Origin: Trypanosoma brucei
Lineage: Eukaryota
Length of the DNA stretch: 64,000 nucleotides
Assembly: GCA_000002445.1 (NCBI GenBank)
Contig: AL929603.2
Location: 480,001-544,000 of the forward strand
Direction of reading: 5' to 3'
The notes under the pieces are model-generated. The model saw only the letters and a list, made by a program, of their open reading frames with translations. It was not told the origin of the DNA and did no database searches. This document shows positions 1 to 64,000 of the stretch, piece by piece. The position numbers and the translations under genes were made by a program. Positions within the stretch are counted from its first letter, which is position 1; every line of letters begins with the position of its first letter.

Positions 1-147
1 AAACCGCGAAAACGTCTCATCAGTCGCCGTAGGAACCGCCTGTGGTATGAAAACGCACTCGCTGATGCGAAAATAGTCCGGAGTCCGCTATGGGAACACC
101 TTGACGATTCCGACGATGCGGCAGTTTTTGAGGGGTGGAACTCAAAA

Positions 148-1677
148 ATGCGGAGGCCCCGGAAGAATTTTTTCTACCACGGGGCCGGGCAAAGTTTCGA
201 TGGTGCTGAAGTGATTGATTCCCTATTCATGTTGGCGTGGATGGAAGAGCAGATGGGGAGAAGGAAGAAACAGGAGGGAACTCAAGGTGATGGAAACGCA
301 ACTATTTTTCGAGGCGGGTCCGCGGAGAATAACGTTGACCGCAAGGCTAATAATGTAAAAGGGAAAGAACAACAGCAGCAACTGGTCAATGAGGAGTCGA
401 AACGCCACGAAACTCATCCCACCGTGAGGGAAGATGAAACAGACCACAACCCCGTGGAGTGTCAAGGGTATAATAGGAGTAGGACCGGTGAAAGTCTTGA
501 GTTGACGCCGAATTCGTGTGATATATCGTTCAAAAGCATGTTTAGCACCAGATCGAGGAAACGTAGCGGACGTGGGGATCGCCTACGGTTTTCATGCGCC
601 AGTTTGTACAAGGAGTATAGCAACATCAACACTGAGGAATGCGAAGAGAAAGGGGTTGGTGAGATCCGTGTGATGGAATGCGCGCGACAGCTTGGAAAGG
701 CTGCTGAGGAGCAATTACAGGAGGGAAGCCGTGGGAGCCGCCGTGTTATGGACTCCACTTCTTGCGGTATTCGTGAACTTCATTCCATTCAATTAGCAGA
801 ACTACCCGATAGTGTTGTGAAATGCCCCTCGGGAAGGCGACAGAGCGGAGAGCATATGTTACCCAAACTTGTAAAGGGGCGTGGGGAAACAATCCACAAC
901 ACCAGCGAGGGAACGGCACCCCTCTCCGTTCTTCGTAAAAAGCTGACCCACACCAGGGGACATAAGACTTCGGTATCTGACAAAACCTATCCACAGAATG
1001 CTCCGTTCATAACTAAGGGACAAAAGTCTGCCACACTTCGGAACAAGGAAGGGGGAGGAGATGTGAGCACAACGAATCAACCAGATAGTTCATTAGGTGT
1101 TACGACCCAACGGCAGGGCAAAGGCAGAAATGTAAGCAGCAAATCCACTCACGGGAACGCTTCAACGTTTACGTTGAGCAACATATTTGTCAACCATATG
1201 GGATCATTTTCATCCTCAGTGTCACCACTAGCCCCTCATCTCCGGAAAAAGGAACTTTCCACGGGAACTCAGCAACGTAGCGGTCGTTCCAAAAACGATA
1301 CGCACTGCGAAGGCTCGGTTCGGTCACGAGCTCCCCAGAAACTGAAACGTATCGTGTACCCCGAGTTCTTAAATGCACAAAGTGGTGGTGAACACCGGGA
1401 AGACAACCATATCACCACGATTCAAACGCCCCGTTCATGTGGGAGTGGCTATTTTGTGAATTGTGAAGGCATGAGGTCCACCTCCGTTTCATGTAGTCGT
1501 CATATGGGAGGCGGCGCTAAAGACTCCAGCATTTCCACTTTTGAAGATACATTTTGCTGCAGAGGCAGTTCTCTCCTGCAAGTGATGTGCAACACAGACA
1601 AAAATTACGCTACAGATCGGGAGCAGACAAACTCCACTGGCAATTTATGCTCTAGTGTGAACCCATATTACTTTTAA
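148..1677 (+). CDS. hypothetical protein, low-complexity Ser/Arg/Lys/Thr-rich; may be truncated or extend upstream of the window
   Basis: 509-aa ORF on the same strand as the downstream polycistron. No recognisable domain and biased composition. The start sits near the window edge, so the true N-terminus is unknown. Confidence 0.3.
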   Translation: MRRPRKNFFYHGAGQSFDGAEVIDSLFMLAWMEEQMGRRKKQEGTQGDGNATIFRGGSAENNVDRKANNVKGKEQQQQLVNEESKRHETHPTVREDETDHNPVECQGYNRSRTGESLELTPNSCDISFKSMFSTRSRKRSGRGDRLRFSCASLYKEYSNINTEECEEKGVGEIRVMECARQLGKAAEEQLQEGSRGSRRVMDSTSCGIRELHSIQLAELPDSVVKCPSGRRQSGEHMLPKLVKGRGETIHNTSEGTAPLSVLRKKLTHTRGHKTSVSDKTYPQNAPFITKGQKSATLRNKEGGGDVSTTNQPDSSLGVTTQRQGKGRNVSSKSTHGNASTFTLSNIFVNHMGSFSSSVSPLAPHLRKKELSTGTQQRSGRSKNDTHCEGSVRSRAPQKLKRIVYPEFLNAQSGGEHREDNHITTIQTPRSCGSGYFVNCEGMRSTSVSCSRHMGGGAKDSSISTFEDTFCCRGSSLLQVMCNTDKNYATDREQTNSTGNLCSSVNPYYF

Positions 1678-4095
1678 GCGTGCTGCGGCGCAACTTCATG
1701 AATCAAGTCACGGGAGCAACGAAATAAGAATATCAAAAGTCTTAAAAATGAGGAAAACAAGAAGTGATCAAACGACGTTTACGATTGCTTATGCTAATTG
1801 GCTTTGAAAGGAAGAATTATCGCCATAGAAGAGAGAGAGAGAGAGAGAGAGTAAGGATGTCACTAACCCTATTTTCCTTTACAGTCGCTCAGTTTTGCTG
1901 TTTCTTCTTATATTCCCTTACAAATTTCCCTAGCTTTTTTTTATTTCCTTGTTCGCACGTATTCAGATTTGTTCTTTTCTTCTTTACTTCGTTTGTTGCT
2001 TGTGTTTTATTTTTTTTTCGTCATTTACAAGTTCTGTACTTTTTATTGTCGTTGTTGCCATTTGCTCGTTCCCACATGAGCGCTGCTAAAATCCCTTCTC
2101 CGCTTCTTCACTCCGGACTTACTTTTAGCTGCCATCCTTTTCATTGTTTGTTTGATGTTCCCCCCCCCCCCACGTGTTATCGCTCCGCATTTCATTTATT
2201 TATTTATTACAAAAATATATGAACAAACAAAGATATGCGCACGCATGTGTTTGAGGGCATTTGTATATTTGTGAATACGTCCCTTGAAATGTGCCACTGA
2301 ACCGCCCTATTTTCAAAAACAGATCGGTCGTCGTATTATTGCTATTTATTTCCATTTTTTTTTTTCATAAAACCAGGTACACCAAAAAAAAAATTGAAAG
2401 AATTGTTGGACGAACTTGCGCTTATGAGCTCACTTAGTTAGCGGGTACAAAATGAATAAAATAAATAAATAACTTTTTTTTTTAAAGTGCGGGGATAAAT
2501 AAAAAATAACACAAACAGCTGAACTTCTAGAAGAGGTGTCTTGACCACTTTTTTTTTTATTCACTTCGTTTTGTTCCCATACCTTAATCTCGTTCGCCTT
2601 TTTCAATCATTAAATAAGCTTCCATTATTACGATTGAGAGTTTTCGCTTTATTTATTTTCCCGTAAATATATATATATATATATATTAGAAGTGAAAGAA
2701 CGAATAAATAAATAGTGAGGTGCTCCCTTAACGGAGTGAATTCTGTTATGTTATGTTTTTTGTTAACTCTTCTCTTCATTTTTTTTTCGCGCGGTTAAGA
2801 ATGGAGCTCCGCTCGAATTGCATTTGAGTACTGAGCTTTCCTGCTGAAAGTGAGGGAACTGCTTTCGAAGTAACATACGGATAAATTTGCCGTTTGTTTG
2901 AAAATTTACTAATTTATTTGTATTTTAATTTTTTATCTATTTCCTTTGTGTCCTCATTCCTGCTACATTTTTTTTTATAAGTATTGAGTTGCAGAGCTTA
3001 GGAGGAATAAACACGTAGTTTTTTTTTTTACTGCATCATTTTTGTTTGTTTGAGACCTCCGGAAGTTCCTGGTTTTCTCCCTTTTTATTTATTTTGTTTC
3101 ATTTGTGTTTGATCATATGTATTCGCTTATTAATATTTTTGATTCATCTGCCTGTGTGCATTACTAGTGATTTTATAGTGGGTGGGCATCGGAGTAGTGA
3201 ATTGTTTGTTTGTTTTACCCTCAATTCCGCACTATATATATATATATATTTATTTATTTATTTACTGTGTTGTTTGTGTTGTTAACATTGCGATCGCCGT
3301 TTGCTACTGTTTGCTCGCAGTTTTAACACATAGTTTATTTAATTATGTGTTTGAGTTTATTGATGTTTATGATATTTGTGTTTCGGATGTATTTTTGTTC
3401 GCAGTGGGGCACCGCTGGACGCTTTCGCGCAAAAAATAAATATACGTTAATTTTGAAAGCGCTGGGAGGTTAGGTGTTGCGGAGAAGCCGCATAATTTTT
3501 TTGATACCTTTTCGCGTGTTGGTGTTGTTGTTTTTTGACGTGCCGCAGCCGCAGCTTTAATTTCTAAGGAACTCAATGAGTTTACAAAAAAAGGAGGTAG
3601 GGCGCCTTCGGGTGGACATTTTGTTGGTTCTCAAACGTCATTTTTTTTTTTAATAAATAAATAAATATATATATATATATATAATGTACTGCCAAATCTG
3701 TTGTTTCACCATCTCGTCATCACTACCACCGCTGCTTTGCTTAAGCAAGCGGCTGATGATATGTTCAAGTGTTCCCTCTCATTCCCGTTATTTCTTCCCT
3801 TTGCACGTGGCACAAGCACATCAGGGGACGGTGAAGAGGGAACCGAAGAATTCTTACAAAAAGAAAAAGACGTCGTAGTTCGCAATCAACTCCACAAGAA
3901 ATATATATATATATATATTTAAATATATAACTATTTAGGGAAGGGGAAAGGAAATAATAGAACGGAATCGTGAAAAACATACTATTGCTGCATGCTTGTG
4001 CGGGCGATAGTTCGGTGCTTGTCAACTTGCTATAGTTCCTATTAGGAGCTCAGTTCCCGGCGTTGGTATTCCCTCCGCCACCAGTGAAATTATCA

Positions 4096-4140
4096 TATTT
4101 GTTGTTGTATTGTTTTATTTTTTTGTTTATCTTGAAATTT
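4096..4140 (+). promoter_or_regulatory. polypyrimidine tract (candidate trans-splicing signal) upstream of the 4190 ATG
   Basis: T/C-rich run (ttgttgttgtattgttttatttttttgtttatctt) about 50-90 nt upstream of the ATG, followed by AG dinucleotides. This is the typical kinetoplastid splice-acceptor context. Confidence 0.5.
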
Positions 4141-4189
4141 ACGACGGCCAACTGCGGGAAAAAGAGGAGGTAACTACGGAGCAGCGCAA

Positions 4190-7100
4190 ATGAATGAATC
4201 CCACATGTGTCATCAAAGGCCTGTTTGCCTCAACGCCTTCACAAAACAACCCGCTTCGTCACTGGCGTTGGCGCCAACAGCCGCAGTTACGCATAAGGTG
4301 AACAGTATGAAAGTGCAACCAACGGCGGATGCACTAAAAAGCAAAATTACGCTCAATGAGGGACTGACATGTATTGATTTCCAACCGGGACGTCACCTCC
4401 TAGCTATTGGGTGCACGAAAGTTGTTCATATTTTGGAAGTGAAGCAACTGGCAGAGGGGAACCAGTCTTTCACTCCAACGCGTAGTGATAGCGGAAAGAG
4501 AGGAGGTGCGGAGAGTGAAGCTTTCCAGTCATCACATCTGCCTCATTCCTCCGGTCACATGGGACTCCGGCAGTGTGGTACGTTTTGTAATATTTCAAAG
4601 GTGGAAGCAGTTGCTTGGTACCCGGATACAGGTGAAGATGTGCTTGCCTTTGTGCAGCGAAATCGTAACATCACGATATTGTTCGACACTATCTCTGTCA
4701 AATCTAACAGACGCGTAACCAAACAGTGGATCCACAAGGCTTCAGATCGATGTCTTATCTCTTCCATGGAGGCGGGGAGTTCTCTGTCAAGTACAGCGGT
4801 GGTAAATGCTTTGAATGCCACCTGCACGCCCATCTTCGGTGGGTCAGCACCAGAGGTACCGCATCCTACTTTCCATGCGAAGCGTGACCGTGAGGGGCGT
4901 GGTATGGTTGAAGTGATTATCCCGACCGGTCACAACCACGTGGAGCGCATCGCCTGGGACCCACACAACGCATACACGTTGGCTCTGGCAGCTGATGCGA
5001 CTCATTTCGAGCTATGGCATATCCCAGTCGTTGATGATCATGTTCACATGCCGCGCCTCATCCTAAGGCCACCAGCTCATGACGAGCGTTCCACGACGCG
5101 GAGCGTCGCCTTTTCCCCTTCTAACCCTAATCTCATTGTCGTAGCGGTGCAGCTGACCAACGCGGGAAAGGTTATGATATATGATCGCCGTCATGTAGAG
5201 GTTCCACGCTGCGTGACGACGATGGGACCGTGTTTTGCCGCCTCATTCCACCCCGTTTACTGTGATTTACTTGCCGTATGCTGTCGAAAAACGAAAGCGA
5301 AGACGGATTCTCGAGTGCAGTTCTTTCGTGTGATGGATGAAATGCGCCCAGTGGGAGTGTTGAAACTACCCGCTCCCGCAAGTGTTGACAGTGGCGCTAC
5401 CACTTTCCATTCCACAGGAGCCAACTCCGCGTGGCCTGTGACGGAGCAGAATATCCTTCCACCCATCGACACTGTTGACCCTCTTAATAGACTTCGCTGG
5501 CGCCCTGCTGTGAAGGGATCTCAGGGAACAGCAGTGGATGTCACCGTCGACTCTGCAGAGGCAATAATTGACAAAATATCCTCGCAGTTGTGGTTTGCCA
5601 CGACATCGATTAATGGTCAAGAGGTCAGTGTATGGGATGCATCCAACGTCTTTTGTCCAATCTTTTCCATCAAAAGTATATCTAACAGGCGGAATGTGTC
5701 ACAACGTGAGCGCACCTTACGGGAGCCGACGGATTGTGTTTGGGTAAACGCGTTGACGCTGGTATGCGTGTTTAAAGATGGGGAAGTGGAGCTTATCTCA
5801 CTATTTGATGAGGCGACAGAAAGCAATGAGACGCTATTTCGTTGCGCGAGTGAGACGACTACCACTAGTGACCCAAGTAGCGACACTACCATCAACAAGA
5901 TGGTGGATCCGGGTACATTCAGCCTTGCGGCCGTACTTCCCACCGCTGCTATAGTGCCAGATTTTTTTGGTCAATGTTTGGTTGTACGCAACTCTTCTTC
6001 AGCGCTGCGCGAGTACTATGCCAATGCGATACGTGCAGACAAGGGTAAAATACTGGAACTAATGTTGTTAGAATACGGCGCGGAGTGGGGCAGCAGCATC
6101 AGCGGAGACGGAATCACTTCATCCAGTGCCGCTTCGTTTCCAATATCAGGCACCTCCTCAAGTACAGGACTGGGAGCGGTGTCACGTGGTCTTAGGGGTA
6201 CTACTCGTATAGCCCCCGTCGCACAAACACCAGCAGACCGAAGCCAGTCGTCTCAAATAAACGCAACATTTCGCCACAGCCATACGCGACCGTTATTACC
6301 GAACTCGGGGTCATCTGTTGATCGTTCGCGCAGTCCGTTCGTTCTCGGGGCAGAGACCCCGGGAGTAGCAACCGCCGGCGTCGCGTCGGCAGCGGGAAGG
6401 CGGCACGAGTCGCTATTCCCATTTCTGATCTCCCTTGCTTTGCAGGCACAAACAACGAGCACGCCGAGAGATAACCTCCCTACTACCAGTGCTCCAGCGG
6501 CCTCAAGTGGAGATGTGCTAGAATTAGCACCTGACCGAGAAAAGCAACAGGAAGAACCTCATCGAACAACCGCAAGTCATGTCATCACGGCTCCGCCGCG
6601 GCGAAGTAATTCGACATCCCACAACGGCTGCGCTGATATATGTTATGAAAAGAGCCCAGATGGGAACGCGCGGACAGTTGGGATGCGACCGAGTCACAAC
6701 GCATTTTTGAGGCAAGAACGTCAGCAGATGCCCGCTATGTCTCCCTCTACACCCAAAATACCCTGTGCGGACATACTTGAGTTAGTGCTCCCTGCAGTAC
6801 TGTGTCCGAACAGCGCCTCCATTATAAGCCCCCTTTCACTTATGGGATCAGGAAGCGACTACAGCCGGTGCATGTTACCAAACGCTGGTGTCGCTCCTGG
6901 CAGTTGCAAGAGTAGTGAAGTCTTGAACTCCCCACTCAGTGATTTGCCATATACGCGGGGGGTACCGTACTCCTTCAGAGAATACGGTGCCAGTGGTCGA
7001 AGCACCAGCCCCCGTTCGTCCGCTGTGGCGTCACCAACTGGCTTACCAAAGCATTCTTTAGCACAACCACTACTACTGGGAGTGAAGTCACATGTGAATC

Positions 7101-8521
7101 CAGTGATTGAACATCACATCATCTCCTCCGACATGCCCAATCTTACTTATGTCGAGCGCCTGTCAGAGCACGACGCGTTTGTACGCTATGCTAGGGAGTG
7201 GGATGTTGGGTATGATGTTGCCCGAAAGATGATAAGCGACCGCTATTCCGTCAGATGCTCAACGGATAATACAGAATACGAAGAGCGTAAAGAGGGCCAA
7301 TATTTAGCCAACAAACGCCACGTAGACAGACGCTTTGCGAGACTTATGGCACACAACGCAAAAGTTTGTTTTATTCACGAACGTACTATGCGTCTAAAAG
7401 TTGGCGCCTACTCAAGGGAGGGAATAGCGAATAGTAGTTGTGAAACAGAGGAAAGAGGACTGTGCAACGACCTCAACAGTTTTGCAGGGCAGTCAGCCGA
7501 TATTCGTGGGTCTTTATGGGCATCCGCCAAGGAAATATGGCGTAACCACAACGTGCCATACATCGCTTCACACGTGGCTTTACTTTTAGACTACGCATCA
7601 CTAACTGGTGACGTCCAGTTCTGTACAGTACTGTACCTTCTGTTCTGTTTATGGTGGGAGCAACGACACGGGTCCATGCTTAGCCACCCCTGTCCATTTC
7701 TTCCCAGTGCTAACGCTAATGCGAGAGAAGGCCACAACAGGAAATCAAGCCAGTCTGCAGTCACAACTTCTGAGGTTGGTGGATGCTCCCCACAACGTTG
7801 GCGGTTGCGAGCACTCCAATGGGTGGAGCAGTATGCATCACGCCTGTATGCAATGAAGTTATACGTCCCTATTAACGAGTTGTTGCTAGTTGTTCCCCAT
7901 GTATTAGGAGACTCCAACTCAGGTTTACCGCGGTCAGAAGAAATTGCGCAGAAGCTATTTACGTATTTGTATTGTGGAGTGTGTAGGAAAACCGAGATCG
8001 TGCCACATCACACGATGAGAGAGAAACTAGGATATCTACCGTCAAGTTTGTCGGAACAGTTATCGCTTGGAAGGAGTGGAGGGGAAGACGACAGGCAGGC
8101 AAAAACTGATCACAGTAGTGATGAATGCACAGAAACGTGTGATTCCAGCGGCGATTCGACACCACTGTCAAGCATGCGTTCTTCGTCAAGCTCTCTTTCT
8201 GCGCTTGATGGAAAAGACACGCTGGGAAGTGTTGTCGGCAGTGAAGTTATAGCTTCAGAAAGGATGAAACCAACGAGTGCTGCTTCATACGCCGGAAACG
8301 AGCCTTCAATTTGTGGGCCCGTCACATATCGTAATGCTGTTTGTAGGAGTTGTACCAGTAACTCCCTCATGACTTGTATGATATGTGAGGAAGAAGTGGA
8401 GGGGATGTATATGTGGCTGCGTTGCTGTGGCCACGGTGGGCATGTGCAGCACATCGAGGAGTGGCTTTCGATAAGCAATGAGTGCCCCCTATGCGGCGTG
8501 CCTATTATGATGAAAGAGTGA
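4190..8521 (+). CDS. large WD40-like N-terminal / C-terminal RING-H2-like zinc-finger protein (HOPS/CORVET Vps-class or SEA/GATOR2-like architecture; family not resolved)
   Basis: 1443-aa ORF. The N-terminal third has several WD-repeat-like blocks (IAWDPHNAYTLALAAD, VAFSPSNPNLIVVAV, ASFHPVYCDLLAVCC). The extreme C-terminus has a RING-H2-like spacing, CMICEEEV...WLRCCGHGGHVQHIEEWLSISNECPLCGVP (C-x2-C ... C-x-H-x2-H-x2-H ... C-x2-C), and a Ser-rich linker sits in the middle. Confidence 0.85.
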   Translation: MNESHMCHQRPVCLNAFTKQPASSLALAPTAAVTHKVNSMKVQPTADALKSKITLNEGLTCIDFQPGRHLLAIGCTKVVHILEVKQLAEGNQSFTPTRSDSGKRGGAESEAFQSSHLPHSSGHMGLRQCGTFCNISKVEAVAWYPDTGEDVLAFVQRNRNITILFDTISVKSNRRVTKQWIHKASDRCLISSMEAGSSLSSTAVVNALNATCTPIFGGSAPEVPHPTFHAKRDREGRGMVEVIIPTGHNHVERIAWDPHNAYTLALAADATHFELWHIPVVDDHVHMPRLILRPPAHDERSTTRSVAFSPSNPNLIVVAVQLTNAGKVMIYDRRHVEVPRCVTTMGPCFAASFHPVYCDLLAVCCRKTKAKTDSRVQFFRVMDEMRPVGVLKLPAPASVDSGATTFHSTGANSAWPVTEQNILPPIDTVDPLNRLRWRPAVKGSQGTAVDVTVDSAEAIIDKISSQLWFATTSINGQEVSVWDASNVFCPIFSIKSISNRRNVSQRERTLREPTDCVWVNALTLVCVFKDGEVELISLFDEATESNETLFRCASETTTTSDPSSDTTINKMVDPGTFSLAAVLPTAAIVPDFFGQCLVVRNSSSALREYYANAIRADKGKILELMLLEYGAEWGSSISGDGITSSSAASFPISGTSSSTGLGAVSRGLRGTTRIAPVAQTPADRSQSSQINATFRHSHTRPLLPNSGSSVDRSRSPFVLGAETPGVATAGVASAAGRRHESLFPFLISLALQAQTTSTPRDNLPTTSAPAASSGDVLELAPDREKQQEEPHRTTASHVITAPPRRSNSTSHNGCADICYEKSPDGNARTVGMRPSHNAFLRQERQQMPAMSPSTPKIPCADILELVLPAVLCPNSASIISPLSLMGSGSDYSRCMLPNAGVAPGSCKSSEVLNSPLSDLPYTRGVPYSFREYGASGRSTSPRSSAVASPTGLPKHSLAQPLLLGVKSHVNPVIEHHIISSDMPNLTYVERLSEHDAFVRYAREWDVGYDVARKMISDRYSVRCSTDNTEYEERKEGQYLANKRHVDRRFARLMAHNAKVCFIHERTMRLKVGAYSREGIANSSCETEERGLCNDLNSFAGQSADIRGSLWASAKEIWRNHNVPYIASHVALLLDYASLTGDVQFCTVLYLLFCLWWEQRHGSMLSHPCPFLPSANANAREGHNRKSSQSAVTTSEVGGCSPQRWRLRALQWVEQYASRLYAMKLYVPINELLLVVPHVLGDSNSGLPRSEEIAQKLFTYLYCGVCRKTEIVPHHTMREKLGYLPSSLSEQLSLGRSGGEDDRQAKTDHSSDECTETCDSSGDSTPLSSMRSSSSSLSALDGKDTLGSVVGSEVIASERMKPTSAASYAGNEPSICGPVTYRNAVCRSCTSNSLMTCMICEEEVEGMYMWLRCCGHGGHVQHIEEWLSISNECPLCGVPIMMKE

Positions 8522-8975
8522 ACTGTTTGCGTAGACGTGGTTTGTCTGTAGAGTTATCGGCGTCCACCGAGACAACTCTACCTGGTAAGTTCCTTCATCT
8601 ACATCAAGGGTGCATTTGAATGACCATATACACTTTCTTCCGTCGTTATGGCCCCAATCTCATTGACTTAGGAAAAGGAGAAAACAAGGGAAATAGGGGT
8701 TTTTTAGTTGCTTTTCATACAGAGCGTGTTTTAAGTTTCTGTGCAAACAAAGCCGAACAACTTTCTTCCCACGCGCGGACGTCCGCCAACTCTACAGTTT
8801 GGCGTGAAGAGCATGTATTTTTCCTCAACTGAGACTAAGCTACCAAACGATTACGCTTCCCTTAGCTTTGTTTTTTCCTGTCCTATCATTGTTCTACGTC
8901 CAATATACTTGCTTTATGTTTTCTAACCCTTGTAACGCTGTGCGCGAGTGGAGTGGGGCGAACACAAACAGCACG

Positions 8976-8997
8976 TATATATATATATATATATATA
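8976..8997. repeat. (TA)n microsatellite
   Basis: tatatatatatatatatatata immediately upstream of the 9019 ATG, in intergenic DNA. Confidence 0.9.
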
Positions 8998-9018
8998 CAG
9001 ATATAGACACATAGAAGG

Positions 9019-10245
9019 ATGCCGTCGCCCAAACTCCTGTATTCGGTGGGTTTACCTGAATTTTATGCTGATGGCTTTGCGTTAGCCGTACCACCCCCGC
9101 CACCGGCAGACATGCCTTCACCCTTCCTTGCACGTCGGCAGGAAGGGAGTAGTGAAGAACAAGGTAAAGAGGAAGAAAGCGTGGGATTTACTCCGAGAAA
9201 CTTCCTAGTGGCACCCCATGTGTCACAGGCCACTCCTACCCCAAGCACCACATTGACGTCCAGCGATCCATGCACAGTTTCCGCCCCTCATGTGCACGTC
9301 TCGGAAACCTTGTCAGATCACCTAGGGCCATGCACCTCATCCACGCAGAGTTTTCAGACTCCGAACAATGCGACAGCAGGCACCTCTAGCACAACGCCGA
9401 CCTACGAGCTGGCACAGCTGTTGTGTGATGCCGTGATGAAGTGTTACAGACGGGAGGATGAGCTTCGGCAACAACTGCGAAGGGTGGATGAGGAGAAAGA
9501 GGACGGTGGGTGGCGTGCATATAACAGTAAATTGAACAGCAAGGAAGTGGCACCTCGTTCAGGGGCATTTCCACGTATGGTTGATAGCATCCACTCGCTG
9601 AAGTGCAGGCGCCGCCAGCAGGTGCAGTTGAACGAAAATCACATGCTAAACGTGACGCGGGTGAGGGAGACACCCCAACTGGTGAGGGATGCAGTGCAAT
9701 ATGCTCAACAGCTTATCGAATGGCGCTCTAACAGCGACGACAACTCTAACATCAGCGTTGATCCAATCTCGTCTAACACGGAGTTCCCAAACACAGAAAA
9801 AAGACATCAGCACGGACGCGCGGAGCCGCCAACTCAGCCAAACCACCCATGTGGTGAGGGTCGTGATTCTAGTCATATGCTTTATGCAAAGTATCCACCT
9901 CCACTATTCCATACAACATCATTCGCCGACGGTGTTACACGGCTCCTGAGGTGGATTCGAACATGGCAGCGATCATCCTCGGCAGCTGAGGCCGCCGAAC
10001 GGGCCCCCAATGGGAGAAGAAACTTGAAGAGAAAGAGAAACACTACGACGGAAACGGAGTCCAAGAAAAGAGCAATCTCTTCAACGGGGTTTCCAGCTTC
10101 CAACGAGGTGGATCTGAAGGGGCGTAAGCAAGGGGCAAGAGGCGGAGTGGTAGGAGTAGGTAGCACGGCAAATGCGAGCGTTGAAAGCAGAAGCTCCAGC
10201 AGCAGTTCGTCCAGCAGCAGTAGCAGCTCGAGCAGTAGTAGTTCT

Positions 10246-10278
<33 letters not shown>

Positions 10279-12543
10279 TCGAGTAGTAGTAGCAGTAGTA
10301 GTTGCAGTGATGCTTCTCAAGAAGCGCAGCAGCAACAAAAAGAGCAGCGGACATCTCTCCAACGTTACTACGACACTTGGCTACATGTAGCCGACACATT
10401 GGCCAGTGGATGCGTCAATAGTACCCTTGAAAGTGGTTTAGCAATGGATCACATGGCCCACCCGGGACTCCCTCCAGAGTTGTGCCGCAAGGCGGATCGT
10501 GGACTCTTGAGTGACCAAATTATGTATGACGAGCACGGAAACAGAATGCGTAGTATGCGTCTCGCTCGCAAGATGGCGAAGGAGCGCGCAAAGCAAGAAA
10601 AGAGGCGTCGTGTGCTGGAGCGGCGTCGCGGTTATTTTGCACGTGACGAGGAGGAAAATAATATGACCGCGTTGAACGTGTTACTGTCTGACAACATTCG
10701 GGTAGACGACAAGGGCAATATGTGGAAGCATGACGTCGAAGACGACGTGACCAGTATTGCTATGATATATGGGCCGTGTGGAGTGGGGAAAACGGCCATT
10801 GTTTATCTAGCAGCGGCCGTGCTCGGTTATCGTGTGGTGGAAATGAATACTGCGGTGCGGCGATGCCCGAAAAATATTGACCGACTTTTATCGGAACTGA
10901 CACGCAGTCACAGACTCAGTGGTTTGGCGAGTTGCAAGCCGTTGATGTCAATTGAGGAGGAATTAAAAAAACTGAAGACGGAACAAGCGAACGAGGCCGA
11001 GTTAAGAAAATCAGCTGCCAAATCGACACCGGTGAAGAATAAAAAGGGAAATGCTATTTCTGCTAAAGCGGTGGCAGCTTTTTTCAAGAAAAATGTTCCG
11101 GAAAATGTGGTGGATGTCCACACAGAAGGGATTGTGGAAATTGCGGTATCGACTGAGAATGACAACCGTGCACGTGAAAAGGAAAAAGAGGCGGCAGCGA
11201 GTGCAGCCCAGCCGTCCACGACAACGCCAAACGCTACCTTGGATGAAACGACGCGCACCATATTATTGATTGAAGATGTAGACGTTATTCTCGGTGACGA
11301 GAGCATGCGGACTTTCTACACGGCGGTGAAGGATTTGGCTCAGCGCAGTAAAGTTCCGATCGTCCTCACAGCCTCTTCCCCCCCTTCCACCACCATAGGG
11401 GGTTCAACCGGGCGCCCTACAAAAGTGGTTGCGGCGGGTAACGACCCTGTCCAAATGATTCCCATGAGTGCAGTTCAAGCAGAGCAATACTTTGGGAGGC
11501 GGACACCATTCACGCGCATCGGCCCAATGTCACGTAGTGAACTGTTCGCACAGATGGTTGTTGTTGCTGCTGCGGAGCGCGGATTACTATCGCTGCGCGA
11601 GGACACGGTGCCTTGCCCGCCCAAGAAAAAGTCACGAAGGCGACGGAGGGGGAAAAGAAAGGCAAACTCTACCGAAGGAGAGACAAAGCCTAAGAAGGAG
11701 AAGCTGATCTCGTTCACAACGGTTGTTGTGAATGACGTGGCGATGTTTGAAAGCCTTGCTGATGCACTACGAGAGGAGGTTTACGGAAATGTCGAGGATA
11801 TCGAACAGTGCCACACATTGAATGACCAGACGGATGTTCGGAGGTGGCTTAATCGTCTGCAGTATCTGCTCTTGCGTGAGTTCTGGCCAATGAACTGCTC
11901 CACATTTACTGATGACATCACATCTCTCCCACTAACAATCATCGAGGGGCCACCAACGTCTAAGATACATCCAGATACAGACGACACTGAGGTTTCTAGG
12001 AGCGAATGGGATGCGCGGCTCGGCCGCATGTTACGCGAATCTCCCAACGCCGTCCGCTCTACAATTGCATCCTGCTGGGAATGGAACCATTTTCAATATA
12101 GTGAGGAGGCAGCCTCTGTAGCGATACATTCGACAACACCAGCGGTTACGCAGTTTTCCGCCCCGGGGCCAGGCGGTACCACAGGTGACGTTACAGATGA
12201 TGGGGGCGCGGATGTGCCCCCATGTGAAGCTCGTGGAAGCAACATTATTCTCAGCTCGCAATGTCCCTGTGGCGAATGCGACGCCTCCTTCATGCCCTCT
12301 GTTGATATGCGCGATCTCTTCGGTTTTCGAACACTGCTAAATGGTCTTCCTTCACCTGAGCACGCACGGAACTGCATCACGACTAACGATCGCATGAATG
12401 CCTTCGGCTCATGGTGGCGCCGCACAAAGAAAAAGGAAGCAGCGAAGCTTTTCGTGGCAGGTTGCAGTGAGAAATCGTACATGGACGTTATCGGGTTCAG
12501 CTGTCTGCTTCAGCAGTCTACTGTTGTTTTACATATAGATTAG
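9019..12543 (+). CDS. AAA+ / P-loop NTPase, RFC-large-subunit-like (Elg1/ATAD5/Ctf18-type clamp-loader-like) with long low-complexity N-terminal region
   Basis: 1174-aa ORF. Walker A is GPCGVGKTAIVYLAAAVLGYRVVEMN (compare GPPGxGKT of RFC1/ATAD5/Ctf18). Walker B is ILLIEDVDVILGDE. There are basic KRRR stretches and an internal run of about 37 Ser. Confidence 0.85.
10190..10306 (+). repeat. (AGC/AGT)n trinucleotide microsatellite encoding a ~37-residue poly-Ser tract inside the 9019..12543 CDS
   Basis: agcagcagtagcagctcgagcagtagtagttctagcagcagcagcagc... The other frames give poly-Ala and poly-Gln ORFs (10081..10362 -, 10172..10390 +), which are frame artefacts. Confidence 0.9.
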
Positions 12544-13785
12544 ATTAGGTGTCACATTTGCGTACTCGTTTGTTTGTTGCGTCGAATATTACTACTATTA
12601 TTAATATAACTTTCGCTTATCGCTATTTGCTGTGCTGTTGTATCATTCGCGTGTATGTTGTCCTCTCAGGGTACCTTTCATTCGGTTCCCTCTCTCCACA
12701 CACACATTTCTTTCCATTCGTTCACACATGCGGACCCTTTATTATCCGATAACAAAAAAATGGGCGCAGCCTGATGCTAATCTTTAAGAAAATCTTCAAA
12801 ACCGTTTAAAAGCAGGGGGAAGAAAAGAGGGAGATATGCGGGAACATAAAATAGTGTTCTTGTTACTTCACAACCGACGCCTGTTTGCCGCTTAGGCGCT
12901 GAGACAATGAGAACAACAACAACAACAATATGGACAATGAGAAAAGAAGCGGATAGAAGGGTGAAATGAAACAAAACGGAAACAAAGGGTGCCGTAAGTT
13001 GAAGGGCGAAACGGTGCCGACCAGGGGCTGACGAAGGACGTGGGAACGAAAAAAAATAAGGCAGTTATGACAACACATAGGAGAAGCAACAGCAACCCTC
13101 CTTTGTTTGTTTTATATTGGTACGAGTGGAAGTATACAGATAAGTAGACGCAATATACACTAGATACAATTTCTATCCTTTCCACTTCACCTTCCTTTGC
13201 CATTCAATACATTACAGAAACTGGTGAACAGGATTTCGCCCCTTCCCTTGTTTTCAACTCTGCTTGCCTGTTGTCCCTCGTATTCCGGAAACTTTTTTCT
13301 CGCACCACTTCGTTTTATTTTGTTTTTCGTATTTTTTCCTCTGAAAACTCTCCACTGCGTCACGCTATTAGCTCTGTTTTTCACGTACACACACGTAACA
13401 GCCCCTTCTACTCTCCTTGTTGCTTTTTTTTTCATTTTATATGTCGATCTCTTACTTCGGTAACGGGAGGTCGCATCCTTTGTCGGTCACGGGCGTGCGG
13501 AACGATACAAACGAAAACAAAGAAAAAAGGCATAACCGCAACACGATTGCGCGTCCATCAACCCCTTGTACGGCGGTGGTGATCGTCAGCATTTGTGTGT
13601 GGTGGAATAGCTGTGAACAAAAAGGAAAAGGTAGTTGTGACTACGGCAGTGTAAACCACATCGTTAACCATTTCAATTTGTCACGTACGTTAGCCTCAGT
13701 TCCCCCCCCCCCTAAGTCAGGATTTATTCCACACGCACCCTGAAAGGGAAAGGAGACCCCCCTTTCCTATACGTATCGCCCCCGA

Positions 13786-16700
13786 GTGAAAGTAACCTTT
13801 ATGTTACCATCCTCTCAGGACCAACTACCGAGTGAGAAAACGAGTAGAACAACGGCGGATGCGGTGCGACGAGTGGCCGCTTATCCCATAGACTTCAACA
13901 CGGCGCAAAGCAGCACCATAACACATCAACAACAACAGCAGCTTAAAAGCTGTGCCGGTATTGATTTGAACCTCCATCCGTTATGCCAACAGCATTTTTA
14001 CACAGGAGAAATGATGCGCGGAGGGGAAGGGAGTAGAGGCGCTCTGATCCCCCACGGGAAGGGGACTTTACTGTGGGTGTTGTATGCTACAGCCCCAGAT
14101 ATTTCCTTCACGGATCCCTCAGGGTCCGTGGGATTACCATACGAATTGCTAGTCCGTGAGTTCGGGGAGGTGAACACACTGCGTGATGCTGTGCTGCTTG
14201 CCCTTTGCGTGTACTCGGGTTCATTCAACTCTGGCAAGAAATGGGGCGGTGGTAGCCTCACCATCTACCCCCAGTGCGTGAAGTTAGACTGCTGTTGGGA
14301 GGATGGCAAACCCATGTTGAAAAGAAACTACTGTGTGCTGTATTACCCGGCCTCGTCACAGGCAGCGTCGTGCGGCGATAGTGCTGGGAGTAACTCCGGT
14401 AGGAGCGGTGGCAGTTCCGATTCTACTGCCAGTTTGGGAACACTACTGAGAAGCGGGCTGACACGCGCTGGGAAAGCGGCAACTGCATCGACGGCTAATC
14501 ATCAGTATATTGGTATGCTTACCATGACGACTGTTGCCGGGAAGGCACAATGCTCCCTCACAGCGGGGCTGGCTTGGTCGCAACACGTGCAGTTTATGCC
14601 GGATGGTATAGGAGAGATGTGTTACCAGGGAGGCGTACGCTACTGTGGTGAGTGGAAGTCTGGCAGACAGCATGGTTTTGGCGTGGAATTTGACCCAAAC
14701 GGCTTTGGGAGTATGGTATACATTGGTAGATTTGAAAACAACCGTCGGTGTGGTACGGGTACCTTGTACAATTGCAAAGCAGGAGTGGTAGTTAGTGGTA
14801 CGTGGAGTGAAGGAAAGTTGTGTAGTGCAGTAGATGTAGGACTACCAAGTTGGCCCTTCGTGCTTCGCAACGCCCAGTGGACGAACGTTGATGAATGGTC
14901 GTTCGAAAAGGCTTCCCTAGTGCACTCGGATACTTCACTGAATGGTACATGGGAACCTTTGTTCTCAGACTTTGATAGCGCACTCACGGACCCCGCAGAT
15001 CTTGAAAAGGAAGAAATGTTGTTGCAGAAAGGTACCAACGGGGGTAGAGACTCAGATGCTGATGGTGGCGCCGACGAATGGGAACGGTCTAGTGTCATCA
15101 TGCTGCTTCGATCTTTCCTGCAGCGAACGGAACTCAAGGCGACTCTCATGCTCTTCCAGCGCTGCTTTTATTTCTTGTACAAACCGTGTGCGGGGGGAGC
15201 GCGGTGGCTTGATGCAGAGATGTTGACACCCCTGAGGAAGTCGAAACAGCAGCAGAATGATGGCGAGCCGGCAACAGTGGGGTCTTCTGGAGCCTCCCTT
15301 CCAGTGTTCGCAAAGCTCCGTGATCTTGGTCGGACTGACTGTGGAATTTCATTTTTCTCAGACCGTGGGCGCCACTGGTGCGCCCCGTCGTGGTGTAACG
15401 AGATGGGTTTAGGTAGTGGAGGGGGGAATAGTACAGGTGGGGATGGTTACGTTGGTTATGGTTGCTTTCACACGGCAAGCACTGCAGAGGGTCTCGCGGC
15501 ACGTCTGCCTCCTGAGGCACTCTTCAAATGGGCTGCTCGTGACCTTGCTTTCGTTGTGTCATCGGTTAGATTGCGTTTGCTGTCGTGTATTGCTTCACAT
15601 CCGGCAGCGGGTAGCCTGGTGGGGAGCAGGCACGTCCTCGCAGTTTGTTGGGATACAGTGTACTCTTTAGTGGCACCGGTCATGCATGATCTTGCGAGTG
15701 CCGTGGAAATAAAAGCGTACTTGGAAACTTCTATGGCATTAAAGCGATGCATAAACCTCTGTCCTTCAGGTTTTGTTTGCTCCACTCACTTGTCAGAAGC
15801 TAGCTCTGCAGCGGTGAGCAATGATGAAATCCAAGGAGTGATAAGGCGATGTGGTTTCGTCTTCTCCTCACCCTCCCGTCACTGGCGCCGTCGTGCAACG
15901 GAAACAAATAACGGTAAACTTCTGCAGTTCGGACCGTATGTTAGTAACGAAATAGATTGTACTAGTGAGGAAGCTGTAACTTATGCGACACCATCTACTC
16001 TGCTCGCCGCTTTCGCCACTCTCCGTTGCTATGCCGATCGTCTTTTCCCACGGAATGAACTTCTGCGAGAACGATGGATGAGTGGTAGCATTGCCAACGC
16101 CTTCACGAAGGCCGCGGAAGTGCATCCGCAACTGGCGATGAGTCCTCCTGCCGTACTTCGCGTGCTGGCCACCCTCGCTACAGAGGTCAACCCAGCTTAT
16201 CCCTTCGCCATGGAAGACGTACTCGGCATAGATGAGCAGCGGGGCGTGACGCTCAGTTCAACTCGCATCGATAGTGGCGACAGAGATGCGAGTATAACGG
16301 ATGTGATGTCATTACTTCTAGCTGCGCACGAAAGCGCTGTACGTTTGCGGCATGCTTACCCTAATATTCGTCATGTGGTGAGTTATGTGGTTTCCTCTGG
16401 ATCAGGAACGCACAATGCACACAGATTCGATGCCGTTTACCCTCTTGATGAATTAGCTGTCCGTACCCGTTTTGTGCTTCTTGGGGTTGCCGCTGAAGTT
16501 GTCCAGCAGCAGCACATGTGGTTCGGGCGTTTGGTTAGTAGGGATAACGTCAGGAGTGGTAACGGGGAATGCAACAATAGTTACCTATACTGTTCTGATG
16601 AGGATGTGGCTCATCCCCAAGTGATGAGTAATGATGCCTCCGGTGATGAGCTGGCCCAAATGAAGGAGCGCGCTGAGCGTGTTTTACGGCTGCCTGTGTG

Positions 16701-17577
16701 GGTGATGCAAGAGCAAATTAGTAAGCGGTGTGCAGATCAGCACACGCCAGTGGGAAAAGGTGAGAGAAAGCTGCAAACGCAAACTCCGTCAACGGAGGTA
16801 TTGCGGTGGGTAATGAAGTGCGTTGGATCCATATTAGAACTACCGAATGTTTCCAAAGTACAGGGCCAGTCGACGCAGCAGGCGAAAGCATCAAGACAGC
16901 GGTCGCTCGACTCTTCGGTAAGGGTAACACAAGACCTTTGGCAAGCGGACCCGGTTCTGGCTGTTAGCAGTGAGTGTAACGACGAAGATTGTGGTCGTAG
17001 GGAATCCCTAAGTGACAGTGGTCTGCTGGGTCAGTCGTTTAAGTGGAAGCATTTCCTTCCCAGTATTCCTCCTTTCACTGTTGCTGCTGCTGACGCCCGC
17101 AGGCACACCGTAGCTGTCGAACTCGCCGCAACACAGTTTATCACGGGAACGCAACCAGACGCGCTGCTAACAAGTGGTGAAATTCTCAATTTTGCACTGA
17201 TTCAAAAACTTTTGGCAGACGTAGGTGTTACTGCGAAACTTTGCATGCGCTTCTGTTACGACAACGAGGAGGACTCCCTCTTCAGTCCGCAGTTAGGTGC
17301 TACTCGTGGTAACGGTGAGGACTTAACTCTTTCGTTCAATTCGTTAAATGCTGCCGCCAACGAGGAGGAAAGCGACACTCCGGCCTCCGTGAGTTGCGTG
17401 GGGCGTGAAGCAGAATTTACACTTCATATGGGGTCGGACTTTATCGGATCGTTGTGTTGGGATGTTTTGGCGGATGCGTGGATGGCGGCTTTGACGTCCC
17501 TGCGTACTGAAACAATGGATGTCCAAAGGCTAGCAAAATTGACAGTTGTTCGTCAATCTGATACCGGAGATGTTTGA
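13786..17577 (+). CDS. MORN-repeat-containing large hypothetical protein
   Basis: 1263-aa ORF. It carries MORN-type repeats, YQGGVRYCGEWKSGRQHGFGVEFDPNGFGSMVYIGRFENNRRCGTGTLY...GTWSEGKL (Y-x-G-x-W-x-x-G-x-x-H-G-x-G pattern). The rest has no recognisable domain. Confidence 0.85.
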   Translation: MKVTFMLPSSQDQLPSEKTSRTTADAVRRVAAYPIDFNTAQSSTITHQQQQQLKSCAGIDLNLHPLCQQHFYTGEMMRGGEGSRGALIPHGKGTLLWVLYATAPDISFTDPSGSVGLPYELLVREFGEVNTLRDAVLLALCVYSGSFNSGKKWGGGSLTIYPQCVKLDCCWEDGKPMLKRNYCVLYYPASSQAASCGDSAGSNSGRSGGSSDSTASLGTLLRSGLTRAGKAATASTANHQYIGMLTMTTVAGKAQCSLTAGLAWSQHVQFMPDGIGEMCYQGGVRYCGEWKSGRQHGFGVEFDPNGFGSMVYIGRFENNRRCGTGTLYNCKAGVVVSGTWSEGKLCSAVDVGLPSWPFVLRNAQWTNVDEWSFEKASLVHSDTSLNGTWEPLFSDFDSALTDPADLEKEEMLLQKGTNGGRDSDADGGADEWERSSVIMLLRSFLQRTELKATLMLFQRCFYFLYKPCAGGARWLDAEMLTPLRKSKQQQNDGEPATVGSSGASLPVFAKLRDLGRTDCGISFFSDRGRHWCAPSWCNEMGLGSGGGNSTGGDGYVGYGCFHTASTAEGLAARLPPEALFKWAARDLAFVVSSVRLRLLSCIASHPAAGSLVGSRHVLAVCWDTVYSLVAPVMHDLASAVEIKAYLETSMALKRCINLCPSGFVCSTHLSEASSAAVSNDEIQGVIRRCGFVFSSPSRHWRRRATETNNGKLLQFGPYVSNEIDCTSEEAVTYATPSTLLAAFATLRCYADRLFPRNELLRERWMSGSIANAFTKAAEVHPQLAMSPPAVLRVLATLATEVNPAYPFAMEDVLGIDEQRGVTLSSTRIDSGDRDASITDVMSLLLAAHESAVRLRHAYPNIRHVVSYVVSSGSGTHNAHRFDAVYPLDELAVRTRFVLLGVAAEVVQQQHMWFGRLVSRDNVRSGNGECNNSYLYCSDEDVAHPQVMSNDASGDELAQMKERAERVLRLPVWVMQEQISKRCADQHTPVGKGERKLQTQTPSTEVLRWVMKCVGSILELPNVSKVQGQSTQQAKASRQRSLDSSVRVTQDLWQADPVLAVSSECNDEDCGRRESLSDSGLLGQSFKWKHFLPSIPPFTVAAADARRHTVAVELAATQFITGTQPDALLTSGEILNFALIQKLLADVGVTAKLCMRFCYDNEEDSLFSPQLGATRGNGEDLTLSFNSLNAAANEEESDTPASVSCVGREAEFTLHMGSDFIGSLCWDVLADAWMAALTSLRTETMDVQRLAKLTVVRQSDTGDV

Positions 17578-18193
17578 TGTCAGGTGCTGCAGTTTGCTGA
17601 TGAGCGGAGCTCTACGACTTCATTAATATGTCATCTCTTCTTTTTTATTGTTGGTGTGTTTCTTTTTTTTTTTTTCGGTGGAACTACCGATGGCCCTAGT
17701 TGGCGATGCAGTCCCCACCAACACCACAACGGTGTTATGTACGAATATATCAATATGTGTGTTCGTATATGCATATATACTTGCTTTACGTCTAGCGACT
17801 GGAGGAAGAAGTTAGCTGCCTCTCGTGTTACGCAGGGAAAGCTAATGCTTGACGTGGAAAAAAAAAGGGAAAAGAAAGGAGCGGAAAAAAGTGTATGAAT
17901 TAAATGAGAAAGACATGGCTCCACGTAAGTGGCCTCTTTCGTGCTGTGTCAGTACTACTGCACATCTTACTGTGTGTGTGTGTGTGCATCTGCACTAGTC
18001 CTGTATCATGCAGCAGAAGGTTAATGGTGTTTGGATTTACGTGTAAATTAACAATTTTTACCGTCTTTTCTCTCCTCTCCTCCCTCTTCTCTCGAAGCTG
18101 CTGGTCGTCCTTACATTTGACCACAACTACAAAAATACATTCAAGAAAATTTCCCTTACTCTGTTCCAAGTAAGAAAGGAGGGAAAAAAGGCG

Positions 18194-19519
18194 ATGAAGG
18201 GATGTACGCTCCAGAATAACTTCAATCATACAGCACCATTTTGCGGTGAATGGAACAGCACGATACTGAGTGGCTCACTGCCACCCAACAGTGGCGGCAG
18301 TAGCTGCGTTATTAACCTCATAAAGGACGAAGTTCACACTGTTAACGGTAACACACCGCGTGGCATCACCATCACCAGTGACACCACAAAAGATGGCGTT
18401 TTTTGTACGATGGATGCCAACGGCTGTCCATTTGCAGTTGATCGGGAAATAGAGAGAGGTGTAAATAGAATGAAGGCAATCACGAAACACGGAACATGCC
18501 ACATGGCGTATGCAACCAGCGGCGGTCGGACGTGTGACGACTCATACGACCGCAGCACACGGAATTATCACGATGAGGAAGATGAGGAATGGTACGAAGA
18601 GGATGAAGAGGAAGGGGAGGACTCACCTCGCATTCACATCATCGATGAGCACCGTGACGGGCGGCTGTTGGGTAATATATTATGTGGCATGTCTAGAGCG
18701 GGGGAGCGGATATCACAAGGGTTAGATATGTTATCGCCACTAGAAAAACGAAAATCCGGTAGGTGCGCGGCTATAGAATCCGTAGACTATAATAATACGC
18801 GGAGACGCGGCGGTGGTGGTGCAGAAACCCAGAAGGGGTTGTTTCAGAACTATTACAATACGGGAAGGGGAAGGTGGGCAAGTAGAAACCATTGCCGCAC
18901 CAACGGTTGGGATGAGTCCGTTTCCGTGGAGTCTTGTTTCTCCCACACATATAACCAGCAGTGGAGGGGCCGCGAGCCGGACTACGCCATGATGGAAGCC
19001 CATGCGGCTCTGGACGGTCGTTCGTTTTGTGAGGGCACTTATCTATCAAGTACAAAGCTATCGGAAAGAAAAAAAAGAGTTGCCTTATCAGGGTCCCGTG
19101 TTTGCCGGGATGCTGGAAAGGTAATTGTGCAAGACAACTGCCCATATGACCACAAAAAACGGCACAAGGGAAGACGCCAGTGTCAGTCGCCTTTCGGTGA
19201 AGAGAAAATAAGGGCGAATGATCCCTTTGATTCACCTAAAAATGCGATCACCCACATAAAGAAGGCAGGAAGTGCTGGTAGTGATGACAACGACAGCTGC
19301 AACCCGCATAGCAAAAGCCCGGGTTTAACTGGAAGTGGAAGCAGGTGCAGCCAAAAGGAAACAGCGGGAAGGAGCGCAGAGCAGAGGAATGGAAGTGGTA
19401 AGGCGGCCTCACCCAAAACAAGTCCACATAAAGACGAACTGAAGGAGAAGGAAAGTACTGTCGTCAAGAAGGAAAAAGTCTCGTGTGGTTGTTTCGGTGG
19501 ATCGCGTGAAAAGCGTTAG
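18194..19519 (+). CDS. hypothetical protein with acidic D/E tract and Lys/Ser-rich C-terminus
   Basis: 441-aa ORF co-directional with its neighbours. It has an acidic stretch HDEEDEEWYEEDEEEGED and no recognised domain. Confidence 0.5.
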   Translation: MKGCTLQNNFNHTAPFCGEWNSTILSGSLPPNSGGSSCVINLIKDEVHTVNGNTPRGITITSDTTKDGVFCTMDANGCPFAVDREIERGVNRMKAITKHGTCHMAYATSGGRTCDDSYDRSTRNYHDEEDEEWYEEDEEEGEDSPRIHIIDEHRDGRLLGNILCGMSRAGERISQGLDMLSPLEKRKSGRCAAIESVDYNNTRRRGGGGAETQKGLFQNYYNTGRGRWASRNHCRTNGWDESVSVESCFSHTYNQQWRGREPDYAMMEAHAALDGRSFCEGTYLSSTKLSERKKRVALSGSRVCRDAGKVIVQDNCPYDHKKRHKGRRQCQSPFGEEKIRANDPFDSPKNAITHIKKAGSAGSDDNDSCNPHSKSPGLTGSGSRCSQKETAGRSAEQRNGSGKAASPKTSPHKDELKEKESTVVKKEKVSCGCFGGSREKR

Positions 19520-20705
19520 ATATGAGTCGAACTCGCCTTTGGCTCACATACGTCATTGTTCAAGCACACAAGTTTTACGAACTCATGGGGCAGGGAGGGG
19601 GACGGTACCGGTAGCGGTGGCTCCCCTATATACAACATTGTGATACGCGTATGCAGCTACGAAATATTGTGGGTAAGAGCATATAAGCAGGTGTATATGT
19701 GTATGTATTTTGTAGGGTTATAGATTTTTTTCTCGTATATTGTTTTGGGTAACTGTGACGGACATGGGGGGGGGGGTTTACATTATCAGGGAATCGAATG
19801 GAAGCAATACCATTCTCCGCCGTAGTGTCCACTAGCGTTTCCCAATTTCCCTGACAGCGTTAGCGAAGCTGGCCTCAAATAGAAAAAAACGGTATGAAAC
19901 CGTAAGCAAGTTGGTGTATACATGTACACTCCTCTACATGAATATAAGTGATCATATGGTAAGGATCGTTTCACTACAGCCACTCCTTTTCTTTGCTACC
20001 GTCACTATCATTAACATTGTTGTGAAAAAAAAACTCTAGAGAAGAGCATGGGAGAAAGTATTCACCGATTGTTTTTTGTTTTATTTATTTCTGTGTCGGC
20101 TTCATCGTCTCAAAATATTCATATGCGAAGTTATTGGTAGTAGTTTTGTTGCGGAAGCACCACAAACGAATGGCGTGCACACCTCAGATTATTAATAAAA
20201 GAGTTAAATCATCCCTTCTAGACACTGTTTTGTGTCTTCTACCTTCCTTGCAACCTACTTACTTCCTTTCTTTTTTTTTGTCGTGCACACGCACAGAAGA
20301 ACACATGCACTTGTGGGATTTCCTGCTCTTTTCTCATTCTTTCACTATTCATTCCCTGAAAGCTTACTGGCTTCTAAATGTGGTTGCCAAGTAGGGAAAT
20401 AGCACTGGAAAGGACAAGGGAAAGTGTGGTGGGAAGGAAAGGGAAGTGAAGTGAAGTGATGAAGTTGGACCCAAAAGATGTCTCATTCCTTCTTTAAATA
20501 TATCCCCTCTGTTTTCACCTCCTCCTTTGGGAGTTGATTTATCACTATTTTACCTCCTTGCGTGGATGAGCGCATGCTTTTGTGCTTCATTGTTAACTTC
20601 TTATGACCGTGCGCTATTGTGTGCGCATTCAAGTGAGAGGCGCCTTAACGGCTATCATTTACATCCATACATCCGTCACGTGCTTCGTGTTGTATGTGCC
20701 CGCGT

Positions 20706-20880
20706 TCTTGTGGTGATGTAATTCCTTTTTTGTTTTTTTCTTCCTTCGCCTCCCTCTCCCACTTGCCTCGCATATAAAATTGTCATTTTCTTCTGCCCTC
20801 CTCCTCGTTACTGAAGTTTCTCCACCTGTTTCACACTACCATTTTCGCTCCCGCTCCCCTTCTCGACATTTCTTTATAGG
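20706..20880 (+). promoter_or_regulatory. long polypyrimidine tract about 0.7 kb upstream of the TOR-family ORF (candidate splice-acceptor region; implies a long 5' UTR)
   Basis: ttccttttttgtttttttcttccttcgcctccctctcccacttgcctcg...ctcccgctccccttctcgacatttcttta. The DNA between this tract and the 21553 ATG is A/C-rich rather than pyrimidine-rich. Confidence 0.4.
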
Positions 20881-20893
20881 CTCTGTGGGTAGG

Positions 20894-20917
20894 ATATATA
20901 TATATATATATATATAC
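20894..20917. repeat. (TA)n microsatellite
   Basis: atatatatatatatatatatatat in intergenic DNA. Confidence 0.9.
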
Positions 20918-21552
20918 AATTGCACACAGAGCAATATTCGGGAGGATTAGCAACGAAAGAAGAAAGGGAGGTGTAAAGGCACAAAAAGTGGCAAAATATC
21001 ATCCCGACGGGAGTGCCAGAAAGTTTTACAAACGAGGACGTGAATTCCTTTCGAGGAAAGGACAAGGAAAGAAGACTGATACGCAGTGAAGTGAAGAAGT
21101 GAAAGCAAGTGATTGCACAACCAAACAAACCAAAAGGAAGTTCGTACGCAAGAAGTCACGGAAGCGGAAAAAGTGGAGGAGTACAGCACGGAGAAAGAAA
21201 GGAAGAAGAGGATAGGCACCTTGTGGTGTTGGCCCCGCTCAACGGTGTTCCGCGGGTAGTTATACGTTTCGAGGAGGAAAGCAGCTTTGTGCTCCCCCTC
21301 TGAAAACCACACACCATCTCATACACATACACACATAAAGCAGTGTACGCTTTTCTTAACATATACCACACGAGGCGAGAGTGTAGTAGCCGGTACCCAG
21401 CACGGCATTAGGCGCGGGAAGGAAAAGCAAAGGGGAGAGAAAGTATATTTATTTATATAGTTGTACGGAAAGAAGAGAAAAGTTGCAAGGTGTTCAGCGG
21501 ATTACACGAATTTGTAATCTCCCTGCCTCGCAGCGGTAGGTAGGGGGTTTCA

Positions 21553-24500
21553 ATGCCGCGTTACACCGCCATGCGACGTCTCGGTCCAGTGGGCCATAGC
21601 GGTGGAATAAGTTCAAACGGTGTCACCACTGTTGGTGCCGTCACCGCGAGTAATGTCGGTAACGGCGTTGTCAACATCGGCGGAGATGGATCTCAGGGCG
21701 TTGCAATGGGCCCCGGTGCAACGGATGTGGCTTCGGCTCGCCCGCTTCTTATTGTACCAAACACAACCTCCGCTGCTGGAGGCTCCGCAGACGTTAGTGA
21801 CGAGGAGGTTGATCAGTTATTAAGGGAGCTTGAACGCTCTGTCGATAGTCCACAGGCAGCTGCGGTTATGCGTGACGCTGTGTGGGCTATTGAGCGACGT
21901 GCATTTTCTAGTTGTGACCCCCATAGTCGTGATTATTTCCTCGAGAGTCGTGTTCGGATTATCCTGATGAGCCTGTCGACGACAAGTGACGTAAAGCAGC
22001 TTCTGCTGGCCGTGGACTTCATTGAGGCCCTACTCGCTGTACCGTACACCAACCTGCAACACCGATTCACAAGGCTATGTAGGAGTCTAATGAACATACT
22101 GCGCTGTGGTATTGAGGAACCGGCAAGGGAAGCGCAGCGTGTTTTAAAGCGCATGCTGGTGACTGATTCGCAGTTCGGTGCTTATCACACCCCGTTGAGA
22201 TCATTCATTACAAAGGAACTCCGCGACAACTGCAAGGTGGCGCTCATGCGGTTATATGGTAGGGCACAGCAAGCCAACGTGTCCTTCACGCCTGATTTTC
22301 TCTCTACCATGCTAGCAGCGGAGGCAACGGCAGAGATCAGTCCACGGTTCATCACGGGGACGCTTCGGCAGCAGGTTCTGGAACTGGCAAGTATGCTAGC
22401 AGGTTTCTCTGATCTGTTGCTCCGTCGTGCCGCCTATCGGTGTATGGTGGTATTGTTCAAAAACACAAGCGCAATGCGACGCAAGGAGGTAGTGCTTGAG
22501 AACCGCCGAATAATAAACGAGGCGATCCGTTCGCTTAATTTGAGCCACAATAGTGAGTCGAGCATCATCTCCACACTTGAGACGCTTCGCGCCCTCCTTA
22601 GCAGCAGAGGGGTGCACTGCATGGACAAGCAAGTGAATACGCTTCCTCAATTATGTGTACTTGTCACTGAGCAACACAGAATTTCGAAGACAACAGCAGT
22701 GCGCAACGCAGTTTGTGACCTCGTGCCTGTTATTGCTGAAACCGACATCAGCTCTGCTGCTCGGCGTACAACATATTGCGCCATTATCATGGAGCCCGTA
22801 AAAAACGTCCGCGACGATTCTAACAAAGACCTGGAGCTGCGAAATCTAGCGATATTCATACAAAATGTAGGTTACGAGGTGTTGGACTCAACTAACAGGG
22901 TAAACTTAGACTCCATTATCCAGCGCTACATTACGCGACGTGGGACAGAGGAGGAGTGTTGGCACATTCTTGCGGCCATCTGCAGCTCACGGGCGAGACC
23001 GGAGACGCAGCGTACTCACATGTGTAGCAAAACAAGTTATATAGCCATGTCCTCCTCCTCCGCAATGCAGAAGGGCTGCGAAACGATCCAGGGGCACCAA
23101 AGTGGGGGCGAGATTAGCTTATCCGCGCAAGAACTTCGTTCGGCCAGCGCTGAGGCCCATTCAGTTTGCCAGTTGGTGGCCGGAGAATCCCAAAACAGTT
23201 GTAATAGTCACGAGCTCATGCAACCTGTTGAGGCTCTTGTTCGGCGGTGTCTTCCCCACATGGTCCACGCCGTTCTTTCTGATGAATTTGTGCGTTACAT
23301 CACCATCATACAAGATCACCTTCCGTCGTTGAGCTCGGACCTGCAGACGTATCTCGACCAACTAGTAAATCGTACACTGAGGAACGATAAGCGTAAATAT
23401 TGTGGCGGTGAAGTGGAGGACGGCGCTCTCGTCGCTCAGGTATTTGCTGGGGACCGCCTATCGACGGAACTGGGGAACTCTCAGCCACAGGAAGACATCA
23501 TACAGTCATCCACATTAGCCTATGTCACCGCGATGGGGCGTTTAGCGCAATACTTACTACCTACCACCCTACCTGAAGGAGGTGCCATAAACTGGCAGCA
23601 GAGTCAAGGAGCAACAAGTACGACTGCCACTGATGGCAATGGTCAAGGTTATAGCTTAGGATCAGTGGAAACCTTTTGCAAAAGTGTGGTGGCTGGGCAA
23701 CCACAATTGGTATCGCCTGAAAGTACACTTAGTAGTGCCGCAGGAGCCACAACAGCCGAGGTTTGCAGTGGGGCAGCACCCGACTCTGTGGGTGCCTCAG
23801 AGCTCAAAATAGCGCTGGAGGTCTTTTCAAAGCGACAGATAACATCGAGCGATCAGCTAAGGGAAGTGAGTGACATTATCATTCAATACCAGCGACATCC
23901 GGACAAGCGGGTACGGCAGCAATGTTGTACAACCGTTATCGAGGCACTCAAGTGCTGGGCACGGTACTCACAAAGCGACCGAACATCAGCTTATTCAAGC
24001 CTGGTGCCGGATCTACTAGAAGTGTACTTGAAAAATGTCGCCATGGAGTTGGATCCGAAGGTGCGGCTTGTGGAAGTGACACTGCTAGCCGACGCTGTGG
24101 AGTTGCGAATGTTTCTTAGGGAAAAACGCATTATCGATACATTGATAAGTTTTCTGCACGATATATCGCATGTGCGTGAAAAGACCATGGAGCTGCTGGT
24201 GACGCTCGCGCAAGACAACCACACCGGTCCTTCGGTGGAGACAGTGCAGTATAGTCTACTCATTGTGGTGGAGTCTTCCGTGGCGGCGTTAGAGTACTCG
24301 AGCGATCCCCGCATTCTCATTCGACACATGTCAGACCTGCAAACGGTGGCTAAATTCAGTCTTAGGCCGCTAATGGGGCATCTGGATCGTACGTTTGTCG
24401 CCTGTCGCCGGCGCCTTGTGGAAGAGGTAGTACCTGACACCATTGCGTTGTCTACGCTCAAAACGTTGCGAACTATACTGGAGGCCATAAAGCGAGAGGA

Positions 24501-27500
24501 AGCTGTGCTTCTGAAATACAAGGACGTTGCATTGGAGTTGTATGCGCCGGTGGCAGTGGCTCTCCGCGCAAGTACCGCCTCGCCTCTCAGTCACGCAGCA
24601 ATCGGTGTTTTAGTGTGTATGCATGAAATCGGGGCATCACCGTTGAACTGGGATGCTCGTCAGTTGCATGAATTGTTGCAGTCCGTCACCGCAGTATACA
24701 TCGAGGCGGCAAACAGCACGGAGGAGGAACTGGGGCGGGCACTCACACTCTTTGGGCAAATTGGTGCGGTAGACCCGGCCACAAAACCTGATACAGCCGC
24801 GATGAAAAAGAAAGATGATGAGGCGGCGATTCAAGATGAAGCGGACCTTGAGCTTACCTATGACTATACAAAGATTGTTTACCGCAACCTAAGTCGCATG
24901 CTAGACCTGAGCTTGTCGGAAAGCGTGTGTGTGCAGTCGATGTGCACATTATTGCATCTTGTGAGGCTCACTACCGACCGAAAGGAACTGATTGGTGGAA
25001 TGCACGCCATAAAGGCGATTCTTCAAATTGCCAGACGCGCCAATGATGCTCCTTTGCTTCGGATTGAAGCGCTCCACATACTAGCAGCCATAACTTCGCT
25101 GAGGCACGAGAAGGTGTGCAAAACGCTTTTGCCGGAGCTGGTTACGCTGTTCGAGCAGCTGTGGTATCCCCAAGACCATGCACTCTTTCGCGCAGTTCTC
25201 AACCTCGTTAGCGCGCTGAAACCAGGAAACCTGACAGGAAAAGAGCAATCGGAGGTTTGGCCGTGGTTGTACCCGCGCCTTGTGGACGTTGCCCTCCAGG
25301 ACCATACGGAAACCCGCGAGTTCTGCCTTCGTGTGGTGGGAATCATCCAGCACGCCAAGTATATCCCACCTCACTGTATTCCTATCGTGTTTCCTATGCT
25401 CACGCAGTTTGTTCAGCAAATGGATCAGTTGGCGGAGCTGCGCTCTCTTTCGCTCTGTGCGGCAATCCGAATCGTATGCAACCTTCAGGCAGTGCAGCAC
25501 CTACCCTCGCTGATGCACACTATCTGCACCCTTACGCGTCACTGTGACCTTACTGAGAACCTCGGGCCCCGCCTCTCCACACCGACGCTACATAGGTCGT
25601 TGAGGCTCCTTTCGAACACACATCCGAACGGTGAAGCGGATGTCAACGCACTGTGTGAGCGGTTGTGTGCCACAGGGAGTGAGGGAAGTGCGGATGCAGG
25701 TGGTTGTTTCACGAATGAAGGAGGCGAGACCTTGCCGACGTCAACACAGCCAAACTCGTCTTTCCATTGTGGTAACGGTGATTACGCGTCTGCACCATAT
25801 CTTGGGCAGTACACTCAAAAATGCCAGCAGCAACAGCAAGGGGGGACATATTTAGACCCCAACGACGACGAAGCGTACGATACGCTGCCGCAGGGTCAGC
25901 AGGACATAACGGCATTTATGAAGCATGTAGAATTTGGGCTCCGAGCAAAGGATAACAAGTGGCGCGAATGGTTCGCAGAGTTTCAGAAGAACATGATAGT
26001 TGCCTCTCCGCACCCCGTCTTCCGTATTATGGTAGACCTCTTTGATAAGCACGAACCATTGAGGCGAAAGCTGTTCCATCCATCCTTTAAGTGTTTCTAC
26101 GAGTCGCTGAATGCCGAGCATATGAAGAAGGTGAAAGATGTTCTCAACCTTGCCCTCAGGTCAAGTGATACCGAGGTTGTGTCCAAGTGCATTGGGCTTG
26201 CGGACTACCTCGACCATAACCCACCGAACATAAGTGAGTCCGTGCTACAACAACTGCGTCATCTGGAGGGCAATGAGCCTATGGATGTGGGTAAGTTCAC
26301 TAAACATAGCAATTTGCACGTCGGCAACGTGATTGCTGGAAGTAGAAGTCCAACACCCGCCTGTCGTCACGAACCTGGGGGGTATTACGCCTCCCACCAC
26401 GGCCAGCTTTACAGAAATATCAGTGATAACTATAATTTTGAGTCTGTGTTGCACTCACTCAATTCACCCAAAACAGAAGGGCCCGTTTTCAACGAAGGCG
26501 TACGTCCGCCTTCTCATAAGGTTCAGGATGTGGGTAACGGAGAGCATGAAGTCACTGACAACGGGGGGACCGACAGTGGATGTGGCGTTGAGCGGAATGG
26601 TAAGGAAGGTAGAAGTGAGAGTGAAAGTGGTGACGTCAATGGAAGCGCTCGCCGCCAGACCATGTTACCTGTGGCCAAGTCAATTGAGGGTGATACCAAC
26701 GAGGGTCTAAGTTTTCTCGCTGGGCCAGTCGCGAGGCGCATAACGGTATCCGCACATCACACCACAAACGTTAATGCATCCGATGGCACTTGCCCCAACA
26801 CCGGCGATGCAGAGGTTCACATTCGTGCCACAGCCATACCCAGCACAGTCAACCCACTGTTTACAAACGATAGCCTCGTAGAGGCTGCCCTTCGGACGCG
26901 GATGCCTGACAAGGCTATGAGTTATCTTGAGAACAAGTTACTCCCAGTTATGCAGAAGTATCGCTACGCCCACAGCGTACCTAAGGAGGCTGTGCAGGCA
27001 GTCGTCCTCCCACTCGCCTCTCTCTACAGTCGGCTCGAAATGCAGGACTCAGTGGTCGGGCTTTTCCACGCGATGCGTTACAAAAGCGATAATGAAGACG
27101 GGTTTGCCTATGAGTTATTGCAGTGGTGGGATGTGGCACAAGGCGTGTATGCAACCAAGGTACATGATTGCTGTGGAAGTTCGGCTCGTGATATTGATGG
27201 TTACGTGAGGATGCTTTGTCTGTGTGGAGAGTGGGAGCGCGCTCTGCAGGTCGTGAAGGACACCTACAAATCCCTCGACCAACCATCGTCCACCATTGCG
27301 CAGTCGGGTGCGATGGCAGCGTGGATCCTTGGTAAATGGGATGACGTGAAAATGTTGATAGAGCGGCTTCCAAACAAAGAGAAGGGAAATATTACGCTTC
27401 GACACTTCTTTCAAAACGCCACGCTTTTCCACCAAGAGTTCGGTTGCCGGGCACAATGGGATTGTGGGGTTCAGGACGGGCAGAGGCGCTTGGAGACTTC

Positions 27501-30264
27501 GCCCCAGGTAGAAGCCCTCCGCGCGTCTATCATGCGGGCGAAGATGGAGGTAGATGAGAGCCTTAAAACGTTGTTGCCACTCAGTTACGCGCACGCATAC
27601 GAAAATCTCACCATGTTGCAGCACTTCACCGAAATGGAGGAGCACATTGCCTACATGGAGTCGCGAACGGAGGAGTTTCGGGGCCAACTTCGGGAGCGTT
27701 GGAACCGTCGCTTCGCTGCACTGAAGCCGGATTCGCTTATGCCCAACCTACGCTCCCTTATGCTCCACTCGCTTGTGCTAAATGCGAGTGAAATGTCCGT
27801 GATGGTTGTCAACTTCTGTGAGCGGACTGGGACGAATTACCCTCAACTGTCAAAATGGGCTATGGAGTGGCTTAAGCAAGGCAAGTTTCCTCGTGCCAAT
27901 CATTTAAGTCAGTCGTGTCACGTACTCCCTGCTACTCCGGTCAGTTTAGAGCCGTGTGTGGCCATAACATACATTGGCCAAGTGTGGAGTGGCGGTCAGC
28001 GGCAAAAGGCAGTGCAACTGATGGAGAATTTCCTGGAGGAAACGCATTCTACACTGGAAGAGCAGCAGCCAGCTGCCTATGGTGTCGCGCAACTTCGTTT
28101 AGGTATGTGGAAGCAGGAGATGTTTGCAGATTCTTTTTGGAAGGTTGAACACCGCCAGGAAGTTTTACGGCACTTCCATGAGGCGGTACGCGCCGTGCCC
28201 GGAAGCTGTGAGGCGTGGCATAGTTGGGGGTTAATGAACTACCGAGTGCAGCAACGCGATTGCTCACTATCTCGTTATGAGCAGCGCCTCTTCGTCGAAG
28301 CCGCGCATCAGGGGTTTGTTGCGGCTATCTGCCGCAGTGCAAGTCCCTCTACTGCTCTTCCTGGCGTGATGCGTCTGCTTCAGTTGTGGGTTTTCCATAA
28401 TGGAATGTCATTACTGAAGGAATCGGTGGCAGACAGCGTCGCCCGAATCCCCACTGATTATTGGGTACAGGCAATTCCGCAGCTGATCGGTCACTTGCGC
28501 AGCGCAAGCCACGATGTACGTGACGTTGTGAGTATGATTCTTCAACGACTGTGTGTTGCACATTCCCAAGCTGTTGTTTTTCCGCTGTTAGTTGTGCTTA
28601 TGTCCGCTGATGGCGGTGGAGGGGAGACGCACTCTCGTCGGAAGGAGTTGGCGCGATCCATCATTAACAATCTTCCGAAGCGCATCCGCGCTGAGGCGGA
28701 GTTAGTAGCCACCCTCTTAATTAATGCATCGGCGACTCCCATTGAACGGATAGGGGAAAGTCTCAGTGCGGTGGCGACGGCATGGAACCCGAACGCAGAG
28801 TACGAAGAAGACAAGGAAGAGGTACGACGAAAACTAAGATATGTGCTTGATGTGTTCAATACTAACCGGCGTCAGCTGCTCTACAACGTGGGTGATATTG
28901 GCCAGTATGTGAGGATTGTCATGGAAGAGGACGCGTGCGGCCGCAGGGAGAAGGCAAGTGGCATTCTCACCCAACTAGTGGAAGAAATCACGAAGCACAT
29001 TTCGGAGAAACTGGGAAAAGAGCCTCAGAAGGCGATGGAACCGCTACTGAACCTCCGCAATCTTTCAATAGCAGTGTTTGGAGAGTATGATATTCAGTAC
29101 ACCAACTTTCCTACTATCGCGTCGTTTAGTTCAAAGCTTGATGTTATTCCCTCTAAGAAGCGTCCACGCCGCATCCGCCTCAGCGGCTCTAACGGTTGCA
29201 TGTACACATATTGCCTGAAGGGAAATGAAGATATACGTATGGATGAACGGGTCATGCAACTGTTTGGTATGGTGAATGTTCTATTAAGTGATGCCAAAAC
29301 CGCGAAGAGTGCATTCATACACCGCTTCCCAGTAATCCCCATCAGTGATAACGTTGGCCTGCTCGGTTGGGTAGAGCACGCGAACACCATCAACAATACC
29401 ATCTGTACTCACCGCAACACCATTTCAAAGGTACGAACGCATCATGAGTCCAACACCCTTAGGGCCTATGTTGAAACCATCGGGAGTTGGGAGAAACTCA
29501 GCATGATACGTCGCACAGAAATACTGGACTACGTCATGTCGCAGAAGGATTGTGAAGCAGTGGATGTTGCGCGTGCCATGTGGCATCGGTCAAATACAGC
29601 GGAGCAATGGTTGGAGCGCCGCACGGCCTTCACGCAGTCGTTGGCCACCATGTCGATGGTTGGTTACGTGCTTGGGCTTGGGGATCGTCATCTGGGCAAC
29701 ATTCTCCTTTCGATGTCCACTGGAAAAATCGTACACATCGACTTTGGTGACAGCTTTGATGTCGGTCGGTTGCGCCATGTACTTCCAGAAACCGTTCCAT
29801 TCCGGCTCACGCGCATGCTAACGAATGCAATGGAAGTGTTTGGTGTGGACGGTGTTTTCCGCGCCTCATGCAACCGCACACAGTCAACGCTGCACAAGAA
29901 CGCAGACAGTATCATGGCGCTTCTCACCGCTTTCGTACACGACCCCATTGTTCAGCACAAGGGGAAAATGCGGAACATGATGGAGAAGAGCCGCACCCCG
30001 CAGAACATTGTAGAGCGCATACGTAACAAACTTCGTGGGACGGAAATGGCGGTGAGGAATGCTGATACGGTGATATTTAACACGGTACTGGAGAGTTCAC
30101 GAAGGCCGGACCTTCTCTACATGTCACATGCCTTCAATGATGTTGCGAAGCGGACGGTGGTGAATGGACGGACAACAGAGGAGCAGGTGTCGATGTTAAT
30201 TGATGAGGCGACGCGATTGGAGAATTACGCCGCGCTCTACTTTGGATGGGGACCGCTGTGGTGA
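21553..30264 (+). CDS. TOR4: TOR-family phosphatidylinositol-3-kinase-related kinase (PIKK); most consistent with trypanosome TOR4 (TOR-like 2)
   Basis: 2903-aa ORF with a PI3K/PI4K-type catalytic domain near the C-terminus. It contains the TOR-like LKGNEDIRMDERVMQLFGMVNVLL motif, the catalytic loop GLGDRHLGNILL, the DFG motif HIDFGDSF, and a FATC-type tail ending ...LENYAALYFGWGPLW. A HEAT/FAT-like helical N-terminal region runs about 2300 aa. The TOR4 call follows from size and neighbourhood (chromosome-1-like calpain array downstream) and is inference. Confidence 0.95.
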   Translation: MPRYTAMRRLGPVGHSGGISSNGVTTVGAVTASNVGNGVVNIGGDGSQGVAMGPGATDVASARPLLIVPNTTSAAGGSADVSDEEVDQLLRELERSVDSPQAAAVMRDAVWAIERRAFSSCDPHSRDYFLESRVRIILMSLSTTSDVKQLLLAVDFIEALLAVPYTNLQHRFTRLCRSLMNILRCGIEEPAREAQRVLKRMLVTDSQFGAYHTPLRSFITKELRDNCKVALMRLYGRAQQANVSFTPDFLSTMLAAEATAEISPRFITGTLRQQVLELASMLAGFSDLLLRRAAYRCMVVLFKNTSAMRRKEVVLENRRIINEAIRSLNLSHNSESSIISTLETLRALLSSRGVHCMDKQVNTLPQLCVLVTEQHRISKTTAVRNAVCDLVPVIAETDISSAARRTTYCAIIMEPVKNVRDDSNKDLELRNLAIFIQNVGYEVLDSTNRVNLDSIIQRYITRRGTEEECWHILAAICSSRARPETQRTHMCSKTSYIAMSSSSAMQKGCETIQGHQSGGEISLSAQELRSASAEAHSVCQLVAGESQNSCNSHELMQPVEALVRRCLPHMVHAVLSDEFVRYITIIQDHLPSLSSDLQTYLDQLVNRTLRNDKRKYCGGEVEDGALVAQVFAGDRLSTELGNSQPQEDIIQSSTLAYVTAMGRLAQYLLPTTLPEGGAINWQQSQGATSTTATDGNGQGYSLGSVETFCKSVVAGQPQLVSPESTLSSAAGATTAEVCSGAAPDSVGASELKIALEVFSKRQITSSDQLREVSDIIIQYQRHPDKRVRQQCCTTVIEALKCWARYSQSDRTSAYSSLVPDLLEVYLKNVAMELDPKVRLVEVTLLADAVELRMFLREKRIIDTLISFLHDISHVREKTMELLVTLAQDNHTGPSVETVQYSLLIVVESSVAALEYSSDPRILIRHMSDLQTVAKFSLRPLMGHLDRTFVACRRRLVEEVVPDTIALSTLKTLRTILEAIKREEAVLLKYKDVALELYAPVAVALRASTASPLSHAAIGVLVCMHEIGASPLNWDARQLHELLQSVTAVYIEAANSTEEELGRALTLFGQIGAVDPATKPDTAAMKKKDDEAAIQDEADLELTYDYTKIVYRNLSRMLDLSLSESVCVQSMCTLLHLVRLTTDRKELIGGMHAIKAILQIARRANDAPLLRIEALHILAAITSLRHEKVCKTLLPELVTLFEQLWYPQDHALFRAVLNLVSALKPGNLTGKEQSEVWPWLYPRLVDVALQDHTETREFCLRVVGIIQHAKYIPPHCIPIVFPMLTQFVQQMDQLAELRSLSLCAAIRIVCNLQAVQHLPSLMHTICTLTRHCDLTENLGPRLSTPTLHRSLRLLSNTHPNGEADVNALCERLCATGSEGSADAGGCFTNEGGETLPTSTQPNSSFHCGNGDYASAPYLGQYTQKCQQQQQGGTYLDPNDDEAYDTLPQGQQDITAFMKHVEFGLRAKDNKWREWFAEFQKNMIVASPHPVFRIMVDLFDKHEPLRRKLFHPSFKCFYESLNAEHMKKVKDVLNLALRSSDTEVVSKCIGLADYLDHNPPNISESVLQQLRHLEGNEPMDVGKFTKHSNLHVGNVIAGSRSPTPACRHEPGGYYASHHGQLYRNISDNYNFESVLHSLNSPKTEGPVFNEGVRPPSHKVQDVGNGEHEVTDNGGTDSGCGVERNGKEGRSESESGDVNGSARRQTMLPVAKSIEGDTNEGLSFLAGPVARRITVSAHHTTNVNASDGTCPNTGDAEVHIRATAIPSTVNPLFTNDSLVEAALRTRMPDKAMSYLENKLLPVMQKYRYAHSVPKEAVQAVVLPLASLYSRLEMQDSVVGLFHAMRYKSDNEDGFAYELLQWWDVAQGVYATKVHDCCGSSARDIDGYVRMLCLCGEWERALQVVKDTYKSLDQPSSTIAQSGAMAAWILGKWDDVKMLIERLPNKEKGNITLRHFFQNATLFHQEFGCRAQWDCGVQDGQRRLETSPQVEALRASIMRAKMEVDESLKTLLPLSYAHAYENLTMLQHFTEMEEHIAYMESRTEEFRGQLRERWNRRFAALKPDSLMPNLRSLMLHSLVLNASEMSVMVVNFCERTGTNYPQLSKWAMEWLKQGKFPRANHLSQSCHVLPATPVSLEPCVAITYIGQVWSGGQRQKAVQLMENFLEETHSTLEEQQPAAYGVAQLRLGMWKQEMFADSFWKVEHRQEVLRHFHEAVRAVPGSCEAWHSWGLMNYRVQQRDCSLSRYEQRLFVEAAHQGFVAAICRSASPSTALPGVMRLLQLWVFHNGMSLLKESVADSVARIPTDYWVQAIPQLIGHLRSASHDVRDVVSMILQRLCVAHSQAVVFPLLVVLMSADGGGGETHSRRKELARSIINNLPKRIRAEAELVATLLINASATPIERIGESLSAVATAWNPNAEYEEDKEEVRRKLRYVLDVFNTNRRQLLYNVGDIGQYVRIVMEEDACGRREKASGILTQLVEEITKHISEKLGKEPQKAMEPLLNLRNLSIAVFGEYDIQYTNFPTIASFSSKLDVIPSKKRPRRIRLSGSNGCMYTYCLKGNEDIRMDERVMQLFGMVNVLLSDAKTAKSAFIHRFPVIPISDNVGLLGWVEHANTINNTICTHRNTISKVRTHHESNTLRAYVETIGSWEKLSMIRRTEILDYVMSQKDCEAVDVARAMWHRSNTAEQWLERRTAFTQSLATMSMVGYVLGLGDRHLGNILLSMSTGKIVHIDFGDSFDVGRLRHVLPETVPFRLTRMLTNAMEVFGVDGVFRASCNRTQSTLHKNADSIMALLTAFVHDPIVQHKGKMRNMMEKSRTPQNIVERIRNKLRGTEMAVRNADTVIFNTVLESSRRPDLLYMSHAFNDVAKRTVVNGRTTEEQVSMLIDEATRLENYAALYFGWGPLW

Positions 30265-30705
30265 AGGGGACCTTGCTGCAACTATGTGCACACTTATATT
30301 ATTTCACTTAGTGTAAATATATATATATATATTTATTTATTTATTTGTATACCTCAGTGCTTATTTCGTGCCCTTATCCTGCTCCCTTACGGTCACCTTA
30401 CAGAGAAAAATAAAATTAAAATAAACCAATGATCCAATAAACAATAACAAAACGCATTAGTTACCCCCTCTTTCCCGCTTCGATTTTCGCTGTTTCTTTT
30501 TTTTTCCTTTTGTTTTTTGGGGGTTTTGGGGGTTTTTTCATCACCCCCAACCCCTATCTTCCTGTATTTCATTATTATTACTATCACTGCAGTTCATGAA
30601 GTGTTTGTGGGCGCTGTTATCATTATGGTCCTTTTTTGTTTGTTTGTTTGATTGTTGTTGTCGCTGATGGTGTTCCTCATGTTGATTGAAACTCGCCCCT
30701 GTGCA

Positions 30706-30762
30706 TGTGTGTGTGTGTGTGTGTGTGTGTGTTTGTTTGTTTGTTTGTTTGTTTGTTTTTTT
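30706..30762. repeat. compound (GT)n-(GTTT)n microsatellite
   Basis: gtgtgtgtgtgtgtgtgtgtgtgtgtttgtttgtttgtttgtttgtttg in the 3' flank of the TOR gene. Confidence 0.9.
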
Positions 30763-32990
30763 TAACCTCATCCAATTTCCCCACTACTGATGCTGCTGTT
30801 GCTAATAATAATAACAATAACAGTAATAATATCATCATTATTATTAAGAAATTATTCCTCTTTTTTCCCCTCCTTTTTGAGTCTTATTTTCTTTTCTATG
30901 AAGGAGAAAAGAAGAGAGACTTTTTTTGGAGTTACGGCAGAGGTAAAGTAAGTGGATGATTGAAGTGGGAAGGAGGGGTTGTTATTGACCTTTTTCTTTT
31001 TTTAAAAAAAAAAAAGACGAGAAAAAAAATATATATATATATATATATGTCACCGTTGTTCTTCAACCTTTGTTTTGTTACAAATCCTTCTTGTTTTCTT
31101 TTTGTTACCTCTTTCTTTATTTCTCTCCCTCTCTCTTCCTTCTCCCTAACGCGCGAACACAAACAGTTCTCAAACCTTCTGTTCCTTCCCTTTATCTCAT
31201 TACCCTTCTTTCTTTTTCTTTTTGTTTTGTATTTTGTTTTATTTTTATTCTCCCCTTAACTGTCTACCCTTTCTTGTTTTGATTCCATTTTATATATCAC
31301 AGCGCTCATATATTTACACCCAATACACGCAACTCTGCGCATTTCTCATACACGTACGTAGATATATTAAGGGAGAAAAAGTAAAAATAAAAATAAAAAA
31401 GAGAAAGACAAAGACAAAGAAGGGGACGAAGGGACTACTTTAAAAAAAAAAAAAGTAATAATAACAAAAACGAAATTAAGAAGATGAAGACGATGAAAAT
31501 GAAAATGAGCGAAACGTAATTCCTCCAAACGGGACCACTAACGCCAGGGAATACACGCAATAAAAACAACAACAAAAAAACAAAAACGAAAATACAAAGT
31601 CAAAACTCAACTCAGGTGCATGCGGACGCGGAAGGGTCAAAAAAAAAAAAGGCAAATCAAATCAAATCAAAATGGTGAAAAAGTGGTACGAGAGCACTTC
31701 GGAAAATTTGCTGCCGATGATTTATTTATATTTCCCCTCAGACAAGGAAGGAAAAAGAAATTAAGGAGTAGAATGAAGTGGAATGGAATGCTGGAAGTGT
31801 CGGACTTCATTTTTTCTTTAAAAAAAAAACAAAACAACTTAGCAAAACAAACGAACAAACAAAATCAGAAATATGCTCCAATAAATATAAGAGCGTCTAC
31901 AAGCAAAAAAAAAAAGAAAGAAAGAAATGGAAAGCAGTTAAGCGGAACCCCCAAAAATTGTTAGGTAAAATTTTTTAAAAAAAATAGGAAAAGCAATGAG
32001 AGAAATGGAATTGCGAATGGGGAGGACTAACATTCCACTGCGATCCATCCGGTGTTTCTTTCGTGGAGAAGTGGTGGTGGGAAACGAACAGCACAAAAAG
32101 AAAAGAGAAAAAGGAAAGGAAAGGAAAGGAAAACATAAGGGGGAGGCTTATCCCTTTTTTAATTTTTTTTTTTTAGTTTTGGTGTTTGGTTCCTTTGCTT
32201 CTTCTCCTTCTTTGTTTCGTTCTCCTTCTTAGCTTTCAAATATTACATATTTCACTTGTATTTGCAATGATTTTGTTTCTTTATTTCGCCCACGTGACTT
32301 TGTTCCCGTTTGCTTTTTTCCTTTGGGAGTTGGTTTGTTTGTTTGTTTTTCCCCGCGCTGCTGCGAATAAATTGTCCATTCCTCCGCTCCTTCACCCGAA
32401 TTCAGTCAATTATGATGTTTTGATTTTTATTTTTTGATTGTCGTTAATTTGTTGTTGCTCTTATTTTCTTATCGTCTTTTTTTTTGTTGTTATTATTGGT
32501 TTGTTCATTCGTTTGTTTGCTGGCGTAATGGAGGTGAGACAACAGTTACAGATTTTTCCCCCTCTTAATTTAGCATTCCGAAGTAAAATGTTTATAATGT
32601 TACTTATAGTTAATGCTCAGATATTATTATTATTATTATTGTCAGTATTTTGTATGTATTTTGTGTGACTATTGTTTTGTTGGTGTTGGTGCTCCCCTTT
32701 TATTGGTTGGTTATGAACGATATTCTTTCCATATTCAATGGAAAATCGTTAGGTTCCCTTTAAATTTATTTATTATTATTATTACATGGTATGTCTTGTT
32801 TTAATATATTCTTTTTTTTTATTTCCTTTTGTCTTTTCGTGTGTGTGTGTGTGTGTTTGTGTCTGTTTGTATTTAAATTAATATAATTGACGACACGGGT
32901 GGGAGGAGGACTTATAGAAGGAAGCAGGGGGTTTTTCAGATTTGTGTTTATGGTGGCAGCTTGGGGGAAAAAAGAGAGAGGGAGGGAGGG

Positions 32991-33007
32991 AGAGAGAGAG
33001 AGAGAGA
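32991..33007. repeat. (GA)n microsatellite with adjacent (GGGA) motifs
   Basis: gggagggagggagagagagagagagagaagg. Confidence 0.8.
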
Positions 33008-34038
33008 AGGAATAAGAAAAAAAAAATTTAATTTTAAAAAAGAAAAGAAAAGGGGTCGTACAATTTATTAGTCAGGGAATGGATGTGCAGGGAAACAAGA
33101 TGTAATAAAGGTCAAGGAAAATTAAAAAAGGAAAAGAAAAAATAAATGATTGTTCAATGATTGTTGGCGTCCTTATTATCATCATCACGTATTTCTTTTT
33201 TCCCTTTACTTCTCCTTCACCGATTTTGTTGATTTATGTATTCATTCCCATATTAACCCACGACAATATTGTGAAAGAACCAGTGATAATGCGGTATTAT
33301 GCATAGTAAAATCCCGACAAAAGGAAAGTGAGGAAAAAAAAGGAAGCAGAAAATTAAAGTAACGATTGAAATGACGTTTTTGGAATGGAAAGGAAGAGAA
33401 GGAAAGAGAAAAAAATATGAGCAAGATGGAAAAAAGCGAGGTTGGGGGAGGGAAAAAAAGGAAGAAAAAGTGAAATAAAATAAAATAAAATGGGAAACTG
33501 GCACAGTTTGTTTAGTAGGGTGTGAAGAAATGAATGTGCATGCCTCTCTCACTTTGCGTGCGTATATGCTTTTTTTTTCCTGTTTAGCGTCAATGGCTCA
33601 AGGTATGTAGAAGATCCTCAGCAGTGGTTCAGTCAGGTAAAGTAAAACAAAAAAAAAAAATAGAGGACAGTACAGGGAATCACGAATAAGAAAAAAAAAC
33701 TAGCAAGTATAGTTGACATCAAATATGTTTTGTTAGTTGCTTCCGATTTACCATTGTCATCATTATCATCTTGTTCTATATCGGAGTCTCCTCATTTTTT
33801 GCGGGGTGCCATCGCATTACGTTCATTCTTCCACATATTTCACTGCACACACGTACACTGCATCCGCTGCCTTCAAGAGAGAGGGGAAAAGAGGGAGAGC
33901 ACCAAAGTGCCTTGGACGGGAAGCGAAAATAAGTAATAAGGAACATTAATAATCATAATAACAATAACGATAAAAGTTAGACGACGAAGAACAAAAAAAA
34001 AAGAAATAAAAAACACAAAAAGATAACAGAAACAGGAG

Positions 34039-36015
34039 ATGATAGTACTTCCCACTTTTGATTTCCCGCAGCTGGAGGATGGTCACGAACCACTGACATT
34101 ACGGCAACAGCAGCAGCAGCCACCTCGTGGGGAACTGGTTAATTTGGTCCACGTGTTACCGTTTGGTCTTGCGATACAGCAACGGGCCCTCCTCACCGCT
34201 CGGCTCCTAATGGAAGAGCGACAAAAACCATCACGACGGCACGAGGACCCGAATGCTGCGGGTGCCTCCGATGGTGAAGACGACAGTGAGGGCGATGGTG
34301 ATGGCAGTGGCGAATATGGAAGAGGAGGAGGGGGAAGCTTTCAGCAACAGCAATCGTACGCATCGCGACGCAAGAAGTTTGTGAAACTGACAGAAGAGGA
34401 TTTGCAGGTTGACTGGTATGAGATACTTGGCTTAGAGCAGAGCGGAGGTGCGACCGATGAACAAATTCGCACCGCCTACCGACGACGTTGCCTTGAAACA
34501 CATCCAGACAAGCAGAAAGATCGATCAGATGCGGCCTTCAAGAAGGTGCAGCGTGCCCTTGACATCCTCGGTGACCCCGAAACGCGATTGACATACGATT
34601 CCTCACGCCCTTTCGATGACACAATACCGGCAGAAACTCTACCAACAGGAGCCGACTTCTACGCAATATTTGGTCCTGTATTCGAACGCAACAAAAGGTG
34701 GAGCACGGACCCTAGTCTCCCTTCTATTGGGAATGACAAAACAAGTTTGGAGGAAGTTAATAGGTTTTATGACCGCTGGGTGCGTTTTCAGAGCTGGCGC
34801 GACTTCTCACACATGGTAGAGCTTGATGAAATTGATGATAGCATGTGCCGCGAAGAAAAACGGTATTATATGCGTGAAAATGAGCGGCAACTTAACTGTT
34901 TACGCCGTGAGGAGCAACAGCGGTTGCGTACGTTAGTTGAGCGAGCCCGCAAAAATGATCCGCGGCTACGGCGCAAGCGTGAGGAGGACGAGGCGAAAAG
35001 GCAACGCGAGCAGAAGGAACGGGAGGACCGACGACGTCAAGCGCGTGAGGAGGGGGAGCGGCGGCGTGCAGAGGAAATGGAGCGCGAGCGTCAGAAACGG
35101 GAGGAGGAGAAGCGGAAGATAACAGACACAAAGAATGCCATTCGTCAGGCAAAAGATGATCTGATTGTCTTCCTGGAGGAGCACGGCCTTCTAGACGAGA
35201 CGGCAACGAACAAACTTTTGCGACATGCAGTGCGGCGGCCTAACATAGGGTGGATATTTTCGAAAATTAACACTGCCGAGGAGGCTGCGGGTGTTGTCTC
35301 TGAGGTGAAAAACAAGGATACGACACGCCGCGCGACGAGCACAAAAAGCGGTACGTCCAGCAACGTGGCCTCTCGCACTACCGACGAAAGTGAAGAAGAT
35401 ACTGAAGTTGAAGCCGTCATTTGCTTTAACGAACTAGTTGAGGAAAAGGAGCGCCAAATCGGTCTGACCCGGTATGGTGAAGCTGTCAAAGCCAGGCCCG
35501 AACCCAAACCACAGGAGGCAAAAAAGAAGACCGTTCCTGAATCAGTGAACAAACACGCAAAGGAGTGGGATGAGGAGGACTTGACGCGCCTGCAAAAGGC
35601 GACGGCCAAGTTTCCCCCGGGTACAGTGGAACGCTGGAGTAAAATCGCTGAGCAGTTGCGCGGTAAGTTTACCGAGGAAGAGGCAATGCAGAAGGTGAAT
35701 GAAATAACTGCGGGTCTCCATCGCAGTGGCGGTCAAACGGGAGTCGCCTCCGCCAAGCAACCGACGAGTGCAGTTGAGGGAAACGGTGCAACCGCAGCAG
35801 CGGCGCCATCAGCAGGAGGGGCCAACTCTCAGGTCGCTTCCGTGGAGGATTGGACGGTGAAGCAACAAAAGATGCTGGAGTTGGGTTTACGGGATTTAAA
35901 GGATTACAAGGAAAAGGATAAGTTTCAGAAGATTGCGGCGATGGTTGATGGAAAAAATGCCAGGGAATGCTTCGAGCGGTTTAAGTATCTCTGTGCTATG
36001 AATAAGCGCAAGTAG
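34039..36015 (+). CDS. zuotin / DnaJC2 (MPP11)-type ribosome-associated J-protein: J-domain plus two C-terminal SANT/Myb-like domains
   Basis: 658-aa ORF. The J-domain is DWYEILGLEQSGGATDEQIRTAYRRRCLETHPDKQKD...AFKKVQRALDILGDPETRLTYD, including the HPD tripeptide. A charged R/E/K-rich coiled-coil region follows (RRQAREEGERRRAEEMERERQKREEEKRK). Two SANT-like units are WDEEDLTRLQKATAKFPPGTVERWSKIAEQL and WTVKQQKMLELGLRDLKDYKEKDKFQKIAAMVDGKNARECFERFKYL. Confidence 0.92.
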   Translation: MIVLPTFDFPQLEDGHEPLTLRQQQQQPPRGELVNLVHVLPFGLAIQQRALLTARLLMEERQKPSRRHEDPNAAGASDGEDDSEGDGDGSGEYGRGGGGSFQQQQSYASRRKKFVKLTEEDLQVDWYEILGLEQSGGATDEQIRTAYRRRCLETHPDKQKDRSDAAFKKVQRALDILGDPETRLTYDSSRPFDDTIPAETLPTGADFYAIFGPVFERNKRWSTDPSLPSIGNDKTSLEEVNRFYDRWVRFQSWRDFSHMVELDEIDDSMCREEKRYYMRENERQLNCLRREEQQRLRTLVERARKNDPRLRRKREEDEAKRQREQKEREDRRRQAREEGERRRAEEMERERQKREEEKRKITDTKNAIRQAKDDLIVFLEEHGLLDETATNKLLRHAVRRPNIGWIFSKINTAEEAAGVVSEVKNKDTTRRATSTKSGTSSNVASRTTDESEEDTEVEAVICFNELVEEKERQIGLTRYGEAVKARPEPKPQEAKKKTVPESVNKHAKEWDEEDLTRLQKATAKFPPGTVERWSKIAEQLRGKFTEEEAMQKVNEITAGLHRSGGQTGVASAKQPTSAVEGNGATAAAAPSAGGANSQVASVEDWTVKQQKMLELGLRDLKDYKEKDKFQKIAAMVDGKNARECFERFKYLCAMNKRK

Positions 36016-36245
36016 CAATTTTTTTTTTCGCTATTTTTTTTTTTTACTCGCCTCCCTATAAAACATACATGGTCACGGTGCACGATACTCTTTCTCACCT
36101 TAAAAGTAAGTGTACGTGAGGTTAACAGTGGTATCGGCGCGCTGGGCGTCGCCACCGGGCATGCGGTTGCAGCACCCCTTCCAAAGTAAATATCGTACAG
36201 TCACAAAGCTGGAAGTTCAAACTCCGGATTTTCTTCTTTTTTTGG

Positions 36246-36263
36246 GTGTGTGTGTGTGTGTGG
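36246..36263. repeat. (GT)n microsatellite, with a (CA)n microsatellite at 36378..36397
   Basis: gtgtgtgtgtgtgtgtgg and acacacacacacacacacaa in the intergenic DNA between the J-protein and YIF1-like genes. Confidence 0.85.
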
Positions 36264-36569
36264 TGTTGCGGTTTTCTTCGACAGAACTGCACGATTTGAT
36301 TCTGTGTTGCCGTCTGTCCCAAGCCCTACACAATTGCAAAAAAAAAAAAGCTTTCCCACCTTTCTTGCCATTCACTCAACACACACACACACACACAACA
36401 AACAAACAGCTCCTGTCACGCGTTTTTGTCCATTGGGAAAATAGGGTTGGGAGCAAACTGGAGGTTGTAAAGGAGAAGGGAGGGAAAAAGGAAACAAGGG
36501 GGCGGCGACGTGCTCCCAGAAAAAATAAATAAATAAAATAGGTAACAGTAACGTGGTTACAATTCGTGT

Positions 36570-37472
36570 ATGGACTCCTTTGGAAACCAGAAACATCCGA
36601 TGAGGCAACAACAACAACAACAGTCGCCTGGGTACCCTGACCAATCTTCATGGGGAGGAACGCAACAGAATGCGATGCTAGAGATCGGGATGCAATACGG
36701 GCAGAATGTCCTTCAAGAAAAAAGTCAAGGTTTTATGAGCTACATATCCGTCGTCACGGGATTCCGCCGTTATTTTCGTGTAGATAACCAGTACGTCAAA
36801 CGCAAGCTCACTATGTTGCTATTCCCTTTTCTATTCAGCATGAAAAAAACAGAGGGTTATAGCAACAACGACTATGAGGAAAGGCGGTATCCTTCAGGAT
36901 TTGGGGGCGATTCGCCTCCTCCGATGCAAGGCGGCAGTTGGTCACCGACATCAACACAAAGCACGGAACAGGTGCCTCCACCAACTGAAGACGTACATGC
37001 ATTTGACTTATATGTGCCACTGATGGGTGCTATAACGTACGTAATCCTTTCTGGTTTCCTCTATGGACTACATCACAACAGCGTGCCGAATGAACAACTT
37101 GTAGGGCCCGCTTGGTCGCTGCTATTTTGGCTTCAAGTGGAAGTTTTCATTCTGAAGCTCGTGTGTCACCTTCTTCGCACCACACCGGCATCAACCATAC
37201 TCGAGCTCACCGCACTATGTTCCTACAAATACATCACGATTTGCCTTGCTGTGTTGCTGAGAGAGGTTTTGCGTTTGGAAGGTGAAACTGTGTATACTTG
37301 GGCAATACTTTTATATGTTGTGCTTGCCAATGCCACATTTGCCGCCAAAACTTTGATGCGCTCGCACCAACGAGAGCAACGCGTTCCGTACAACGCAAAG
37401 GTTTTTGCATATGTTACTGCACTTCTGCAGGCACCCATGACTCTTTGGCTCGCGATACGGCCCTTTCAGTAG
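36570..37472 (+). CDS. YIF1: YIF1 (Yip1-interacting factor / Hrf1) family Golgi membrane protein
   Basis: 300-aa ORF with a Gln-rich N-terminus. The YIF1 signature FRRYFRVDNQYVKRKLTMLLFPF (compare YF-VD--YV--KL--LLFPF) is present. The C-terminal half has multiple hydrophobic predicted TM segments. Confidence 0.8.
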   Translation: MDSFGNQKHPMRQQQQQQSPGYPDQSSWGGTQQNAMLEIGMQYGQNVLQEKSQGFMSYISVVTGFRRYFRVDNQYVKRKLTMLLFPFLFSMKKTEGYSNNDYEERRYPSGFGGDSPPPMQGGSWSPTSTQSTEQVPPPTEDVHAFDLYVPLMGAITYVILSGFLYGLHHNSVPNEQLVGPAWSLLFWLQVEVFILKLVCHLLRTTPASTILELTALCSYKYITICLAVLLREVLRLEGETVYTWAILLYVVLANATFAAKTLMRSHQREQRVPYNAKVFAYVTALLQAPMTLWLAIRPFQ

Positions 37473-37595
37473 GCACGTGCGACTGATAGTTACGTTCCCA
37501 TTCATGTGTGTTGTGCGTGCCAATTGATATTCCACATATGGAGGAACTGCAAGGAAGTTGGTTTGTCCCTTGCGCTGTTCCACACGCAGCTTTCA

Positions 37596-37711
37596 TTAGT
37601 GTTATTGGTGTTGCAATTGTTGTTGTTGTTGTTGTTGTTTTTTTATACAGTTGGTTTACCTGACACTTCCTTCCTCGACCTGAAACCTATCGCGGTGCCT
37701 TCTTTTGTGTT
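37596..37711 (+). promoter_or_regulatory. polypyrimidine tract / splice-acceptor region in the 240-bp spacer before the PRP38-like gene
   Basis: gttgttgttgttgttgtttttttatacagttggtttacctgacacttccttcctcgacc...cttcttttgtgttttgtgtgtttcc directly upstream of the 37712 ATG. Confidence 0.5.
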
Positions 37712-38431
37712 TTGTGTGTTTCCGCCGTATTCTTCAACCGGTACCTGTGCATAATGGCCACCGAAGCGGAGAAGGCGCAGGTAGGAACGCATCCCATCCA
37801 AGAAACAAATAAATTAATTAGTAGTTCGAACGTAATGAATAATGAGCGACCGGCGGCGTGGAACTTGAAGGGCCGCAGCGCAGTTGCCGCCTTCGATCCC
37901 GTTACACGCCACCGTATCCTCCAGTCCCAAACAATGGCCGCTTGCTTTCATCGTCCGCTAATGGCAACGATGGAGGACCTCATTTCCGTGTCGTACGTCG
38001 GCGGATTGAGTGGTCCACTGCGCAAACCTGAACCGTTTATTTGCCTTATTGCGAGGGTGCTGCAAATAACGCCAAACACCGCTATTGTGATGGCAATGCT
38101 TCGGCAGGACGTGCATAAATATTTGCGCGTTGCGGCACTCTTCATCATTAGGCTTATTGGAAATGGCACCGCGATGCGTGAGGCTCTTAGGATAGGATGG
38201 AATGACTACAGGAAAATACGCGTCTATGGAAGCAAAGATGATTGTACATGTGAAACTAAAAGCCAAGATGGTGAAAAAGCGGATACGAATGAAGTGGAGG
38301 GGGAGGCGCTGGTGGCGGCGCCAATTCACGCAATCATGTGCGTAGATGAAATCACGGATCGTTTGTTCAACACCGGGCGAGAGGGTTACAGCAGCACATG
38401 GTTAGGAGTTAACTTTTCTCCGCTCCTGTGA
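37712..38431 (+). CDS. PRP38: PRP38-family pre-mRNA splicing factor
   Basis: 239-aa ORF. The block SYVGGLSGPLRKPEPFICLIARVLQITPNTAIVMAMLRQDVHKYLRVAALFIIRLIGNGTAMREALRIGWNDYRKIRVY...AIMCVDEITDRLF aligns motif-for-motif with the conserved PRP38 N-terminal domain (FVGGVYGG-KPTPFLCL--KMLQIQP...KYVR-LGALY-RLTG...YNDYRKIK...HVDEFIDELL). Confidence 0.88.
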   Translation: MCVSAVFFNRYLCIMATEAEKAQVGTHPIQETNKLISSSNVMNNERPAAWNLKGRSAVAAFDPVTRHRILQSQTMAACFHRPLMATMEDLISVSYVGGLSGPLRKPEPFICLIARVLQITPNTAIVMAMLRQDVHKYLRVAALFIIRLIGNGTAMREALRIGWNDYRKIRVYGSKDDCTCETKSQDGEKADTNEVEGEALVAAPIHAIMCVDEITDRLFNTGREGYSSTWLGVNFSPLL

Positions 38432-40140
38432 AGCACCCTGTCGCCGCGTACAGTTGGGGATGCGATGGGTGCAATATGGAAGGAAAATTAACTGTGACGG
38501 GTGCGACGTCACCGGAATAGGGGGCATTTCTCCTGCAGAATCAGTCCCCGGAACGTAACCCCGTCCCCGTGCTCTCGATGTTTCTCCTCTCTTTCTTTTT
38601 TTTAAACTCGTGCGTGCAAGGAAATGAGAAAGGAGTAGGAAGTTCTCCCTTCGGTTTGTTTCCACATCCCAGGATTCCGTTCAGATATTTTCACGGTACC
38701 GGTGCCGGGATCTGCGCCCGTGTTTTGCGATAGGAGTTCGACGCGGATGTGGTGGTAAACAGACATTGAGGAAAGGGAAGCCTTCAACACAAATGGAAAG
38801 CGCTGACGGAAGGAATCACACGAAGCAGGAATGAGGAGACGGTTCGACACATCGGCCGGATGCGCAACGTAAGTAATAGGGATTTGGGGTTCCTAAAACC
38901 GACGAATAAATTTAAAGACGCCCAGTCTTCCAGCACCCGCTACACATTCCATGCGAATGTTTTGCGTCGTCTGGAGAGTCCGCGAGCAACAGGCTCCAAC
39001 GGCGGTTTACCTTCGATGGGGTGGCTGGCGCCACATCTCCTCATTCGTACGGGAGCGACTTATGTGTTGCCCTCCTGAGGAAATAACTGGAAGGGAGAAG
39101 CGGAGCGGCTCAACCCAATACTGGAAAGTTCACACAGGAAGCCGTTGGAGCGCAAGCACGTATGGTGGTATCACCACCTGAGTTTCGTGCTTTGGAGGGA
39201 AATTAAACAAACCCTAACTCATAAATGCCTCCGCCCGAGTGCTTCCTCTCCTCTTTGAATCACCCATCATCCGCATATGGTGGATGCGGGGATTTATTGT
39301 CATTATTATCGTTGGCGTTACTTGCGAGCAGCGGCCGCATTCGACTACTGGTCCCTCTCCTTTTTTAGTTAGCGGAAAGGGACGGTCGCAGGAGGGGAAG
39401 CGTTTAAAGTAATTTACAAATGTGAAGGTGGAGAATTCAGCACCGTGTCGCCGCGTGGTCCGCAATTCCCTTTCAGCAAGCACACGTGGGAGCCGGGGTT
39501 CCGTGAAGGTCTTCCAGACCACCCAACACCACGACTGGAGGAAAAGGCCCGCATTATGCCTTCATTTTCATATTTAAGGGCGAGGAATTTAAGAACAAAA
39601 ACAGATAAGAAAAACGAAAGACATGGCGCGGCACATTTGCAGCAACCGTGCGCGTACTCAGATTTATGGTGAGGTGGACTGTTCTAGATGTCAGTGGCAG
39701 CAAAGAAAAACAACTAGACCAGTAACAACCGCTAGCCGCATGGCGGAACGCGACGGCCGGCACCCACACATAACGGTGTCCGCAGCTAAGCGCACGTCAT
39801 TACTTACCGTGTAATGCAAATATCAACCCGGCAATCGTGAAGGAAGTTAACTAACCCATCCCTCCTTCAGGTGGCAAGACGACCCCGGTTTCCATTTGCA
39901 ATTCACTTAAGCCTCTGTCCCGGTTCCATTCAACATCCCCGCCAAATGCCAGCTCCAGTCAGTTAGCATCCTGCTTCCCCAACACGTAAAAAATAAATAC
40001 GGGATTGGTCCCGATGCTTCGTTTTCCCCTCTCCTCCACATCTTTGAATTATCGACGGGTTTAAGCGGCCCGTTTCTTCAGCACCGTAACACAATTAGCC
40101 GAGACTGCTCTCACCCCCATCCGAAGCAGCGATACAAACA
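38432..40140. promoter_or_regulatory. putative convergent strand-switch / transcription termination region
   Basis: The last plus-strand gene ends at 38431. From about 40.1 kb the plus strand becomes A/C-rich (so the minus strand is pyrimidine/GT-rich) and the next gene is on the minus strand. There are no long ORFs here. I found no tRNA-like A/B-box structure by eye. Confidence 0.4.
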
Positions 40141-40141
40141 G

Positions 40142-40295
40142 AACACAATGTACCACAACAAATACCAACACAAAATGTTCACAAATCACAGCACTCGTTA
40201 CCCACAATTCCGCGTACGAAAGCACACAGAGGAAAAATTGTACACTATTTCACACGGAGGCAGTGGGTGTCACAAATATCCAATCATCGCTGAAA
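40142..40295. repeat. copy A of an imperfect ~150-bp direct repeat (partner at 44288..44425) flanking the minus-strand surface-protein gene
   Basis: aacacaatgtaccacaacaaataccaacacaaaatgttcacaaatcacagcactcgttacccacaattcc...cggaggcagtgggtgtcacaaata versus aacacaacatgtcacaacaaatatcaacacgaaatattcactaatcacaacactcgttacccacaattcc...cggaagcagtgtgtgtcacaaatg. Hand alignment gives roughly 80 percent identity, same orientation. Confidence 0.65.
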
Positions 40296-41079
40296 ACAAA
40301 CATAAGCACGACAACGAATGTGAAGGAAATCCCAACCACATACACGTGTACCCAGGACTAAACACCATCAGGCTGGCACTTTGGATTGGAAGTCGAATCT
40401 ACGCAAAAGATAGTGTTCACCAAGAACCTTGCACAATTCCTCCTAGAACTTGAGAAACCCCTCATTCCCTTCCAACATGTACTTTCTTCATTCTGGAGGA
40501 ACACTCCACTCAAGGAGAGACTACATACAATGTTGCCTTCCGTATAAGTGGAAATTGTAACCCCTCGCCCCTGTACATTTGGATCGTAAAAAGGTATGTA
40601 GAAGTCTTGGGACCCCAAATACGGTATTACAGCCATAGCGAATGTTTGACAATTAAATTGTCAGTAACCCGCACTTGCCCCTTACAACTAGTTCCAACCT
40701 AACCTATACAAGTCATTAATAAGACAAATATAGTATTATCTGACACAGATAGTAACAAGCTAATAGCACACTCACAACAGAGCATAATATACAAAAAGAG
40801 TTACATAAAGTTTCTAGCTCCCTTGAGATGTCATGGCATCACCAGAGAGCTCTCCAAACAAACCACCGCTATCTTGATAACGGCACTCAGCATTGCTGGC
40901 AGTTACTGCTAAACAAAAAAAATGATACAACATTCATTATTCATCTTAACAAAACAAATTCATATGATATTACTTATACACTCACATATTTAAGAATTAA
41001 ACAATATGCACACGTGTACATGCACAAACCATTAAAAAAACAAGATGCTACGCAACAATGTTGGTAACGTAACAATAAA

Positions 41080-42462
41080 CTAAAACATACAAAAAAGGGA
41101 AAGAATTAATAGCATAACAACACCAGTTTTCACATCTATATAATAGAAACAATCATTATTTACCCCAGTATCATAACCTTCACTGTCACTTTCACCTTGA
41201 GCTCGGTTACTTTTCCATAGCCCAGCATCACCACCAAGTTTCACCTCAAGAAATATTTCCTCTGCCTCATGTTGGTATTCTTCCAATTCGTGAAGATGAC
41301 TGTCAGACTCTTTGGCATACTTTGCCATTTCTTGTAGTTGCTCGGTGGCGTTAGTAAGATGGTTGTACCAAGGAATCCCACCATTTTCAAGTGTGTGATT
41401 GTAACTGACACATGTGAATCCAGCAGTGTAACCCAGGCACGTGCTATTCTCGTTATGGTCTGTTCTCACGTAGCCAAGAATACCCTTTACCTGATGGCCA
41501 TTCTGTCCCAAATTCACTAATGCATCAAACTGAGCTAATGCACTCTTTAAGGTTTTCACATTAGATGCAACATTTTTGTATGCACAAGCCTTACTAATCA
41601 CATCCCAAGCCTCAGTATGGTTGTATTTTATTTTCTTAGGGTCGCACTTGCTGTTATCACCTTTACAAGAATCAGCCATCATAGTCCAACTACCATTTTC
41701 AGGTCTCCTTATTTCATCCTTGCAAGGACAGTTATATCCATTATATATATTGTCATCACTACTGTCTTCGACATCTGAATCATGGTGATGTGTCCCTCTC
41801 TCTTCTTTCTTAACAATGTCGATAGCCTCCCCAACACATAGGCAGAAGAAGTCATTAATTAGTGTCTTTCCAACTAGCTTGTCTCCAAAAGAACCGCAGC
41901 TCGTGGCTGCATTGTAGACACTATTGAACAGCAGTGATTTGTTTCCTCTCATGGCTTCCTCCAGAGTTTTATTCTCATTTCTTGCCACATCCACAGCGTC
42001 GCCATACACAGCTCTCAACATATTTTCCTCAGCAGAACGACTTGCATTTAGCGATCTTGTCCTATTCACTTCTATTTCTTCCTTAAGTTTTTTAGCCTTC
42101 TCAAATAGTTTCTTCATCTCCTGATATGCTGTCGTGCTGTTAGATGAATTGCTCGAGCCCTTATTGCCAGCAACAGTTTCTGCCTCACTGACCATTTCCT
42201 CCAACTTCTTCAGAATCTCTCCTTCCTTCTCACGATTCTTAAAGGAGGGTTGTGGGGCCTCTGCTTGCGTGATTCGGTAAATCCTGCACAGTGTCTCGAA
42301 TTCACCAACGTTGTGGTGCTTTTCTTCTTGATGGACATTATCCCTGATCGCCCTCCAATCAATCAACTCGGGGGTCCACTTGAAAGACCACATATCACCC
42401 TGAGAGGAAGGAGATAAGACAGCCGCAAGCAACGCAATGGCAAACACTGTTTCGCGCCTCAT
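41080..42462 (-). CDS. Cys-rich, heavily N-glycosylated surface glycoprotein with signal peptide and C-terminal GPI-type hydrophobic tail (VSG-like / VSG-related; family unresolved)
   Basis: The minus-strand ORF 41080..42543 encodes 487 aa. The most plausible start is the second ATG at 42462, giving MRRETVFAIALLAAVLSPSSQG, a classic signal peptide. There are many NxS/T sequons (NSS, NST, NRT, NAS, NKT, NKS, NGS, NHT, NAT) and about 16 Cys including paired CxC motifs (FFCLCVG, YNCPCKD). The N-terminal half is predicted helical with charged heptad-like stretches. The C-terminus, ...NNDCFYYIDVKTGVVMLLILSLFCMF, ends in a short hydrophobic tail typical of GPI-anchor signals. It is the only gene on this strand in the window. 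Confidence 0.75.
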   Translation of the reverse strand: MRRETVFAIALLAAVLSPSSQGDMWSFKWTPELIDWRAIRDNVHQEEKHHNVGEFETLCRIYRITQAEAPQPSFKNREKEGEILKKLEEMVSEAETVAGNKGSSNSSNSTTAYQEMKKLFEKAKKLKEEIEVNRTRSLNASRSAEENMLRAVYGDAVDVARNENKTLEEAMRGNKSLLFNSVYNAATSCGSFGDKLVGKTLINDFFCLCVGEAIDIVKKEERGTHHHDSDVEDSSDDNIYNGYNCPCKDEIRRPENGSWTMMADSCKGDNSKCDPKKIKYNHTEAWDVISKACAYKNVASNVKTLKSALAQFDALVNLGQNGHQVKGILGYVRTDHNENSTCLGYTAGFTCVSYNHTLENGGIPWYNHLTNATEQLQEMAKYAKESDSHLHELEEYQHEAEEIFLEVKLGGDAGLWKSNRAQGESDSEGYDTGVNNDCFYYIDVKTGVVMLLILSLFCMF

Positions 42463-44287
42463 CGTGATTTTGCCTCTACATTCATTAGTCAAAGAGAGGG
42501 ACAAAAGCTTATCATTACAGTCATTATTGTTATTGAGAGACACACCCAGTAAACAAATACATCAATATATCGAAGTTAATAAGTGCCTGGGACAAACCAG
42601 CTGCTGCAGCATCCAACAAAGGGGGAAACACACACCAATACACATATTTACATGGGTTCACCCTCCTAAGCTGCATATTAACATTAAACACCCTCACAGC
42701 TGTTTTCCCATTGATTATCTTACTCTTACATATATCTGCATACAATAAATCCACTTTCTTAAACACCATGCTAGATCCTCCACTTTCCCAAGTGGACTGT
42801 GCTCCAGCCTTTTTGATTTCCTCAACAAGCTTATCTATTCTCCTATCGAGCACCTGTACATTTATGTTAAAATTATCCAAATCCTCCATTGGCTTTATTA
42901 ACTTCGGCTGCTACCTTATTGCTTTATTCGCTAGCACATTGCGTACTTAATCCGGACACATGTGTTACCTTTATCCAATGAACACCACTTTGCCGTTAAG
43001 CTTTATTTAGCATATCATCCTTTCTTCATGCATGTGCTGACACAACACTCTTCGTTGCCCTCTCTGCGTGCATGCACAGCTCCTTGCCTTCCATTTTCTT
43101 AAATCACACACTCTTAAAGGTAACAGTTAAATTTTCAAAACGCTTTCATTAGACACTTGTTTTTATTGAAACGTTTCATAATACTGTGATATGATGGAAT
43201 ATTATGTTAGTTGCCAACACACAAAACAGTCCCAGAACAACAAGTGACCTTCCCCATCAGCATCCTCATTTATATTATTTGCGACATAAAAATAATCACC
43301 ATCCTCTCAGTTAACTCTTGCCATCCTCACACCATATGCAAAGAGCATTAACACACTCCACCACCCCAGAGGAAAAATAATGGAGGGGCAGCCTTATTTA
43401 TCATCACTCACGATTAAAATAACTCAAAACAGAAACACTCCAACGAAAGAAATTATAACCTACGACAAACATGTAAGCACACACATGCAAAGATATGTAT
43501 GTTTATCACTATTGTGGGGAGGAGGAGTTATTTATATGAATGCACTTCCTCATAGTAATACAACTAGTACTATTCACACTGCCAATAAGATTCGTGTCGA
43601 GTTGCAGTTAGGCAACATTTCTGTTTACTTCGCTAAAGCATGAAAGGGTGTAAAAAATATATCTGACATCAGCTGGAGGTAAACGGAAGACGATTATTCA
43701 GTAGCATCGAAAAACAATGATGAGAGAAGTGAAGATGTCATGCACTTCATTGACAGAAAGAAAACATTTACATTTCACTAAACAATTAAAGTCATTTACA
43801 GAGCCACTCATAAATAAATTATCCCGTGGAATGGGGCACCTGCTTATGCTTCCACTGACACAATCCCATAATGGACGATATTCGCCATATTGGGATACGG
43901 ACTTACCTATTTAATATCACCCCATACCGTGATAACTGTCTCCATAATAGCCGTGTAGTACGTATTTGCTTTCACAAGAGCATTATATCATATATTGCTT
44001 ACTTCCCTGACACATTCATTATCTTCAGCGAATAATACACCAGCCTTAGCTACAAGATATCCCATTACACTCCAATAAGATATATGTTATCCCTGTCAGT
44101 CACTTTCACTCTGACATCAAACATACAGGATGCTATTGTGTATACTTCCCCATTAACAAACAAGTCCTGCTCCTCACCCCTAACGTAAAGTTCTCTTCAG
44201 TTTATTCAAAAGTTAACTAACACAACATACAAACATAATTAGCTTATATTTTGGGAAATCATATACTGATCCGCTGATACATGCTGC

Positions 44288-44425
44288 AACACAACATGTC
44301 ACAACAAATATCAACACGAAATATTCACTAATCACAACACTCGTTACCCACAATTCCATATTCTAAAACACATACACTACTTTAAACGGAAGCAGTGTGT
44401 GTCACAAATGTATAATCTTAGTAGC
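44288..44425. repeat. copy B of the imperfect direct repeat (partner at 40142..40295)
   Basis: See copy A. It lies about 1.75 kb upstream (in gene orientation) of the surface-protein ATG, whereas copy A lies about 0.8 kb downstream of its stop. Confidence 0.65.
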
Positions 44426-44699
44426 AAAAAATGTTTTATGCAGTATAACACTGAATAACATAACCAACACTGCTACAAGGGATGTTAAACCCATTAGGAT
44501 ATGCTACTGCTTTTTCGTCCTTAAAACATTATTACCTATCATATATCCATCATCCACACTTCCCTTGCGTTTCCTTGCGCTCTCGCTGAAACGTTTACAG
44601 AGAATCAGGCTCTGGGATAACAATTCTTTCAATCTACTTTGATGCCCAGTAAAGGAAACAAAGATCAGCTCTACATCACCGTACTGTTTGGTAATACTC

Positions 44700-45300
44700 T
44701 CCTATCCGTTTCTAACCAAACTAGTTGCTGATAAGCTAGGGCACTATGTCACTGCACATTAGGGTGACAACACCATCCCTATGGTAGGTAACGAAACCTC
44801 CAGTAGTTCCCACTATGAAGGATCCAGCCCCTCCATTTGCAACATCTTCCGTACCCATGATCCAGCTTTCCATATTGTTATTGGCTGTGAATTCAACCAG
44901 TTAGTTGTATAATTATTTGTGTAACCAATATACCGTCATTTGGCATATCTTCAGTGAAGGACATACTACAGCTCATTGGAGACTCCACCGTGTCGTTCTA
45001 ATGGCCATTTACTCCACCACTCACAGATTCATTTCCCTCTTCTGAATAGACAGCTTTCTCCTTCACAAGACAACAACCATTTGCCTTAACATCTGTTTGT
45101 TCAAACACCATTACCAGATCCTTCAACACTTGTCCAATTGACAATGATGCATTCACAACATGATTAGACACTCTTACTTCGTTTAAATAACTTGCATCTA
45201 TTACCTGTCCAGGTTCATCTGTATTCTCCACTATCTTCCTCAACCCCTGCATTATTGTTTTCCCTTCCCTCCCCTTTATACCATTCTGACGTCACCACTC
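44700..45300 (-). other. degenerate minus-strand coding remnant (possible pseudogene fragment) upstream of the surface-protein gene
   Basis: An 84-aa minus-strand ORF (44998..45252: MQGLRKIVENTDEPGQVIDASYLNEVRVSNHVVNASLSIGQVLKDLVMVFEQTDVKANGCCLVKEKAVYSEE...) is followed by further open stretches in other frames. Its composition is unlike the surrounding A/C-rich DNA, and it has no start context or recognisable domain. Confidence 0.2.
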
Positions 45301-45699
45301 CTAAAATCCATTCAACATTCCCGTCGCCTCCGATTGTTATTTTCAAAAACACTAGCACTCACAACACTTAAGGAATAGCTGAGGTTACATAACCCCATGG
45401 TGATGCAGGCCACCCCAACTCACCGCCAGAGCCTGGTGCCGTACTCAGGTAAGAAAAGAAAAGCGACCGCAGCCTACTCCACTAGGATGAAGTTCAGACG
45501 GAAAGTCCAAGGCATCAATTCACAGTGGGGCACACACCAGATCCGTTACAGAACGGGAATTATTCCCAGAAACAACCTGTGTACGTGCAAGAAAAGAAAA
45601 GAGGCACATTTCGCTTCCTCTCTCTAGGGAGTTGTGGCCTCATTATAAATGTTTTTCGTAAACTCTTTTCATAACTTTAACTGGACTGTCGGGCACACT

Positions 45700-46600
45700 C
45701 TACGGAAGAGTGGTGTAGCGTTTTTATTTTAATATAACTTTTTTTTATGTTTTATGCATGCTTGCCATGAGAACAAATCTCAAATCGCAGGTAAGCGTAT
45801 TCACACCGAAGATAGGGATGTTCTCGCACCGTTGGCAGAGCTATTGTCACGACGTGCATCAGCCAATGTGGCGAAATGACCCTGAGGAGTGGCATGTCCT
45901 GCGCGGTGGGCATGGAAGAGCACGGTGTTACGAATGATAAATAATGAACCTTATTCTCCGCCGGAGAGCGTCCAGGGGAGAAGCGCTCTTTTGTTAGAAA
46001 ACGAGTCCCTGCCACTTGTGTATGCGACGCTCGTGGTATTCGCCAGTCATTGGAAAGGGGGAAAGTATCGTTTACACAATATTGCCGTAATGGTAGTCCC
46101 CCCCCCAAAAGTTTCAAGTCTTTGAATCGATCTTTCTTCTGTATCGATGCAGATGGTTACGTTGGCATAAGCGTCACGGTATTGTTCGCATCGTTGGGGA
46201 ATCGGGCTATGCGTTGGTGAGGGCGAGAGGACAACGGGAAGCAATGAACCGGAAACAGTTTGGATGTACAGACACGGTGCGGCGCCTCGTCCCTCTCCCC
46301 CTCTGATGTGTTGAGCGGCCGTTGCTCTTTTCGTGCAGCTGAGGGATTCGAGAGGCGGCGCCCCCCGGTCCAGTTCCCGACTCCCTTGTGGCGGGAAAAT
46401 TGCTGTCGCTTCTAATGGAAGTGCCCTTGATGTTGGAGGTGTTACAGCTGCCATTTCACGACCGGCGGGTATCCGTGCCGTGAGGCTGAAGGCGCATTCG
46501 GGGGGTTGTCCGGCGGTTGTTCGCCGCGGCGGTTCCGTCAGTGGCCACACTTCGCCTTTTACTTTAATACTTTAGTGGGGTTGTTGTGCTTTAATTATTT
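45700..46600. promoter_or_regulatory. putative divergent strand-switch region / RNA pol II transcription start region containing a GC-rich island (about 46140..46560)
   Basis: The strand composition flips here. The plus strand is A/C-rich to the left (genes on minus) and strongly G/T- and T-rich to the right (46560 onwards: ggggttgttgtgctttaattatttattttattttc...ggtctggggcgttatctatttttttttcgg), where all genes are on plus. In between lies an unusually GC-rich segment (ggcggcgccccccggtccagttcccgactcccttgtggcggg...gttgtccggcggttgttcgccgcggcggttccgtcagtggcc). Confidence 0.45.
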
Positions 46601-49005
46601 ATTTTATTTTCTTAAATGGTCCAATGTTGTCGGCTTGCGGAAGGGGTGGGCGTGTATTCTTTGTCGCCGGTCCTCTTCCTCCTTTTTTTCCTGCTGGGTA
46701 CGGGGCGCATTTGTTATGTGTTTTCGGTCTGGGGCGTTATCTATTTTTTTTTCGGTTCGAGCCGCGCAAATTTACATTCAAACCAGTAAAATACATGGGG
46801 TTGGGTCGGATCAATGTGGTAGAGAATTTTACACGAACGCGTCCGCTGTATGCATAGACGGGAAGAGGTGCATGGGGACATCCGTTTCTGTTGGATAAGT
46901 GGGTGCATCTGTGTATTTGTTTCTTTTGTTCCCCAACGGCGTCACCATTGAAATGTGTTTTTTCTTTGCTTTCAGAGGTGCAGTGGAGTATTTTGCCAAT
47001 ATTTGGTCGCGGCGCGTTTCTATCCGCTGTTAAGGCCAACTTCACGCGGTGTCTGTGTATTCGGTGAAGGTAAGCGCGGACATTGCCACCTGCTGGAATG
47101 AGGACCGTTTTATAGCATTAGTAGCGGCAACACTCTCCTGACATTGTGCTTCCTCACTACTTATTGGGATTTTTTTTTTTGGTGGCATACTTTCGGTGTA
47201 ATTGTTTTGAACGGTTGGGGTGCAATATCCGAAAGTGCTACCGATTGCGGCAGGCGCGGCTTATCTTTGAACATTTGTGTATAGTTGTTTTTTTTTTTTT
47301 CACGGTAGGTGTTAGCATTAAATGTCACTTTTGAGATATTTTTGATGTTTTTTTTTTTCTTAAATCCTAGCCGCTACTCGATTTCACAGCGGTCTACGTT
47401 ACAATTGGGTATTTTCGTTTAATTGCACCGAATCCGGACGGTATTAACTATAGAAACCACAGTGATGTTCTTCTATTCTCTATTTACGGCTGTCTCGTTG
47501 CAATTCCTGTTTGCTGTGTCGGTATGGCGATTAGTTCCCCCTTTTTTTTTGAATGTATGCAACATGTATATTTATAACCGTGTTGTTTGCAAGTTTTTTG
47601 TTAGGTAGGGCTGTTGGAAGAGTTAATGTTTACGGTATCCCTCTTCCAAAGCAATTGGCGAAGTTACTGACATGCCGAAGGATTAGCTCCCACTTTATTA
47701 TTTCGGCAACTTCCAGGGGGGAAGGGAGAAAACTAACCCTAGTCATATGAATCTCTTACGACAGCGGGTTGGCCGAACGGTCAATTTTCGCCGTCGGAGT
47801 CTTGAAGTATAATTTTCGTTCGATATGGATTAGATGTTGTAACTTCCTAATAATTTTGCGGTCATTTCTCGGTGTAGCAACAGATTTACGCGCCGCACCG
47901 GGATTACGTGCGTTTCCAAGGTCTTTAACATTTAAAGCATTGTCAACAACTGCTGTCGGATTTTTTTTTAAATGTGGAATTAGAAATTATTAAATAGCGT
48001 TTTGGTTACTCACAATAAGTAATTCTATGCCAACACGAAGTGACTTGGCTGGGCGCATTGCATATTTCGAATATGGAGTAATGAATATCTTTTTTATCGT
48101 TATGTTGGGATAAATACGAAAAATATTACGCTTGTTGTTTCTGTTCTACTTTGAAGTTATTGCATCATGTACGATGCAATAACGGAAGTTCTTCCAATAA
48201 TTTGGACAATGAAGCCCCGCACGCTTAATTTGTTTATATAAAGTGTGTTGTTGCTGATTCTTTTTGGAGTTTGTCTCTCTGTTCTTTTTTGTTTTTTTTT
48301 AAATATAAGTACCTGGGGGGAATGCGGAGCGAGAAAACGGATGTTGGAACTGTCGATTTAGCTTTCCTATTATTATTTCTGGCTAGGGACTCCAATGGTG
48401 GAATTAAGTTACTTCTAAATCATTTTTTTTCCAAAGGAAAGTAGTTACTCAGTATTGTAAAAGGTTTCGTCCGTTGTAGGTTTGTATTATCATGAAACAG
48501 GTAGTTGTAACGTATATACCATTCTTTTTTACTTTTATGCCATGCAAATTAATAATAGTAATAAGTGATGACCTGTAGCTTGATTTAAGCCGTGTTACTC
48601 GCAATTGTTTTTATTACTCTTTGAACTGTTGGCATGATCGTTACATTTTTTGAATTTTTGCGAAGAATGTACCCCTCGTGAGCTATTACTCTCTTGATAT
48701 GAATATTCAGTTGATTGAGTTGACTTCTTTCTTTGACTGTTTTTTTTTTTTAATCAGGGTTAATGCTCTTTCATTTTATTGATATCAGAACATGTGTATT
48801 ATATTGGTAAACTTTGTATCGATGCAAAAACTATCTTTTTTTTTTTTACCGTCAGAGGTTTGAATTTGCGTTTTACCCCATTTGAGGAGCATGCACAAGT
48901 TTTTGTTTTTTGTCTTTAGCTTTTGCTTGTGCAACTGTAAGCACTTGTTTATTATTATTATTATCTTATACTTAATTTCCTATGGTACAGTGACGTTATG
49001 ATCAT

Positions 49006-49025
49006 TATATATATATATATATATA
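49006..49025. repeat. (TA)n microsatellite
   Basis: tatatatatatatatatata in ORF-free T-rich DNA upstream of the calpain-like array. Confidence 0.9.
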
Positions 49026-51582
49026 CTTCTTATTGAATTGTAATGTAACGACCACATTTTCAGAGAGGCCGTGAAAAGAATACTCTAACCTTGCTTTCCT
49101 TTTTATATTAAATAAAACATGAAGTAGTTATTTCATAACTTTACTGACGCCCATAATAAGTTGTCTGTTTCTATTTCTTCTAAAGGGGGGAGGCACGTGG
49201 TCAGGTCGAAGGCGCATCCCCAATGTTATTTTCTTCATCTCCATGGGCAATGTCAATTAACGGTGCTTTCAATACCATTCCTTTTAATGATTTCCTTTAA
49301 TATATCAAATATTTTAAATGAGTCCTGCACCTTCGTTGTCGGATTTATACCGAACTGGGCACTGTGGTAAAGCTGGTTGAAAAAAAGATAGCGAAAACAA
49401 CAAAAACGGTCTTTGTTTTTTGCTGTTGATTTCACTCAGGACATGAAAACAATAAATTTGAGTATCTTAACTGTTAAATTGGTACATACATTGGTGAATC
49501 AAATGCGTTGTGGTGGTGATAACTGATTTAAAATATCGCACTCAATTTTTTTGATACGTTAGTTCTATCTGAGTGATTTGGATGTATTTCCTTTGACGAT
49601 ACGCTTGCTTTTCTAAAGAAACGTTATCACTAATGTTGTTGTTCCCTTCTTTATTGTATAGCTTGTTGCCAGTAGACACTTACTTTATTGGTTCTGCTTC
49701 ATGATATCTTCAAGCTAAAAATTTGTTGTAAACCTTGTTTCGTTGCATTCAATTTTGATCGGTTTCTTTCTCTTATCGGTTATGTTTTATTATAATTGTT
49801 TTGTCATCAGTATTTGTGTGAAGCAGGCACCAGTCTTCCTTCTCTGGAGAACTTTAAAGGCGGAGGAATTTTTTACCTCTCCCATAAAGTTGAACTTTAG
49901 CCTTTTCCATTATCTTTTTAAAAAATCTGACTAAATATCTTTGTGGGATAAGAAACTAGCAGTGCCTCATAGCATTGACATCCCGGTCACTCTTCTCTGC
50001 CCAGCACATGGTATTGTTAAAGAACACATGTATATGTTGCTGTTGTTTGTTTTTATATAAGCTTTTAAGTAACATCACAGATATTTTGGTTTATGAAGTT
50101 CACTCCTTTCGTCATCAATTGCTTGGAGTATGTGTGGTCTGCAACTGATTTTTTTTTGCCGTTTATTTGTTTTGTCCTTTCTTTTTTAAAAAGTGTCCCA
50201 CCAAAGGGCATGCCAATAATCTACCCTTCGTGGTCGCACGTCTTTCTTTTTTTTTTTTTGACATCCAATCTCATTTCCTCCATTACAGTGCCGTTGTAAG
50301 ATATGTTTTTTTTTTTAATTCTTTCGGACGGGGATTAATGACCAAAAGTACCAAAAAGGAGAGACGGAGGCGAGAAAAGAAAATGTGGCCGTTTTACCTA
50401 AATGTTAGTCTCTTCCCTTGTCTTCTCTTCCACAGCCTTTGAAGTTTTCAACCATCGTAGGTACTTTTTTATTCTTTTTTTTATTCGGTTAGAAATTTTT
50501 TTTATTGCTGTCAAGATCTTTTGTTTTAGTAATGTTTGTCCTCTTTTATTCTTGTGTAATTATGTAAACGCCCTTTTGTCTTGGGCTTGAGACTTTTTAT
50601 TCCATGACTGTTTATGGGAACTCGTGTGTTATACATTTGTTAGAGGCCCCTTTTCCGTGCTTTCTCTTTTTTGGGGGGAGGGGAGTTTGCGAAAGGGATT
50701 ACCAAGTTGCACCCCCAAAATTATTAATAATAATAATATACATTTGTTCTTAATGCGTATCAATAGCAAATAAATACCAGGGATTTGTCTTTTAGAAGCT
50801 CTCACCGCATCGCGCAGGAGACAAGTTCAGAAAAGTAGTAGCATTCTCTTATAGGCTTGTTCTTAACTTTGAAATATTTTATTTACTTTCCATTTGCTCT
50901 CTCTCTCTGTGAATGGGTTTGCTGCCTCACAAATTTTCAATACTCATTATGTATATCGTTTCTTTTCCCAACGCTTTCACACATTTGACATTGGGTAGGA
51001 TAAGTCAGTGACTTATCCGTTTTGTTTTCAATTAGACGTGGTGAAGTGAATTGAAGTGTGTCCCGTTGCTATGTAGGGGTGTTTGAAACACAGTGTAGGT
51101 GGGGAAGTAGTTGGTTAACTTTTCTCATGTGTGCACTTGTGTCGTGTGATAGGTAATTGCTTTCCTTTTTATTCATTTCCTAAAAAAACACTATGTGCCC
51201 TCCATACCCTGCGGAAAGATTAGTTGTGCTCTGATAAAGGGATGTGTTTTATATGTTCATGTGATGAGATTAAGTTATTCTGGCGCTGCGACGGATGGTA
51301 TGGCACTTTGTGATTTAAATGTACTTTCAGGAAGCTGTATTGTGCTATCGGTGGGTTTTGTGTGGTAATGCGCGCACTCGTTGTTTTAGCAGGCTTCGCT
51401 GCTGCTTTAGTTGTTGTGTGTTTGTTATCAGCGATTTATTTTTCCGATCCCTTATGCAGTGAATTGCATCGGTCCCTATATATACGTCCCCCCTTTTTTC
51501 ACACTGGTACACGGAGGATAGGGTTATTTGAGAATAAGCGAATCCAAGCATATCTCTTATCCTTAAGCATCAGGGGCAAGAT

Positions 51583-54500
51583 ATGTCGGAGTTCGAACTT
51601 ATGAGTGAACTGAGTGAAAGCGCAGCAAAGGGTGCGCTCAGCGAACAGGCAGAAGATGGTCATCGTACCTACTCTCCTGGGCCTGAAGAGGAAGAAAACC
51701 CTGATGCAGCAGGGCGTGAAGGCGCGGCAAAAGATGGATTGGATGCTCATGCTGAAGAGGCCTCCCCAGCGCCATCACCTGCAGGTGAATCGGATGAAAA
51801 GGCCAGCAAATCTGAGCATGAAAGTGAGGCAAAGGAAGGGTCGGATGGCCGTGCTGAAGAGGCCTCCCCAGCGCCATCACCTGCAGGTGAATCGGATGAA
51901 AAGGCCAGCAAATCTGAGCATGAAAGTGAAGTGAAGGAAGGGTCGGATGGCCGTGCTGAAGAGGCCTCCCCAGCGCCATCACCTGCAGGTGAATCGGATG
52001 AAAAGGCCAGCAAATCTGAGCATGAAAGTGAAGTGAAGGAAGGGTCGGATGGCCGTGCTGAGGAAGCTTCCCCAGCGCCATCACCTGCAGGTGAATCGGA
52101 TGAAAAGGCCAGCAAATCTGAGCATGAAAGTGAAGTGAAGGAAGGGTCGGATGGCCGTGCTGAAGAGGCCTCCCCAGCGCCATCACCTGCAGGTGAATCG
52201 GATGAAAAGGCCAGCAAATCTGAGCATGAAAGTGAAGTGAAGGAAGGGTCGGATGACCGTGCTGAGGAAGCTTCCCCAGCGCCATCACCTGCAGGTGAAT
52301 CGGATGAAAAGGCCAGCAAATCTGAGCATGAGAGTGAGGCAAAGGAAGGGTCGGATGGCCGTGCTGAGGAAGCTTCCCCAGCGCCATCACCTGCAGGTGA
52401 ATCGGATGAAAAGGCCAGCAAATCTGAGCGGGAAAGCGGGACCGCTGACGGGTCAAGCGGTCGTCCTGAAGAAGTTTCCCATGCGTTTTCACCTAATAGG
52501 GAATTGGAGGACAAGGCCAATAAATCGGGAGGCGAGAGTGTGACCAAGGGCTCGGATGGCCGCCCCGAAGATATTTCTCATCCGTTTTCACCTAATAGGG
52601 AATTGGAAGAAAAAGCCAATAAATCGGAAGGCGAGAGTGTAACCAAAGATGGATCGGATGGTCATGCTGAAGAAACGTCTCCAGTGCAGTCACCTGAAGG
52701 AGAGGTAGGCGAAAGGTCTGCCGGGGCAGGATCTGATCATGAGAAACAGAAAGGCGAATCATGTTTCGATGACCGTGACACTGGCAATGATCAAGCTGTT
52801 GACCGCAATGCTCACGATGCAGCGCCCCATTTGGACGACAAACACACCAATGGGGCCGCTGCAGATGCTACCGATGCACCACGCCACACTCAAGAGGTCA
52901 ACGACCTGTTCAAGCCTCGAATGACACCTTACAAACAGCCTGACCGTTGGGATCCCATTGAAACCTATCTGGGAGAGGATGTCAGTGATGAGTTGGAGAT
53001 CACCACGGCACGTAAGCCCGTTTTCACCGATGAGGAGAAAGCTGACGTGCCAACCTTTAAGAATGGCGAACCAGACTATGAGGGTGAGTACCTTTCATGT
53101 TTCGATGAGCCTAATCTGCTGTACCGTATTTACAATCGTGAGGAGAAGACGTGGGCCTTCTACAACGACACATACAGCTATGAGATGCATGTACGATTCA
53201 CCTTTGCTAAACTCTCAAAACTTCAGGCACTGGGGAACACGAAGATGTACACTCAAGAGACAGGTGAGCATATTGCGGAAGTCATTGTATATCCTCGGGA
53301 GACCGAGATGTTCGTCAAGGGAAATGCTAATGGCTTTACAAGCAAGCTTCGAGCAGTCCCTCTAACGGAGGAGTACTACGCCCGGCGGCAAGAATTGGCA
53401 AACAACAAGATTCAAGAAGAAATCGCTCGCGTCAAAAGTATCGTTGGCGATGTAACAGATTCGGAGCAGGTTCTCAAGGCCTGTGTTGAAAATGGCATCC
53501 CTTTTGTTGACCTTGAGTTTCCACCATGTCAAGACTCTTTGGCGACCGGTGCAAAAAAGCCGTTCAAACGCCTTCCATGGGTTCGTCCTTCGCAATGCCT
53601 CCCCGATTACATGGCTGATCAGGTGCGCCTCTTCCGAGGACCAATTCGACCTGGCCAGGTGGACCAAGGAGAACTGGGTGACAGTTGGGTCATGTGCTCT
53701 ATAGCGGTGCTGACGGAGCGACCAGACAAGGTCGTCAACATGTTTCGTCACCCAACTGACCCAGAATTGGGTAAGAAGGAGCGTTCTGTGGGCGGTTACC
53801 GCGTATCTCTCAACAAGAATGGGCAATGGCGCAGCGTGATTGTGGATGACTATCTTCCCATGTCTGGTGGCAGGCTAAAATATGCAAAAAGCAGATACGA
53901 CCTCGCGGAAATATGGCCATGCATTCTGGAGAAAGCCTTCGCCAAGCTGCATAATAGTTATGCCAATATCTGCTCCGGTGATCCTCTCCACGCCCTCCAA
54001 GATATGACTGGTTTCCCGACCTCCAGGTTTGACGACGCCTTTGCCAACGCTCCCTTGTCTGGGAAGGACGATCTGTTCCAGGACTGGGTGAGGTATGTGA
54101 AGGCACAGTACCAGATTATCTTAAGCACACCTGGAAAGAATCCAAGAGACAAAGCTTCCGGCGAATGCCACACAGCAAGGCGGTACACAAGCGTGGGTCT
54201 CCTTACAGGTCATGCGTATGTGGTTCTCGATGCAGCATTCTTCCCCGAGTATGAGTTACGTTTGGTAAAGCTGCGTAATGCCTGGGGTCGTGGGTCGGAG
54301 TGGAACGGCGACTGGTCTGACGGCGACGAAAAGTGGGAACGGTATCCAGATGTGGCGGTGAAGTGCGGTTACAGCAATGGTGAGAGCGATGGCACGTTCT
54401 GGATGGCGTGGGATGCATGCTTGCGCTACTTTAACGGCGGGGGCGTGTGCTTCACGAGGAACTCAATCAACGATTACCGTGTACCCTCCACGTTTGTAAA

Positions 54501-55023
54501 CTGTACGCCTTCCTGTGTCCTTGAAATAACTGTTGAGCAGCCCACGTGGATGTGCTTTATGCTCTCTCAGAAGGATAAACGCGGCTCCCCTGAGGCCCGT
54601 GAGTACAACCCCGTCATGATCAGCATCGCGCAACCCATTGGGGGCGGATTGTACAGGGTAGTGCAGAACAGCTCCGCTGACGCCTATCATCCGCTTAGCG
54701 ACAAGTGGACTTTCTACCAGGCTCGTGATATCAGCATCCTATACGAATTGTTGCCAGAATCCTCACCGTACATTGTGATACCCCGCTTAATGTTAGTGGA
54801 ATCGCAGCCTGATGAGGTACCTTACACATTGAGTTTCTCCTGCAAGCGTGCTGTTGGTCACGAAGGCGTGACTGTGCAGCTGAAGACCATCGATAAGGAC
54901 AACAAGGTTCTCTACAACTTCCCCAAGTTTGAGCCCGACCTCAGCTCTACTGATGTGGAGTACCAAGCACGGGTTGCTCACAAGCCGTTTCCTGAGCTGA
55001 AGGTGGACTCCTCCGTGTGCTGA
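51583..55023 (+). CDS. calpain-like cysteine peptidase family protein (kinetoplastid type, predicted catalytically inactive) with N-terminal 34-aa tandem-repeat region
   Basis: 1146-aa ORF. After the repeat region comes a kinetoplastid calpain N-terminal (DUF1935-like) domain, CFDEPNLLYRIYNREEKTWAFYNDTYSYEMHVRFTF...ALGNT. The calpain protease core then follows. The catalytic Cys motif reads QGELGDSWVMCSIAVL (Ser in place of Cys). The His motif GHAYVVLD and the Asn motif LRNAWGRGSEWNG are retained. C-terminal domain-III-like sequence follows. It resembles the chromosome-1 CALP1.x cluster of T. brucei (tentative). Confidence 0.93.
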   Translation: MSEFELMSELSESAAKGALSEQAEDGHRTYSPGPEEEENPDAAGREGAAKDGLDAHAEEASPAPSPAGESDEKASKSEHESEAKEGSDGRAEEASPAPSPAGESDEKASKSEHESEVKEGSDGRAEEASPAPSPAGESDEKASKSEHESEVKEGSDGRAEEASPAPSPAGESDEKASKSEHESEVKEGSDGRAEEASPAPSPAGESDEKASKSEHESEVKEGSDDRAEEASPAPSPAGESDEKASKSEHESEAKEGSDGRAEEASPAPSPAGESDEKASKSERESGTADGSSGRPEEVSHAFSPNRELEDKANKSGGESVTKGSDGRPEDISHPFSPNRELEEKANKSEGESVTKDGSDGHAEETSPVQSPEGEVGERSAGAGSDHEKQKGESCFDDRDTGNDQAVDRNAHDAAPHLDDKHTNGAAADATDAPRHTQEVNDLFKPRMTPYKQPDRWDPIETYLGEDVSDELEITTARKPVFTDEEKADVPTFKNGEPDYEGEYLSCFDEPNLLYRIYNREEKTWAFYNDTYSYEMHVRFTFAKLSKLQALGNTKMYTQETGEHIAEVIVYPRETEMFVKGNANGFTSKLRAVPLTEEYYARRQELANNKIQEEIARVKSIVGDVTDSEQVLKACVENGIPFVDLEFPPCQDSLATGAKKPFKRLPWVRPSQCLPDYMADQVRLFRGPIRPGQVDQGELGDSWVMCSIAVLTERPDKVVNMFRHPTDPELGKKERSVGGYRVSLNKNGQWRSVIVDDYLPMSGGRLKYAKSRYDLAEIWPCILEKAFAKLHNSYANICSGDPLHALQDMTGFPTSRFDDAFANAPLSGKDDLFQDWVRYVKAQYQIILSTPGKNPRDKASGECHTARRYTSVGLLTGHAYVVLDAAFFPEYELRLVKLRNAWGRGSEWNGDWSDGDEKWERYPDVAVKCGYSNGESDGTFWMAWDACLRYFNGGGVCFTRNSINDYRVPSTFVNCTPSCVLEITVEQPTWMCFMLSQKDKRGSPEAREYNPVMISIAQPIGGGLYRVVQNSSADAYHPLSDKWTFYQARDISILYELLPESSPYIVIPRLMLVESQPDEVPYTLSFSCKRAVGHEGVTVQLKTIDKDNKVLYNFPKFEPDLSSTDVEYQARVAHKPFPELKVDSSVC
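51751..52464 (+). repeat. 7 near-identical tandem copies of a 102-bp unit (34-aa repeat AEEASPAPSPAGESDEKASKSEHESE[V/A]KEGSDGR) in the N-terminus of the first calpain-like CDS; about 2.5 further degenerate units run to roughly 52720
   Basis: The exact period is visible in the sequence: gctgaagaggcctccccagcgccatcacctgcaggtgaatcggatgaaaaggccagcaaatctgagcatgaaagtgaagtgaaggaagggtcggatggccgt recurs at 51751, 51853, 51955, 52057, 52159, 52261 and 52363 with only a few substitutions. All three frames on both strands are open across it, which produces the artefactual ORFs 51614..51934 +, 51638..52492 - and 51747..52547 -. Confidence 0.95.
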
Positions 55024-56255
55024 GGTTGCCTTCTTTTGCTTACCGCTACTGTCAGATTCCCACCCATTTTTTTTAATCCCACCCGTTATTGTTTCATCAA
55101 CTGTTTTTTTTTGTTTGTTTTCCTTCATACGAAGGCATCATCAAGGTGTGCCTCATTTTATGTACAGATATATTCGTAGGATGATGTATATATTATACTT
55201 AACTGACGTACACCGTGACGAATCGTAGCGGTCGTTTACACAAAAGAGAAGGAGCAGGGGATAGTGATGTTGACACCACACGTCTCACTGTGTGCATTCA
55301 CCTTCACTTGATATACGCGTGTGAGGGAAGATTGGAGCGAATATGTCGTAAATGGAGAAAAGGAATAAGAGTTTGAGGTGGAGAGGAGGCGAGCAAGCGA
55401 AAAAATATATATATAAGCATATGTTAAAAGAAAGAAGGAAAACGGGAACGGGGGAAATGGGGAAGTTGGTGTAGCAGCAATAGATAACCTAATATATAAT
55501 CGTTGTTTTGTCAATATTATGTGTATACACTACACATAAGTGGGAGACGGTATGAAAACGAGCGTGAGGAAGGGGATATTGAGAAAAAAAAAAGCACACA
55601 TCGTTGTGTTTGTATCCATGCGCTTTGCGCGTGCGGGCCCCGCACGCACAGTTACGCCGTAACAAAATCTTCCCTACCCTGCGCCCATATATGTGAGCGG
55701 TGGGGAAGGCGTTGCCCTCCCACATCAGTGTACCCTTTCGTATTCCTTGATTTTAATAAATTATACCTTTTTGTTTTTTTACCACCCCCAATTCTCTCGC
55801 ACCCTTCGCCAACTCTGAAAGCAGTTCATTGTGTTATTCTCCCCCCCCCCTCGCGCCTGCTTAGGAAGTGGAGGGGGTTGCTTTCTCACCACTTGCGCTC
55901 ACACATGTGTGTGTCTGTGTGTGCTGAAATTAAATAACTTTCTTTATTTCCTTTTTTGTTTAACTTATCGTCACAAAATACGCTGTCACACAGCTTGACG
56001 CCACAATTGCCCACGAAAAAAAAAAAGAGGAAGAAGGTAGTTTTGATAAGAGGGACGAACAGGTCAAAAGAGCGAGTGTTAGAAGAACAAGAGAGCGCTG
56101 CATCGTCTTGACGGGTGTGTATTTTTGGGAACCCCAGGAAGCACGGCTCGACGCGGTCGGGAGAGGGCTTGAGTGGGAAGTGGGAGTCAAAAAACAAAAA
56201 AAAAAGAGAATAGTGTCCATCTCCTAACCCTCGTAACGAGCCTTCACAGCTGTTA

Positions 56256-58325
56256 TTGAAGGGAGATCTGCAAATAATGAGCTCGCGTAACGGCAGCCTC
56301 GCTGGATGCTACGTGGATGAATTCGATGAAGCCGCCACTACCAAACCTGAAACGAGCAGCATTTACCGCTACGGCCGACCCGTATACGAGGGGACGCCAA
56401 CTGCATGCTTCGAGGGCGGGTTGTTGTTTCGGATTGTGGAAGAAGGTAAGAACAACCGCTGGTCTTTTTACAATGACACGCCAAGCAACCAGATGCGCGT
56501 GGAGGTTATTTTTGGAGCAAATTCTGCTATTAAGGCCCTTGGCAACACAAGCCTAATAAAACTACCCGATGGTTCCTACAAGGGTACCGTAACGGTGTAC
56601 CCATTAGAGACAGAGGTGTTCGTTGAAGGTAAGTGTGACACTTACGAGAGCAACATCGTTGCGGAGGAGCTTTCAACGGAGTACTTGCAAGATGTAGCGG
56701 TACAGAATGCGAAGGTAATCGAAAAGGAAACGCAAGAAGTGAGCAAGTTGGGAGGGGAGAATTCCTCACCAGACGACACGCTAGCAGCGTGCATTGCAAA
56801 GAAGACAAAGTTTGTTGACTTAATTTTTCCACCCGGGCAGGAGTCCCTGCAAATCGGTACTCCGCACAAGCTGAAAGTGATACCGTGGGAACGACCAAGC
56901 ATGTACCTTTCCGATGAAAATGCCCTGCACGCGCGCTTATTTCGTAACAATATCCACCCGGGAAACATCGATGAAGGTGAGCTGGGAGATTCGTGGTTTA
57001 CGGGGGCTTTGGCTTGCATGGCCGAGTTCCCGGACCGGGTGCGCGATATGTTTCGTCACCCACGGAGCATCGAGGAGGGAAAGAATGAACGCGAAATAGG
57101 TGCGTACCGCGTCACCTTCAATAAGGATGGATGGTGGACCAACGTGATTATTGACGATTACTTACCATGCTCCGGTGGACATCCCATGTTCGCCCGGTCG
57201 TACGGGGATCCGATGGAGTTATGGGTCTCATTGGCACAAAAGGCCTACGCCAAGCTGCATGGTGGTTACGGTTTCCTCGTCGTAGGCGACCCACTCCGCG
57301 CGCTTCAGGACCTTACTGGCTTCCCCTGCTCGTCCTTTAACACCGCCTTTGAGAATGCCAAAATGAACGGAGGGGAGGAACTGTTTGTCCATTTATTGCA
57401 ATACGGACAGACGAGCTATCAGACAATACTGACCGTCCCCACAAGGGGAGCCTTGAAGCTGCAAGGAGCGAGTGTCGAGGCATATGAGGCCACTGGGCTT
57501 TTACCGGGGCATGTATACACAGTGTTAAGTGTAATGCCCTTTCCGGAATACAACCTTCGCCTGTTGCTGCTGCGCAATTCGTGGGCCAATCATTCGAAAC
57601 ACCGATGGAATGGGGCATGGAAAAGGGGTAGTGAGAAGTGGAAACAGTACCCAGGCGTGGCGGCAGCTTGTGCTGGGGCATGTGATGCAGATGGTGTTCT
57701 CTGCGTTGAGTGGTCAGAGGCTCTTGCTCTTTTTGCCGGGTGTGGTGTTTGCTTCGTACAAGACACCCCGTATGACTACCGTATTCGTGGGTGCTTCCAG
57801 AAAGCTATACCGAGTGTTTGCCTTGAGATCAGTGTCTCTGTACCCATTGTGCTGTGCCTTTCGCTAACCCAGGAGGGCTGCCATGGCACAGACAAGGCGG
57901 ATTACTCACCCATCATGCTCAGTGTTGCTCATGGTTCTGGCTGTAACCAAATTATGACTGTTGAAGCGAACAGTGGCTTCGACGCGGACCATCCCAATCC
58001 GGGTTTCACCTTCTTTGAAACACGTGAGGCGAACATGTTCTTTCATATGATACCGGAGAAGTCCCCTTACCTCATCATACCACGAACCATGACACCTTAC
58101 AAGGAATTGTCTTATGTGCTTAGTATTCACAGCCCAGTGGAGATCGGCACACCGGAAAGTGCCGTATTTGTCGCATTTCGGACACTGGCACCCGAATGTG
58201 GTGTCTTCGCCAACTGTAGGAACTTCCAAGTGCAAGGAAGCACCTGCCAGGCGGAGTTCCAGGCTCGCGGAACAGAACAGTTTTTCCCTGATATCTATCT
58301 TGGTAACTCTATTGAGCTGTCCTAA
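56256..58325 (+). CDS. calpain-like cysteine peptidase family protein (kinetoplastid type, predicted catalytically inactive)
   Basis: 689-aa ORF; the true start may be the MSSRNG Met 7 codons in. DUF1935-like N-terminal block: ACFEGGLLFRIVEEGKNNRWSFYNDTPSNQMRVEVIFG...ALGNT. Cys motif EGELGDSWFTGALACMA (Ser in place of Cys). His motif GHVYTVLS. Asn motif LRNSWANHSKHRWNG. It is collinear with the flanking paralogues. Confidence 0.93.
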   Translation: MKGDLQIMSSRNGSLAGCYVDEFDEAATTKPETSSIYRYGRPVYEGTPTACFEGGLLFRIVEEGKNNRWSFYNDTPSNQMRVEVIFGANSAIKALGNTSLIKLPDGSYKGTVTVYPLETEVFVEGKCDTYESNIVAEELSTEYLQDVAVQNAKVIEKETQEVSKLGGENSSPDDTLAACIAKKTKFVDLIFPPGQESLQIGTPHKLKVIPWERPSMYLSDENALHARLFRNNIHPGNIDEGELGDSWFTGALACMAEFPDRVRDMFRHPRSIEEGKNEREIGAYRVTFNKDGWWTNVIIDDYLPCSGGHPMFARSYGDPMELWVSLAQKAYAKLHGGYGFLVVGDPLRALQDLTGFPCSSFNTAFENAKMNGGEELFVHLLQYGQTSYQTILTVPTRGALKLQGASVEAYEATGLLPGHVYTVLSVMPFPEYNLRLLLLRNSWANHSKHRWNGAWKRGSEKWKQYPGVAAACAGACDADGVLCVEWSEALALFAGCGVCFVQDTPYDYRIRGCFQKAIPSVCLEISVSVPIVLCLSLTQEGCHGTDKADYSPIMLSVAHGSGCNQIMTVEANSGFDADHPNPGFTFFETREANMFFHMIPEKSPYLIIPRTMTPYKELSYVLSIHSPVEIGTPESAVFVAFRTLAPECGVFANCRNFQVQGSTCQAEFQARGTEQFFPDIYLGNSIELS

Positions 58326-60060
58326 ACAAAAGTGCGTGTTTGCTTATTATTTTATTTTTGTTTGTTTGTTAGGAGGGGTGGACAAAAGGGGATGAAAAAG
58401 AAGAGGGGGAAAAAATAACGAACAATTCGACGGAGACAATGCAGGGAGGAGGGGAGAGGGGGAGAAAAAAAAAAGAGCTTTGCAAAGGTAATGAGAGGCG
58501 CACGTGGATTTGCTTCTCTTTGTTTTTTTTTTTTGGTTTCTGCCGCGCAGGGCAAGAGGGTTTGTGGTGATGTTGCGTCGAGAACGTTAACGACGGAACG
58601 AGCGATGTTTCCCGCATATCCCTCACCATCGTTATGATCATTGTTTGTATGTATGTATTAATTTTATGTATTGTATTCCTTTAGCTATTTGTTTACTTTC
58701 TCTGGGTAGTGGTTTTGTAAGGCATGGGGTTGATGAAGGTTTCCCAAGAAGAAGAAGAGAATGGATGAGTGAGTGAGTGAGTGAGTCTGTGGAATTTTTT
58801 TTTTTTTTGAAAAGAAAAAGAAGAAATGAAAAGAGGAGTATTTGATGAAGATGGAATACCATCCGGTGTTATCCACAAAACATAGGAAAAATACAAGGGA
58901 GAGTGTGAAGTTGGTGTATATTCGTGCATGTATATGTGTTCGCGTCTGGTGTTTGTTCATCCACTTAGTTGAGAGATGGTCCATTCCCTACACGTGCACA
59001 CATATAAACCTTTTGGATGTAACCAACCTTTCTCCTCTCCCCTGTATTTATCTTCAAGAGACAAAACACACACACACACACTAAAGAAATAACTACCGAC
59101 CTTAACGTTTTATTTTTGATATTTATTGCATTATATATTATTATTATTATTACTACTGTTATTTTATTTTTTATTTTTTTTGCCCTGTATTCACCGTTTA
59201 ATTTTTATTCATTTCTTCCCTGCTTTTCACCCACATTTGTATGAAATGGACAATTTTGACAGCAGAAAGGGGGCTTGTGAAGAAGAGAGAGATTGAATTC
59301 GTCTCCTGTCTGTGTGTATGGAGCTGAAGAAGAAAAAATAAACAAGAGGAACCAATAGCAAAACGGTGGGTTTACATATTAGGTTTTATGTGGTGAGAAG
59401 AGGGGGAAAAGGATTGTGAGCGGGTGCCTAAAGTGTAATACACCACTCATTTCATTTATTACGCTTTCGATCACGGGTGCTTAACAGCGGTTTTTGGTTA
59501 GAGGAATTTTACTGCTTCCCATTGATGTGTGTGGCGTAAAAGTTATATGTTCTCCATCTCGTACGCGTGAATGTGTGCATTTGTGTGAGTGGAAGGAAAG
59601 GAAGAGTTTATACTACGTAGCAGTGTTCATGAGAAGGGCTCGTTCTTGTTTATTTATTTTATTATTTCATTGCATTTATTGGCCGTGTATCGTAAACTCT
59701 GCAAGGCAGTTGACACACTCCCCGGTTATTATTACTATTACCATTATTATTATTATTATCATCATCATTATCACTAATTAATTTCCCTTCCATCCCCTTC
59801 CTTTCTTTTACGTGTTTGTCTGGCGAATAGACAATAAGACGGTACTGTGACGCGTATTAGTTAACTCCTATTTCTTATTTTTCTACATCCCTTTCATTTG
59901 TATGCATGGGCGACCCCACAACTCCTAGCAGTGCAGCCGGTGTGCTCTTTCGTTCATTGTTTTTTTATCCCTGTTACGTGGCTTCCATAATGTCCTTCTT
60001 TATTGTCCTTCATATTTTGTTCGTCAATTCTGTTTATTTGTTTCATTTTCTTGACCACGT

Positions 60061-60076
60061 TCATATATATATATAT
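60061..60076. repeat. (TA)n microsatellite
   Basis: atatatatatatatat in the spacer between the second and third calpain-like genes. Confidence 0.85.
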
Positions 60077-60717
60077 ATTTATTTATATTTATTTGTGGGT
60101 AGTGCTGAAATCGCAATCCTGTCCTCTCTTTTCACTTTTACAACTGGGTTCAACCAATAGGGGATTTAATGCTCATGTGAAGAGGATGTGTGGTGCCCCT
60201 TGGCCGACATCCTCAACTTTTTTCCGTCCATTTTTTTTTTCTTCACCCACGTGTTTTACGCATTCGGGCTGTATACGCGTATTACACTCATTTGTTGCTT
60301 TTTTTTAAAAAAAACTGACTTGAGTTGCTTCTTATTATTATCTCTTTCTTTCTTTTTCTTTTTCTTTTTATTTTCATCACTTTTCGCTCGCTTATCGATA
60401 CTAAACCTTCTGCTAGAGCACTTCAAACTCTTATCGGAGATCCGACAAGTGGAAGCGATTGGAGAAAGTCAGCACCGTGAAGTATACTGTGTACACCTTT
60501 CTCCACAAAAATTTTCCCGCATCTGCTCCTGCAGTTGCTGCCGTGACAGGAAATAACTGAATCAAGTAGTAAACTCGCATTCCGTGTGTGTGTGCTGAAG
60601 AGGCGTAAGTGAATAGCGGCAGGTTTGGCGTGCACTTTCAAAAAGAATAGAAACTCTTACCTTATACTTTTTTTTGTGTCGGTGGACAAACTATTGGTGA
60701 ATAGAAGAATTATATAA

Positions 60718-62916
60718 ATGGGGTGTGGTGCGTCTTCTACTCAGTCAGAAGATGGCATGCACGAACCCATACCCCCTATGGAAATGGTGCGCAAGCAAAT
60801 TGCAGCCGCTCAACCAGAGCAAAACGGAGTTAAGGAGGGTCAATCGAGTAAAAAGAAAAGAAGTGGTGATGATCCCCCTGACGAGTTTGAGGAACTGACA
60901 GTAACCGCACTTCCACAGCGGTGGCAACGGGACTCGACCTACAAGTGCGGGTATCCCATGATCACGGGCGACGAAGTGAAACCATGCTTTGAAAAGGGTT
61001 TATTATACCGTATTGTGAAGGGTGACACATGGGCATTCTACAATGATACGCGCACGTACGAGATGTGTGTTTCCTTCACCTTCGGAAGGGATTCGACGGT
61101 GCGTGGTATGGGCAACACTGTCATCACCAACCTGGAAGGCGGGGAAATCCTTGCAGAGGCCTCAATATACCCCTGTGAGACGGCCATATTTGTGAGAGGG
61201 AGATTCAGCGGATTCCGGAGTAAGATAAAGGCACAGCCTCTCTCTGACGAGATTCTGAAGGCAAAGGTTAAACAATACGACAAGTACATACAAGAAGATT
61301 TGGCGAGGGTTAATGCTATGATCAATGAGAATGATACCGATGACGCTATTCTTGCGAAGTGTGTTGAAGGACCCACACCTTTCATTGACATTAGGTTTCC
61401 CCCCAACCAAACTTCCATTGAGCGCGGTGCCGTGTTGCCCATCATGACGATTCCATGGGCTCGTCCCGACATGTACCTCCCTTTAGGTTTTCCTCCCCAA
61501 GTCCGCCTATTCCGCAGTGCAATCAGTACTGTGAACATTGAACAGGGAGATCTTGGGGACTACTGGATTATGTGCGCAATCGCCTCCCTTGAGGATGATA
61601 CGGAACGGTTGCGTGGGATGTTCAGACATCCTGTCTCATGTGAAAAAACGGCTAAAGAGCGCGCGGTAGGGGCTTATCGCGTCACGCTTAACAAAAGTGG
61701 ATGGTGGCATTCCGTAATTGTGGACGATTATCTTCCCGTAGTTGGAAACAGACCGAAGTTTGCGCAGTCCCTGAGTGACCCGTGTGAGGTGTGGGTTTCT
61801 ATTCTTCAAAAGGCCTACGCAAAGGTGCATGGAAGCTACGTGAATATTGTTGCAGGTGATCCACTACACGCGTTGCAGGATTTCACAGGCTACATATCGT
61901 CGAGGTATGACTACATACTTGATCCGGAACCGGGCCTCGAAGAGAATGAAATATTAGAGCGGTTAGAGAAGTATGACCAGCAAGGTTTCAAAATTATCCT
62001 TAGTACCCACAATGCAAAGACAGATAACCCAAATGTGGATGAAACATACAGGGAGGTGGGCCTGCTGGCAGGTCACGCATACCCGGTAAAAGCCGTTCGT
62101 TACTTCGCTAGTGAAAATATTGCCCTGCTGCAGATACGCAATCCGTGGTGTCGCGAAACCGAGTGGAAGGGTGAGTGGGCCAATGGCAACGCGGAGTGGA
62201 AGTCCCACCCAGAAATAGCAAAAGCCTGTGAAATAAATGCGCAGGACGGTAGTTCCTTTTGGATGTCCTGGGGGGATGTACAGAAGTACTTCAATGGATG
62301 TGGTGTTCTTTTCCGCTACCCGAGGAGCGTTGACTATCGTGTTCGTGGTGTCTTCCGAGGCGACATTCCCAGTGTGTCCATCCTCATCAGCGTAAACAAA
62401 ACAATATCATTAGTCTGCTCTCTCACTCAAGAGGACCGCCGAGGAACGAAGATGGCGGACGATTATCCCCCAATTATGTTAAGTTTGTGTGGTGGTGATC
62501 GCCTCTCCGACGATATGGAGGTGGAAAAGAGCACCACTACGGAAGCGGACTACCCCGGCGAAGACTTAACTTTCGTCCACAGCCGTGATGTTGGTATGAT
62601 GTGCACGCTTACGCCCTTCAAGTCACCGTATTTATTGGTGCCACGCATCATTACAGGACGTGATGAGGAGCACCCGTATGTTATCGGACTGTTGTCTGAA
62701 GCGGAATTTGGTGCAGACCTGAAAGCAGAGTTCTTCAGCGTCCCAGCGAACTGCGAGGTCTTCCGGAACGCCAAGTCGTTTGCCTTCCAAGGAGATGTGG
62801 TGGAGGCGAAATTCCAAGTGCGCACGCCGGATTGTCGTTTTCCCACGGAGTATAACAGCACTGTGATAGTAAAGGCCAAGAAGGGCGACTGGTATGTGGA
62901 AAATAAAAAAAAGTAA
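60718..62916 (+). CDS. calpain-like cysteine peptidase family protein (kinetoplastid type, predicted catalytically inactive) with N-terminal dual-acylation motif
   Basis: 732-aa ORF beginning MGCGASS. Gly2 is a candidate N-myristoylation site and Cys3 a palmitoylation site, as in the cytoskeleton-associated calpain-like protein CAP5.5. DUF1935-like block: KPCFEKGLLYRIVKGDTWAFYNDTRTYEMCVSFTFG...GMGNT. Cys motif QGDLGDYWIMCAIASL (Tyr in place of Cys). His motif GHAYPVKA. Asn motif IRNPWCRETEWKG. Confidence 0.93.
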   Translation: MGCGASSTQSEDGMHEPIPPMEMVRKQIAAAQPEQNGVKEGQSSKKKRSGDDPPDEFEELTVTALPQRWQRDSTYKCGYPMITGDEVKPCFEKGLLYRIVKGDTWAFYNDTRTYEMCVSFTFGRDSTVRGMGNTVITNLEGGEILAEASIYPCETAIFVRGRFSGFRSKIKAQPLSDEILKAKVKQYDKYIQEDLARVNAMINENDTDDAILAKCVEGPTPFIDIRFPPNQTSIERGAVLPIMTIPWARPDMYLPLGFPPQVRLFRSAISTVNIEQGDLGDYWIMCAIASLEDDTERLRGMFRHPVSCEKTAKERAVGAYRVTLNKSGWWHSVIVDDYLPVVGNRPKFAQSLSDPCEVWVSILQKAYAKVHGSYVNIVAGDPLHALQDFTGYISSRYDYILDPEPGLEENEILERLEKYDQQGFKIILSTHNAKTDNPNVDETYREVGLLAGHAYPVKAVRYFASENIALLQIRNPWCRETEWKGEWANGNAEWKSHPEIAKACEINAQDGSSFWMSWGDVQKYFNGCGVLFRYPRSVDYRVRGVFRGDIPSVSILISVNKTISLVCSLTQEDRRGTKMADDYPPIMLSLCGGDRLSDDMEVEKSTTTEADYPGEDLTFVHSRDVGMMCTLTPFKSPYLLVPRIITGRDEEHPYVIGLLSEAEFGADLKAEFFSVPANCEVFRNAKSFAFQGDVVEAKFQVRTPDCRFPTEYNSTVIVKAKKGDWYVENKKK

Positions 62917-64000
62917 TAGCAGTATCGATACATGGGAGCAATATCTGACTGACCTGTGGGATTACCGAGAAAAAAAAAAGCGGGAGGGGGGAGGGAGGAG
63001 GCTCCTCTTCACTTCTCAATCCTCCAGGAAGGGCGAGTCGGAAAGTGATGCAACGACATGAAGCAAAAAAAGAAAGAAAGAGGGAGAGAGAGAGAGAGGG
63101 AGAGAAACCCCAAATGGTGGCCGAAATGCACTTAGATGTGTGCTTTTGTGCCCCCGGTTGGTGCCTCAAAAGGGGTCAGTAATGGTGATGGGGAATTTCA
63201 AGAGTTTTTACTGCACATCCGCATGCTTGAGGGGCATTTGTACAAGCGGGCCCCCGCCATATGTGCGAGCCCATGCGGTTCCTACTGGGCTGAATCTTCC
63301 AAATGACATGTAGAAATCATAATGTAGAAAAAGGAAAACAAAAAAAGAGAGAAGAATGTTACTAAATTTAACGAATGAAAGAGGGAAGAGGTGGGTGAGT
63401 CGCCATATAAGAGGAAAAATGAGGGATCCACGATATCCGTATGCGAGTAAAAGGTGAAGAAGAAAGAAAAAAAGATATATATATATAGAGAGAGAGAAAG
63501 AGAAAGAGAAAGACGAACGAAGAGGGTCTGATAAGTATAATGTAGATGATAGAATTAGAAGAAGGAAGGAAAAGAAAAGAAAAAGAAATAAGAAAACTTA
63601 GCCGGGGTGTGAGTAGCGGATGTCTTGTGTGCTCGTGTTGGTGCATACGCTTGCAGTGCGGGCTCTAACGTTATTTGTTTCCCTTTGTGTTAGTTGATTT
63701 TGAGCGCACAATATATACGATATAGGTATGAACGTTTGTTTGTTTGTTATGTTTTGTTTCGTTTCGTTCCTCTTCTCCAGTGGATTGAGCAAGAGGACCA
63801 ATTGAGGTTGAGGAAGAAGATGTCAAGGAAACGTGTATATGTTGATTTATTTACATAATATAACCAGGTGAAAGGAGCTAAAGTGGTGTAGTTGCGTTAT
63901 TATTGTTGTTGTTACCATCATTATTATTACTATTACTTCCTTCTTCTTACATCCGTATTTCCCTCGGTTGCCGTGTTCTTTTTCTCTCTCCTCATTCCGT

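Follow-up and report, generated by a model that had tools for sequence, protein, structure and literature searches.

TOR4 (Tb927.1.1930) of Trypanosoma brucei: a TOR-clade kinase with a predicted four-helix bundle at the FRB position and an AUG-free 5' leader

Results

Gene identity and genomic context

The long open reading frame found on the forward strand of the window (the whole 64,000-nucleotide stretch of DNA that was analyzed) is Tb927.1.1930, the TbTOR4 gene on chromosome 1 of T. brucei brucei TREU927. The obtained data as a whole are best explained, and almost certainly so, by TbTOR4 as a TOR-clade PIKK that serves as the kinase subunit of TORC4 and is expressed from a trans-spliced mRNA with an AUG-free leader. 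The gene is already annotated and experimentally studied, so that its identification is an ordinary, already known finding; to the published TbTOR4 we add a predicted four-helix bundle kept at the FRB position, the layout of the variable linkers, and a leader free of AUG codons. The coordinates of all features are collected in Table 1.

The open reading frame starts with an ATG and is the sole long one in its stretch of the window. At a constant offset of 480000, its ends coincide with those of the published Tb927.1.1930 coding sequence, and the same offset fits eight neighboring genes (Tb927.1.1880,.1890,.1910,.1920,.1960,.1980,.2100, and.2110); this agreement at a single offset identifies the gene and places the window at 480001..544000 of TREU927 chromosome 1. 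At the same offset, the published spliced-leader (SL) sites come after an AG in 8 of the 9 genes checked. In PMC3160303, PMC5461346, and PMC10933368, which cite Barquilla et al. (2008, 2012), Tb927.1.1930 is named TbTOR4, formerly TOR-like 2. The first-pass annotation, which had proposed trypanosome TOR4 (TOR-like 2) from the sequence, is thereby borne out, and the domain description in the literature is likewise the same as ours; none of the results speaks against this identity. The assignment to the TOR4 paralogue is based on coordinates, synteny, and domain content. The order of a MORN protein gene, one further gene, TOR4, a zuotin-type DnaJ gene, YIF1, and PRP38 is shared by T. brucei, Leishmania donovani (CP029519.1), and T. 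vivax. The start codon is backed by the N-terminus of the T. vivax orthologue (MPRYSALRR versus MPRYTAMRR in T. brucei) and agrees with two published start-site datasets. A tRNA scan of the whole window found none.

Table 1. Features of the TOR4 locus, in window positions
Feature	Residues (aa)	Position (nt)	Strand	Basis or remark
Polypyrimidine-rich region upstream of trans-splice acceptor		20722..20877	+	sequence reading, tract scan
Major SL acceptor		20878..20880	+	AG 20878-20879, first mRNA base 20880 (chromosome 1 500880); Jensen et al., 2014
5' UTR, 673 nt		20880..21552	+	62% A+G, no ATG
TOR4 CDS (Tb927.1.1930)	2903 + stop	21553..30264	+	published CDS 501553..510264
Variable N-terminus, Gly/Val/Ala/Ser-rich	1-85	21553..21807	+	low entropy, composition, orthologue comparison
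N-terminal region, linkers at 480-560 and 600-750	86-1349	21808..25599	+	conserved among TOR4 orthologues
Variable pre-FAT linker	1350-1450	25600..25902	+	orthologue comparison
First FAT helices (mTOR 1274-1368)	1464-1557	25942..26223	+	phmmer to mTOR and yeast TOR2; hhalign
Disordered hypervariable insertion inside FAT	1560-1770	26230..26862	+	phmmer, orthologues, AlphaFold
Main FAT body	1813-2277	26989..28383	+	Pfam FAT, phmmer to mTOR, hhalign
Helical repeats between FAT and kinase N-lobe	2290-2386	28420..28710	+	aligned to mTOR 1920-2015
Predicted four-helix bundle at FRB position	2392-2489	28726..29019	+	place, length, fold
PI3/PI4-kinase catalytic domain	2551-2802	29203..29958	+	Pfam PI3_PI4_kinase; mTOR alignment
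Motif LKGNEDIRMDERVMQLFG	2555-2572	29215-29268	+	motif check
Motif DRHLGN	2711-2716	29683-29700	+	motif check
Motif HIDFGDSF	2728-2735	29734-29757	+	motif check
FATC, ends GWGPLW	2874-2903	30172..30261	+	Pfam FATC; aligned to mTOR C-terminus
Motif GWGPLW	last six	30244-30261	+	motif check

Catalytic core

Pfam analysis revealed the PIKK domain order of FAT (aa 1919-2277, E 1.1e-21), PI3/PI4-kinase (E 1e-55), and FATC (E 7.7e-9), all three above the curated cut-offs. Profile comparison by hhalign matched aa 1853-2903 to TOR 1411-2494 with a probability of 100% and aa 1395-1564 to TOR 1178-1358 with a probability of 92%. Every catalytic motif quoted in the first-pass annotation was located, together with the C-terminal GWGPLW, and the catalytic residues match those of mTOR: K2556, D2711/H2713/N2716, and D2730 align to mTOR K2187, D2338/H2340/N2343, and D2357. 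The ATP-binding lysine, the DRHxxN loop, and the DFG aspartate are invariant in an alignment of 46 TOR and TOR4 sequences. Judged by these alignments, the catalytic centre of TOR4 is complete, and the protein belongs to the TOR clade of PIKKs, with both FAT and FATC present.

A catalytically dead scaffold, whose phenotype would stem from complex assembly alone, would fit the strong divergence of the N-terminal 1390 residues and of the FRB position. However, the lysine, DRHLGN, HIDFG, and FATC are all intact, the kinase domain is the best-conserved part of the protein (85-97% identity among Trypanosoma), and we consider this reading very improbable. TOR4 is predicted to phosphorylate serine/threonine substrates by the mTOR mechanism.

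Placement among the PIKKs

In a phmmer search of PDB sequences, mTOR scored 346 bits, twice the score of any other PIKK (SMG1, 162; ATM, 143; ATR, 134). Human mTOR and yeast TOR2 (PDB 4jsn, 6bcx, 6emk) are collinear with TOR4 over FAT, kinase, and FATC and have identical catalytic residues, at ~26% identity. The AlphaFold model of aa 1704-2903 (pLDDT 79.7, pTM 0.79) likewise returned mTOR as the top match in Foldseek (TM-score 0.70-0.77 across ~1180 aligned columns, E ~1e-39), followed by SMG1 at ~1e-26. A neighbor-joining tree of kinase domains, which contains no kinetoplastid canonical TORs and was built without TbTOR1, TbTOR2, and TbTOR3, gave 100% bootstrap support both to a TOR4-like clade and to the grouping of this clade with canonical TORs. 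The protein searches had yielded TOR4 orthologues and canonical TORs from other eukaryotes, with no named kinetoplastid TOR1-3 among them.

These results bear on the idea that the protein is another PIKK, of ATM, ATR, SMG1, or DNA-PKcs type. FAT, kinase, and FATC are common to all PIKKs, and the helical repeats that connect FAT to the kinase N-lobe gave a Pfam HEAT_ATR score of 23.7 bits, albeit under the cut-off of 27. SMG1 (PDB 7pw4, 6l53), the next-best PIKK by both sequence and fold, nevertheless forms a separate clade with half of the mTOR bit score, and its specific Pfam domain PF15785 was not found in TOR4; the fold matches to the other PIKKs are at ~1e-26 or weaker, and the ATM and ATR of T. 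brucei are encoded by other genes. Together with the tree, this leaves a non-TOR PIKK next to no chance, and the earlier assignment to TOR rather than to ATM, ATR, or SMG1 agrees with the tree, the sequence, and the fold.

Within the trypanosome TOR set, TbTOR1 (Tb927.10.8420) and TbTOR2 (Tb927.4.420) are separate genes. TbTOR3 (TOR-like 1, Tb927.4.800) is also a non-canonical trypanosomatid paralogue, located on another chromosome, and differs by the extra PDZ domain given in the literature, whereas TOR4 is without a PDZ domain by Pfam.

The FRB position

The domain search envisaged in the first-pass annotation recovered FAT, PI3/PI4-kinase, and FATC; it did not recover the FRB. The Pfam FRB domain (PF08771) had no match in TOR4 at E values up to 1 and none in any of the 17 orthologues retrieved, all of which have the same Pfam content as TOR4, whereas it is present in nearly all of the at least 100 canonical TORs listed, the few exceptions being short fragments. 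The absence of an FRB-like segment had been put forward as grounds for refuting membership in TOR; this test is mis-specified. It is precisely by having no recognizable FRB that TOR4 is distinguished in the literature, where it has been described as having every TOR domain but this one.

TOR4 is nonetheless collinear with mTOR from FAT to FATC, with a segment of FRB length included. Comparison of the FRB-position profile with the canonical FRB profile by hhalign gave a probability of <1%, so that sequence homology was not found, and in a fold search with this segment generic four-helix bundles ranked above FRB. The mTOR residues S2035, F2039, W2101, Y2105, and F2108 are replaced in the alignment by A, N, a gap, T, and I, which indicates that the rapamycin-contacting aromatic pocket is not conserved. 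The segment is itself well conserved, with 63-73% identity to the T. brucei sequence from Trypanosoma to Leishmania and with nearly invariant EPQKAMEPL and VGDIGQY motifs. We conclude that aa 2392-2489 form a conserved, predicted four-helix bundle, which in the model is equivalent to the FRB by place, length, and fold and not by sequence.

The same data weigh on the possibility that the protein is a canonical, rapamycin-responsive TOR of the TOR1/TOR2 or mTOR type, lengthened just by low-complexity insertions. The mTOR match at the top of both PDB comparisons and the collinear FRB-length segment would fit such a kinase. However, the missing Pfam matches at E up to 1, both to FRB and to the TOR-specific N-terminal domain PF11865, the dissimilarity of the FRB-position profile, and the separate TOR4-like clade all argue for a distinct paralogue; moreover, the coordinates already refute an identity with TbTOR1 or TbTOR2, and the canonical reading is vanishingly unlikely.

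For TOR4, the FRB could have been not simply lost: the four-helix insertion could have been kept in place and length while its surface was rebuilt and then strongly conserved. The remodelled bundle is predicted to make TOR4 insensitive to rapamycin-FKBP12 and probably recruits other substrates or partners; it could be a docking site, specific to TORC4, at which substrates or regulators bind.

N-terminal region and variable linkers

The first 1390 residues showed no clear relationship to the HEAT region of a full-length canonical TOR (hhalign probability ≤2.3%, with a sensitivity limited by the single-sequence template), and HEAT-like Pfam matches in the N-terminal region remained below threshold. 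The portion that follows the variable N-terminus (aa 86-1349) is probably an alpha-solenoid. The N-terminus itself (aa 1-85) is 30% identical to that of Trypanosoma orthologues, and across orthologues it measures anywhere from 68 to 271 aa.

Low-complexity segments were assessed in sliding segments of 40 aa, with an entropy below 3.3 bits as the cut-off. The first-pass annotation had ascribed part of the extra length to two blocks, a Gln/Gly/Asp-rich insertion and a Ser/Gly-rich block. Both are present; the former is not a private insertion, and the two represent only part of at least five variable linkers that are common to all orthologues. The Gln/Gly/Asp peptide (aa 1407-1451, nt 25771-25905; Q 22%, G 13%, D 13%) is not under the entropy cut-off and is part of the pre-FAT linker, which is 75-86 aa long in Trypanosoma and reaches 112-140 aa elsewhere among the trypanosomatids. 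The C-terminal half of this linker is conserved in Trypanosoma as PYL..Y...YLD..DD.YDT.PQGQQDIT, and by sequence comparison the block is a linker that shows partial conservation in T. grayi, T. cruzi, T. conorhini, and T. vivax.

The Ser/Gly block (aa 1660-1702, nt 26530-26658), flagged as low entropy within a region of 16% G and 10% S (aa 1650-1716), is part of a disordered, hypervariable FAT insertion of ~210 residues. In the phmmer alignment, ~40 residues of mTOR stand opposite ~255 of TOR4 at this place; across orthologues, the length of the insertion ranges from 163 to 301 aa at 11-30% identity, and AlphaFold gives aa 1704-1765 a pLDDT under 50. A phosphorylated serine, Ser1710 (nt 26680-26682), was previously detected inside this insertion (Nett et al., 2009); the site is not conserved. 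The five variable linkers are probably disordered.

Orthologue and strain comparisons follow the same map. Leishmania TOR4 (LmjF.20.1120), the L. donovani orthologue of which lies among the same neighbors on CP029519.1, has the same Pfam content with the FRB absent and ~60% identity to T. brucei across the C-terminal 40%. At ~3295 aa it has longer linkers, with a FAT insertion of 301 residues versus 231 in T. brucei; its function is described in the literature as unexplored. Five Logan assemblies (L001-L005; ERR7929159-64) represent a second strain at 0.28% divergence; 18 of the differences are synonymous and 5 non-synonymous, and variable linkers hold four of these 5.

Trans-splicing and the 5' leader

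The major SL acceptor site of Tb927.1.1930, at 500880, accounts for 164 SL reads, or 72.2% of those assigned to the gene, and gives a 5' UTR start at the same base and a length of 673 nt, the same as in TriTrypDB v5 (Jensen et al., 2014, Additional file 6). The other 28% of the reads map to different sites. The acceptor is preceded by polypyrimidine tracts at 20722-20760 and 20786-20806 and by a pyrimidine-rich sequence at ~20840-20877 that runs to its AG, 0.67-0.83 kb upstream of the TOR4 ATG, and the scan found no polypyrimidine tract of at least 15 nt nearer the ATG. The long 5' UTR that had been anticipated from a tract ~0.7 kb upstream thus has its counterpart in a published SL site. The listed part of the SL-trapping supplements of Nilsson et al. 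(2010) does not include Tb927.1.1930. The Logan contigs, none of which has spliced-leader sequence, begin at 20891-20951, beside a SNP and an (AT)n repeat; this microsatellite lies within the 5' UTR at 20894-20916 and differs in length in assembly L001. The T. vivax orthologue has just 258 nt of ATG-free upstream sequence, in which the scan gave no clear polypyrimidine tract.

The T. brucei leader contains no ATG, versus 8.3 expected, and none of 5000 dinucleotide shuffles was free of ATG; in the flanking intergenic sequence, ATG occurs 16-17 times per kb. Going upstream, the first ATG is met at 20716, which leaves an ATG-free run of 834 nt before the TOR4 start, and the 5' UTR is also ATG-free in the five assemblies of the other strain. 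AUG-initiated uORFs are therefore excluded, and a scanning ribosome meets no AUG ahead of the TOR4 start codon. The TOR4 mRNA is trans-spliced 673 nt before this codon and has an AUG-free leader.

Regulatory uORFs in the leader had been suggested in the first-pass annotation, and uORF control of TOR4 translation could be expected from a 5' UTR of 673 nt versus a median of 87 nt and from a translation efficiency that varies between samples (1.48 in procyclic, 0.39 in in-vivo slender, and 1.05 in cultured bloodstream forms). However, Tb927.1.1930 is also absent from the published uORF table, in a portion that reaches past the Tb927.1 entries, and the study behind this list saw no convincing general role of uORFs in stage regulation. 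Only starts at near-cognate codons (17 GTG, 4 CTG, 8 TTG, and 15 ACG) are left for this mode of control, which we judge very improbable. The purine-rich, AUG-free leader might instead provide uORF-independent translational control, which would fit the four-fold lower efficiency in in-vivo slender than in procyclic forms.

Discussion

According to the literature, TOR4 provides the kinase of a complex of its own, TORC4, which sustains the proliferation of bloodstream trypanosomes and holds back the differentiation of slender into quiescent stumpy cells; TORC4 is inhibited by AMP or cAMP analogues, and its depletion leads to slower growth and a G1/S phenotype. A combined reading, in which the bundle was rebuilt rather than lost and acts as a TORC4-specific docking site while the leader provides uORF-independent translational control, is speculative, and we hold it to be rather doubtful as a whole. 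Partners of TORC4 reportedly include LST8, Armtor, and the major vault protein.

The biological importance of TOR4 is due to its already published role in helping to decide between continued division and arrest as the transmissible stumpy form. Its description as lacking an FRB is better read as a conserved, remodelled bundle at the FRB position, predicted from place, length, and fold, and this bundle is a defined mutagenesis target for TORC4 substrate selection. The extra length of TOR4 resides in five variable linkers common to the orthologues, at least one of which is phosphorylated. Since the leader is AUG-free, studies of how TOR4 translation is controlled should turn away from uORFs and consider RNA-binding proteins or RNA structure.

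Identity and catalytic center of the TOR4 gene

The sole long ORF in its part of the window begins with an ATG and, shifted by exactly 480000, has the published coordinates of the Tb927.1.1930 coding sequence, Tb927_01_v4 501553..510264 (supplementary tables, Jensen et al., 2014, PMC4210626). The same offset gives the starts of Tb927.1.1880,.1890,.1910,.1920,.1960,.1980,.2100, and.2110 in our ORF list and places eight of the nine published spliced-leader (SL) sites checked directly 3' of an AG. Since coding sequence, neighboring starts, and SL sites share one offset, the window is T. brucei brucei TREU927 chromosome 1, 480001..544000. This positional evidence is decisive: the ORF is Tb927.1.1930, called TOR4 throughout the papers mentioning the gene. 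The first-pass annotation had proposed TOR4, and coordinates, neighbors, domains, tree, fold, and synteny all agree with it.

All four signatures reported there as intact occur in the ORF. Lys2556, Asp2711/His2713/Asn2716, and Asp2730 align with mTOR K2187, D2338/H2340/N2343, and D2357 and are invariant across a 46-sequence alignment. No part of TOR4 is better conserved than the kinase domain (85-97% identity to other Trypanosoma). From its sequence, TOR4 is predicted to be an active kinase, and catalysis would follow the mTOR mechanism.

Features of TOR4 and of other genes in the window (nucleotides are window positions)
Feature	Nucleotides	Residues	Strand	Remark
TOR4 ORF	21553..30264	2903 aa	+	Tb927.1.1930
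Variable segment		1-85		eleven-orthologue alignment
Variable segment		480-560		eleven-orthologue alignment
Variable segment		600-750		eleven-orthologue alignment
Variable segment		1350-1450		eleven-orthologue alignment
Variable segment		1560-1770		eleven-orthologue alignment
Gln/Gly/Asp-rich block	25771-25905	1407-1451		first block
Ser/Gly-rich block	26530-26658	1660-1702		second block
LKGNEDIRMDERVMQLFG		2555-2572		first-pass signature, present
DRHLGN		2711-2716		first-pass signature, present
HIDFGDSF		2728-2735		first-pass signature, present
GWGPLW		final six		first-pass signature, present
(AT)n microsatellite	20894-20916			inside TOR4 5' UTR
Tb927.1.1880 5' UTR	2049-4189			published; 2141 nt, 21 ATGs
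Spacer 3' of TOR4	30265-34038			3.8 kb, AT-rich (GC 0.35)
Tb927.1.1940	31620-31964			'hypothetical protein, unlikely'; no Pfam match
Tb927.1.2040	41080-42543	487 aa	-	Pfam VSG_B, E 4e-25
Calpain-like gene	51583-55023		+	DUF1935 then Peptidase_C2; start of published Tb927.1.2100
Calpain-like gene	56256-58325		+	DUF1935 then Peptidase_C2; start of published Tb927.1.2110
Calpain-like gene	60718-62916		+	DUF1935 then Peptidase_C2; third in tandem

Placement within the TOR family

Pfam searches of TOR4 returned FAT, PI3_PI4_kinase, and FATC above threshold, and no FRB, PF11865, or PDZ. In a PDB sequence search, mTOR scored 346 bits over aa 2247-2903, compared with 162 for SMG1, 143 for ATM, and 134 for ATR. 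In a neighbor-joining tree of 56 PIKK kinase domains (200 bootstraps, without TbTOR1-3), a TOR4-like clade with 100% bootstrap contained the window protein together with orthologues from Trypanosoma, Leishmania, and Leptomonas and with three environmental sequences. This clade joined canonical TOR, again with 100% bootstrap, apart from ATM, ATR, SMG1, and DNA-PKcs; the kinase domain thus groups with TOR, not with the PIKKs that the first-pass annotation had named as a refuting placement. The AlphaFold model of aa 1704-2903 (pLDDT 79.7, pTM 0.79) gave a predicted fold closest to mTOR structures (TM 0.70-0.77, E about 1e-39, about 1180 columns), followed by SMG1 (E about 1e-26).

The assignment to the TOR4 paralogue rests on coordinates, synteny, and domain content, not directly on the tree. 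Genes for a MORN protein, one further protein, TOR4, a zuotin-type DnaJ, YIF1, and PRP38 follow one another in this order in the window, in T. vivax, and in L. donovani CP029519.1, by accession order presumably chromosome 20; LmjTOR4 (LmjF.20.1120) lies on chromosome 20. The metagenome-derived relatives P0045, P0046, and P0048, which fall inside the clade, share 41-53% identity with the TOR4 C-terminus and have no Pfam FRB; their placement suggests that the clade reaches beyond sequenced trypanosomatids.

Length and variable linkers

Trypanosoma TOR4 orthologues span 2814-2967 aa and those of other trypanosomatids reach 3150-3766 aa; the length of T. brucei TOR4 is thus ordinary within its clade. 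Five poorly conserved segments of variable length were present in every one of the eleven orthologues aligned. The N-terminal 1390 residues are conserved inside the clade and did not match the HEAT region of a canonical TOR significantly in a profile comparison.

Both low-complexity blocks are compositionally biased as first described; only the second falls below the entropy cut-off. The first is part of the linker just N-terminal to FAT (aa 1464 corresponds to mTOR 1274), and its partial conservation among Trypanosoma (PYL..Y...YLD..DD.YDT.PQGQQDIT) rules out a private low-complexity insertion. The second proved to be only part of an insertion of ~210 residues in FAT, hypervariable in length and sequence among orthologues, at a site where mTOR has about 40 residues and TOR4 about 255; the insertion is predicted to be disordered (AlphaFold pLDDT <50 for aa 1704-1765). 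Ser1710, found phosphorylated in bloodstream forms (Nett et al., 2009), lies eight residues past the Ser/Gly block; this phosphosite is not conserved.

Five Logan assemblies (L001-L005, runs ERR7929159-64) covering window 20891-30723 represent a second T. brucei-group strain differing at 0.28% of positions. Its coding sequence carries 18 synonymous and five non-synonymous differences (E484G, A543G, V1002M, T1398K, and A1699V), four of the latter inside variable linkers.

Leader and translation

Polypyrimidine tracts lie 0.67-0.83 kb 5' of the TOR4 ATG, with none of at least 15 nt closer. The major SL acceptor at chromosome 1 500880, which accounts for 72% of the SL reads of the gene with 164 reads (PMC4210626, in agreement with TriTrypDB v5), is window position 20880, directly after the AG closing this region. 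The long 5' UTR anticipated by the first-pass annotation therefore measures 673 nt; the median for the genome is 87 nt.

Of the uORFs suggested for it, AUG-initiated ones are excluded, and any uORF would have to begin at a near-cognate codon: the leader contains no ATG against 8.3 expected from dinucleotide shuffles, none of 5000 of which was ATG-free, and Tb927.1.1930 is absent among the Tb927.1 entries of the published uORF-gene table. The ATG-free run reaches 834 nt upstream of the start and is kept in the five second-strain assemblies; flanking spacers contain 16-17 ATGs per kb. Since the shorter leaders of neighboring genes are likewise AUG-free, the TOR4 leader shows a general property in extreme form rather than a peculiarity. 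The microsatellite in the leader is longer in L001, and each of the five Logan contigs breaks there or immediately beyond.

The translation efficiency of TOR4 was 1.48 in procyclic, 0.39 in in-vivo slender, and 1.05 in cultured bloodstream forms; slender forms had 3.8-fold higher mRNA with unchanged ribosome footprints, and the gene is rated 'not significant' in that study (PMC4210626).

Other genes in the window

Tb927.1.1940 has four ATGs in a 258-nt leader and its own mapped SL site at 31362 (223 reads, 46%); this site points to an end of the TOR4 3' UTR upstream of about 31.3 kb. The mapped start of Tb927.1.1880 is preceded by TG rather than AG at the 480000 offset, the sole exception among the nine sites checked. 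Tb927.1.2040 (start chromosome 1 522462) is the only minus-strand gene of at least 200 aa, the rest of the window being plus-strand; GC skew is -0.22 at 40-46 kb around it, and the surrounding 13 kb (38.4-51.6 kb) hold no other ORF above 170 aa.

The FRB position and TOR4 function

The first-pass annotation had counted the absence of an FRB-like segment against TOR membership; such absence is in fact a published hallmark of TOR4, which 'lacks the FRB domain'. Both statements are too simple. Neither TOR4 nor any orthologue matched Pfam FRB, which was found in nearly all canonical TORs retrieved, the few exceptions being short fragments. A profile of the TOR4 segment aligned against the canonical FRB profile gave a probability <1% and 13% identity, and the residues aligned with the rapamycin-pocket positions mTOR S2035/F2039/W2101/Y2105/F2108 are Ala/Asn/gap/Thr/Ile in TOR4. 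The flanks are collinear with mTOR, the aligned stretch around the segment (aa 2380-2498) comprises 119 residues versus 124 in canonical TORs, and the segment is strongly conserved throughout the clade. A helical bundle was predicted with high confidence in context and again for the segment alone with a TOR4-only alignment (pLDDT 81.7). The best reading is a bundle equivalent to FRB in position and fold and remodelled in sequence, presumably homologous to it. Loss of the aromatic pocket would make TOR4 insensitive to rapamycin-FKBP12.

TOR4 acts in a distinct complex, TORC4, a negative regulator of differentiation to quiescent stumpy forms that is inhibited by AMP or cAMP analogues. Barquilla et al. 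are said to have identified LST8, Armtor, and major vault protein as its partners in 2012. TOR4 RNAi slowed growth and produced a G1/S phenotype without inducing autophagosomes, and TEL2 depletion served to assess whether tagged PIKKs, TOR4 among them, are stable. The first-pass finding is accurate, and the gene is already known and experimentally characterized; the only details that look unpublished, all three minor, are the FRB-position bundle, the linker map placing Ser1710, and the AUG-free leader. Substrate recruitment is a further role of the mTOR FRB (PDB 5wbh shows FRB bound to an S6K1 recruitment peptide), and for this reason the remodelled TOR4 bundle probably selects partners other than those of its mTOR counterpart.

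Follow-up and report, generated by a model that had tools for sequence, protein, structure and literature searches.

We analysed a 64-kb window of T. brucei TREU927 chromosome 1 (480001-544000; Tb927_01_v5.1:480001-544000). Adding 480000 to a window coordinate gives the chromosome coordinate, and the results equal the published coordinates of Tb927.1.1990,.2040,.2060,.2070 and.2100. An open reading frame (ORF) scan at a threshold of 180 aa placed every ORF on the plus strand, with four exceptions. Three of these (27115-27687, 51638-52492 and 51747-52547) are each nested within a large plus-strand gene and were rejected as spurious. The fourth, 41080-42543, contains an ATG-initiated coding sequence at 41080-42462 (minus strand), which is the sole credible minus-strand gene of the window; the claim of the earlier note that all other genes lie on the plus strand therefore holds. 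An exact-sequence look-up identified the intact 460-aa product as Tb927.1.2040 (CAJ16269.1 / XP_001218906.1), deposited from TREU927 as "ESAG2, putative". Homologues were found down to E = 2.6e-283, which together with the exact deposited protein puts the gene far beyond chance. With an identity of 63-91% to named ESAG2/GRESAG2 proteins, it belongs, as a chromosome-internal copy, to the ESAG2 (GRESAG2) family.

The protein carries a Pfam VSG_B domain (3.1e-25). Ten cysteines are invariant among the paralogues and C245 is present in at least 90% of them. Many motifs are, like the cysteines, invariant across the family, and Tb927.1.2040 keeps all family-invariant residues. Its N-terminus is hydrophobic over residues 4-19 (MRRETVFAIALLAAVLSPSSQG) and resembles a signal peptide, residues 444-460 are hydrophobic up to the very C-terminus, and the chain has 11 N-X-S/T sequons and 13 cysteines. 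Overall, these features suggest a secreted surface glycoprotein of the GPI type, as the earlier note had described, with both terminal signals judged by hydrophobicity only. ESAG2 proteins are surface glycoproteins of the invariant kind, predicted to be GPI-anchored and descended from b-type VSG N-terminal domains (PMC3605285). The family localises to the cell surface, its expression-site copy to the cell-body membrane (PMC4587319). The Tb927.1.2040 copy would presumably be GPI-anchored as well.

The description "VSG-like" is also borne out by the predicted structure. The PDB sequence match is VSG615, and the top fold matches of the AF2 model are all class-B VSGs (VSG615, PDB 8ok8; mVSG1954, 8b3w; VSG11; VSG3) at probability 1.0, with target-normalised TM values of 0.53-0.59. 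The long-helix core is predicted confidently; the overall pLDDT is modest (60.8), so that fold details are not established. Could the gene then be a true VSG, or the pseudogene of one, left behind in the chromosome core and serving antigenic variation as an archive donor? The domain, the predicted fold and the GPI-signal-like tail would fit. Nevertheless, Pfam gave no match to a VSG C-terminal domain, and structural-alignment identity to VSGs is only 12-17%, against 63-91% to ESAG2 proteins. Moreover, no 70-bp-type tandem repeats lie upstream, the gene shows the linkage to ESAG11 and ESAG1 that is typical of ESAG2, here to relics of the two, and it has a syntenic orthologue in T. b. gambiense, being invariant between subspecies instead of hypervariable. 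Domain, identity, repeat, linkage and synteny tests thus refute this reading, to which we assign next to no probability. The suggestion of a VSG-related gene with a non-antigenic role was right in kind, as ESAG2 rather than VSG. Fam1 (the Tb927.6.1310 array) and the VSG-related (VR) genes, likewise specific to T. brucei, are comparable: they too are VSG-B-derived and bloodstream-biased, have a signal peptide and GPI signal without a canonical VSG C-terminal domain, and lie at a strand-switch region (PMC3605285). They belong to different clades, however: Tb927.1.2040 groups with ESAG2, whereas Fam1 proteins have 347 aa and are encoded in tandem arrays.

The gene lies in an island of ~5.3 kb (~40.1-45.4 kb) in minus orientation, wedged between two conserved plus-strand polycistrons of housekeeping genes. 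It is not the one-gene unit previously proposed: pieces of ESAG11, ESAG1 and ESAG2-like pseudogenes and an ESAG11 stub lie on the same strand. A frameshifted ESAG11 pseudogene (44459..45392, minus) spans residues 39-367 of the protein; eleven ESAG11 proteins used as tblastn queries gave summed E values down to 1.7e-68, with three or four pieces in shifted frames at 45-72% identity, and a protein search also matched ESAG11. Tb927.1.2060 (44736-44873) and Tb927.1.2070 (44998-45252) are annotated fragments of it. An ESAG1 pseudogene fragment follows at 43716..44083 (minus). It matches aa 30-107 of ESAG1 from the T. b. gambiense chromosome 3 cluster (L009; tblastn, 54% identity, E = 1e-17) and an ESAG1 fragment in L008 (tblastn, E = 1.4e-4), and blastn aligns 44088-43881 to L009 13113-13320. 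The C-terminal third of a second, divergent ESAG2-like gene (VSG_B, 488-aa type) occupies 42593..42964 (minus) with in-frame stops; tblastn with aa 360-487 of the 488-aa VSG_B protein of L008 gave 36% identity (E = 2.4e-13), the stops falling inside the alignment. The gap from this tail to the ESAG2 ATG is 131 nt, compared with 134 nt in L008. A 119-aa ORF (42530-42889) overlaps the tail and is probably the old Tb927.1.2050 ("hypothetical, unlikely"), going by the gene numbering only.

On the other side of ESAG2, 40917..40987 (minus) is a stub of the ESAG2-ESAG11 spacer plus the ESAG11 start, aligned by blastn to L009 11518-11591 (77%) and L010 11492-11580, where ESAG11 begins at 11571 and 11560 respectively; the remainder of this ESAG11 copy is deleted. 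The segment 40270..40592 (minus) is shared with the downstream flank of the ESAG2-ESAG11-ESAG1 cluster on T. b. gambiense chromosome 3 (L009 15723-16051; blastn, 76% over 331 nt, E = 4e-59). A direct repeat of ~150 bp has its copy A at 40142..40299 (minus) and its copy B at 44288..44431 (minus), the latter directly 3' of the ESAG11 pseudogene, so that copy A looks like the flank of that pseudogene. The repeat search recovered the two copies as families D3 and D4 (76-82% identity, 4132-4146 bp apart), and the alignment to T. b. gambiense picked the repeat up too, as a secondary HSP. The ESAG11 and ESAG1 relics sit upstream of ESAG2, as a tandem duplication might have left them.

One order, ESAG2-ESAG11-ESAG1, is common to clusters on three T. 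b. gambiense chromosomes (11, 3 and 9), and the island is a decayed, rearranged copy of this module of other internal ESAG clusters. Tb927.1.2040 is the sole intact gene of the ESAG11-ESAG1-ESAG2like-ESAG2 block. In the distal bloodstream VSG expression site the order is ESAG2, ESAG11, ESAG1, 70-bp repeats and VSG, and the relic gene set and order match its ESAG2-ESAG11-ESAG1 module. The island differs from an expression site in being rearranged and not telomeric, and it has neither 70-bp repeats, by a tandem-repeat search, nor a VSG.

Both ends of the island are marked by composition. PRP38 (Tb927.1.1990; 37835..38431, plus; Pfam PRP38, 1e-20; annotated at 517835-518431, PMC9241505 Table S4) is the final conserved gene of the upstream plus-strand transcription unit. 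It is followed by a convergent strand-switch zone (38432..39700), presumably a termination region, with a cumulative GC skew maximum at ~39.6-39.8 kb. The zone includes the small annotated ORF Tb927.1.2000 (38951-39181, plus; PMC9241505 Table S4), and a search of it for tRNA and Rfam RNA genes found none. Between ~39.7 and ~45.5 kb the GC skew lies below zero, with positive values on either side. The sign change at ~45.5 kb falls in a divergent strand-switch region (45400..46600), where GC content reaches its maximum (54-57% at 46.0-46.6 kb) and a G-run search found a G9 run on the minus strand (46098-46106). The downstream plus-strand unit opens with the calpain-like cysteine peptidase gene Tb927.1.2100 (51583..55023, plus; Pfam Peptidase_C2, 3e-57, and DUF1935; annotated coordinates, PMC9241505 Table S4). 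A minus-strand compartment of about 5 kb thus stands in its inverted skew and GC-rich border, though it is shared with the pseudogene pieces.

Orthologues of PRP38 with upstream synteny kept are found in T. vivax, T. cruzi, T. theileri and Leishmania, and synteny with T. cruzi, T. theileri and Leishmania breaks directly after PRP38. On this comparison the island sits at a synteny breakpoint, as a T. brucei-specific insertion between the convergent and divergent switches. The island is also syntenic in T. b. gambiense, and hence the insertion or translocation envisaged earlier is not very recent. Between the two subspecies, identity is 87-94% in the island, 97-99.5% in the flanks (99.5% for flanking genes) and 97.4% in the divergent switch region.

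This divergence is one point in favour of the possibility that the island is a functionally dead relic, whose ESAG2 stays open through conversion from active paralogues or because decay has not yet arrived; it would perhaps serve as a sequence donor only, its RNA a by-product of a bidirectional start region. In addition, every other island gene is a pseudogene, RNA hardly exceeds the floor in any of the four life-cycle stages covered, and ESAG2 is a mosaic, codons 361-435 resembling a chromosome 11 paralogue more than the orthologue. By contrast, the syntenic T. b. gambiense copy retains an intact ORF of 460 codons, an intact T. b. equiperdum protein falls in the same 90% protein cluster, the family-invariant residues are all kept, a splice-acceptor-like tract is preserved, and dN/dS against the orthologue is 0.21 (dS 0.17). 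This low ratio could come from gene conversion by functional paralogues rather than from selection on Tb927.1.2040 itself. Taken together, we regard a dead relic as unlikely, though the most credible of the alternatives.

Published RNA-seq gave Tb927.1.2040 1.35, 1.85, 0.55 and 0.5 RPM in slender, stumpy, early procyclic and late procyclic forms, against 36-372 RPM for well-expressed internal ESAG2 paralogues; the reads came from another strain, with TREU927 as the mapping reference, and a locus diverging 6-13% between strains could be under-counted in this way. The low value may reflect mapping losses caused by strain divergence and paralogy, a point that also counts against a dead relic. The tag of neighbouring Tb927.1.2050 is 55 times as abundant in bloodstream forms in T. 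b. gambiense, in line with a bloodstream bias. Equally, the minus-strand unit may be nearly silent, as 1-2 RPM is close to the detection floor. Upstream of the ATG, 42463..42512 (minus) holds a pyrimidine tract (CTTTTGTCCCTCTCTTT) followed by AGs 15-25 nt from the ATG, a candidate trans-splice acceptor by the general trypanosome 3' splice-site pattern.

Bdf3 marks RNA polymerase II (Pol II) initiation regions, and of 268 dynamic Bdf3 sites, 162 are within 5 kb of a divergent switch that is taken to be a Pol II start region (PMC9241505). A dynamically occupied Bdf3 CUT&RUN site lies at 46654..47054 (chromosome 1, 526654-527054), on the plus side of the divergent switch (PMC9241505 Table S4). 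The bounding of the unit by a convergent and a divergent switch, as first noted, agrees with the skew flips and, for the divergent one, with the published Bdf3 sites. A second site, at 41726..42126 (521726-522126; same table), falls within the ESAG2 coding sequence and is unexplained by a simple "promoter at switch" picture.

ESAG2 copies in expression sites are read by RNA polymerase I (Pol I). The island might likewise be a "mini expression site" inside the chromosome, a small unit with a Pol I promoter of its own, transcribed specifically in bloodstream forms and without dependence on the Pol II units at its flanks. The GPEET/PAG3 procyclin unit, a Pol I unit, ends with GRESAG2.1 (PMC2731899), Veitch et al. 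proposed Pol I for internal ESAG2/ESAG11/PAG clusters at convergent switches (PMC2837033), and the 55-fold bloodstream enrichment of the Tb927.1.2050 tag would also fit. However, the unit would begin at a divergent switch that carries Bdf3 sites as Pol II start regions do, marks that the clusters of Veitch et al. lack, and its steady-state RNA is unlike that of an active Pol I unit. We consider Pol I transcription improbable.

The explanation we favour, at a probability of about 0.8, is an internal ESAG2 in a decayed island, read as a short, weakly expressed Pol II unit from the divergent switch. Pol II would start both ways in the Bdf3-marked region (~45.5-47 kb), and the leftward transcript would run over the pseudogenes and ESAG2 and stop in the convergent switch at ~39-40 kb. 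Trans-splicing at the candidate acceptor, the pyrimidine tract and AG that closely precede the ATG, would yield an mRNA that accumulates to a very low, bloodstream-biased level, while the sequence may be kept or patched through gene conversion with paralogues.

Compared with its family (expression-site copies; internal Tb927.1.4890, Tb927.1.5100 and the chromosome 11 cluster Tb11.01.6230-6250), Tb927.1.2040 shares the VSG_B domain, cysteine pattern, signal-peptide-like start, hydrophobic tail, linkage to ESAG11 and ESAG1, and strand-switch position. It differs in its pseudogene partners, its low mRNA and a unit that would begin at a Bdf3-bearing divergent switch. The earlier note had called this setting unusual; the gene was already annotated, and internal ESAG2/ESAG11 clusters at strand-switch regions have been described (PMC2837033; PMC3605285). 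Tb927.1.2040 is real, already known, and ordinary for T. brucei.

Among open reading frames of at least 180 aa, all in the window lie on the plus strand except 41080-42543(-) and three minus-strand frames nested inside large plus-strand genes. The scan thus bears out the claim of the earlier note that there is a single credible minus-strand gene, 41080-42462(-) when read from its ATG, which encodes a 460-aa protein. An exact look-up found the identical protein already in the database under the name "ESAG2, putative". A supplementary table of PMC9241505 places Tb927.1.2040 at Tb927_01_v5.1:521080-522462(-), Tb927.1.2060 at 524736-524873(-), Tb927.1.2070 at 524998-525252(-), Tb927.1.1990 (PRP38) at 517835-518431(+) and Tb927.1.2100 (calpain-like) at 531583-535023(+); minus 480000, these coordinates match the window reading frames exactly, which places the window at chromosome 1, 480001-544000. 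The minus-strand compartment claimed around the gene was also seen independently of reading frames, as a stretch of negative GC skew runs from ~39.7 to ~45.5 kb, with positive skew on either side.

The earlier note had proposed a family search and a structure prediction for what it took to be a VSG-like protein, and both were run. The search gave 15 matches (E 2.6e-283 to 2.7e-99) and assigned the protein to ESAG2/GRESAG2, whose full-length paralogues share 63-91% identity with it across 97-100% of the query. Pfam detected a VSG_B domain (E = 3.1e-25). The protein has 11 N-X-S/T sequons and 13 cysteines. C59, C189, C207, C209, C247, C266, C273, C293, C342 and C351 are invariant in 14 aligned family sequences, C245 is found in at least 90% of them, and the window protein lacks none of the cysteines and motifs that are invariant in the family. 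As for linkage, ESAG11 and ESAG1 relics lie on the same strand, and their intact versions are found in the T. b. gambiense ESAG clusters on chromosomes 11, 3 and 9 (L008, L009 and L010). The locus itself is not an expression site: it lies at 521 kb on chromosome 1, with PRP38 on one side and the calpain gene on the other. By sequence, domain, cysteines and linkage the gene is therefore ESAG2, and only literal residence in an expression site sets it apart. Given these flanks and this position, we regard it as a chromosome-internal ESAG2-related copy, though the databases call it ESAG2.

The VSG-like character has a structural side as well. AlphaFold2, given 14 family members, produced a model that was moderate overall (pLDDT 60.8), with long core helices that were confident (82-96). 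On this moderate model, the top Foldseek matches in the PDB were all class-B VSGs (VSG615, mVSG1954, VSG11 and VSG3; probability 1.0, target-normalised TM 0.53-0.59), and a sequence search of the PDB gave VSG615 as the only match at E < 0.001. This is consistent with the published origin of ESAG2 from a b-type VSG (PMC3605285). A bona fide VSG is nevertheless excluded. The modelled protein shares the N-terminal-domain fold of VSGs but departs from them in its C-terminal domain and in its 70-bp-repeat, subtelomeric and expression-site context. VSG_B was the only domain found, with no Trypan_glycop_C match at E <= 1; no tandem repeats such as the 70-bp repeats were found between 33.2 and 50.4 kb; the genes flanking the island are housekeeping genes; and identity is at the ESAG2 level. 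The conserved syntenic orthologue in T. b. gambiense also rules a VSG out.

Judged from hydrophobicity, residues 4-19 form a hydrophobic N-terminal stretch (MRRETVFAIALLAAVLSPSSQG) followed by SPSSQG, and residues 444-460 form another that reaches the last residue. A signal peptide, GPI site or TM domain is predicted for nearly all ESAGs (PMC4587319), and both a signal peptide and a GPI signal are predicted for the ESAG2/GRESAG2 family (PMC4587319, PMC2386149). GRESAG2 is predicted to be at the surface (PMC2386149), and an expression-site ESAG2 copy was found in the cell-body membrane (PMC4587319).

The gene had been described as a lone one, which did not hold: tblastn and blastn found ESAG11, ESAG1 and ESAG2-like pieces on the same strand. 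Small minus-strand reading frames upstream of ESAG2 matched ESAG11 in a protein search. Pfam gave no meaningful match for small frames in 40-46.6 kb. We placed the relics with the three T. b. gambiense clusters, from which the gene contexts of the paralogues were also taken. Read along the minus strand, the island consists of an ESAG11 pseudogene covering aa 39-367 in several frames (45392-44459, E about 1e-67), an ESAG1 fragment (44083-43716, E = 1e-17), the C-terminal third of a divergent ESAG2-like gene of the 488-aa type with in-frame stops (42964-42593, E = 2.4e-13), and the intact ESAG2 (42462-41080), identified by its Pfam VSG_B domain, paralogue identity and exact deposited protein. 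Beyond it, blastn detected a stub made of the ESAG2-ESAG11 spacer and the start of ESAG11 (40987-40917) and a segment that also occurs downstream of the chromosome 3 cluster (40592-40270), and a repeat search detected a copy of the ESAG11 3' flank (40299-40142, partner copy 44431-44288), all on the minus strand. The ESAG2-like relic at 42593-42964 surfaced only when the divergent 488-aa paralogue was the tblastn query; with the ESAG2 protein itself as query, no second copy was found in the window. The intact order in the T. b. gambiense clusters is (ESAG2-like)-ESAG2-ESAG11-ESAG1. Compared with this order, the island is a decayed and partly duplicated copy of the ESAG2-ESAG11-ESAG1 module in which one gene survives. 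The chromosome 11 cluster terminates at a convergent switch; Veitch et al. (PMC2837033) described it, together with two clusters on chromosome 1, as bloodstream-specific islands.

On the right, the island meets a divergent arrangement, with the minus-strand relics and ESAG2 to the left, the plus-strand calpain unit to the right and the skew changing sign at ~45.5 kb. The GC maximum (54-57%) falls at 46.0-46.6 kb. Table S4 of PMC9241505 contains two high-confidence, dynamically occupied Bdf3 CUT&RUN sites here. One, at 46654-47054, lies just right of the GC-rich stretch; the same source counts 162 of 268 dynamic Bdf3 sites no more than 5 kb away from divergent switches that are taken for Pol II initiation regions. 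The other, at 41726-42126, is inside the ESAG2 coding sequence and not at a strand switch, and may stem from either start-region chromatin spread over a wide domain or a property of the island itself. No tRNA or Rfam gene turned up anywhere in the window, so neither switch is marked by a Pol III gene. A scan for bacterial-type promoters and terminators, which is not applicable to a trypanosome, gave a promoter-like count equal to chance. Runs of at least 8 G (or C) are strongly over-represented in the window (18 overlapping matches versus 1.3 expected) and occur at 2160-2171, 13702-13712, 19766-19776, 46098-46106 and 55841-55850. The run at 46098-46106, on the minus strand, is within the divergent switch; we rejected such runs as start-site marks, as their spread over several parts of the window does not mark out the switch. 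Separately, two long AT-rich stretches (30300-34000 and 46900-51500, 31-39% GC) are without reading frames of at least 180 aa, and the second fills the 5 kb that separate the divergent switch from Tb927.1.2100, which opens the downstream unit.

Between 15 and 50 nt upstream of the ESAG2 ATG there is a pyrimidine tract and then AG, as would fit a trans-splice acceptor. In published data, ESAG2 mRNA amounts to 1.35 reads per million in slender forms, 1.85 in stumpy, 0.55 in early procyclic and 0.5 in late procyclic forms (Naguleswaran et al., PMC5879877 supplementary file 2). The ESAG11 fragments Tb927.1.2060 and Tb927.1.2070 are at the floor, and the paralogues Tb927.1.4890, Tb927.1.5100 and Tb927.11.14620 reach 36-372 RPM in bloodstream forms (PMC5879877). 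The neighbouring Tb927.1.2050, whose gene number suggests a place between ESAG2 and the ESAG11 fragments, shows a 55-fold excess in bloodstream forms in T. b. gambiense tag data. Literature retrieved under neighbouring gene IDs contained nothing on transcription at the ESAG2 locus. The best-supported reading is a short transcription unit read by Pol II from the divergent switch; its transcript would run through the relics and ESAG2 to end in the convergent switch, and processing at the candidate splice site would give a low-abundance mRNA, biased to bloodstream forms, that encodes a probably GPI-anchored surface glycoprotein. An unlikely alternative is that the island is a Pol I mini-unit, as speculated for other ESAG clusters (PMC2837033). 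Relatives of ESAG2 do sit in Pol I units (PMC2731899), yet the Bdf3 mark at this divergent switch and the scarcity of RNA speak against it here.

The island is kept in T. b. gambiense, where chromosome 1 has the identical layout of calpain, island, PRP38, YIF1 and zuotin. Nucleotide identity between T. b. brucei and T. b. gambiense is 98.9-99.5% in the flanking genes, 97-98% in both switch regions and only 87-94% inside 41.0-45.5 kb. Between the ESAG2 orthologues, dS is 0.17 and dN/dS 0.21. The divergence is patchy, with codons 361-435 resembling the chromosome 11 paralogue more than the orthologue, a pattern that suggests gene conversion among paralogues. Such mosaic divergence, together with low expression and pseudogene neighbours, would also fit a dead relic whose ESAG2 is kept open by gene conversion. 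This possibility is harder to dismiss than a Pol I unit, but the reading frame is intact in the syntenic T. b. gambiense copy, T. b. equiperdum has an intact protein in the same 90% cluster, the invariant family residues are conserved, and the dN/dS value likewise speaks against it.

A synteny check, likewise proposed beforehand, showed that gene order breaks after PRP38. PI3K-like kinase, zuotin, YIF1 and PRP38 follow one another in T. cruzi, T. theileri and L. donovani, and the series goes on with genes on the same strand. The gene after PRP38 in T. cruzi, T. theileri and Leishmania encodes a 254-299-aa protein on the same strand, and an esterase gene is also present there in T. theileri and Leishmania, with only degenerate traces in T. 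cruzi (L004 10998-13929, L005 10893-13104, L007 11426-14437). Neither gene left a trace in the window (38432-51582 compared), and neither was detected after PRP38 in T. vivax (L002). The break thus looks common to the two African trypanosomes T. brucei and T. vivax, and the island occupies a synteny breakpoint that seems older than itself. In none of T. vivax, T. cruzi, T. theileri and L. donovani does a calpain gene follow PRP38 within 10 kb. Exactly at the divergent switch (window 46590-46601), T. b. gambiense has an insertion of ~510 bp (L001 5345-5880) that TREU927 lacks; its first bases are CCCTGGCGATGCCGGCCACCTCAACGTGG, it contains A-runs, and a 12-bp duplication, TTTAATTATTTA, stands on both its sides, so that it looks like a RIME/ingi-type retroposon. 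The N-terminal part of Tb927.1.2100 (51750-52646) carries a 102-bp (34-aa) tandem repeat (6.7 copies, 96% identity) followed by a related 99-bp repeat, with copies apparently arranged differently in T. b. gambiense.

A bolder scenario, which we consider improbable as a whole, is that an inverted expression-site module inserted at the pre-existing breakpoint and made or captured a bidirectional start region that now drives the calpain polycistron, the intact ESAG2 then persisting either as a separately regulated copy with low expression or as a donor in gene conversion of the expression-site ESAG2 genes; or else that Pol I reads the island as a cryptic internal mini expression site.

The earlier observation is real and its interpretation partly right, but the locus is not the unusual, unexplained object it was taken for. 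The gene, its family and its pseudogene neighbours, including the ESAG11 fragments, are already in the annotation and literature, and T. brucei-specific surface-gene islands at strand-switch regions have been published, among them internal ESAG2/ESAG11 clusters, a transposed ESAG6/7 pair on chromosome 7 and arrays of Fam1 and Fam4-7 (PMC2837033, PMC3605285). As a discovery the locus therefore has little weight. Possible additions to the annotation we saw are further gene remnants (the ESAG1 fragment, the ESAG11 stub and the second ESAG2-like relic), the repeat at the island's flank and the patchy, mosaic divergence, which sharpen the picture and leave its kind unchanged. Pol I has been speculated to read internal ESAG islands, and a small, well-bounded unit with published Bdf3 sites would be a convenient test case for this question. 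More generally, the locus is a tidy example of expression-site-type genes colonising polycistron boundaries, in which one reading frame has outlasted its decayed partners with signs of gene conversion.

What the first reader, a model, noticed from the sequence alone, without database searches (positions are those of the whole stretch)
40142..44425. Imperfect ~150-bp direct repeats bracket the surface-protein gene in a ~4.1-kb unit
Two same-orientation segments (40142..40295 and 44288..44425) align at roughly 80 percent identity (shared core cactcgttacccacaattcc and ...cgga[g/a]gcagtg[g/t]gtgtcacaaat). Sequence beyond them is unrelated. One copy lies 3' and one 5' of the only minus-strand gene. 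Direct repeats flanking a single gene are what insertion or segmental duplication/transposition of a gene cassette would leave, or recombination between dispersed repeats. Alternatively they are copies of a small dispersed element, or of a small RNA gene duplicated along with its flank.
Basis: seen in the sequence. Interest (0 to 1): 0.6.

Follow-up and report, generated by a model that had tools for sequence, protein, structure and literature searches.

The report
Duplicated ESAG11–ESAG1 junction flanking GRESAG2
The two ~160-bp direct repeats are real, but they are two decayed copies of the short stretch that joins the ESAG11 and ESAG1 genes in trypanosome expression-site-type gene arrays, left by duplication and decay in a scrambled island of such genes rather than by a mobile element or a small RNA gene, so the finding is ordinary.

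Summary
Copy A (40131-40299) and copy B (44276-44431) are same-orientation copies, 80% identical apart from a 14-nt indel. The Smith-Waterman z-score is 30 against shuffles, and there are only two copies in the window.

The window is Trypanosoma brucei chromosome 1 type sequence, 96% identical to T. b. gambiense. The "surface-protein gene" is an intact GRESAG2. It sits in a 5.5-kb minus-strand island of expression-site-derived sequence, ordered psiESAG11 - B - psiESAG1 - psiVSG_B - GRESAG2 - ESAG11 start remnant - segment x - A.

The repeat unit is the ESAG11-to-ESAG1 junction: the ESAG11 3' flank, a polypyrimidine tract, and the first ~30 ESAG1 codons. Both copies carry ACG where the ESAG1 start ATG should be. 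B is in its native context. A is an orphan copy at the island's 3' edge.

A paralogous GRESAG2 unit on another chromosome is collinear with 45578-40793 and has only the upstream copy, so the repeats are not the ends of the duplicated unit. There is no Rfam or tRNA hit, no unusual folding and no covariation. Neither copy is better conserved between subspecies than its neighbours.

Verdict: a relic of segmental duplication and decay in a known gene-array family; low interest.

The parts
40131..40299 (-). Repeat copy A: an orphan copy of the ESAG11-ESAG1 junction segment at the 3' edge of the island. It retains the 14-nt pyrimidine-rich segment (40227-40240). ACG replaces the ESAG1 start ATG at 40196-40198.
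   Evidence: No ESAG1 remnant follows it, and nothing below 40131 matches any ES-type locus.
44276..44431 (-). Repeat copy B: the ESAG11-ESAG1 junction segment in its native context, beginning about 16 nt after the position of the canonical ESAG11 stop. It has lost the 14-nt pyrimidine segment. ACG replaces the ESAG1 start ATG at 44342-44344.
   Evidence: Homology with L003 11905-12758 and L005 6536-8265 is contiguous through it.
44459..45393 (-). psiESAG11, the 'b2' part, equivalent to codons 39-367. It is frameshifted and its stop codon is lost.
   Evidence: tblastn with L003/L002 ESAG11 gives summed E 2.5e-67 in three frames. The query protein is named ESAG11 by its sources.
45394..45578 (-). 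Segment y: the 5' end of the unit shared with paralogous locus L005 (80% identity to L005 6536-6698). It is not ESAG11 sequence.
43697..44229 (-). psiESAG1 fragment with in-frame stops and frame changes.
   Evidence: tblastn and blastn to ESAG1 of L003, L002 and L005. The L005 and L003 queries carry Pfam ESAG1 PF03238.
42593..42964 (-). Remnant of the C-terminal third of a VSG_B-type gene, the one that precedes ESAG2 in locus L002.
   Evidence: tblastn gives 36% identity to aa 360-487, E 1.7e-11.
41080..42462 (-). GRESAG2, an intact 460-codon ORF from the ATG. It has an N-terminal signal-like and a C-terminal hydrophobic segment.
   Evidence: Pfam VSG_B 3.1e-25. It is 91% identical to the T. 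b. gambiense 'ESAG2 putative' on the syntenic contig and 63-78% identical to other ESAG2/GRESAG2 proteins.
40800..41029 (-). 'b1': the ESAG2-ESAG11 intergenic region plus the first ~40 codons of ESAG11 (degenerate). It ends at TTATGTAAC, the same 9-mer at which b2 begins.
40270..40799 (-). Segment x: non-coding, 67% identical to L003 15508-16051. That L003 region lies between ESAG1 and (TTA)n/(TAT)n repeats in an expression-site-like T. b. gambiense locus. Its 3' end overlaps the start of copy A by ~20-30 nt of mutual similarity.
   Evidence: All reading frames are about equally conserved.

Best explanation
The window is Trypanosoma brucei chromosome-1-type DNA. Between a convergent strand switch (about 39.6-40.1 kb) and a divergent one (about 45.6-46.6 kb) lies a 5.5-kb minus-strand island built from bloodstream-expression-site-type genes.

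In intact arrays the order is (VSG_B-type gene)-ESAG2-ESAG11-ESAG1. Here the order is psiESAG11(codons 39-367) - B - psiESAG1 - psiVSG_B - GRESAG2 - ESAG11(codons 1-40) - x - A.

The repeated unit is the ESAG11-to-ESAG1 junction. It consists of the ESAG11 3' UTR/intergenic region, a polypyrimidine tract, and the ESAG1 5' end including its signal-peptide codons. Copy B is that junction in place. Copy A is a second, orphan copy.

The two are sister copies. They share derived states (for example ATG>ACG at the ESAG1 start) and are closer to each other (80%) than to the same junction in other loci (50-65%).

The most likely history is inferred, not shown. A local segmental or tandem duplication occurred within this ES-type array, after it diverged from the paralogous unit on another chromosome and well before the brucei/gambiense split. 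Deletions and rearrangements then removed the rest of the second copy.

The repeats are probably inert relics. At most, copy A's retained polypyrimidine tract could still act as a trans-splicing/polyadenylation signal at the end of the island (inferred).
For: Organism and orthology: the region is 95.9% identical over 13.6 kb to T. b. gambiense FN554964.1, and both copies are present there.

Gene identity: Pfam VSG_B, with ESAG2/GRESAG2 as the source names of the homologues.

B is the native ESAG11 3' flank. psiESAG11 ends at 44459. DNA homology to L003 11905-12758 and L005 6536-8265 runs uninterrupted from the ESAG11 coding sequence through B into ESAG1.

The repeat contains the ESAG1 start. 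In L005 a 285-codon ORF with Pfam ESAG1 (2.2e-83) starts at 7774, inside the repeat homologue 7636-7863.

Sister relationship: pairwise identities and shared ACG. A keeps the 14-nt pyrimidine segment that L003 and L005 also have and B lacks.

The repeats are not unit termini. L005 is collinear with 45578-40793 and has one copy only.

No special constraint: window versus gambiense identity is 94.2% for B (neighbouring psiESAG11 94.1%) and 98.2% for A (neighbouring flank 97.9%, b1 98.6%).

Context from the literature: chromosome-internal ESAG2/ESAG11 clusters at convergent strand-switch regions, non-syntenic with other kinetoplastids, are already described (PMC2837033).
Against: Apart from the ~160 bp, nothing else is duplicated within the island. 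The two ESAG11 pieces do not overlap except for a 9-nt junction. A simple tandem-duplication history therefore needs several later deletions or replacements, and copy A could instead be a short ectopic patch.

The x|A junction is not seen in any other locus fetched.

Only six ES-type loci, all from T. b. gambiense or T. equiperdum, could be compared. The T. brucei genome and the telomeric expression sites themselves could not be scanned.

Identity of copy A to the L003/L005 junctions is only about 50% over the full alignment. Its assignment therefore rests mainly on its similarity to B.
Confidence: 0.75

Rival explanations
1. Copy A is not the residue of a larger duplication. Instead it is a short ectopic patch: about 170 bp of the ESAG11-ESAG1 junction copied to the island's 3' edge by gene conversion or microhomology-mediated repair, or an older homologous segment homogenised against B.
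For: Only the ~160 bp is shared. Homology stops abruptly on both sides. At the x|A junction, x (as in L003), A and B are mutually similar over ~20-30 nt (GATTnnATnTTTGTGA), a possible microhomology. A-B identity (80%) exceeds that of the surrounding paralogous comparisons (64-74%).
Against: A keeps an ancestral 14-nt segment that B lacks, so it is not a recent copy of present-day B. No mechanism-specific scar can be tested with two copies.
Confidence: 0.15
2. The repeats are functional cis-elements kept by selection. Possibilities are RNA-processing cassettes (polypyrimidine tract plus splice acceptor and polyadenylation guide) or 3'-UTR regulatory elements that set stage-specific expression of GRESAG2 and its neighbours.
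For: The unit is an intergenic processing region in intact arrays, and A keeps the pyrimidine tract. Internal ESAG2/ESAG11 clusters are strongly bloodstream-form-specific (PMC2837033).
Against: B has lost the pyrimidine tract. Neither copy is more conserved between brucei-type and gambiense than its neighbours. The paralogous unit L005 works with one copy. There is no stable or covarying structure.
Confidence: 0.07
3. The repeats are the termini or target duplication of a mobile GRESAG2 cassette, or copies of a small dispersed retroposon-like element.
For: The direct orientation flanks a lone opposite-strand gene that lies beyond the end of synteny with T. vivax and T. cruzi.
Against: The shared unit's ends (45578, 40793) do not coincide with the repeats, and L005 has one copy. 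Every fetched homologue outside this locus and its orthologue is a single ESAG11-ESAG1 junction copy (L003, L005). 160 bp at 80% identity is not a target-site duplication. A genuine retroposon insertion nearby in gambiense looks quite different, at 511 bp with an 11-nt TSD.
Confidence: 0.02
4. Each repeat is a small structured RNA gene (snoRNA or similar) duplicated with its flank.
For: None beyond the sequence similarity itself.
Against: There are no Rfam hits at gathering score or at E<=1 in 39800-46000, and no tRNA/tmRNA. Fold z-scores are -1.2 and -1.1 for the sense strand and -0.1 and -0.8 for the antisense strand. RNAalifold gives a covariation term of +1.2. Half of the unit is the ESAG1 signal-peptide coding sequence.
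Confidence: 0.01

Closest known systems
Chromosome-internal ESAG2/ESAG11 (GRESAG) clusters of T. brucei, for example Tb927.1.4890/4900, Tb927.1.5100-5120 and Tb11.01.6210-6250 (PMC2837033; Jackson et al. 2013, PMC3605285)
   Same: The gene families are the same (ESAG2, ESAG11, ESAG1, VSG_B-type). The location is the same kind: at a convergent strand switch and beyond the end of synteny with other trypanosomatids. The origin is T. brucei-specific.
   Different: Here only GRESAG2 is intact. ESAG11 is split and circularly permuted around it. The ESAG11-ESAG1 junction is present twice.
Bloodstream expression site gene order ESAG2-ESAG11-ESAG1-70-bp repeats-VSG (Hertz-Fowler et al. 2008, PMC2567434). 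The order itself is taken from my own knowledge and from loci L002/L003.
   Same: The repeat unit corresponds to the ESAG11-ESAG1 intergenic junction of such arrays. Segment x matches sequence between ESAG1 and the triplet-rich repeats in the ES-like locus L003.
   Different: The island is not telomeric, has no 70-bp-type repeats and no VSG. Its order is scrambled and most of its genes are pseudogenes.
EP3/PAG3/GRESAG2.1 unit of the chromosome 6 procyclin locus, triplicated in TREU927 (PMC4288722; PMC2731899)
   Same: It is a GRESAG2 embedded in a short specialised transcription unit that undergoes segmental (tandem) duplication.
   Different: It is a different locus, and no procyclin or PAG genes are present here. 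Whether Pol I transcribes this island is unknown.

Membership tests
ESAG11-ESAG1 intergenic junction of ES-type arrays (paralogous non-coding/5'-coding segment) | Directly follows the ESAG11 coding end | tested here: met
   Met for copy B: psiESAG11 ends at 44459 and the canonical stop position is ~16 nt before 44431. Not met for copy A, which follows segment x instead.
ESAG11-ESAG1 intergenic junction of ES-type arrays (paralogous non-coding/5'-coding segment) | Contains the ESAG1 start and signal-peptide codons and is followed by ESAG1 coding sequence | tested here: met
   The L005 ESAG1 ORF starts at 7774 inside the homologous segment. B is followed by psiESAG1 at 44229-43697. A carries the start region (ACG) but has no ESAG1 remnant downstream.
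ESAG11-ESAG1 intergenic junction of ES-type arrays (paralogous non-coding/5'-coding segment) | Homologous to the same junction in independent loci | tested here: met
   B is 62-65% identical to L003 12653-12865 and L005 7625-7875, with blastn E 5e-15 and 3e-17. A is ~50% identical, with E 0.002 to L005. Similarity to L002 is weak, and the junction is absent in L006, where ESAG11 is not followed by ESAG1.
Mobile-element termini / target-site duplication (ingi/RIME/SIDER-type or cassette LTRs) | Repeats coincide with the ends of the unit that is found copied elsewhere | tested here: not met
   The unit shared with L005 is 45578-40793, and it has only one repeat copy, which lies internally.
Mobile-element termini / target-site duplication (ingi/RIME/SIDER-type or cassette LTRs) | Multi-copy dispersal independent of gene context | tested here: inconclusive
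   There is no extra copy in the 64-kb window or in nine fetched loci, about 166 kb in total. The whole T. brucei genome could not be scanned with these tools.
Small structured RNA gene (snoRNA, tRNA, other Rfam family) | Match to a covariance model, or a stable conserved structure with covariation | tested here: not met
VSG-type transposition cassette (70-bp repeats upstream, conserved 3' end) | 70-bp / (TAA)n-(TGA)n-rich repeat array 5' of the gene | tested here: not met
   TRF finds no such array in 38400-51600. For comparison, L003 has (TTA)68 and (TAT)24 runs.
ESAG2/GRESAG2 protein family (the bracketed gene) | VSG_B-type domain, full-length similarity to ESAG2, N-terminal signal and C-terminal hydrophobic tail | tested here: met
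   Pfam PF13206 3.1e-25. Identity is 63-91% over 97-100% of the length to proteins named ESAG2/GRESAG2. The terminal hydrophobic segments were read from the translation.

The most novel reading that the evidence does not exclude
The GRESAG2 unit here and in the paralogous locus L005 is an almost exact one-period, circularly permuted excerpt of an ESAG2-ESAG11-ESAG1 array. ESAG11 is cut at the same TTATGTAAC, which is present at both ends. This fits dispersal of ES gene units into chromosome cores through excised circular intermediates re-integrated by microhomology. On this reading the 160-bp repeats mark a second such event, or form a recombination substrate that can loop GRESAG2 out again.
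Probability: 0.12. Interest if true: 0.45.

Novelty: new member of a known kind. Interest (0 to 1): 0.15.

Why it matters
It matters little beyond annotation. The result explains a conspicuous repeat as paralogous debris of the ESAG11-ESAG1 junction. It also shows that the lone minus-strand surface-protein gene is part of a decayed, rearranged expression-site-derived island. The split, permuted ESAG11 shared by two chromosome-internal GRESAG2 units is a modest clue to how ES-type genes spread into chromosome cores. The direct repeats are also a potential substrate for deletion of GRESAG2 in natural populations.

Tried and rejected
- Rfam at gathering score on the whole window and at E<=1 on 39800-46000: nothing.
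- ARAGORN: nothing.
- RNA folding of both strands of both copies, and an alignment fold of six homologues: no signal.
- The bacterial promoter/terminator scan is irrelevant for a trypanosome and was ignored.
- A second GRESAG2, ESAG11 or ESAG1 copy next to copy A: none found by tblastn, tblastx or sensitive blastn.
- Homologues of the sequence below 40131 and above 45578 in ES-type loci: none.
- Exact-protein look-ups of the window's GRESAG2 and of three TREU927 paralogues: not on record. All comparisons therefore use T. b. gambiense, T. equiperdum, T. vivax and T. cruzi contigs.
- Empty-site test in T. vivax and T. cruzi: synteny simply ends after PRP38, so it is uninformative about a solo copy.
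- Test of whether L005 is the GPEET/PAG3 procyclin locus: no GPEET or EP repeats.
- Literature search for this specific chromosome 1 gene: no mention found.
- One literature query failed on syntax.
Full report
**1. The observation**

The two segments are present as described. The repeat finder reports 40142-40226 versus 44288-44372 (82%) and 40241-40299 versus 44373-44431 (76%). MAFFT joins them across a 14-nt indel. A local alignment of 40131-40299 against 44276-44431 has 124 matches in 155 ungapped columns (80%). It scores 72, against 12.6 +/- 2.0 for 1000 dinucleotide-preserving shuffles (z = 30). The best-scoring other tile in the same A/C-rich island scores 13. blastn gives E = 2e-24, and no third copy exists in the window. 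Flanking sequence on both sides is unrelated.

**2. Where we are**

The plus-strand ORFs of the window encode:
- a PI3K-like kinase (identified from the syntenic genes in T. vivax and T. cruzi);
- a DnaJ/zuotin protein;
- YIF1;
- PRP38;
- three calpain-like proteases with DUF1935 (synteny).

The minus-strand ORF 42462-41080 has a VSG_B domain (3.1e-25). Its homologues are all Trypanosoma brucei proteins named ESAG2 or GRESAG2. The best is 91% identical and comes from T. b. gambiense DAL972.

The gambiense contig FN554964.1 is collinear with window 33000-51958 at about 96% identity and contains both repeat copies. The window is thus T. brucei-group chromosome-1-type sequence, and the bracketed gene is an intact GRESAG2. 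GC skew is negative from about 39.6 to 45.6 kb and positive elsewhere. This delimits a short minus-strand block between a convergent and a divergent strand switch.

**3. Anatomy of the minus-strand block**

I fetched paralogous loci through their ESAG2 proteins:
- L002: T. b. gambiense, 4.5-Mb chromosome.
- L003: sub-terminal and expression-site-like, with an ESAG8-type RING+LRR gene upstream and (TTA)68/(TAT)24 runs downstream.
- L005 and L006: internal T. b. gambiense loci.
- L004: T. equiperdum.

In L002 and L003 the order is ESAG2, then a 367-368-codon gene, then ESAG1 (Pfam PF03238). The middle gene is named ESAG11 by several sources.

Mapping these proteins and DNAs onto the window gives the following, read 5' to 3' on the minus strand:

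| Segment | Window coordinates | Description |
|---|---|---|
| y | 45578-45394 | Shared only with L005 |
| psiESAG11 (b2) | 45393-44459 | Codons 39-367, frameshifted |
| Repeat B | 44431-44276 | |
| psiESAG1 | 44229-43697 | |
| ESAG2-upstream sequence | 43456 onward | Includes a VSG_B-type C-terminal remnant at 42964-42593 |
| GRESAG2 | 42462-41080 | Intact |
| b1 | 41029-40800 | ESAG2-ESAG11 intergenic region plus the first ~40 ESAG11 codons |
| x | 40799-40270 | 67% identical to L003 15508-16051, which lies between ESAG1 and the triplet repeats there |
| Repeat A | 40299-40131 | |

Nothing below 40131 or above 45578 matches any ES-type locus.

**4. What the repeat unit is**

Homology between the window and both L003 and L005 runs without a break from the ESAG11 coding sequence through repeat B and into ESAG1. 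B is therefore simply the ESAG11-ESAG1 junction.

In L005, a 285-codon ORF with a strong ESAG1 Pfam match (2.2e-83) starts at 7774. That position is inside the segment homologous to the repeat, 7636-7863. The unit therefore comprises:
- the ESAG11 3' flank;
- a pyrimidine-rich tract;
- the ESAG1 5' end, with about 30 signal-peptide codons.

Both window copies have ACG where L003 and L005 have the ESAG1 ATG (40198-40196 and 44344-44342). A retains the 14-nt pyrimidine-rich segment also present in L003 and L005, whereas B has lost it in both brucei-type and gambiense sequence.

A and B are 80% identical in the core. B is 62-65% identical to the L003 and L005 junctions, and A about 50%. A and B are therefore sister copies that arose within this locus lineage. 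The duplication came after this lineage separated from the L005 unit (72-74% overall). It came long before the brucei/gambiense split (A 98.2% and B 94.2% between the two).

**5.

*Cassette ends.* L005 is collinear with window 45578-40793. It carries a single copy of the unit at the position of B and none downstream of its GRESAG2. The ends of the shared unit lie 1.15 kb outside B and 0.5 kb inside A. The repeats are therefore not the termini or footprint of the GRESAG2 unit.

*Dispersed element.* Outside this locus and its T. b. gambiense orthologue, the only homologues in the fetched loci are single junction copies in L003 and L005. A genome-wide count was not possible.

*Small RNA.* There is no Rfam match at gathering score or at E<=1, and no tRNA. 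Fold z-scores are -1.2 to -0.1. The covariation term is positive, that is, penalising. Half of the unit is former coding sequence.

*VSG-type cassette.* There is no 70-bp-type repeat array.

*Selective constraint.* Each copy is as conserved between the window and gambiense as its immediate neighbours. B is 94.2% against psiESAG11 at 94.1%. A is 98.2% against the flank at 97.9% and b1 at 98.6%.

**6. Most likely history and mechanism**

Shown:
- The repeats are two paralogous copies of the ESAG11-ESAG1 junction.
- B is in its native context and A is an orphan.
- Both lie in a rearranged, largely pseudogenised ES-derived island, which sits just beyond the end of the synteny block shared with T. 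vivax and T. cruzi.

Inferred: a local segmental or tandem duplication within the array, followed by deletions that removed the rest of the second copy. A short ectopic conversion or repair patch is the main alternative. It is favoured by the abrupt ends and by about 20-30 nt of three-way similarity at the x|A junction.

A functional role is not supported, but it is not excluded for A's pyrimidine tract as a trans-splicing/polyadenylation signal. This rests on established coupling of the two processes in trypanosomes (my own knowledge).

**7. Comparison with what is known**

Chromosome-internal ESAG2/ESAG11 clusters have been described. They sit at convergent strand switches, are non-syntenic with other kinetoplastids, and are strongly up-regulated in bloodstream forms (PMC2837033). 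ESAG-related chromosome-internal genes are treated as a distinct, T. brucei-specific set (PMC3605285). Segmental triplication of a GRESAG2-containing unit is known at the chromosome 6 procyclin locus (PMC4288722).

The present island is another, more decayed member of this kind. I found no paper that mentions this particular locus or the repeat.

**8. One less ordinary feature**

ESAG11 is split. Its first ~120 nt lie 3' of GRESAG2 and the remainder lies 5' of it. Both pieces end or begin at the same TTATGTAAC, and the same split, with up to ~30 nt of overlap, is present in L005. The GRESAG2 unit is therefore close to a one-period, circularly permuted excerpt of an ESAG2-ESAG11-ESAG1 array. 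This would fit a circular intermediate or an excerpt from a tandem array. It is a speculation that the data neither prove nor exclude.

**9. Verdict**

This is a real repeat with an ordinary explanation and low interest. It is a new member of a known kind: paralogous debris in a GRESAG island.

Noticed in passing
window 40793-40810 and 45385-45400; L005 11620-11650 and 6690-6730: ESAG11 is split and circularly permuted around GRESAG2. Codons 1-40 lie 3' of GRESAG2 and codons 39-367 lie 5' of it. Both pieces share the junction TTATGTAAC. The same split occurs in the paralogous T. b. gambiense locus L005, with up to ~30 nt of overlap.
   Followed up: partly
window ~46,590-46,600 (empty site); L001 5361-5868 (filled): The T. 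b. gambiense orthologue carries a 511-bp insertion flanked by an 11-nt direct duplication, AAATAATTAAA. It has a T-run at one end and ...GGCCGGCATCGCCAGGG at the other. From memory, the reverse complement of that end matches the RIME/ingi 5' signature. This looks like a retroposon insertion polymorphism in the divergent strand-switch region next to the island. 233 bp of it are 90% identical to L003 17219-17447.
   Followed up: partly
L005 4779-5011 and 13804-14039: The paralogous GRESAG island in T. b. gambiense (two VSG_B-type genes, psiESAG11, ESAG1, GRESAG2) is bracketed by 236-bp inverted repeats, 92.8% identical.
   Followed up: no
window 42593-44275: Between the window and T. b. gambiense, the interior of the island (psiESAG1 to psiVSG_B) is only 88.6-91.4% identical, and GRESAG2 is 94.2% (91% at protein level). 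The flanks outside the island are 97.7-98.9% identical. This indicates locally accelerated divergence or ectopic conversion from paralogues.
   Followed up: no
window 42593-42964 (minus strand): A remnant of the C-terminal third of a second VSG_B-type gene lies immediately 5' of GRESAG2. It is homologous to the gene that precedes ESAG2 in L002 and L004. It overlaps the 119-codon ORF 42530-42889.
   Followed up: partly
window 38431 onward; L007 and L009 from 10600: Gene order PI3K-like kinase / DnaJ-zuotin / YIF1 / PRP38 is conserved in T. vivax and T. cruzi. It stops right after PRP38. No calpain or ESAG-type gene lies within 10 kb downstream there, so the island and the calpain cluster lie beyond a synteny break.
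   Followed up: partly
window 51583-52600: The first calpain-like gene has about nine near-identical tandem 34-residue repeats (…EEASPAPSPAGESDEKASKSEHESE…) at its N-terminus. These generate long spurious antisense ORFs.
   Followed up: no
window 46000-46600: A G+C-rich patch (0.55-0.58) lies at the divergent strand switch just upstream of the island. It is followed by 5 kb of A+T-rich (0.31-0.38 G+C) gene-free sequence before the calpain cluster. It is a candidate transcription start region but was not tested.
   Followed up: no

What the first reader, a model, noticed from the sequence alone, without database searches (positions are those of the whole stretch)
45700..47600. GC-rich island with GT-rich flanks at the divergent strand switch: candidate bidirectional transcription start region
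About 420 bp (46140..46560) of markedly GC-rich DNA sits exactly where coding polarity and strand composition flip. It is immediately followed on the plus strand by a long G/T- and T-rich tract leading after roughly 5 kb to the calpain-like array. Trypanosome pol II start regions at divergent strand switches lack canonical promoters but are associated with GT-rich sequence and specialised chromatin. This island is a concrete candidate for the start site of both the calpain polycistron and the single-gene minus unit. The 167-aa and 121-aa minus ORFs in it are Pro/Ala/Gly-rich and look like GC artefacts, but a small structured RNA cannot be excluded.
Basis: partly seen in the sequence, partly recalled or inferred. 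Interest (0 to 1): 0.5.

Follow-up and report, generated by a model that had tools for sequence, protein, structure and literature searches.

The report
GC island beside known trypanosome start region
The GC-rich patch is real, non-coding DNA at the upstream edge of an already published RNA polymerase II start region on Trypanosoma brucei chromosome 1, so the finding is correct in outline but not new.

Summary
The window is T. brucei brucei TREU927 chromosome 1, 480001-544000 (chromosome coordinate = window + 480000).

**Observation.** The island at 46140-46560 is real. Its GC is 0.59, against 0.40 +/- 0.06 for non-coding DNA, the highest in the window. A G/T-rich tract follows it. Bulk strand composition flips at 45.6-45.7 kb, about 0.5 kb to the left. 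G/C-tract polarity flips inside the island.

**Not a gene.** The ORF in it is Tb927.1.2080, annotated "hypothetical protein, unlikely". It has no homologue outside the Trypanozoon subgenus. It is frameshifted in T. b. gambiense. Its length is unremarkable for this composition. No transcript was detected in published RNA-seq. Rfam, tRNA and folding z-score tests show no structured RNA.

**Start region.** Kolev et al. 2010 already list Tb927.1.2040 (minus) and Tb927.1.2100-2770 (plus) as divergent Pol II units. The first plus-strand splice sites are at window 47552-47605. A published summit of Bdf3, a start-site chromatin reader, lies at 46654-47054, just right of the island. A second lies inside GRESAG2 at 41726-42126.

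**Minus unit.** It is a decayed expression-site-like cassette: ESAG11 pseudogene, ESAG1 fragment, GRESAG2.

**Verdict.** This is a known divergent start region. The island as one bidirectional promoter is unproven. Interest is low.

The parts
41080..42462 (-). GRESAG2 gene Tb927.1.2040, the only intact gene of the minus unit. Its splice acceptor is at 42475 and its poly(A) site is at 40807.
   Evidence: Pfam VSG_B, E = 3.9e-25. 91% amino-acid identity to T. b. gambiense ESAG2. Splice and poly(A) sites from Kolev 2010 Tables S4/S5.
41726..42126 (.). Published 400-bp window around a summit of Bdf3 (a start-site chromatin reader), chr1:521726-522126, inside GRESAG2.
   Evidence: Supplementary table of PMC9241505. 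Windows are +/-200 bp around MACS summits.
43881..44088 (-). ESAG1-like pseudogene fragment.
   Evidence: About 70% nucleotide identity to the ESAG1 gene of T. b. gambiense locus L006 13113-13320.
44371..45393 (-). ESAG11-like pseudogene. The annotated fragments are Tb927.1.2060 (44736-44873) and Tb927.1.2070 (44998-45252).
   Evidence: 70-78% nucleotide identity to the gene between ESAG2 and ESAG1 in L006/L007. Annotated as ESAG11 fragments, with no transcript detected.
45608..45703 (.). Switch of bulk strand composition, from A/C-rich on the left to G/T-rich on the right.
   Evidence: Minima of the cumulative keto skew (45608) and the cumulative G-C skew (45703). The GC-skew sign change is visible.
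46047..46454 (-). ORF Tb927.1.2080, annotated 'hypothetical protein, unlikely'. Judged here a composition artefact.
   Evidence: P0040 is 100% identical over 135 aa. It has only Trypanozoon orthologues, 126-136 aa long. It is frameshifted in T. b. gambiense. The open-stretch length gives P = 0.077 in shuffles. No transcript was detected. There are no homologues among 1.84 billion representative proteins.
46098..46106 (+). C9 homopolymer, which reads as G9 on the minus strand. Its length varies between subspecies.
   Evidence: run list. A 2-bp deletion in T. b. gambiense. An extra Gly codon in T. b. equiperdum.
46140..46560 (.). The GC-rich island. C-tracts occupy its left two thirds and G-tracts its right end.
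   Evidence: GC 0.591. CpG observed/expected 1.11. G4Hunter scores are negative up to 46387 and positive from 46481. 1.7% divergence from T. b. gambiense.
46590..46601 (+). Target site TTTAATTATTTA. A roughly 500-bp RIME retroposon sits here, in plus orientation, in T. b. gambiense and T. b. equiperdum. The site is empty in this genome.
   Evidence: The identification as RIME rests on the 5' CCCTGGC hallmark, the poly(A) end and the 12-bp duplication, from my own knowledge.
46561..47592 (+). G/T- and T-rich tract between the island and the first splice acceptor. It is the probable zone of plus-strand initiation.
   Evidence: G+T fraction 0.628. The Wedel coding-strand 10-mers begin at 46599.
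46654..47054 (.). Published 400-bp window around a Bdf3 summit, chr1:526654-527054.
   Evidence: Supplementary table of PMC9241505.
47552..51408 (+). Tb1.NT.26, the first trans-spliced plus-strand transcript. Splice acceptors are at 47552, 47593 (63 reads), 47605 and 50999. Poly(A) sites are at 50311-50323 and 51408.
   Evidence: Kolev 2010 Tables S4, S5 and S7.
51583..55023 (+). Tb927.1.2100, the first calpain-like gene of the plus unit. Its splice acceptor is at 51515 (1328 reads).
   Evidence: Pfam Peptidase_C2 and DUF1935. Splice acceptor.

Best explanation
**What it is.** The interval is the core of a known divergent strand-switch region of T. brucei TREU927 chromosome 1. It lies between the GRESAG2 unit (Tb927.1.2040, minus strand) and the calpain polycistron (Tb927.1.2100-2770, plus strand). 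The GC-rich island is non-coding DNA. It is neither a protein gene nor an RNA gene. It sits at the upstream (5') edge of the start region of the plus-strand unit.

**Shown.**
- Both units are published as divergent Pol II units.
- Plus-strand RNA is already being trans-spliced at 47552-47605.
- A summit of the start-site chromatin reader Bdf3 lies at about 46854, roughly 300 bp right of the island.
- A second Bdf3 summit lies at about 41926.

**Inferred mechanism, plus side.** The G/T-rich coding-strand sequence that begins at the island's right end favours H2A.Z-containing, acetylated nucleosomes. Bdf3 and the Pol II machinery bind these. Pol II starts at dispersed sites between about 46.4 and 47.5 kb and runs rightwards. 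The unspliced leader is discarded at the first splice site. The low-abundance Tb1.NT.26 RNA is made first, followed by the calpain mRNAs.

**Inferred mechanism, minus side.** Leftward transcription starts separately, left of the island's C-tract half. It may come from a promoter of its own or from the antisense activity typical of these regions. It then runs through the decayed ESAG11 and ESAG1 relics to GRESAG2.
For: **Identity of the locus.** P0040 is 100% identical, and gene coordinates match with an offset of 480000.

**Published start-region evidence.**
- Divergent units in Kolev 2010 Table S14, plus the 5'-triphosphate enrichment statement.
- First plus-strand splice acceptors at 47552-47605, and the GRESAG2 acceptor at 42475.
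- Bdf3 summit windows at 46654-47054 and 41726-42126.
- Pol II initiates at the 5' end of H2A.Z regions, where G/T-rich 10-mers on the coding strand are densest.

**Sequence asymmetry here.**
- Such 10-mers on the plus strand number 0 in 42-46 kb. There are then 32 from 46599 to 51416, against 4 on the minus strand.
- A small minus-strand cluster lies at 46053-46294.
- G/C-tract polarity flips at 46387/46481.

**Island is non-coding.**
- No Pfam hit in any of six frames.
- No homologues.
- Frameshift in T. b. gambiense, with 4 synonymous against 5 non-synonymous changes.
- ORF length not significant.
- No transcript detected.

**Island is not an RNA gene.**
Against: - No table I could read gives base-level 5'-triphosphate, Pol II, H2A.Z or SPARC positions for this locus. 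Placing initiation at 46.4-47.5 kb is therefore a bracket plus one Bdf3 summit.
- The Bdf3 table lists only dynamically occupied sites, so other peaks may exist.
- G/T-rich 10-mers are equally dense in ordinary intergenic DNA at 30-33 kb and 58-60 kb. They do not discriminate.
- The sequence just right of the island is structurally variable. A RIME is inserted at 46601 in two subspecies, and 46602-46809 is absent in T. b. equiperdum. That part of the tract is therefore dispensable or replaceable.
- Conservation of the island (97-98% to T. b. gambiense) is no higher than that of the neighbouring non-coding DNA.
- I could not test whether GC islands recur at other start regions.
Confidence: 0.7

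Rival explanations
1. One bidirectional promoter. The island itself is a single core element from which Pol II starts in both directions, serving both the GRESAG2 unit and the calpain unit.
For: - C-tracts (G on the minus strand) fill the island's left part and G-tracts its right end, a mirror arrangement.
- Minus-type 10-mers cluster at 46053-46294, and plus-type 10-mers start at 46599.
- Kolev 2010 report sense and antisense 5'-triphosphate reads at all start sites.
- Staneva 2022 state that some divergent regions have a single SPARC peak and are truly bidirectional.
Against: - The second Bdf3 summit is 4.9 kb away, inside GRESAG2.
- 3.7 kb of pseudogene relics separate the island from the GRESAG2 splice site.
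- Reporter work cited found two separate unidirectional promoters in divergent regions.
- Bulk skew flips 0.5 kb left of the island.
Confidence: 0.2
2. Inert relic. The island is a compositional leftover with no role of its own, for example the remains of a lost gene or a junction created when the expression-site-like cassette was inserted. The start region is then set by the G/T-rich flank and by chromatin.
For: - The locus is a synteny breakpoint. T. vivax, T. cruzi and T. theileri share the genes up to PRP38 but not what follows.
- The cassette to the left derives from expression-site genes.
- The island is no better conserved than its surroundings.
- The only GC-rich strand-switch feature my two literature searches turned up is a T. 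cruzi centromere study, which I did not open.
Against: - No trace of any coding family in six frames.
- No similarity to any sequence available here.
- It is retained in all three Trypanozoon genomes, while the adjacent sequence is deleted or interrupted.
Confidence: 0.3
3. Real small protein. Tb927.1.2080 (135 aa, minus strand) is a genuine lineage-specific gene.
For: - An ORF of 126-136 aa is annotated in four Trypanozoon genomes.
- The ratio of 4 synonymous to 5 non-synonymous changes is lower than the roughly 1:3 expected under neutrality.
Against: - The annotators themselves call it 'unlikely'.
- The C-terminus is frameshifted in T. b. gambiense by a homopolymer length change, and 7-8 residues are deleted in T. 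equiperdum.
- No transcript in Kolev 2010 Table S2.
- No Pfam hit and no homologues.
- An open stretch of 174 codons is reached in 7.7% of composition-preserving shuffles.
Confidence: 0.02
4. Structured non-coding RNA gene. The island encodes an snRNA, snoRNA or tRNA-like RNA, as Pol III genes often sit at unit boundaries in trypanosomes.
For: Only the general precedent that tRNA and snRNA genes flank some start regions (units typed 'next to tRNA' or 'next to snRNA').
Against: - ARAGORN finds no tRNA in the window.
- No Rfam family reaches its gathering score in 64 kb.
- At E <= 5 in 44-49 kb the only two hits lie outside the island, with scores far below threshold.
- Folding z-scores on both strands average -0.08 over 45400-47500. 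They lie between -0.9 and +1.3 within the island.
Confidence: 0.03

Closest known systems
Divergent strand-switch transcription start regions of T. brucei (Siegel 2009; Kolev 2010; Wedel 2017)
   Same: - It lies between two divergent units.
- It is listed as 'Divergent' in Kolev 2010 Table S14.
- It has Bdf3 summits.
- The coding strand is G/T-rich on the plus side.
- The first transcript downstream is a low-abundance novel RNA.
   Different: - One arm is a single intact gene preceded by decayed ESAG relics.
- A sharply GC-rich 420-bp block sits at the edge. I did not find this described as a feature of such regions.
GT-rich dispersed promoters (Wedel et al. 2017, PMC5579346)
   Same: Strand-asymmetric G/T-rich 10-mers start immediately right of the island and continue for 5 kb.
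   Different: - The island itself is GC-rich, not GT-rich in the Wedel sense.
- The long G10 run, the commonest Wedel 10-mer, is absent. Only C9 (on the minus-unit coding strand) and G6 occur.
- The same 10-mers are equally dense in ordinary intergenic DNA of this window.
Sequence-specific unidirectional core promoters (Cordon-Obras et al. 2022) and SPARC-defined promoters (Staneva et al. 2022, PMC9566855)
   Same: - The region lies just upstream of the first transcript of a unit.
- Two Bdf3 summits 4.9 kb apart fit a model of two unidirectional promoters.
   Different: - The 75-bp promoter motifs were not available to me, because the paper is not held.
- Staneva et al. could not find those motifs under their peaks either.
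Leishmania major chromosome 1 strand-switch region with C-tracts (Martinez-Calvillo 2003; Puechberty 2007, PMC1805754)
   Same: It is a short region at the strand switch with oriented poly-C/poly-G tracts, from which transcription diverges.
   Different: - This comparison rests on my own knowledge and was not tested here.
- The organism is different and there is no sequence similarity.
Vertebrate CpG-island promoters
   Same: It formally meets the usual thresholds: length over 200 bp, GC over 50%, and CpG observed/expected above 0.6 (here 1.11).
   Different: - CpG observed/expected is just as high in the flanks (1.03 and 1.21) and in coding DNA (0.77-0.98).
- The criterion therefore carries no information in this genome.

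Membership tests
T. brucei divergent Pol II transcription start region | It lies between two oppositely oriented transcription units. | tested here: met
   The minus-strand GRESAG2 splice acceptor is at 42475 and the plus-strand acceptors start at 47552. It is listed as 'Divergent' in Kolev 2010 Table S14.
T. brucei divergent Pol II transcription start region | Occupancy by start-site chromatin readers or marks (Bdf3, H2A.Z, H2B.V, H4K10ac). | tested here: met
   For Bdf3 only, by look-up of published summit windows at 46654-47054 and 41726-42126. H2A.Z, H2B.V and H4K10ac tracks could not be read with these tools.
T. brucei divergent Pol II transcription start region | Enrichment of 5'-triphosphate RNA ends. 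| not testable with these tools
   Kolev 2010 state enrichment at every divergent unit in Table S14, which includes this one. No per-base data were available.
GT-rich dispersed promoter (Wedel 2017) | Coding-strand excess of the published G/T-rich 10-mers at the 5' end of the start region. | tested here: inconclusive
   Right of the island there are 32 plus-strand hits against 4 minus-strand hits, starting at 46599. Comparable densities occur in ordinary intergenic DNA at 30-33 kb and 58-60 kb.
GT-rich dispersed promoter (Wedel 2017) | Long G runs on the coding strand. | tested here: inconclusive
   C9 at 46098-46106 reads as G9 on the minus-unit coding strand, and G6 lies at 46500 on the plus strand. 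C runs of at least 7 also occur four times inside plus-strand units.
Sequence-specific core promoter (Cordon-Obras 2022) | The three motifs within a 75-bp core upstream of the first gene. | not tested
   The paper is not held. Only second-hand descriptions without sequences were available.
Protein-coding gene (Tb927.1.2080) | The reading frame is conserved among relatives, and there are homologues or a transcript. | tested here: not met
   Frameshift and in-frame deletions among Trypanozoon. Only self-hits. No Pfam hit. No transcript. ORF length P = 0.077.
Structured RNA gene (tRNA, snRNA, snoRNA or other Rfam family) | A match to a covariance model, or folding energy beyond shuffled controls. 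| tested here: not met
Retroposon-derived sequence (ingi/RIME/DIRE) | Similarity to RIME, or to reverse-transcriptase or endonuclease domains. | tested here: not met
   The RIME from T. b. gambiense matches nothing in the window except its own flank. There are no Pfam domains in six frames.

The most novel reading that the evidence does not exclude
The GC-rich block may be a discrete sequence-defined element that fixes the 5' border of the plus-strand start region and separates the two divergent start regions. It is bracketed by A/T-rich tracts and has C-tracts on its left and G-tracts on its right. It could act as a nucleosome-positioning element, a G-tract/G-quadruplex element, or a binding platform for the SPARC promoter complex or the replication initiator ORC1/CDC6. 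Similar islands might then mark other T. brucei start regions without having been noticed.
Probability: 0.12. Interest if true: 0.45.

Novelty: already known. Interest (0 to 1): 0.15.

Why it matters
How RNA polymerase II chooses its roughly 150 start regions in trypanosomes is still only partly understood. A compact, sequence-defined boundary element would be useful for that question.

Here the start region itself is already published, and the island shows no sign of being a gene.

The modest value of this locus is as a natural experiment. Three close relatives carry different structures right next to the island: an empty site, a RIME insertion, and a RIME plus a 208-bp deletion. Existing or easily made start-site maps of these strains could show whether the island or the flank sets the start position.

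Tried and rejected
**Coding relic.**
- Pfam scans of the individual ORFs and of all six frames of 45400-47599 gave nothing.
- A word-indexed search of 5.8 billion proteins and a full phmmer search of 1.84 billion representatives returned only the orthologous 'unlikely' ORF.

**Dispersed repeat or part of the expression-site-like cassette.**
- blastn and tblastx against paralogous GRESAG2 loci (L006, L007), the other species' loci and the rest of the window found nothing for 45400-47600.
- The repeat finder gave only short chance matches.
- TRF found only the calpain repeats.

**Structured RNA.** tRNA scan, Rfam at gathering and permissive thresholds, and sliding folding z-scores were all negative.

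**Canonical G-quadruplex.** No (G3+N1-7)x4 motif on either strand of the island. There are only moderate G4Hunter scores.

**Deep conservation.** The orthologous position in T. vivax, T. cruzi and T. theileri does not exist, because synteny breaks after PRP38. No comparison beyond Trypanozoon was possible.

**Dead ends.**
- Exact-protein look-ups for TREU927 genes failed, because that assembly is not in the gene-position index.
- Siegel 2009 and Cordon-Obras 2022 are not held.
- The SPARC paper's supplements contain no entry for this locus.
- The bacterial promoter/terminator scan was not used, because it does not apply to trypanosomes.
Full report
**Where the window comes from.**
- The 135-aa ORF in the island is 100% identical to a TREU927 protein annotated "hypothetical protein, unlikely", on a 1,064,672-bp record.
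- Published TREU927 coordinates of all neighbouring genes equal window coordinates plus 480,000. Examples are Tb927.1.2080 at 526047-526454, Tb927.1.2040 at 521080-522462 and Tb927.1.2100 at 531583-535023.
- The window is therefore T. brucei brucei TREU927 chromosome 1, 480001-544000.
- The T. b. gambiense DAL972 homologue (L001) is 96% identical and collinear.

**The observation.**
- The island at 46140-46560 has GC 0.591. The non-coding mean for 420-bp windows is 0.396 (SD 0.059).
- Only 0.04% of non-coding windows and 0.016% of all windows reach this value.
- The G+T fraction is 0.587 in the island and 0.628 in the next kilobase. It stays near 0.58-0.59 up to the calpain gene at 51583. Left of 45550 it is 0.432.
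- The bulk composition switch lies 0.45-0.55 kb left of the island. The cumulative keto-skew minimum is at 45608 and the G-C minimum at 45703.
- The polarity of G/C tracts flips inside the island. G4Hunter-type scores are negative at five loci from 45244 to 46387. They are positive at eight loci from 46481 to 50701.

**What lies to the left.**
- The minus-strand gene at 41080-42462 is a GRESAG2 with a VSG_B domain. It is 91% identical to the T. b. gambiense orthologue.
- The DNA upstream of it on the minus strand is a decayed expression-site-like cassette.
- 45393->44371 matches the gene between ESAG2 and ESAG1 in two other T. b. gambiense ESAG arrays at 70-78% identity.
- 44088->43881 matches ESAG1.
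- The reference annotation agrees: Tb927.1.2060 and .2070 are "ESAG11 fragments".
- The composition switch at 45.6 kb is thus the upstream end of this cassette.
- The cassette is also the most divergent part of the region between the two subspecies, at 81-95% identity. The island and the DNA to its right show 97-99%.
- In T. vivax, T. cruzi and T. theileri the genes up to PRP38 are syntenic. Other genes follow, and neither ESAG2 nor calpain lies within 10 kb. The strand-switch region therefore sits at a lineage-specific rearrangement point.

**Is the island a gene?**
- Protein gene: no.
  - No Pfam family matches any ORF or any of the six frames.
  - Two very large protein searches return only the orthologous "unlikely" ORF of Trypanozoon genomes.
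  - These orthologues are 126-136 aa long. The C9 tract at 46098-46106 varies in length, and this frameshifts the T. b. gambiense ORF. T. equiperdum has an internal deletion.
  - Substitutions are 4 synonymous and 5 non-synonymous.
  - A 174-codon open stretch appears in 7.7% of composition-preserving shuffles. Several frames are open at once.
  - Kolev et al. list Tb927.1.2050 through .2090 among ORFs without a detectable transcript.
- RNA gene: no evidence.
  - There are no tRNAs.
  - No Rfam family reaches threshold. Two irrelevant sub-threshold hits lie outside the island.
  - Folding z-scores centre on zero on both strands.
- Repeat: no. The island is not similar to RIME, to the ESAG arrays or to anything else in reach.

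**Is it a transcription start region?** Published data answer this at the level of the region.
- Kolev et al. 2010 Table S14 lists Tb927.1.990->2000 (plus), Tb927.1.2040 alone (minus, "Divergent") and Tb927.1.2100->2770 (plus, "Divergent"). They state that 5'-triphosphate reads are enriched at every such unit, in both orientations.
- Their splice-site tables give the following:
  - the GRESAG2 acceptor at window 42475;
  - a novel plus-strand RNA, Tb1.NT.26, at 1.56 copies per cell, with acceptors at 47552, 47593 (63 reads) and 47605;
  - the calpain acceptor at 51515 (1328 reads).
- Plus-strand initiation must therefore lie left of 47552, and minus-strand initiation right of 42475.
- A CUT&RUN study of Bdf3, a reader that marks start sites, lists two 400-bp summit windows here. 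They are at 46654-47054 and 41726-42126. The next one on the chromosome is 120 kb away.
- The first summit lies 94-494 bp right of the island, in the G/T-rich tract.
- Wedel et al. 2017 showed that Pol II initiates at the 5' end of H2A.Z regions, where coding-strand G/T-rich 10-mers are densest.
- In the window such 10-mers are absent from the plus strand between 42 and 46 kb. They begin at 46599, giving 32 plus-strand hits against 4 minus-strand hits up to the calpain gene.
- This asymmetry fits, but it is not diagnostic. Ordinary intergenic DNA at 30-33 kb and 58-60 kb has as many hits.

**Most likely mechanism.**
- The island marks the upstream edge of the plus-strand start region.
- Initiation is dispersed over roughly 46.4-47.5 kb.
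- The leader is removed at the first splice site.
- The minus unit starts separately, somewhere between the island's C-tract half and 42.5 kb. It has its own Bdf3-marked chromatin over GRESAG2.
- Two oppositely oriented unidirectional promoters is the arrangement reported for dissected divergent regions. Staneva et al. note that some divergent regions have a single peak and are truly bidirectional.
- What is shown: the units, the splice sites and the Bdf3 summits.
- What is inferred: the exact initiation zone and any role for the GC-rich block itself.

**Arguments against a special role for the island.**
- It is not better conserved than its surroundings.
- In T. b. gambiense and T. b. equiperdum the sequence immediately to its right carries a RIME insertion at 46601, with a 12-bp target duplication. 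T. b. equiperdum also lacks 46602-46809.
- My two literature searches for a GC-rich feature at T. brucei start regions found none. The nearest results are a 2026 report that G-quadruplexes are enriched at start sites and a T. cruzi centromere study that I did not open.
- The island has no canonical quadruplex motif.

**Comparison and verdict.**
- The region is a member of the known class of divergent Pol II start regions in T. brucei. It is already listed as such.
- It works like the GT-rich dispersed promoters of Wedel et al. on its plus side.
- Its formal resemblance to CpG islands is empty in this genome, because CpG is not depleted anywhere nearby.
- Novelty: already known. Interest: low (0.15).
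- The most novel reading not excluded is that the GC block is a sequence-defined boundary or core element, possibly general. I give this about 12%.

Noticed in passing
window 46590-46601; L001 (reverse complement) 15506-16016; L008: A roughly 500-bp RIME retroposon is inserted in plus orientation with a 12-bp target duplication (TTTAATTATTTA). It sits immediately right of the island in T. b. gambiense and T. b. equiperdum and is absent in TREU927. T. b. equiperdum additionally lacks window 45536-45684 and 46602-46809.
   Followed up: partly
Wedel 2017 Dataset EV1, compared with L001 reverse complement 15880-16000: Several 10-mers listed as enriched on the coding strand at the 5' end of start regions are pieces of the RIME 3' end seen in the T. 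b. gambiense insertion. They are GGTGATGGCT, GTGATGGCTG, GGCTGATGGC, GGGGGGAAAC, GGAAACTCTC and TAGCATCTCA. This suggests that sense-oriented RIME/ingi copies recur at start-region edges.
   Followed up: no
window 40900-45200: The expression-site-like cassette (GRESAG2 plus the ESAG1/ESAG11 relics) is only 81-95% identical between TREU927 and T. b. gambiense, while flanking DNA is 97-99% identical. This is consistent with gene conversion from other ESAG copies or with diversifying change.
   Followed up: partly
window 38431 onward; L002, L004, L005: Synteny with T. vivax, T. cruzi and T. theileri holds through the FAT-kinase, DnaJ, YIF1 and PRP38 genes and breaks right after PRP38. The genes that follow in those species have no counterpart anywhere in the window.
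   Followed up: partly
window 37712-38431: The PRP38 start codon is uncertain. Published splice acceptors at 37767-37825 lie inside the 225-aa ORF used for T. b. gambiense. The v5.1 annotation starts at 37835 (198 aa).
   Followed up: no
window 38951-39181 and 39593-40703: Between PRP38 and GRESAG2 lie a spliced 76-aa ORF transcript (Tb927.1.2000, plus strand) and a rare minus-strand novel transcript (Tb1.NT.44, 0.15 copies per cell). The convergent switch is therefore at about 39.2-39.6 kb.
   Followed up: no
window 30264-34039: This is a long gene-free stretch after the FAT-kinase gene. Blocks alternate between G/T-rich and A/C-rich, with (TG)13 and (TG)8 runs and several A12-13 and T12 runs. 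It carries as many 'promoter-type' GT 10-mers as the start region but is not listed as a start site.
   Followed up: partly
window 51750-52646: The first calpain-like gene opens with 6.7 copies of a 102-nt (34-aa) repeat at 96% identity. A 99-nt repeat (1.8 copies) follows. The copy number appears to differ from T. b. gambiense.
   Followed up: no
window 46098-46106: The C9 homopolymer changes length between subspecies: two bases shorter in T. b. gambiense and one codon longer in T. b. equiperdum.
   Followed up: partly
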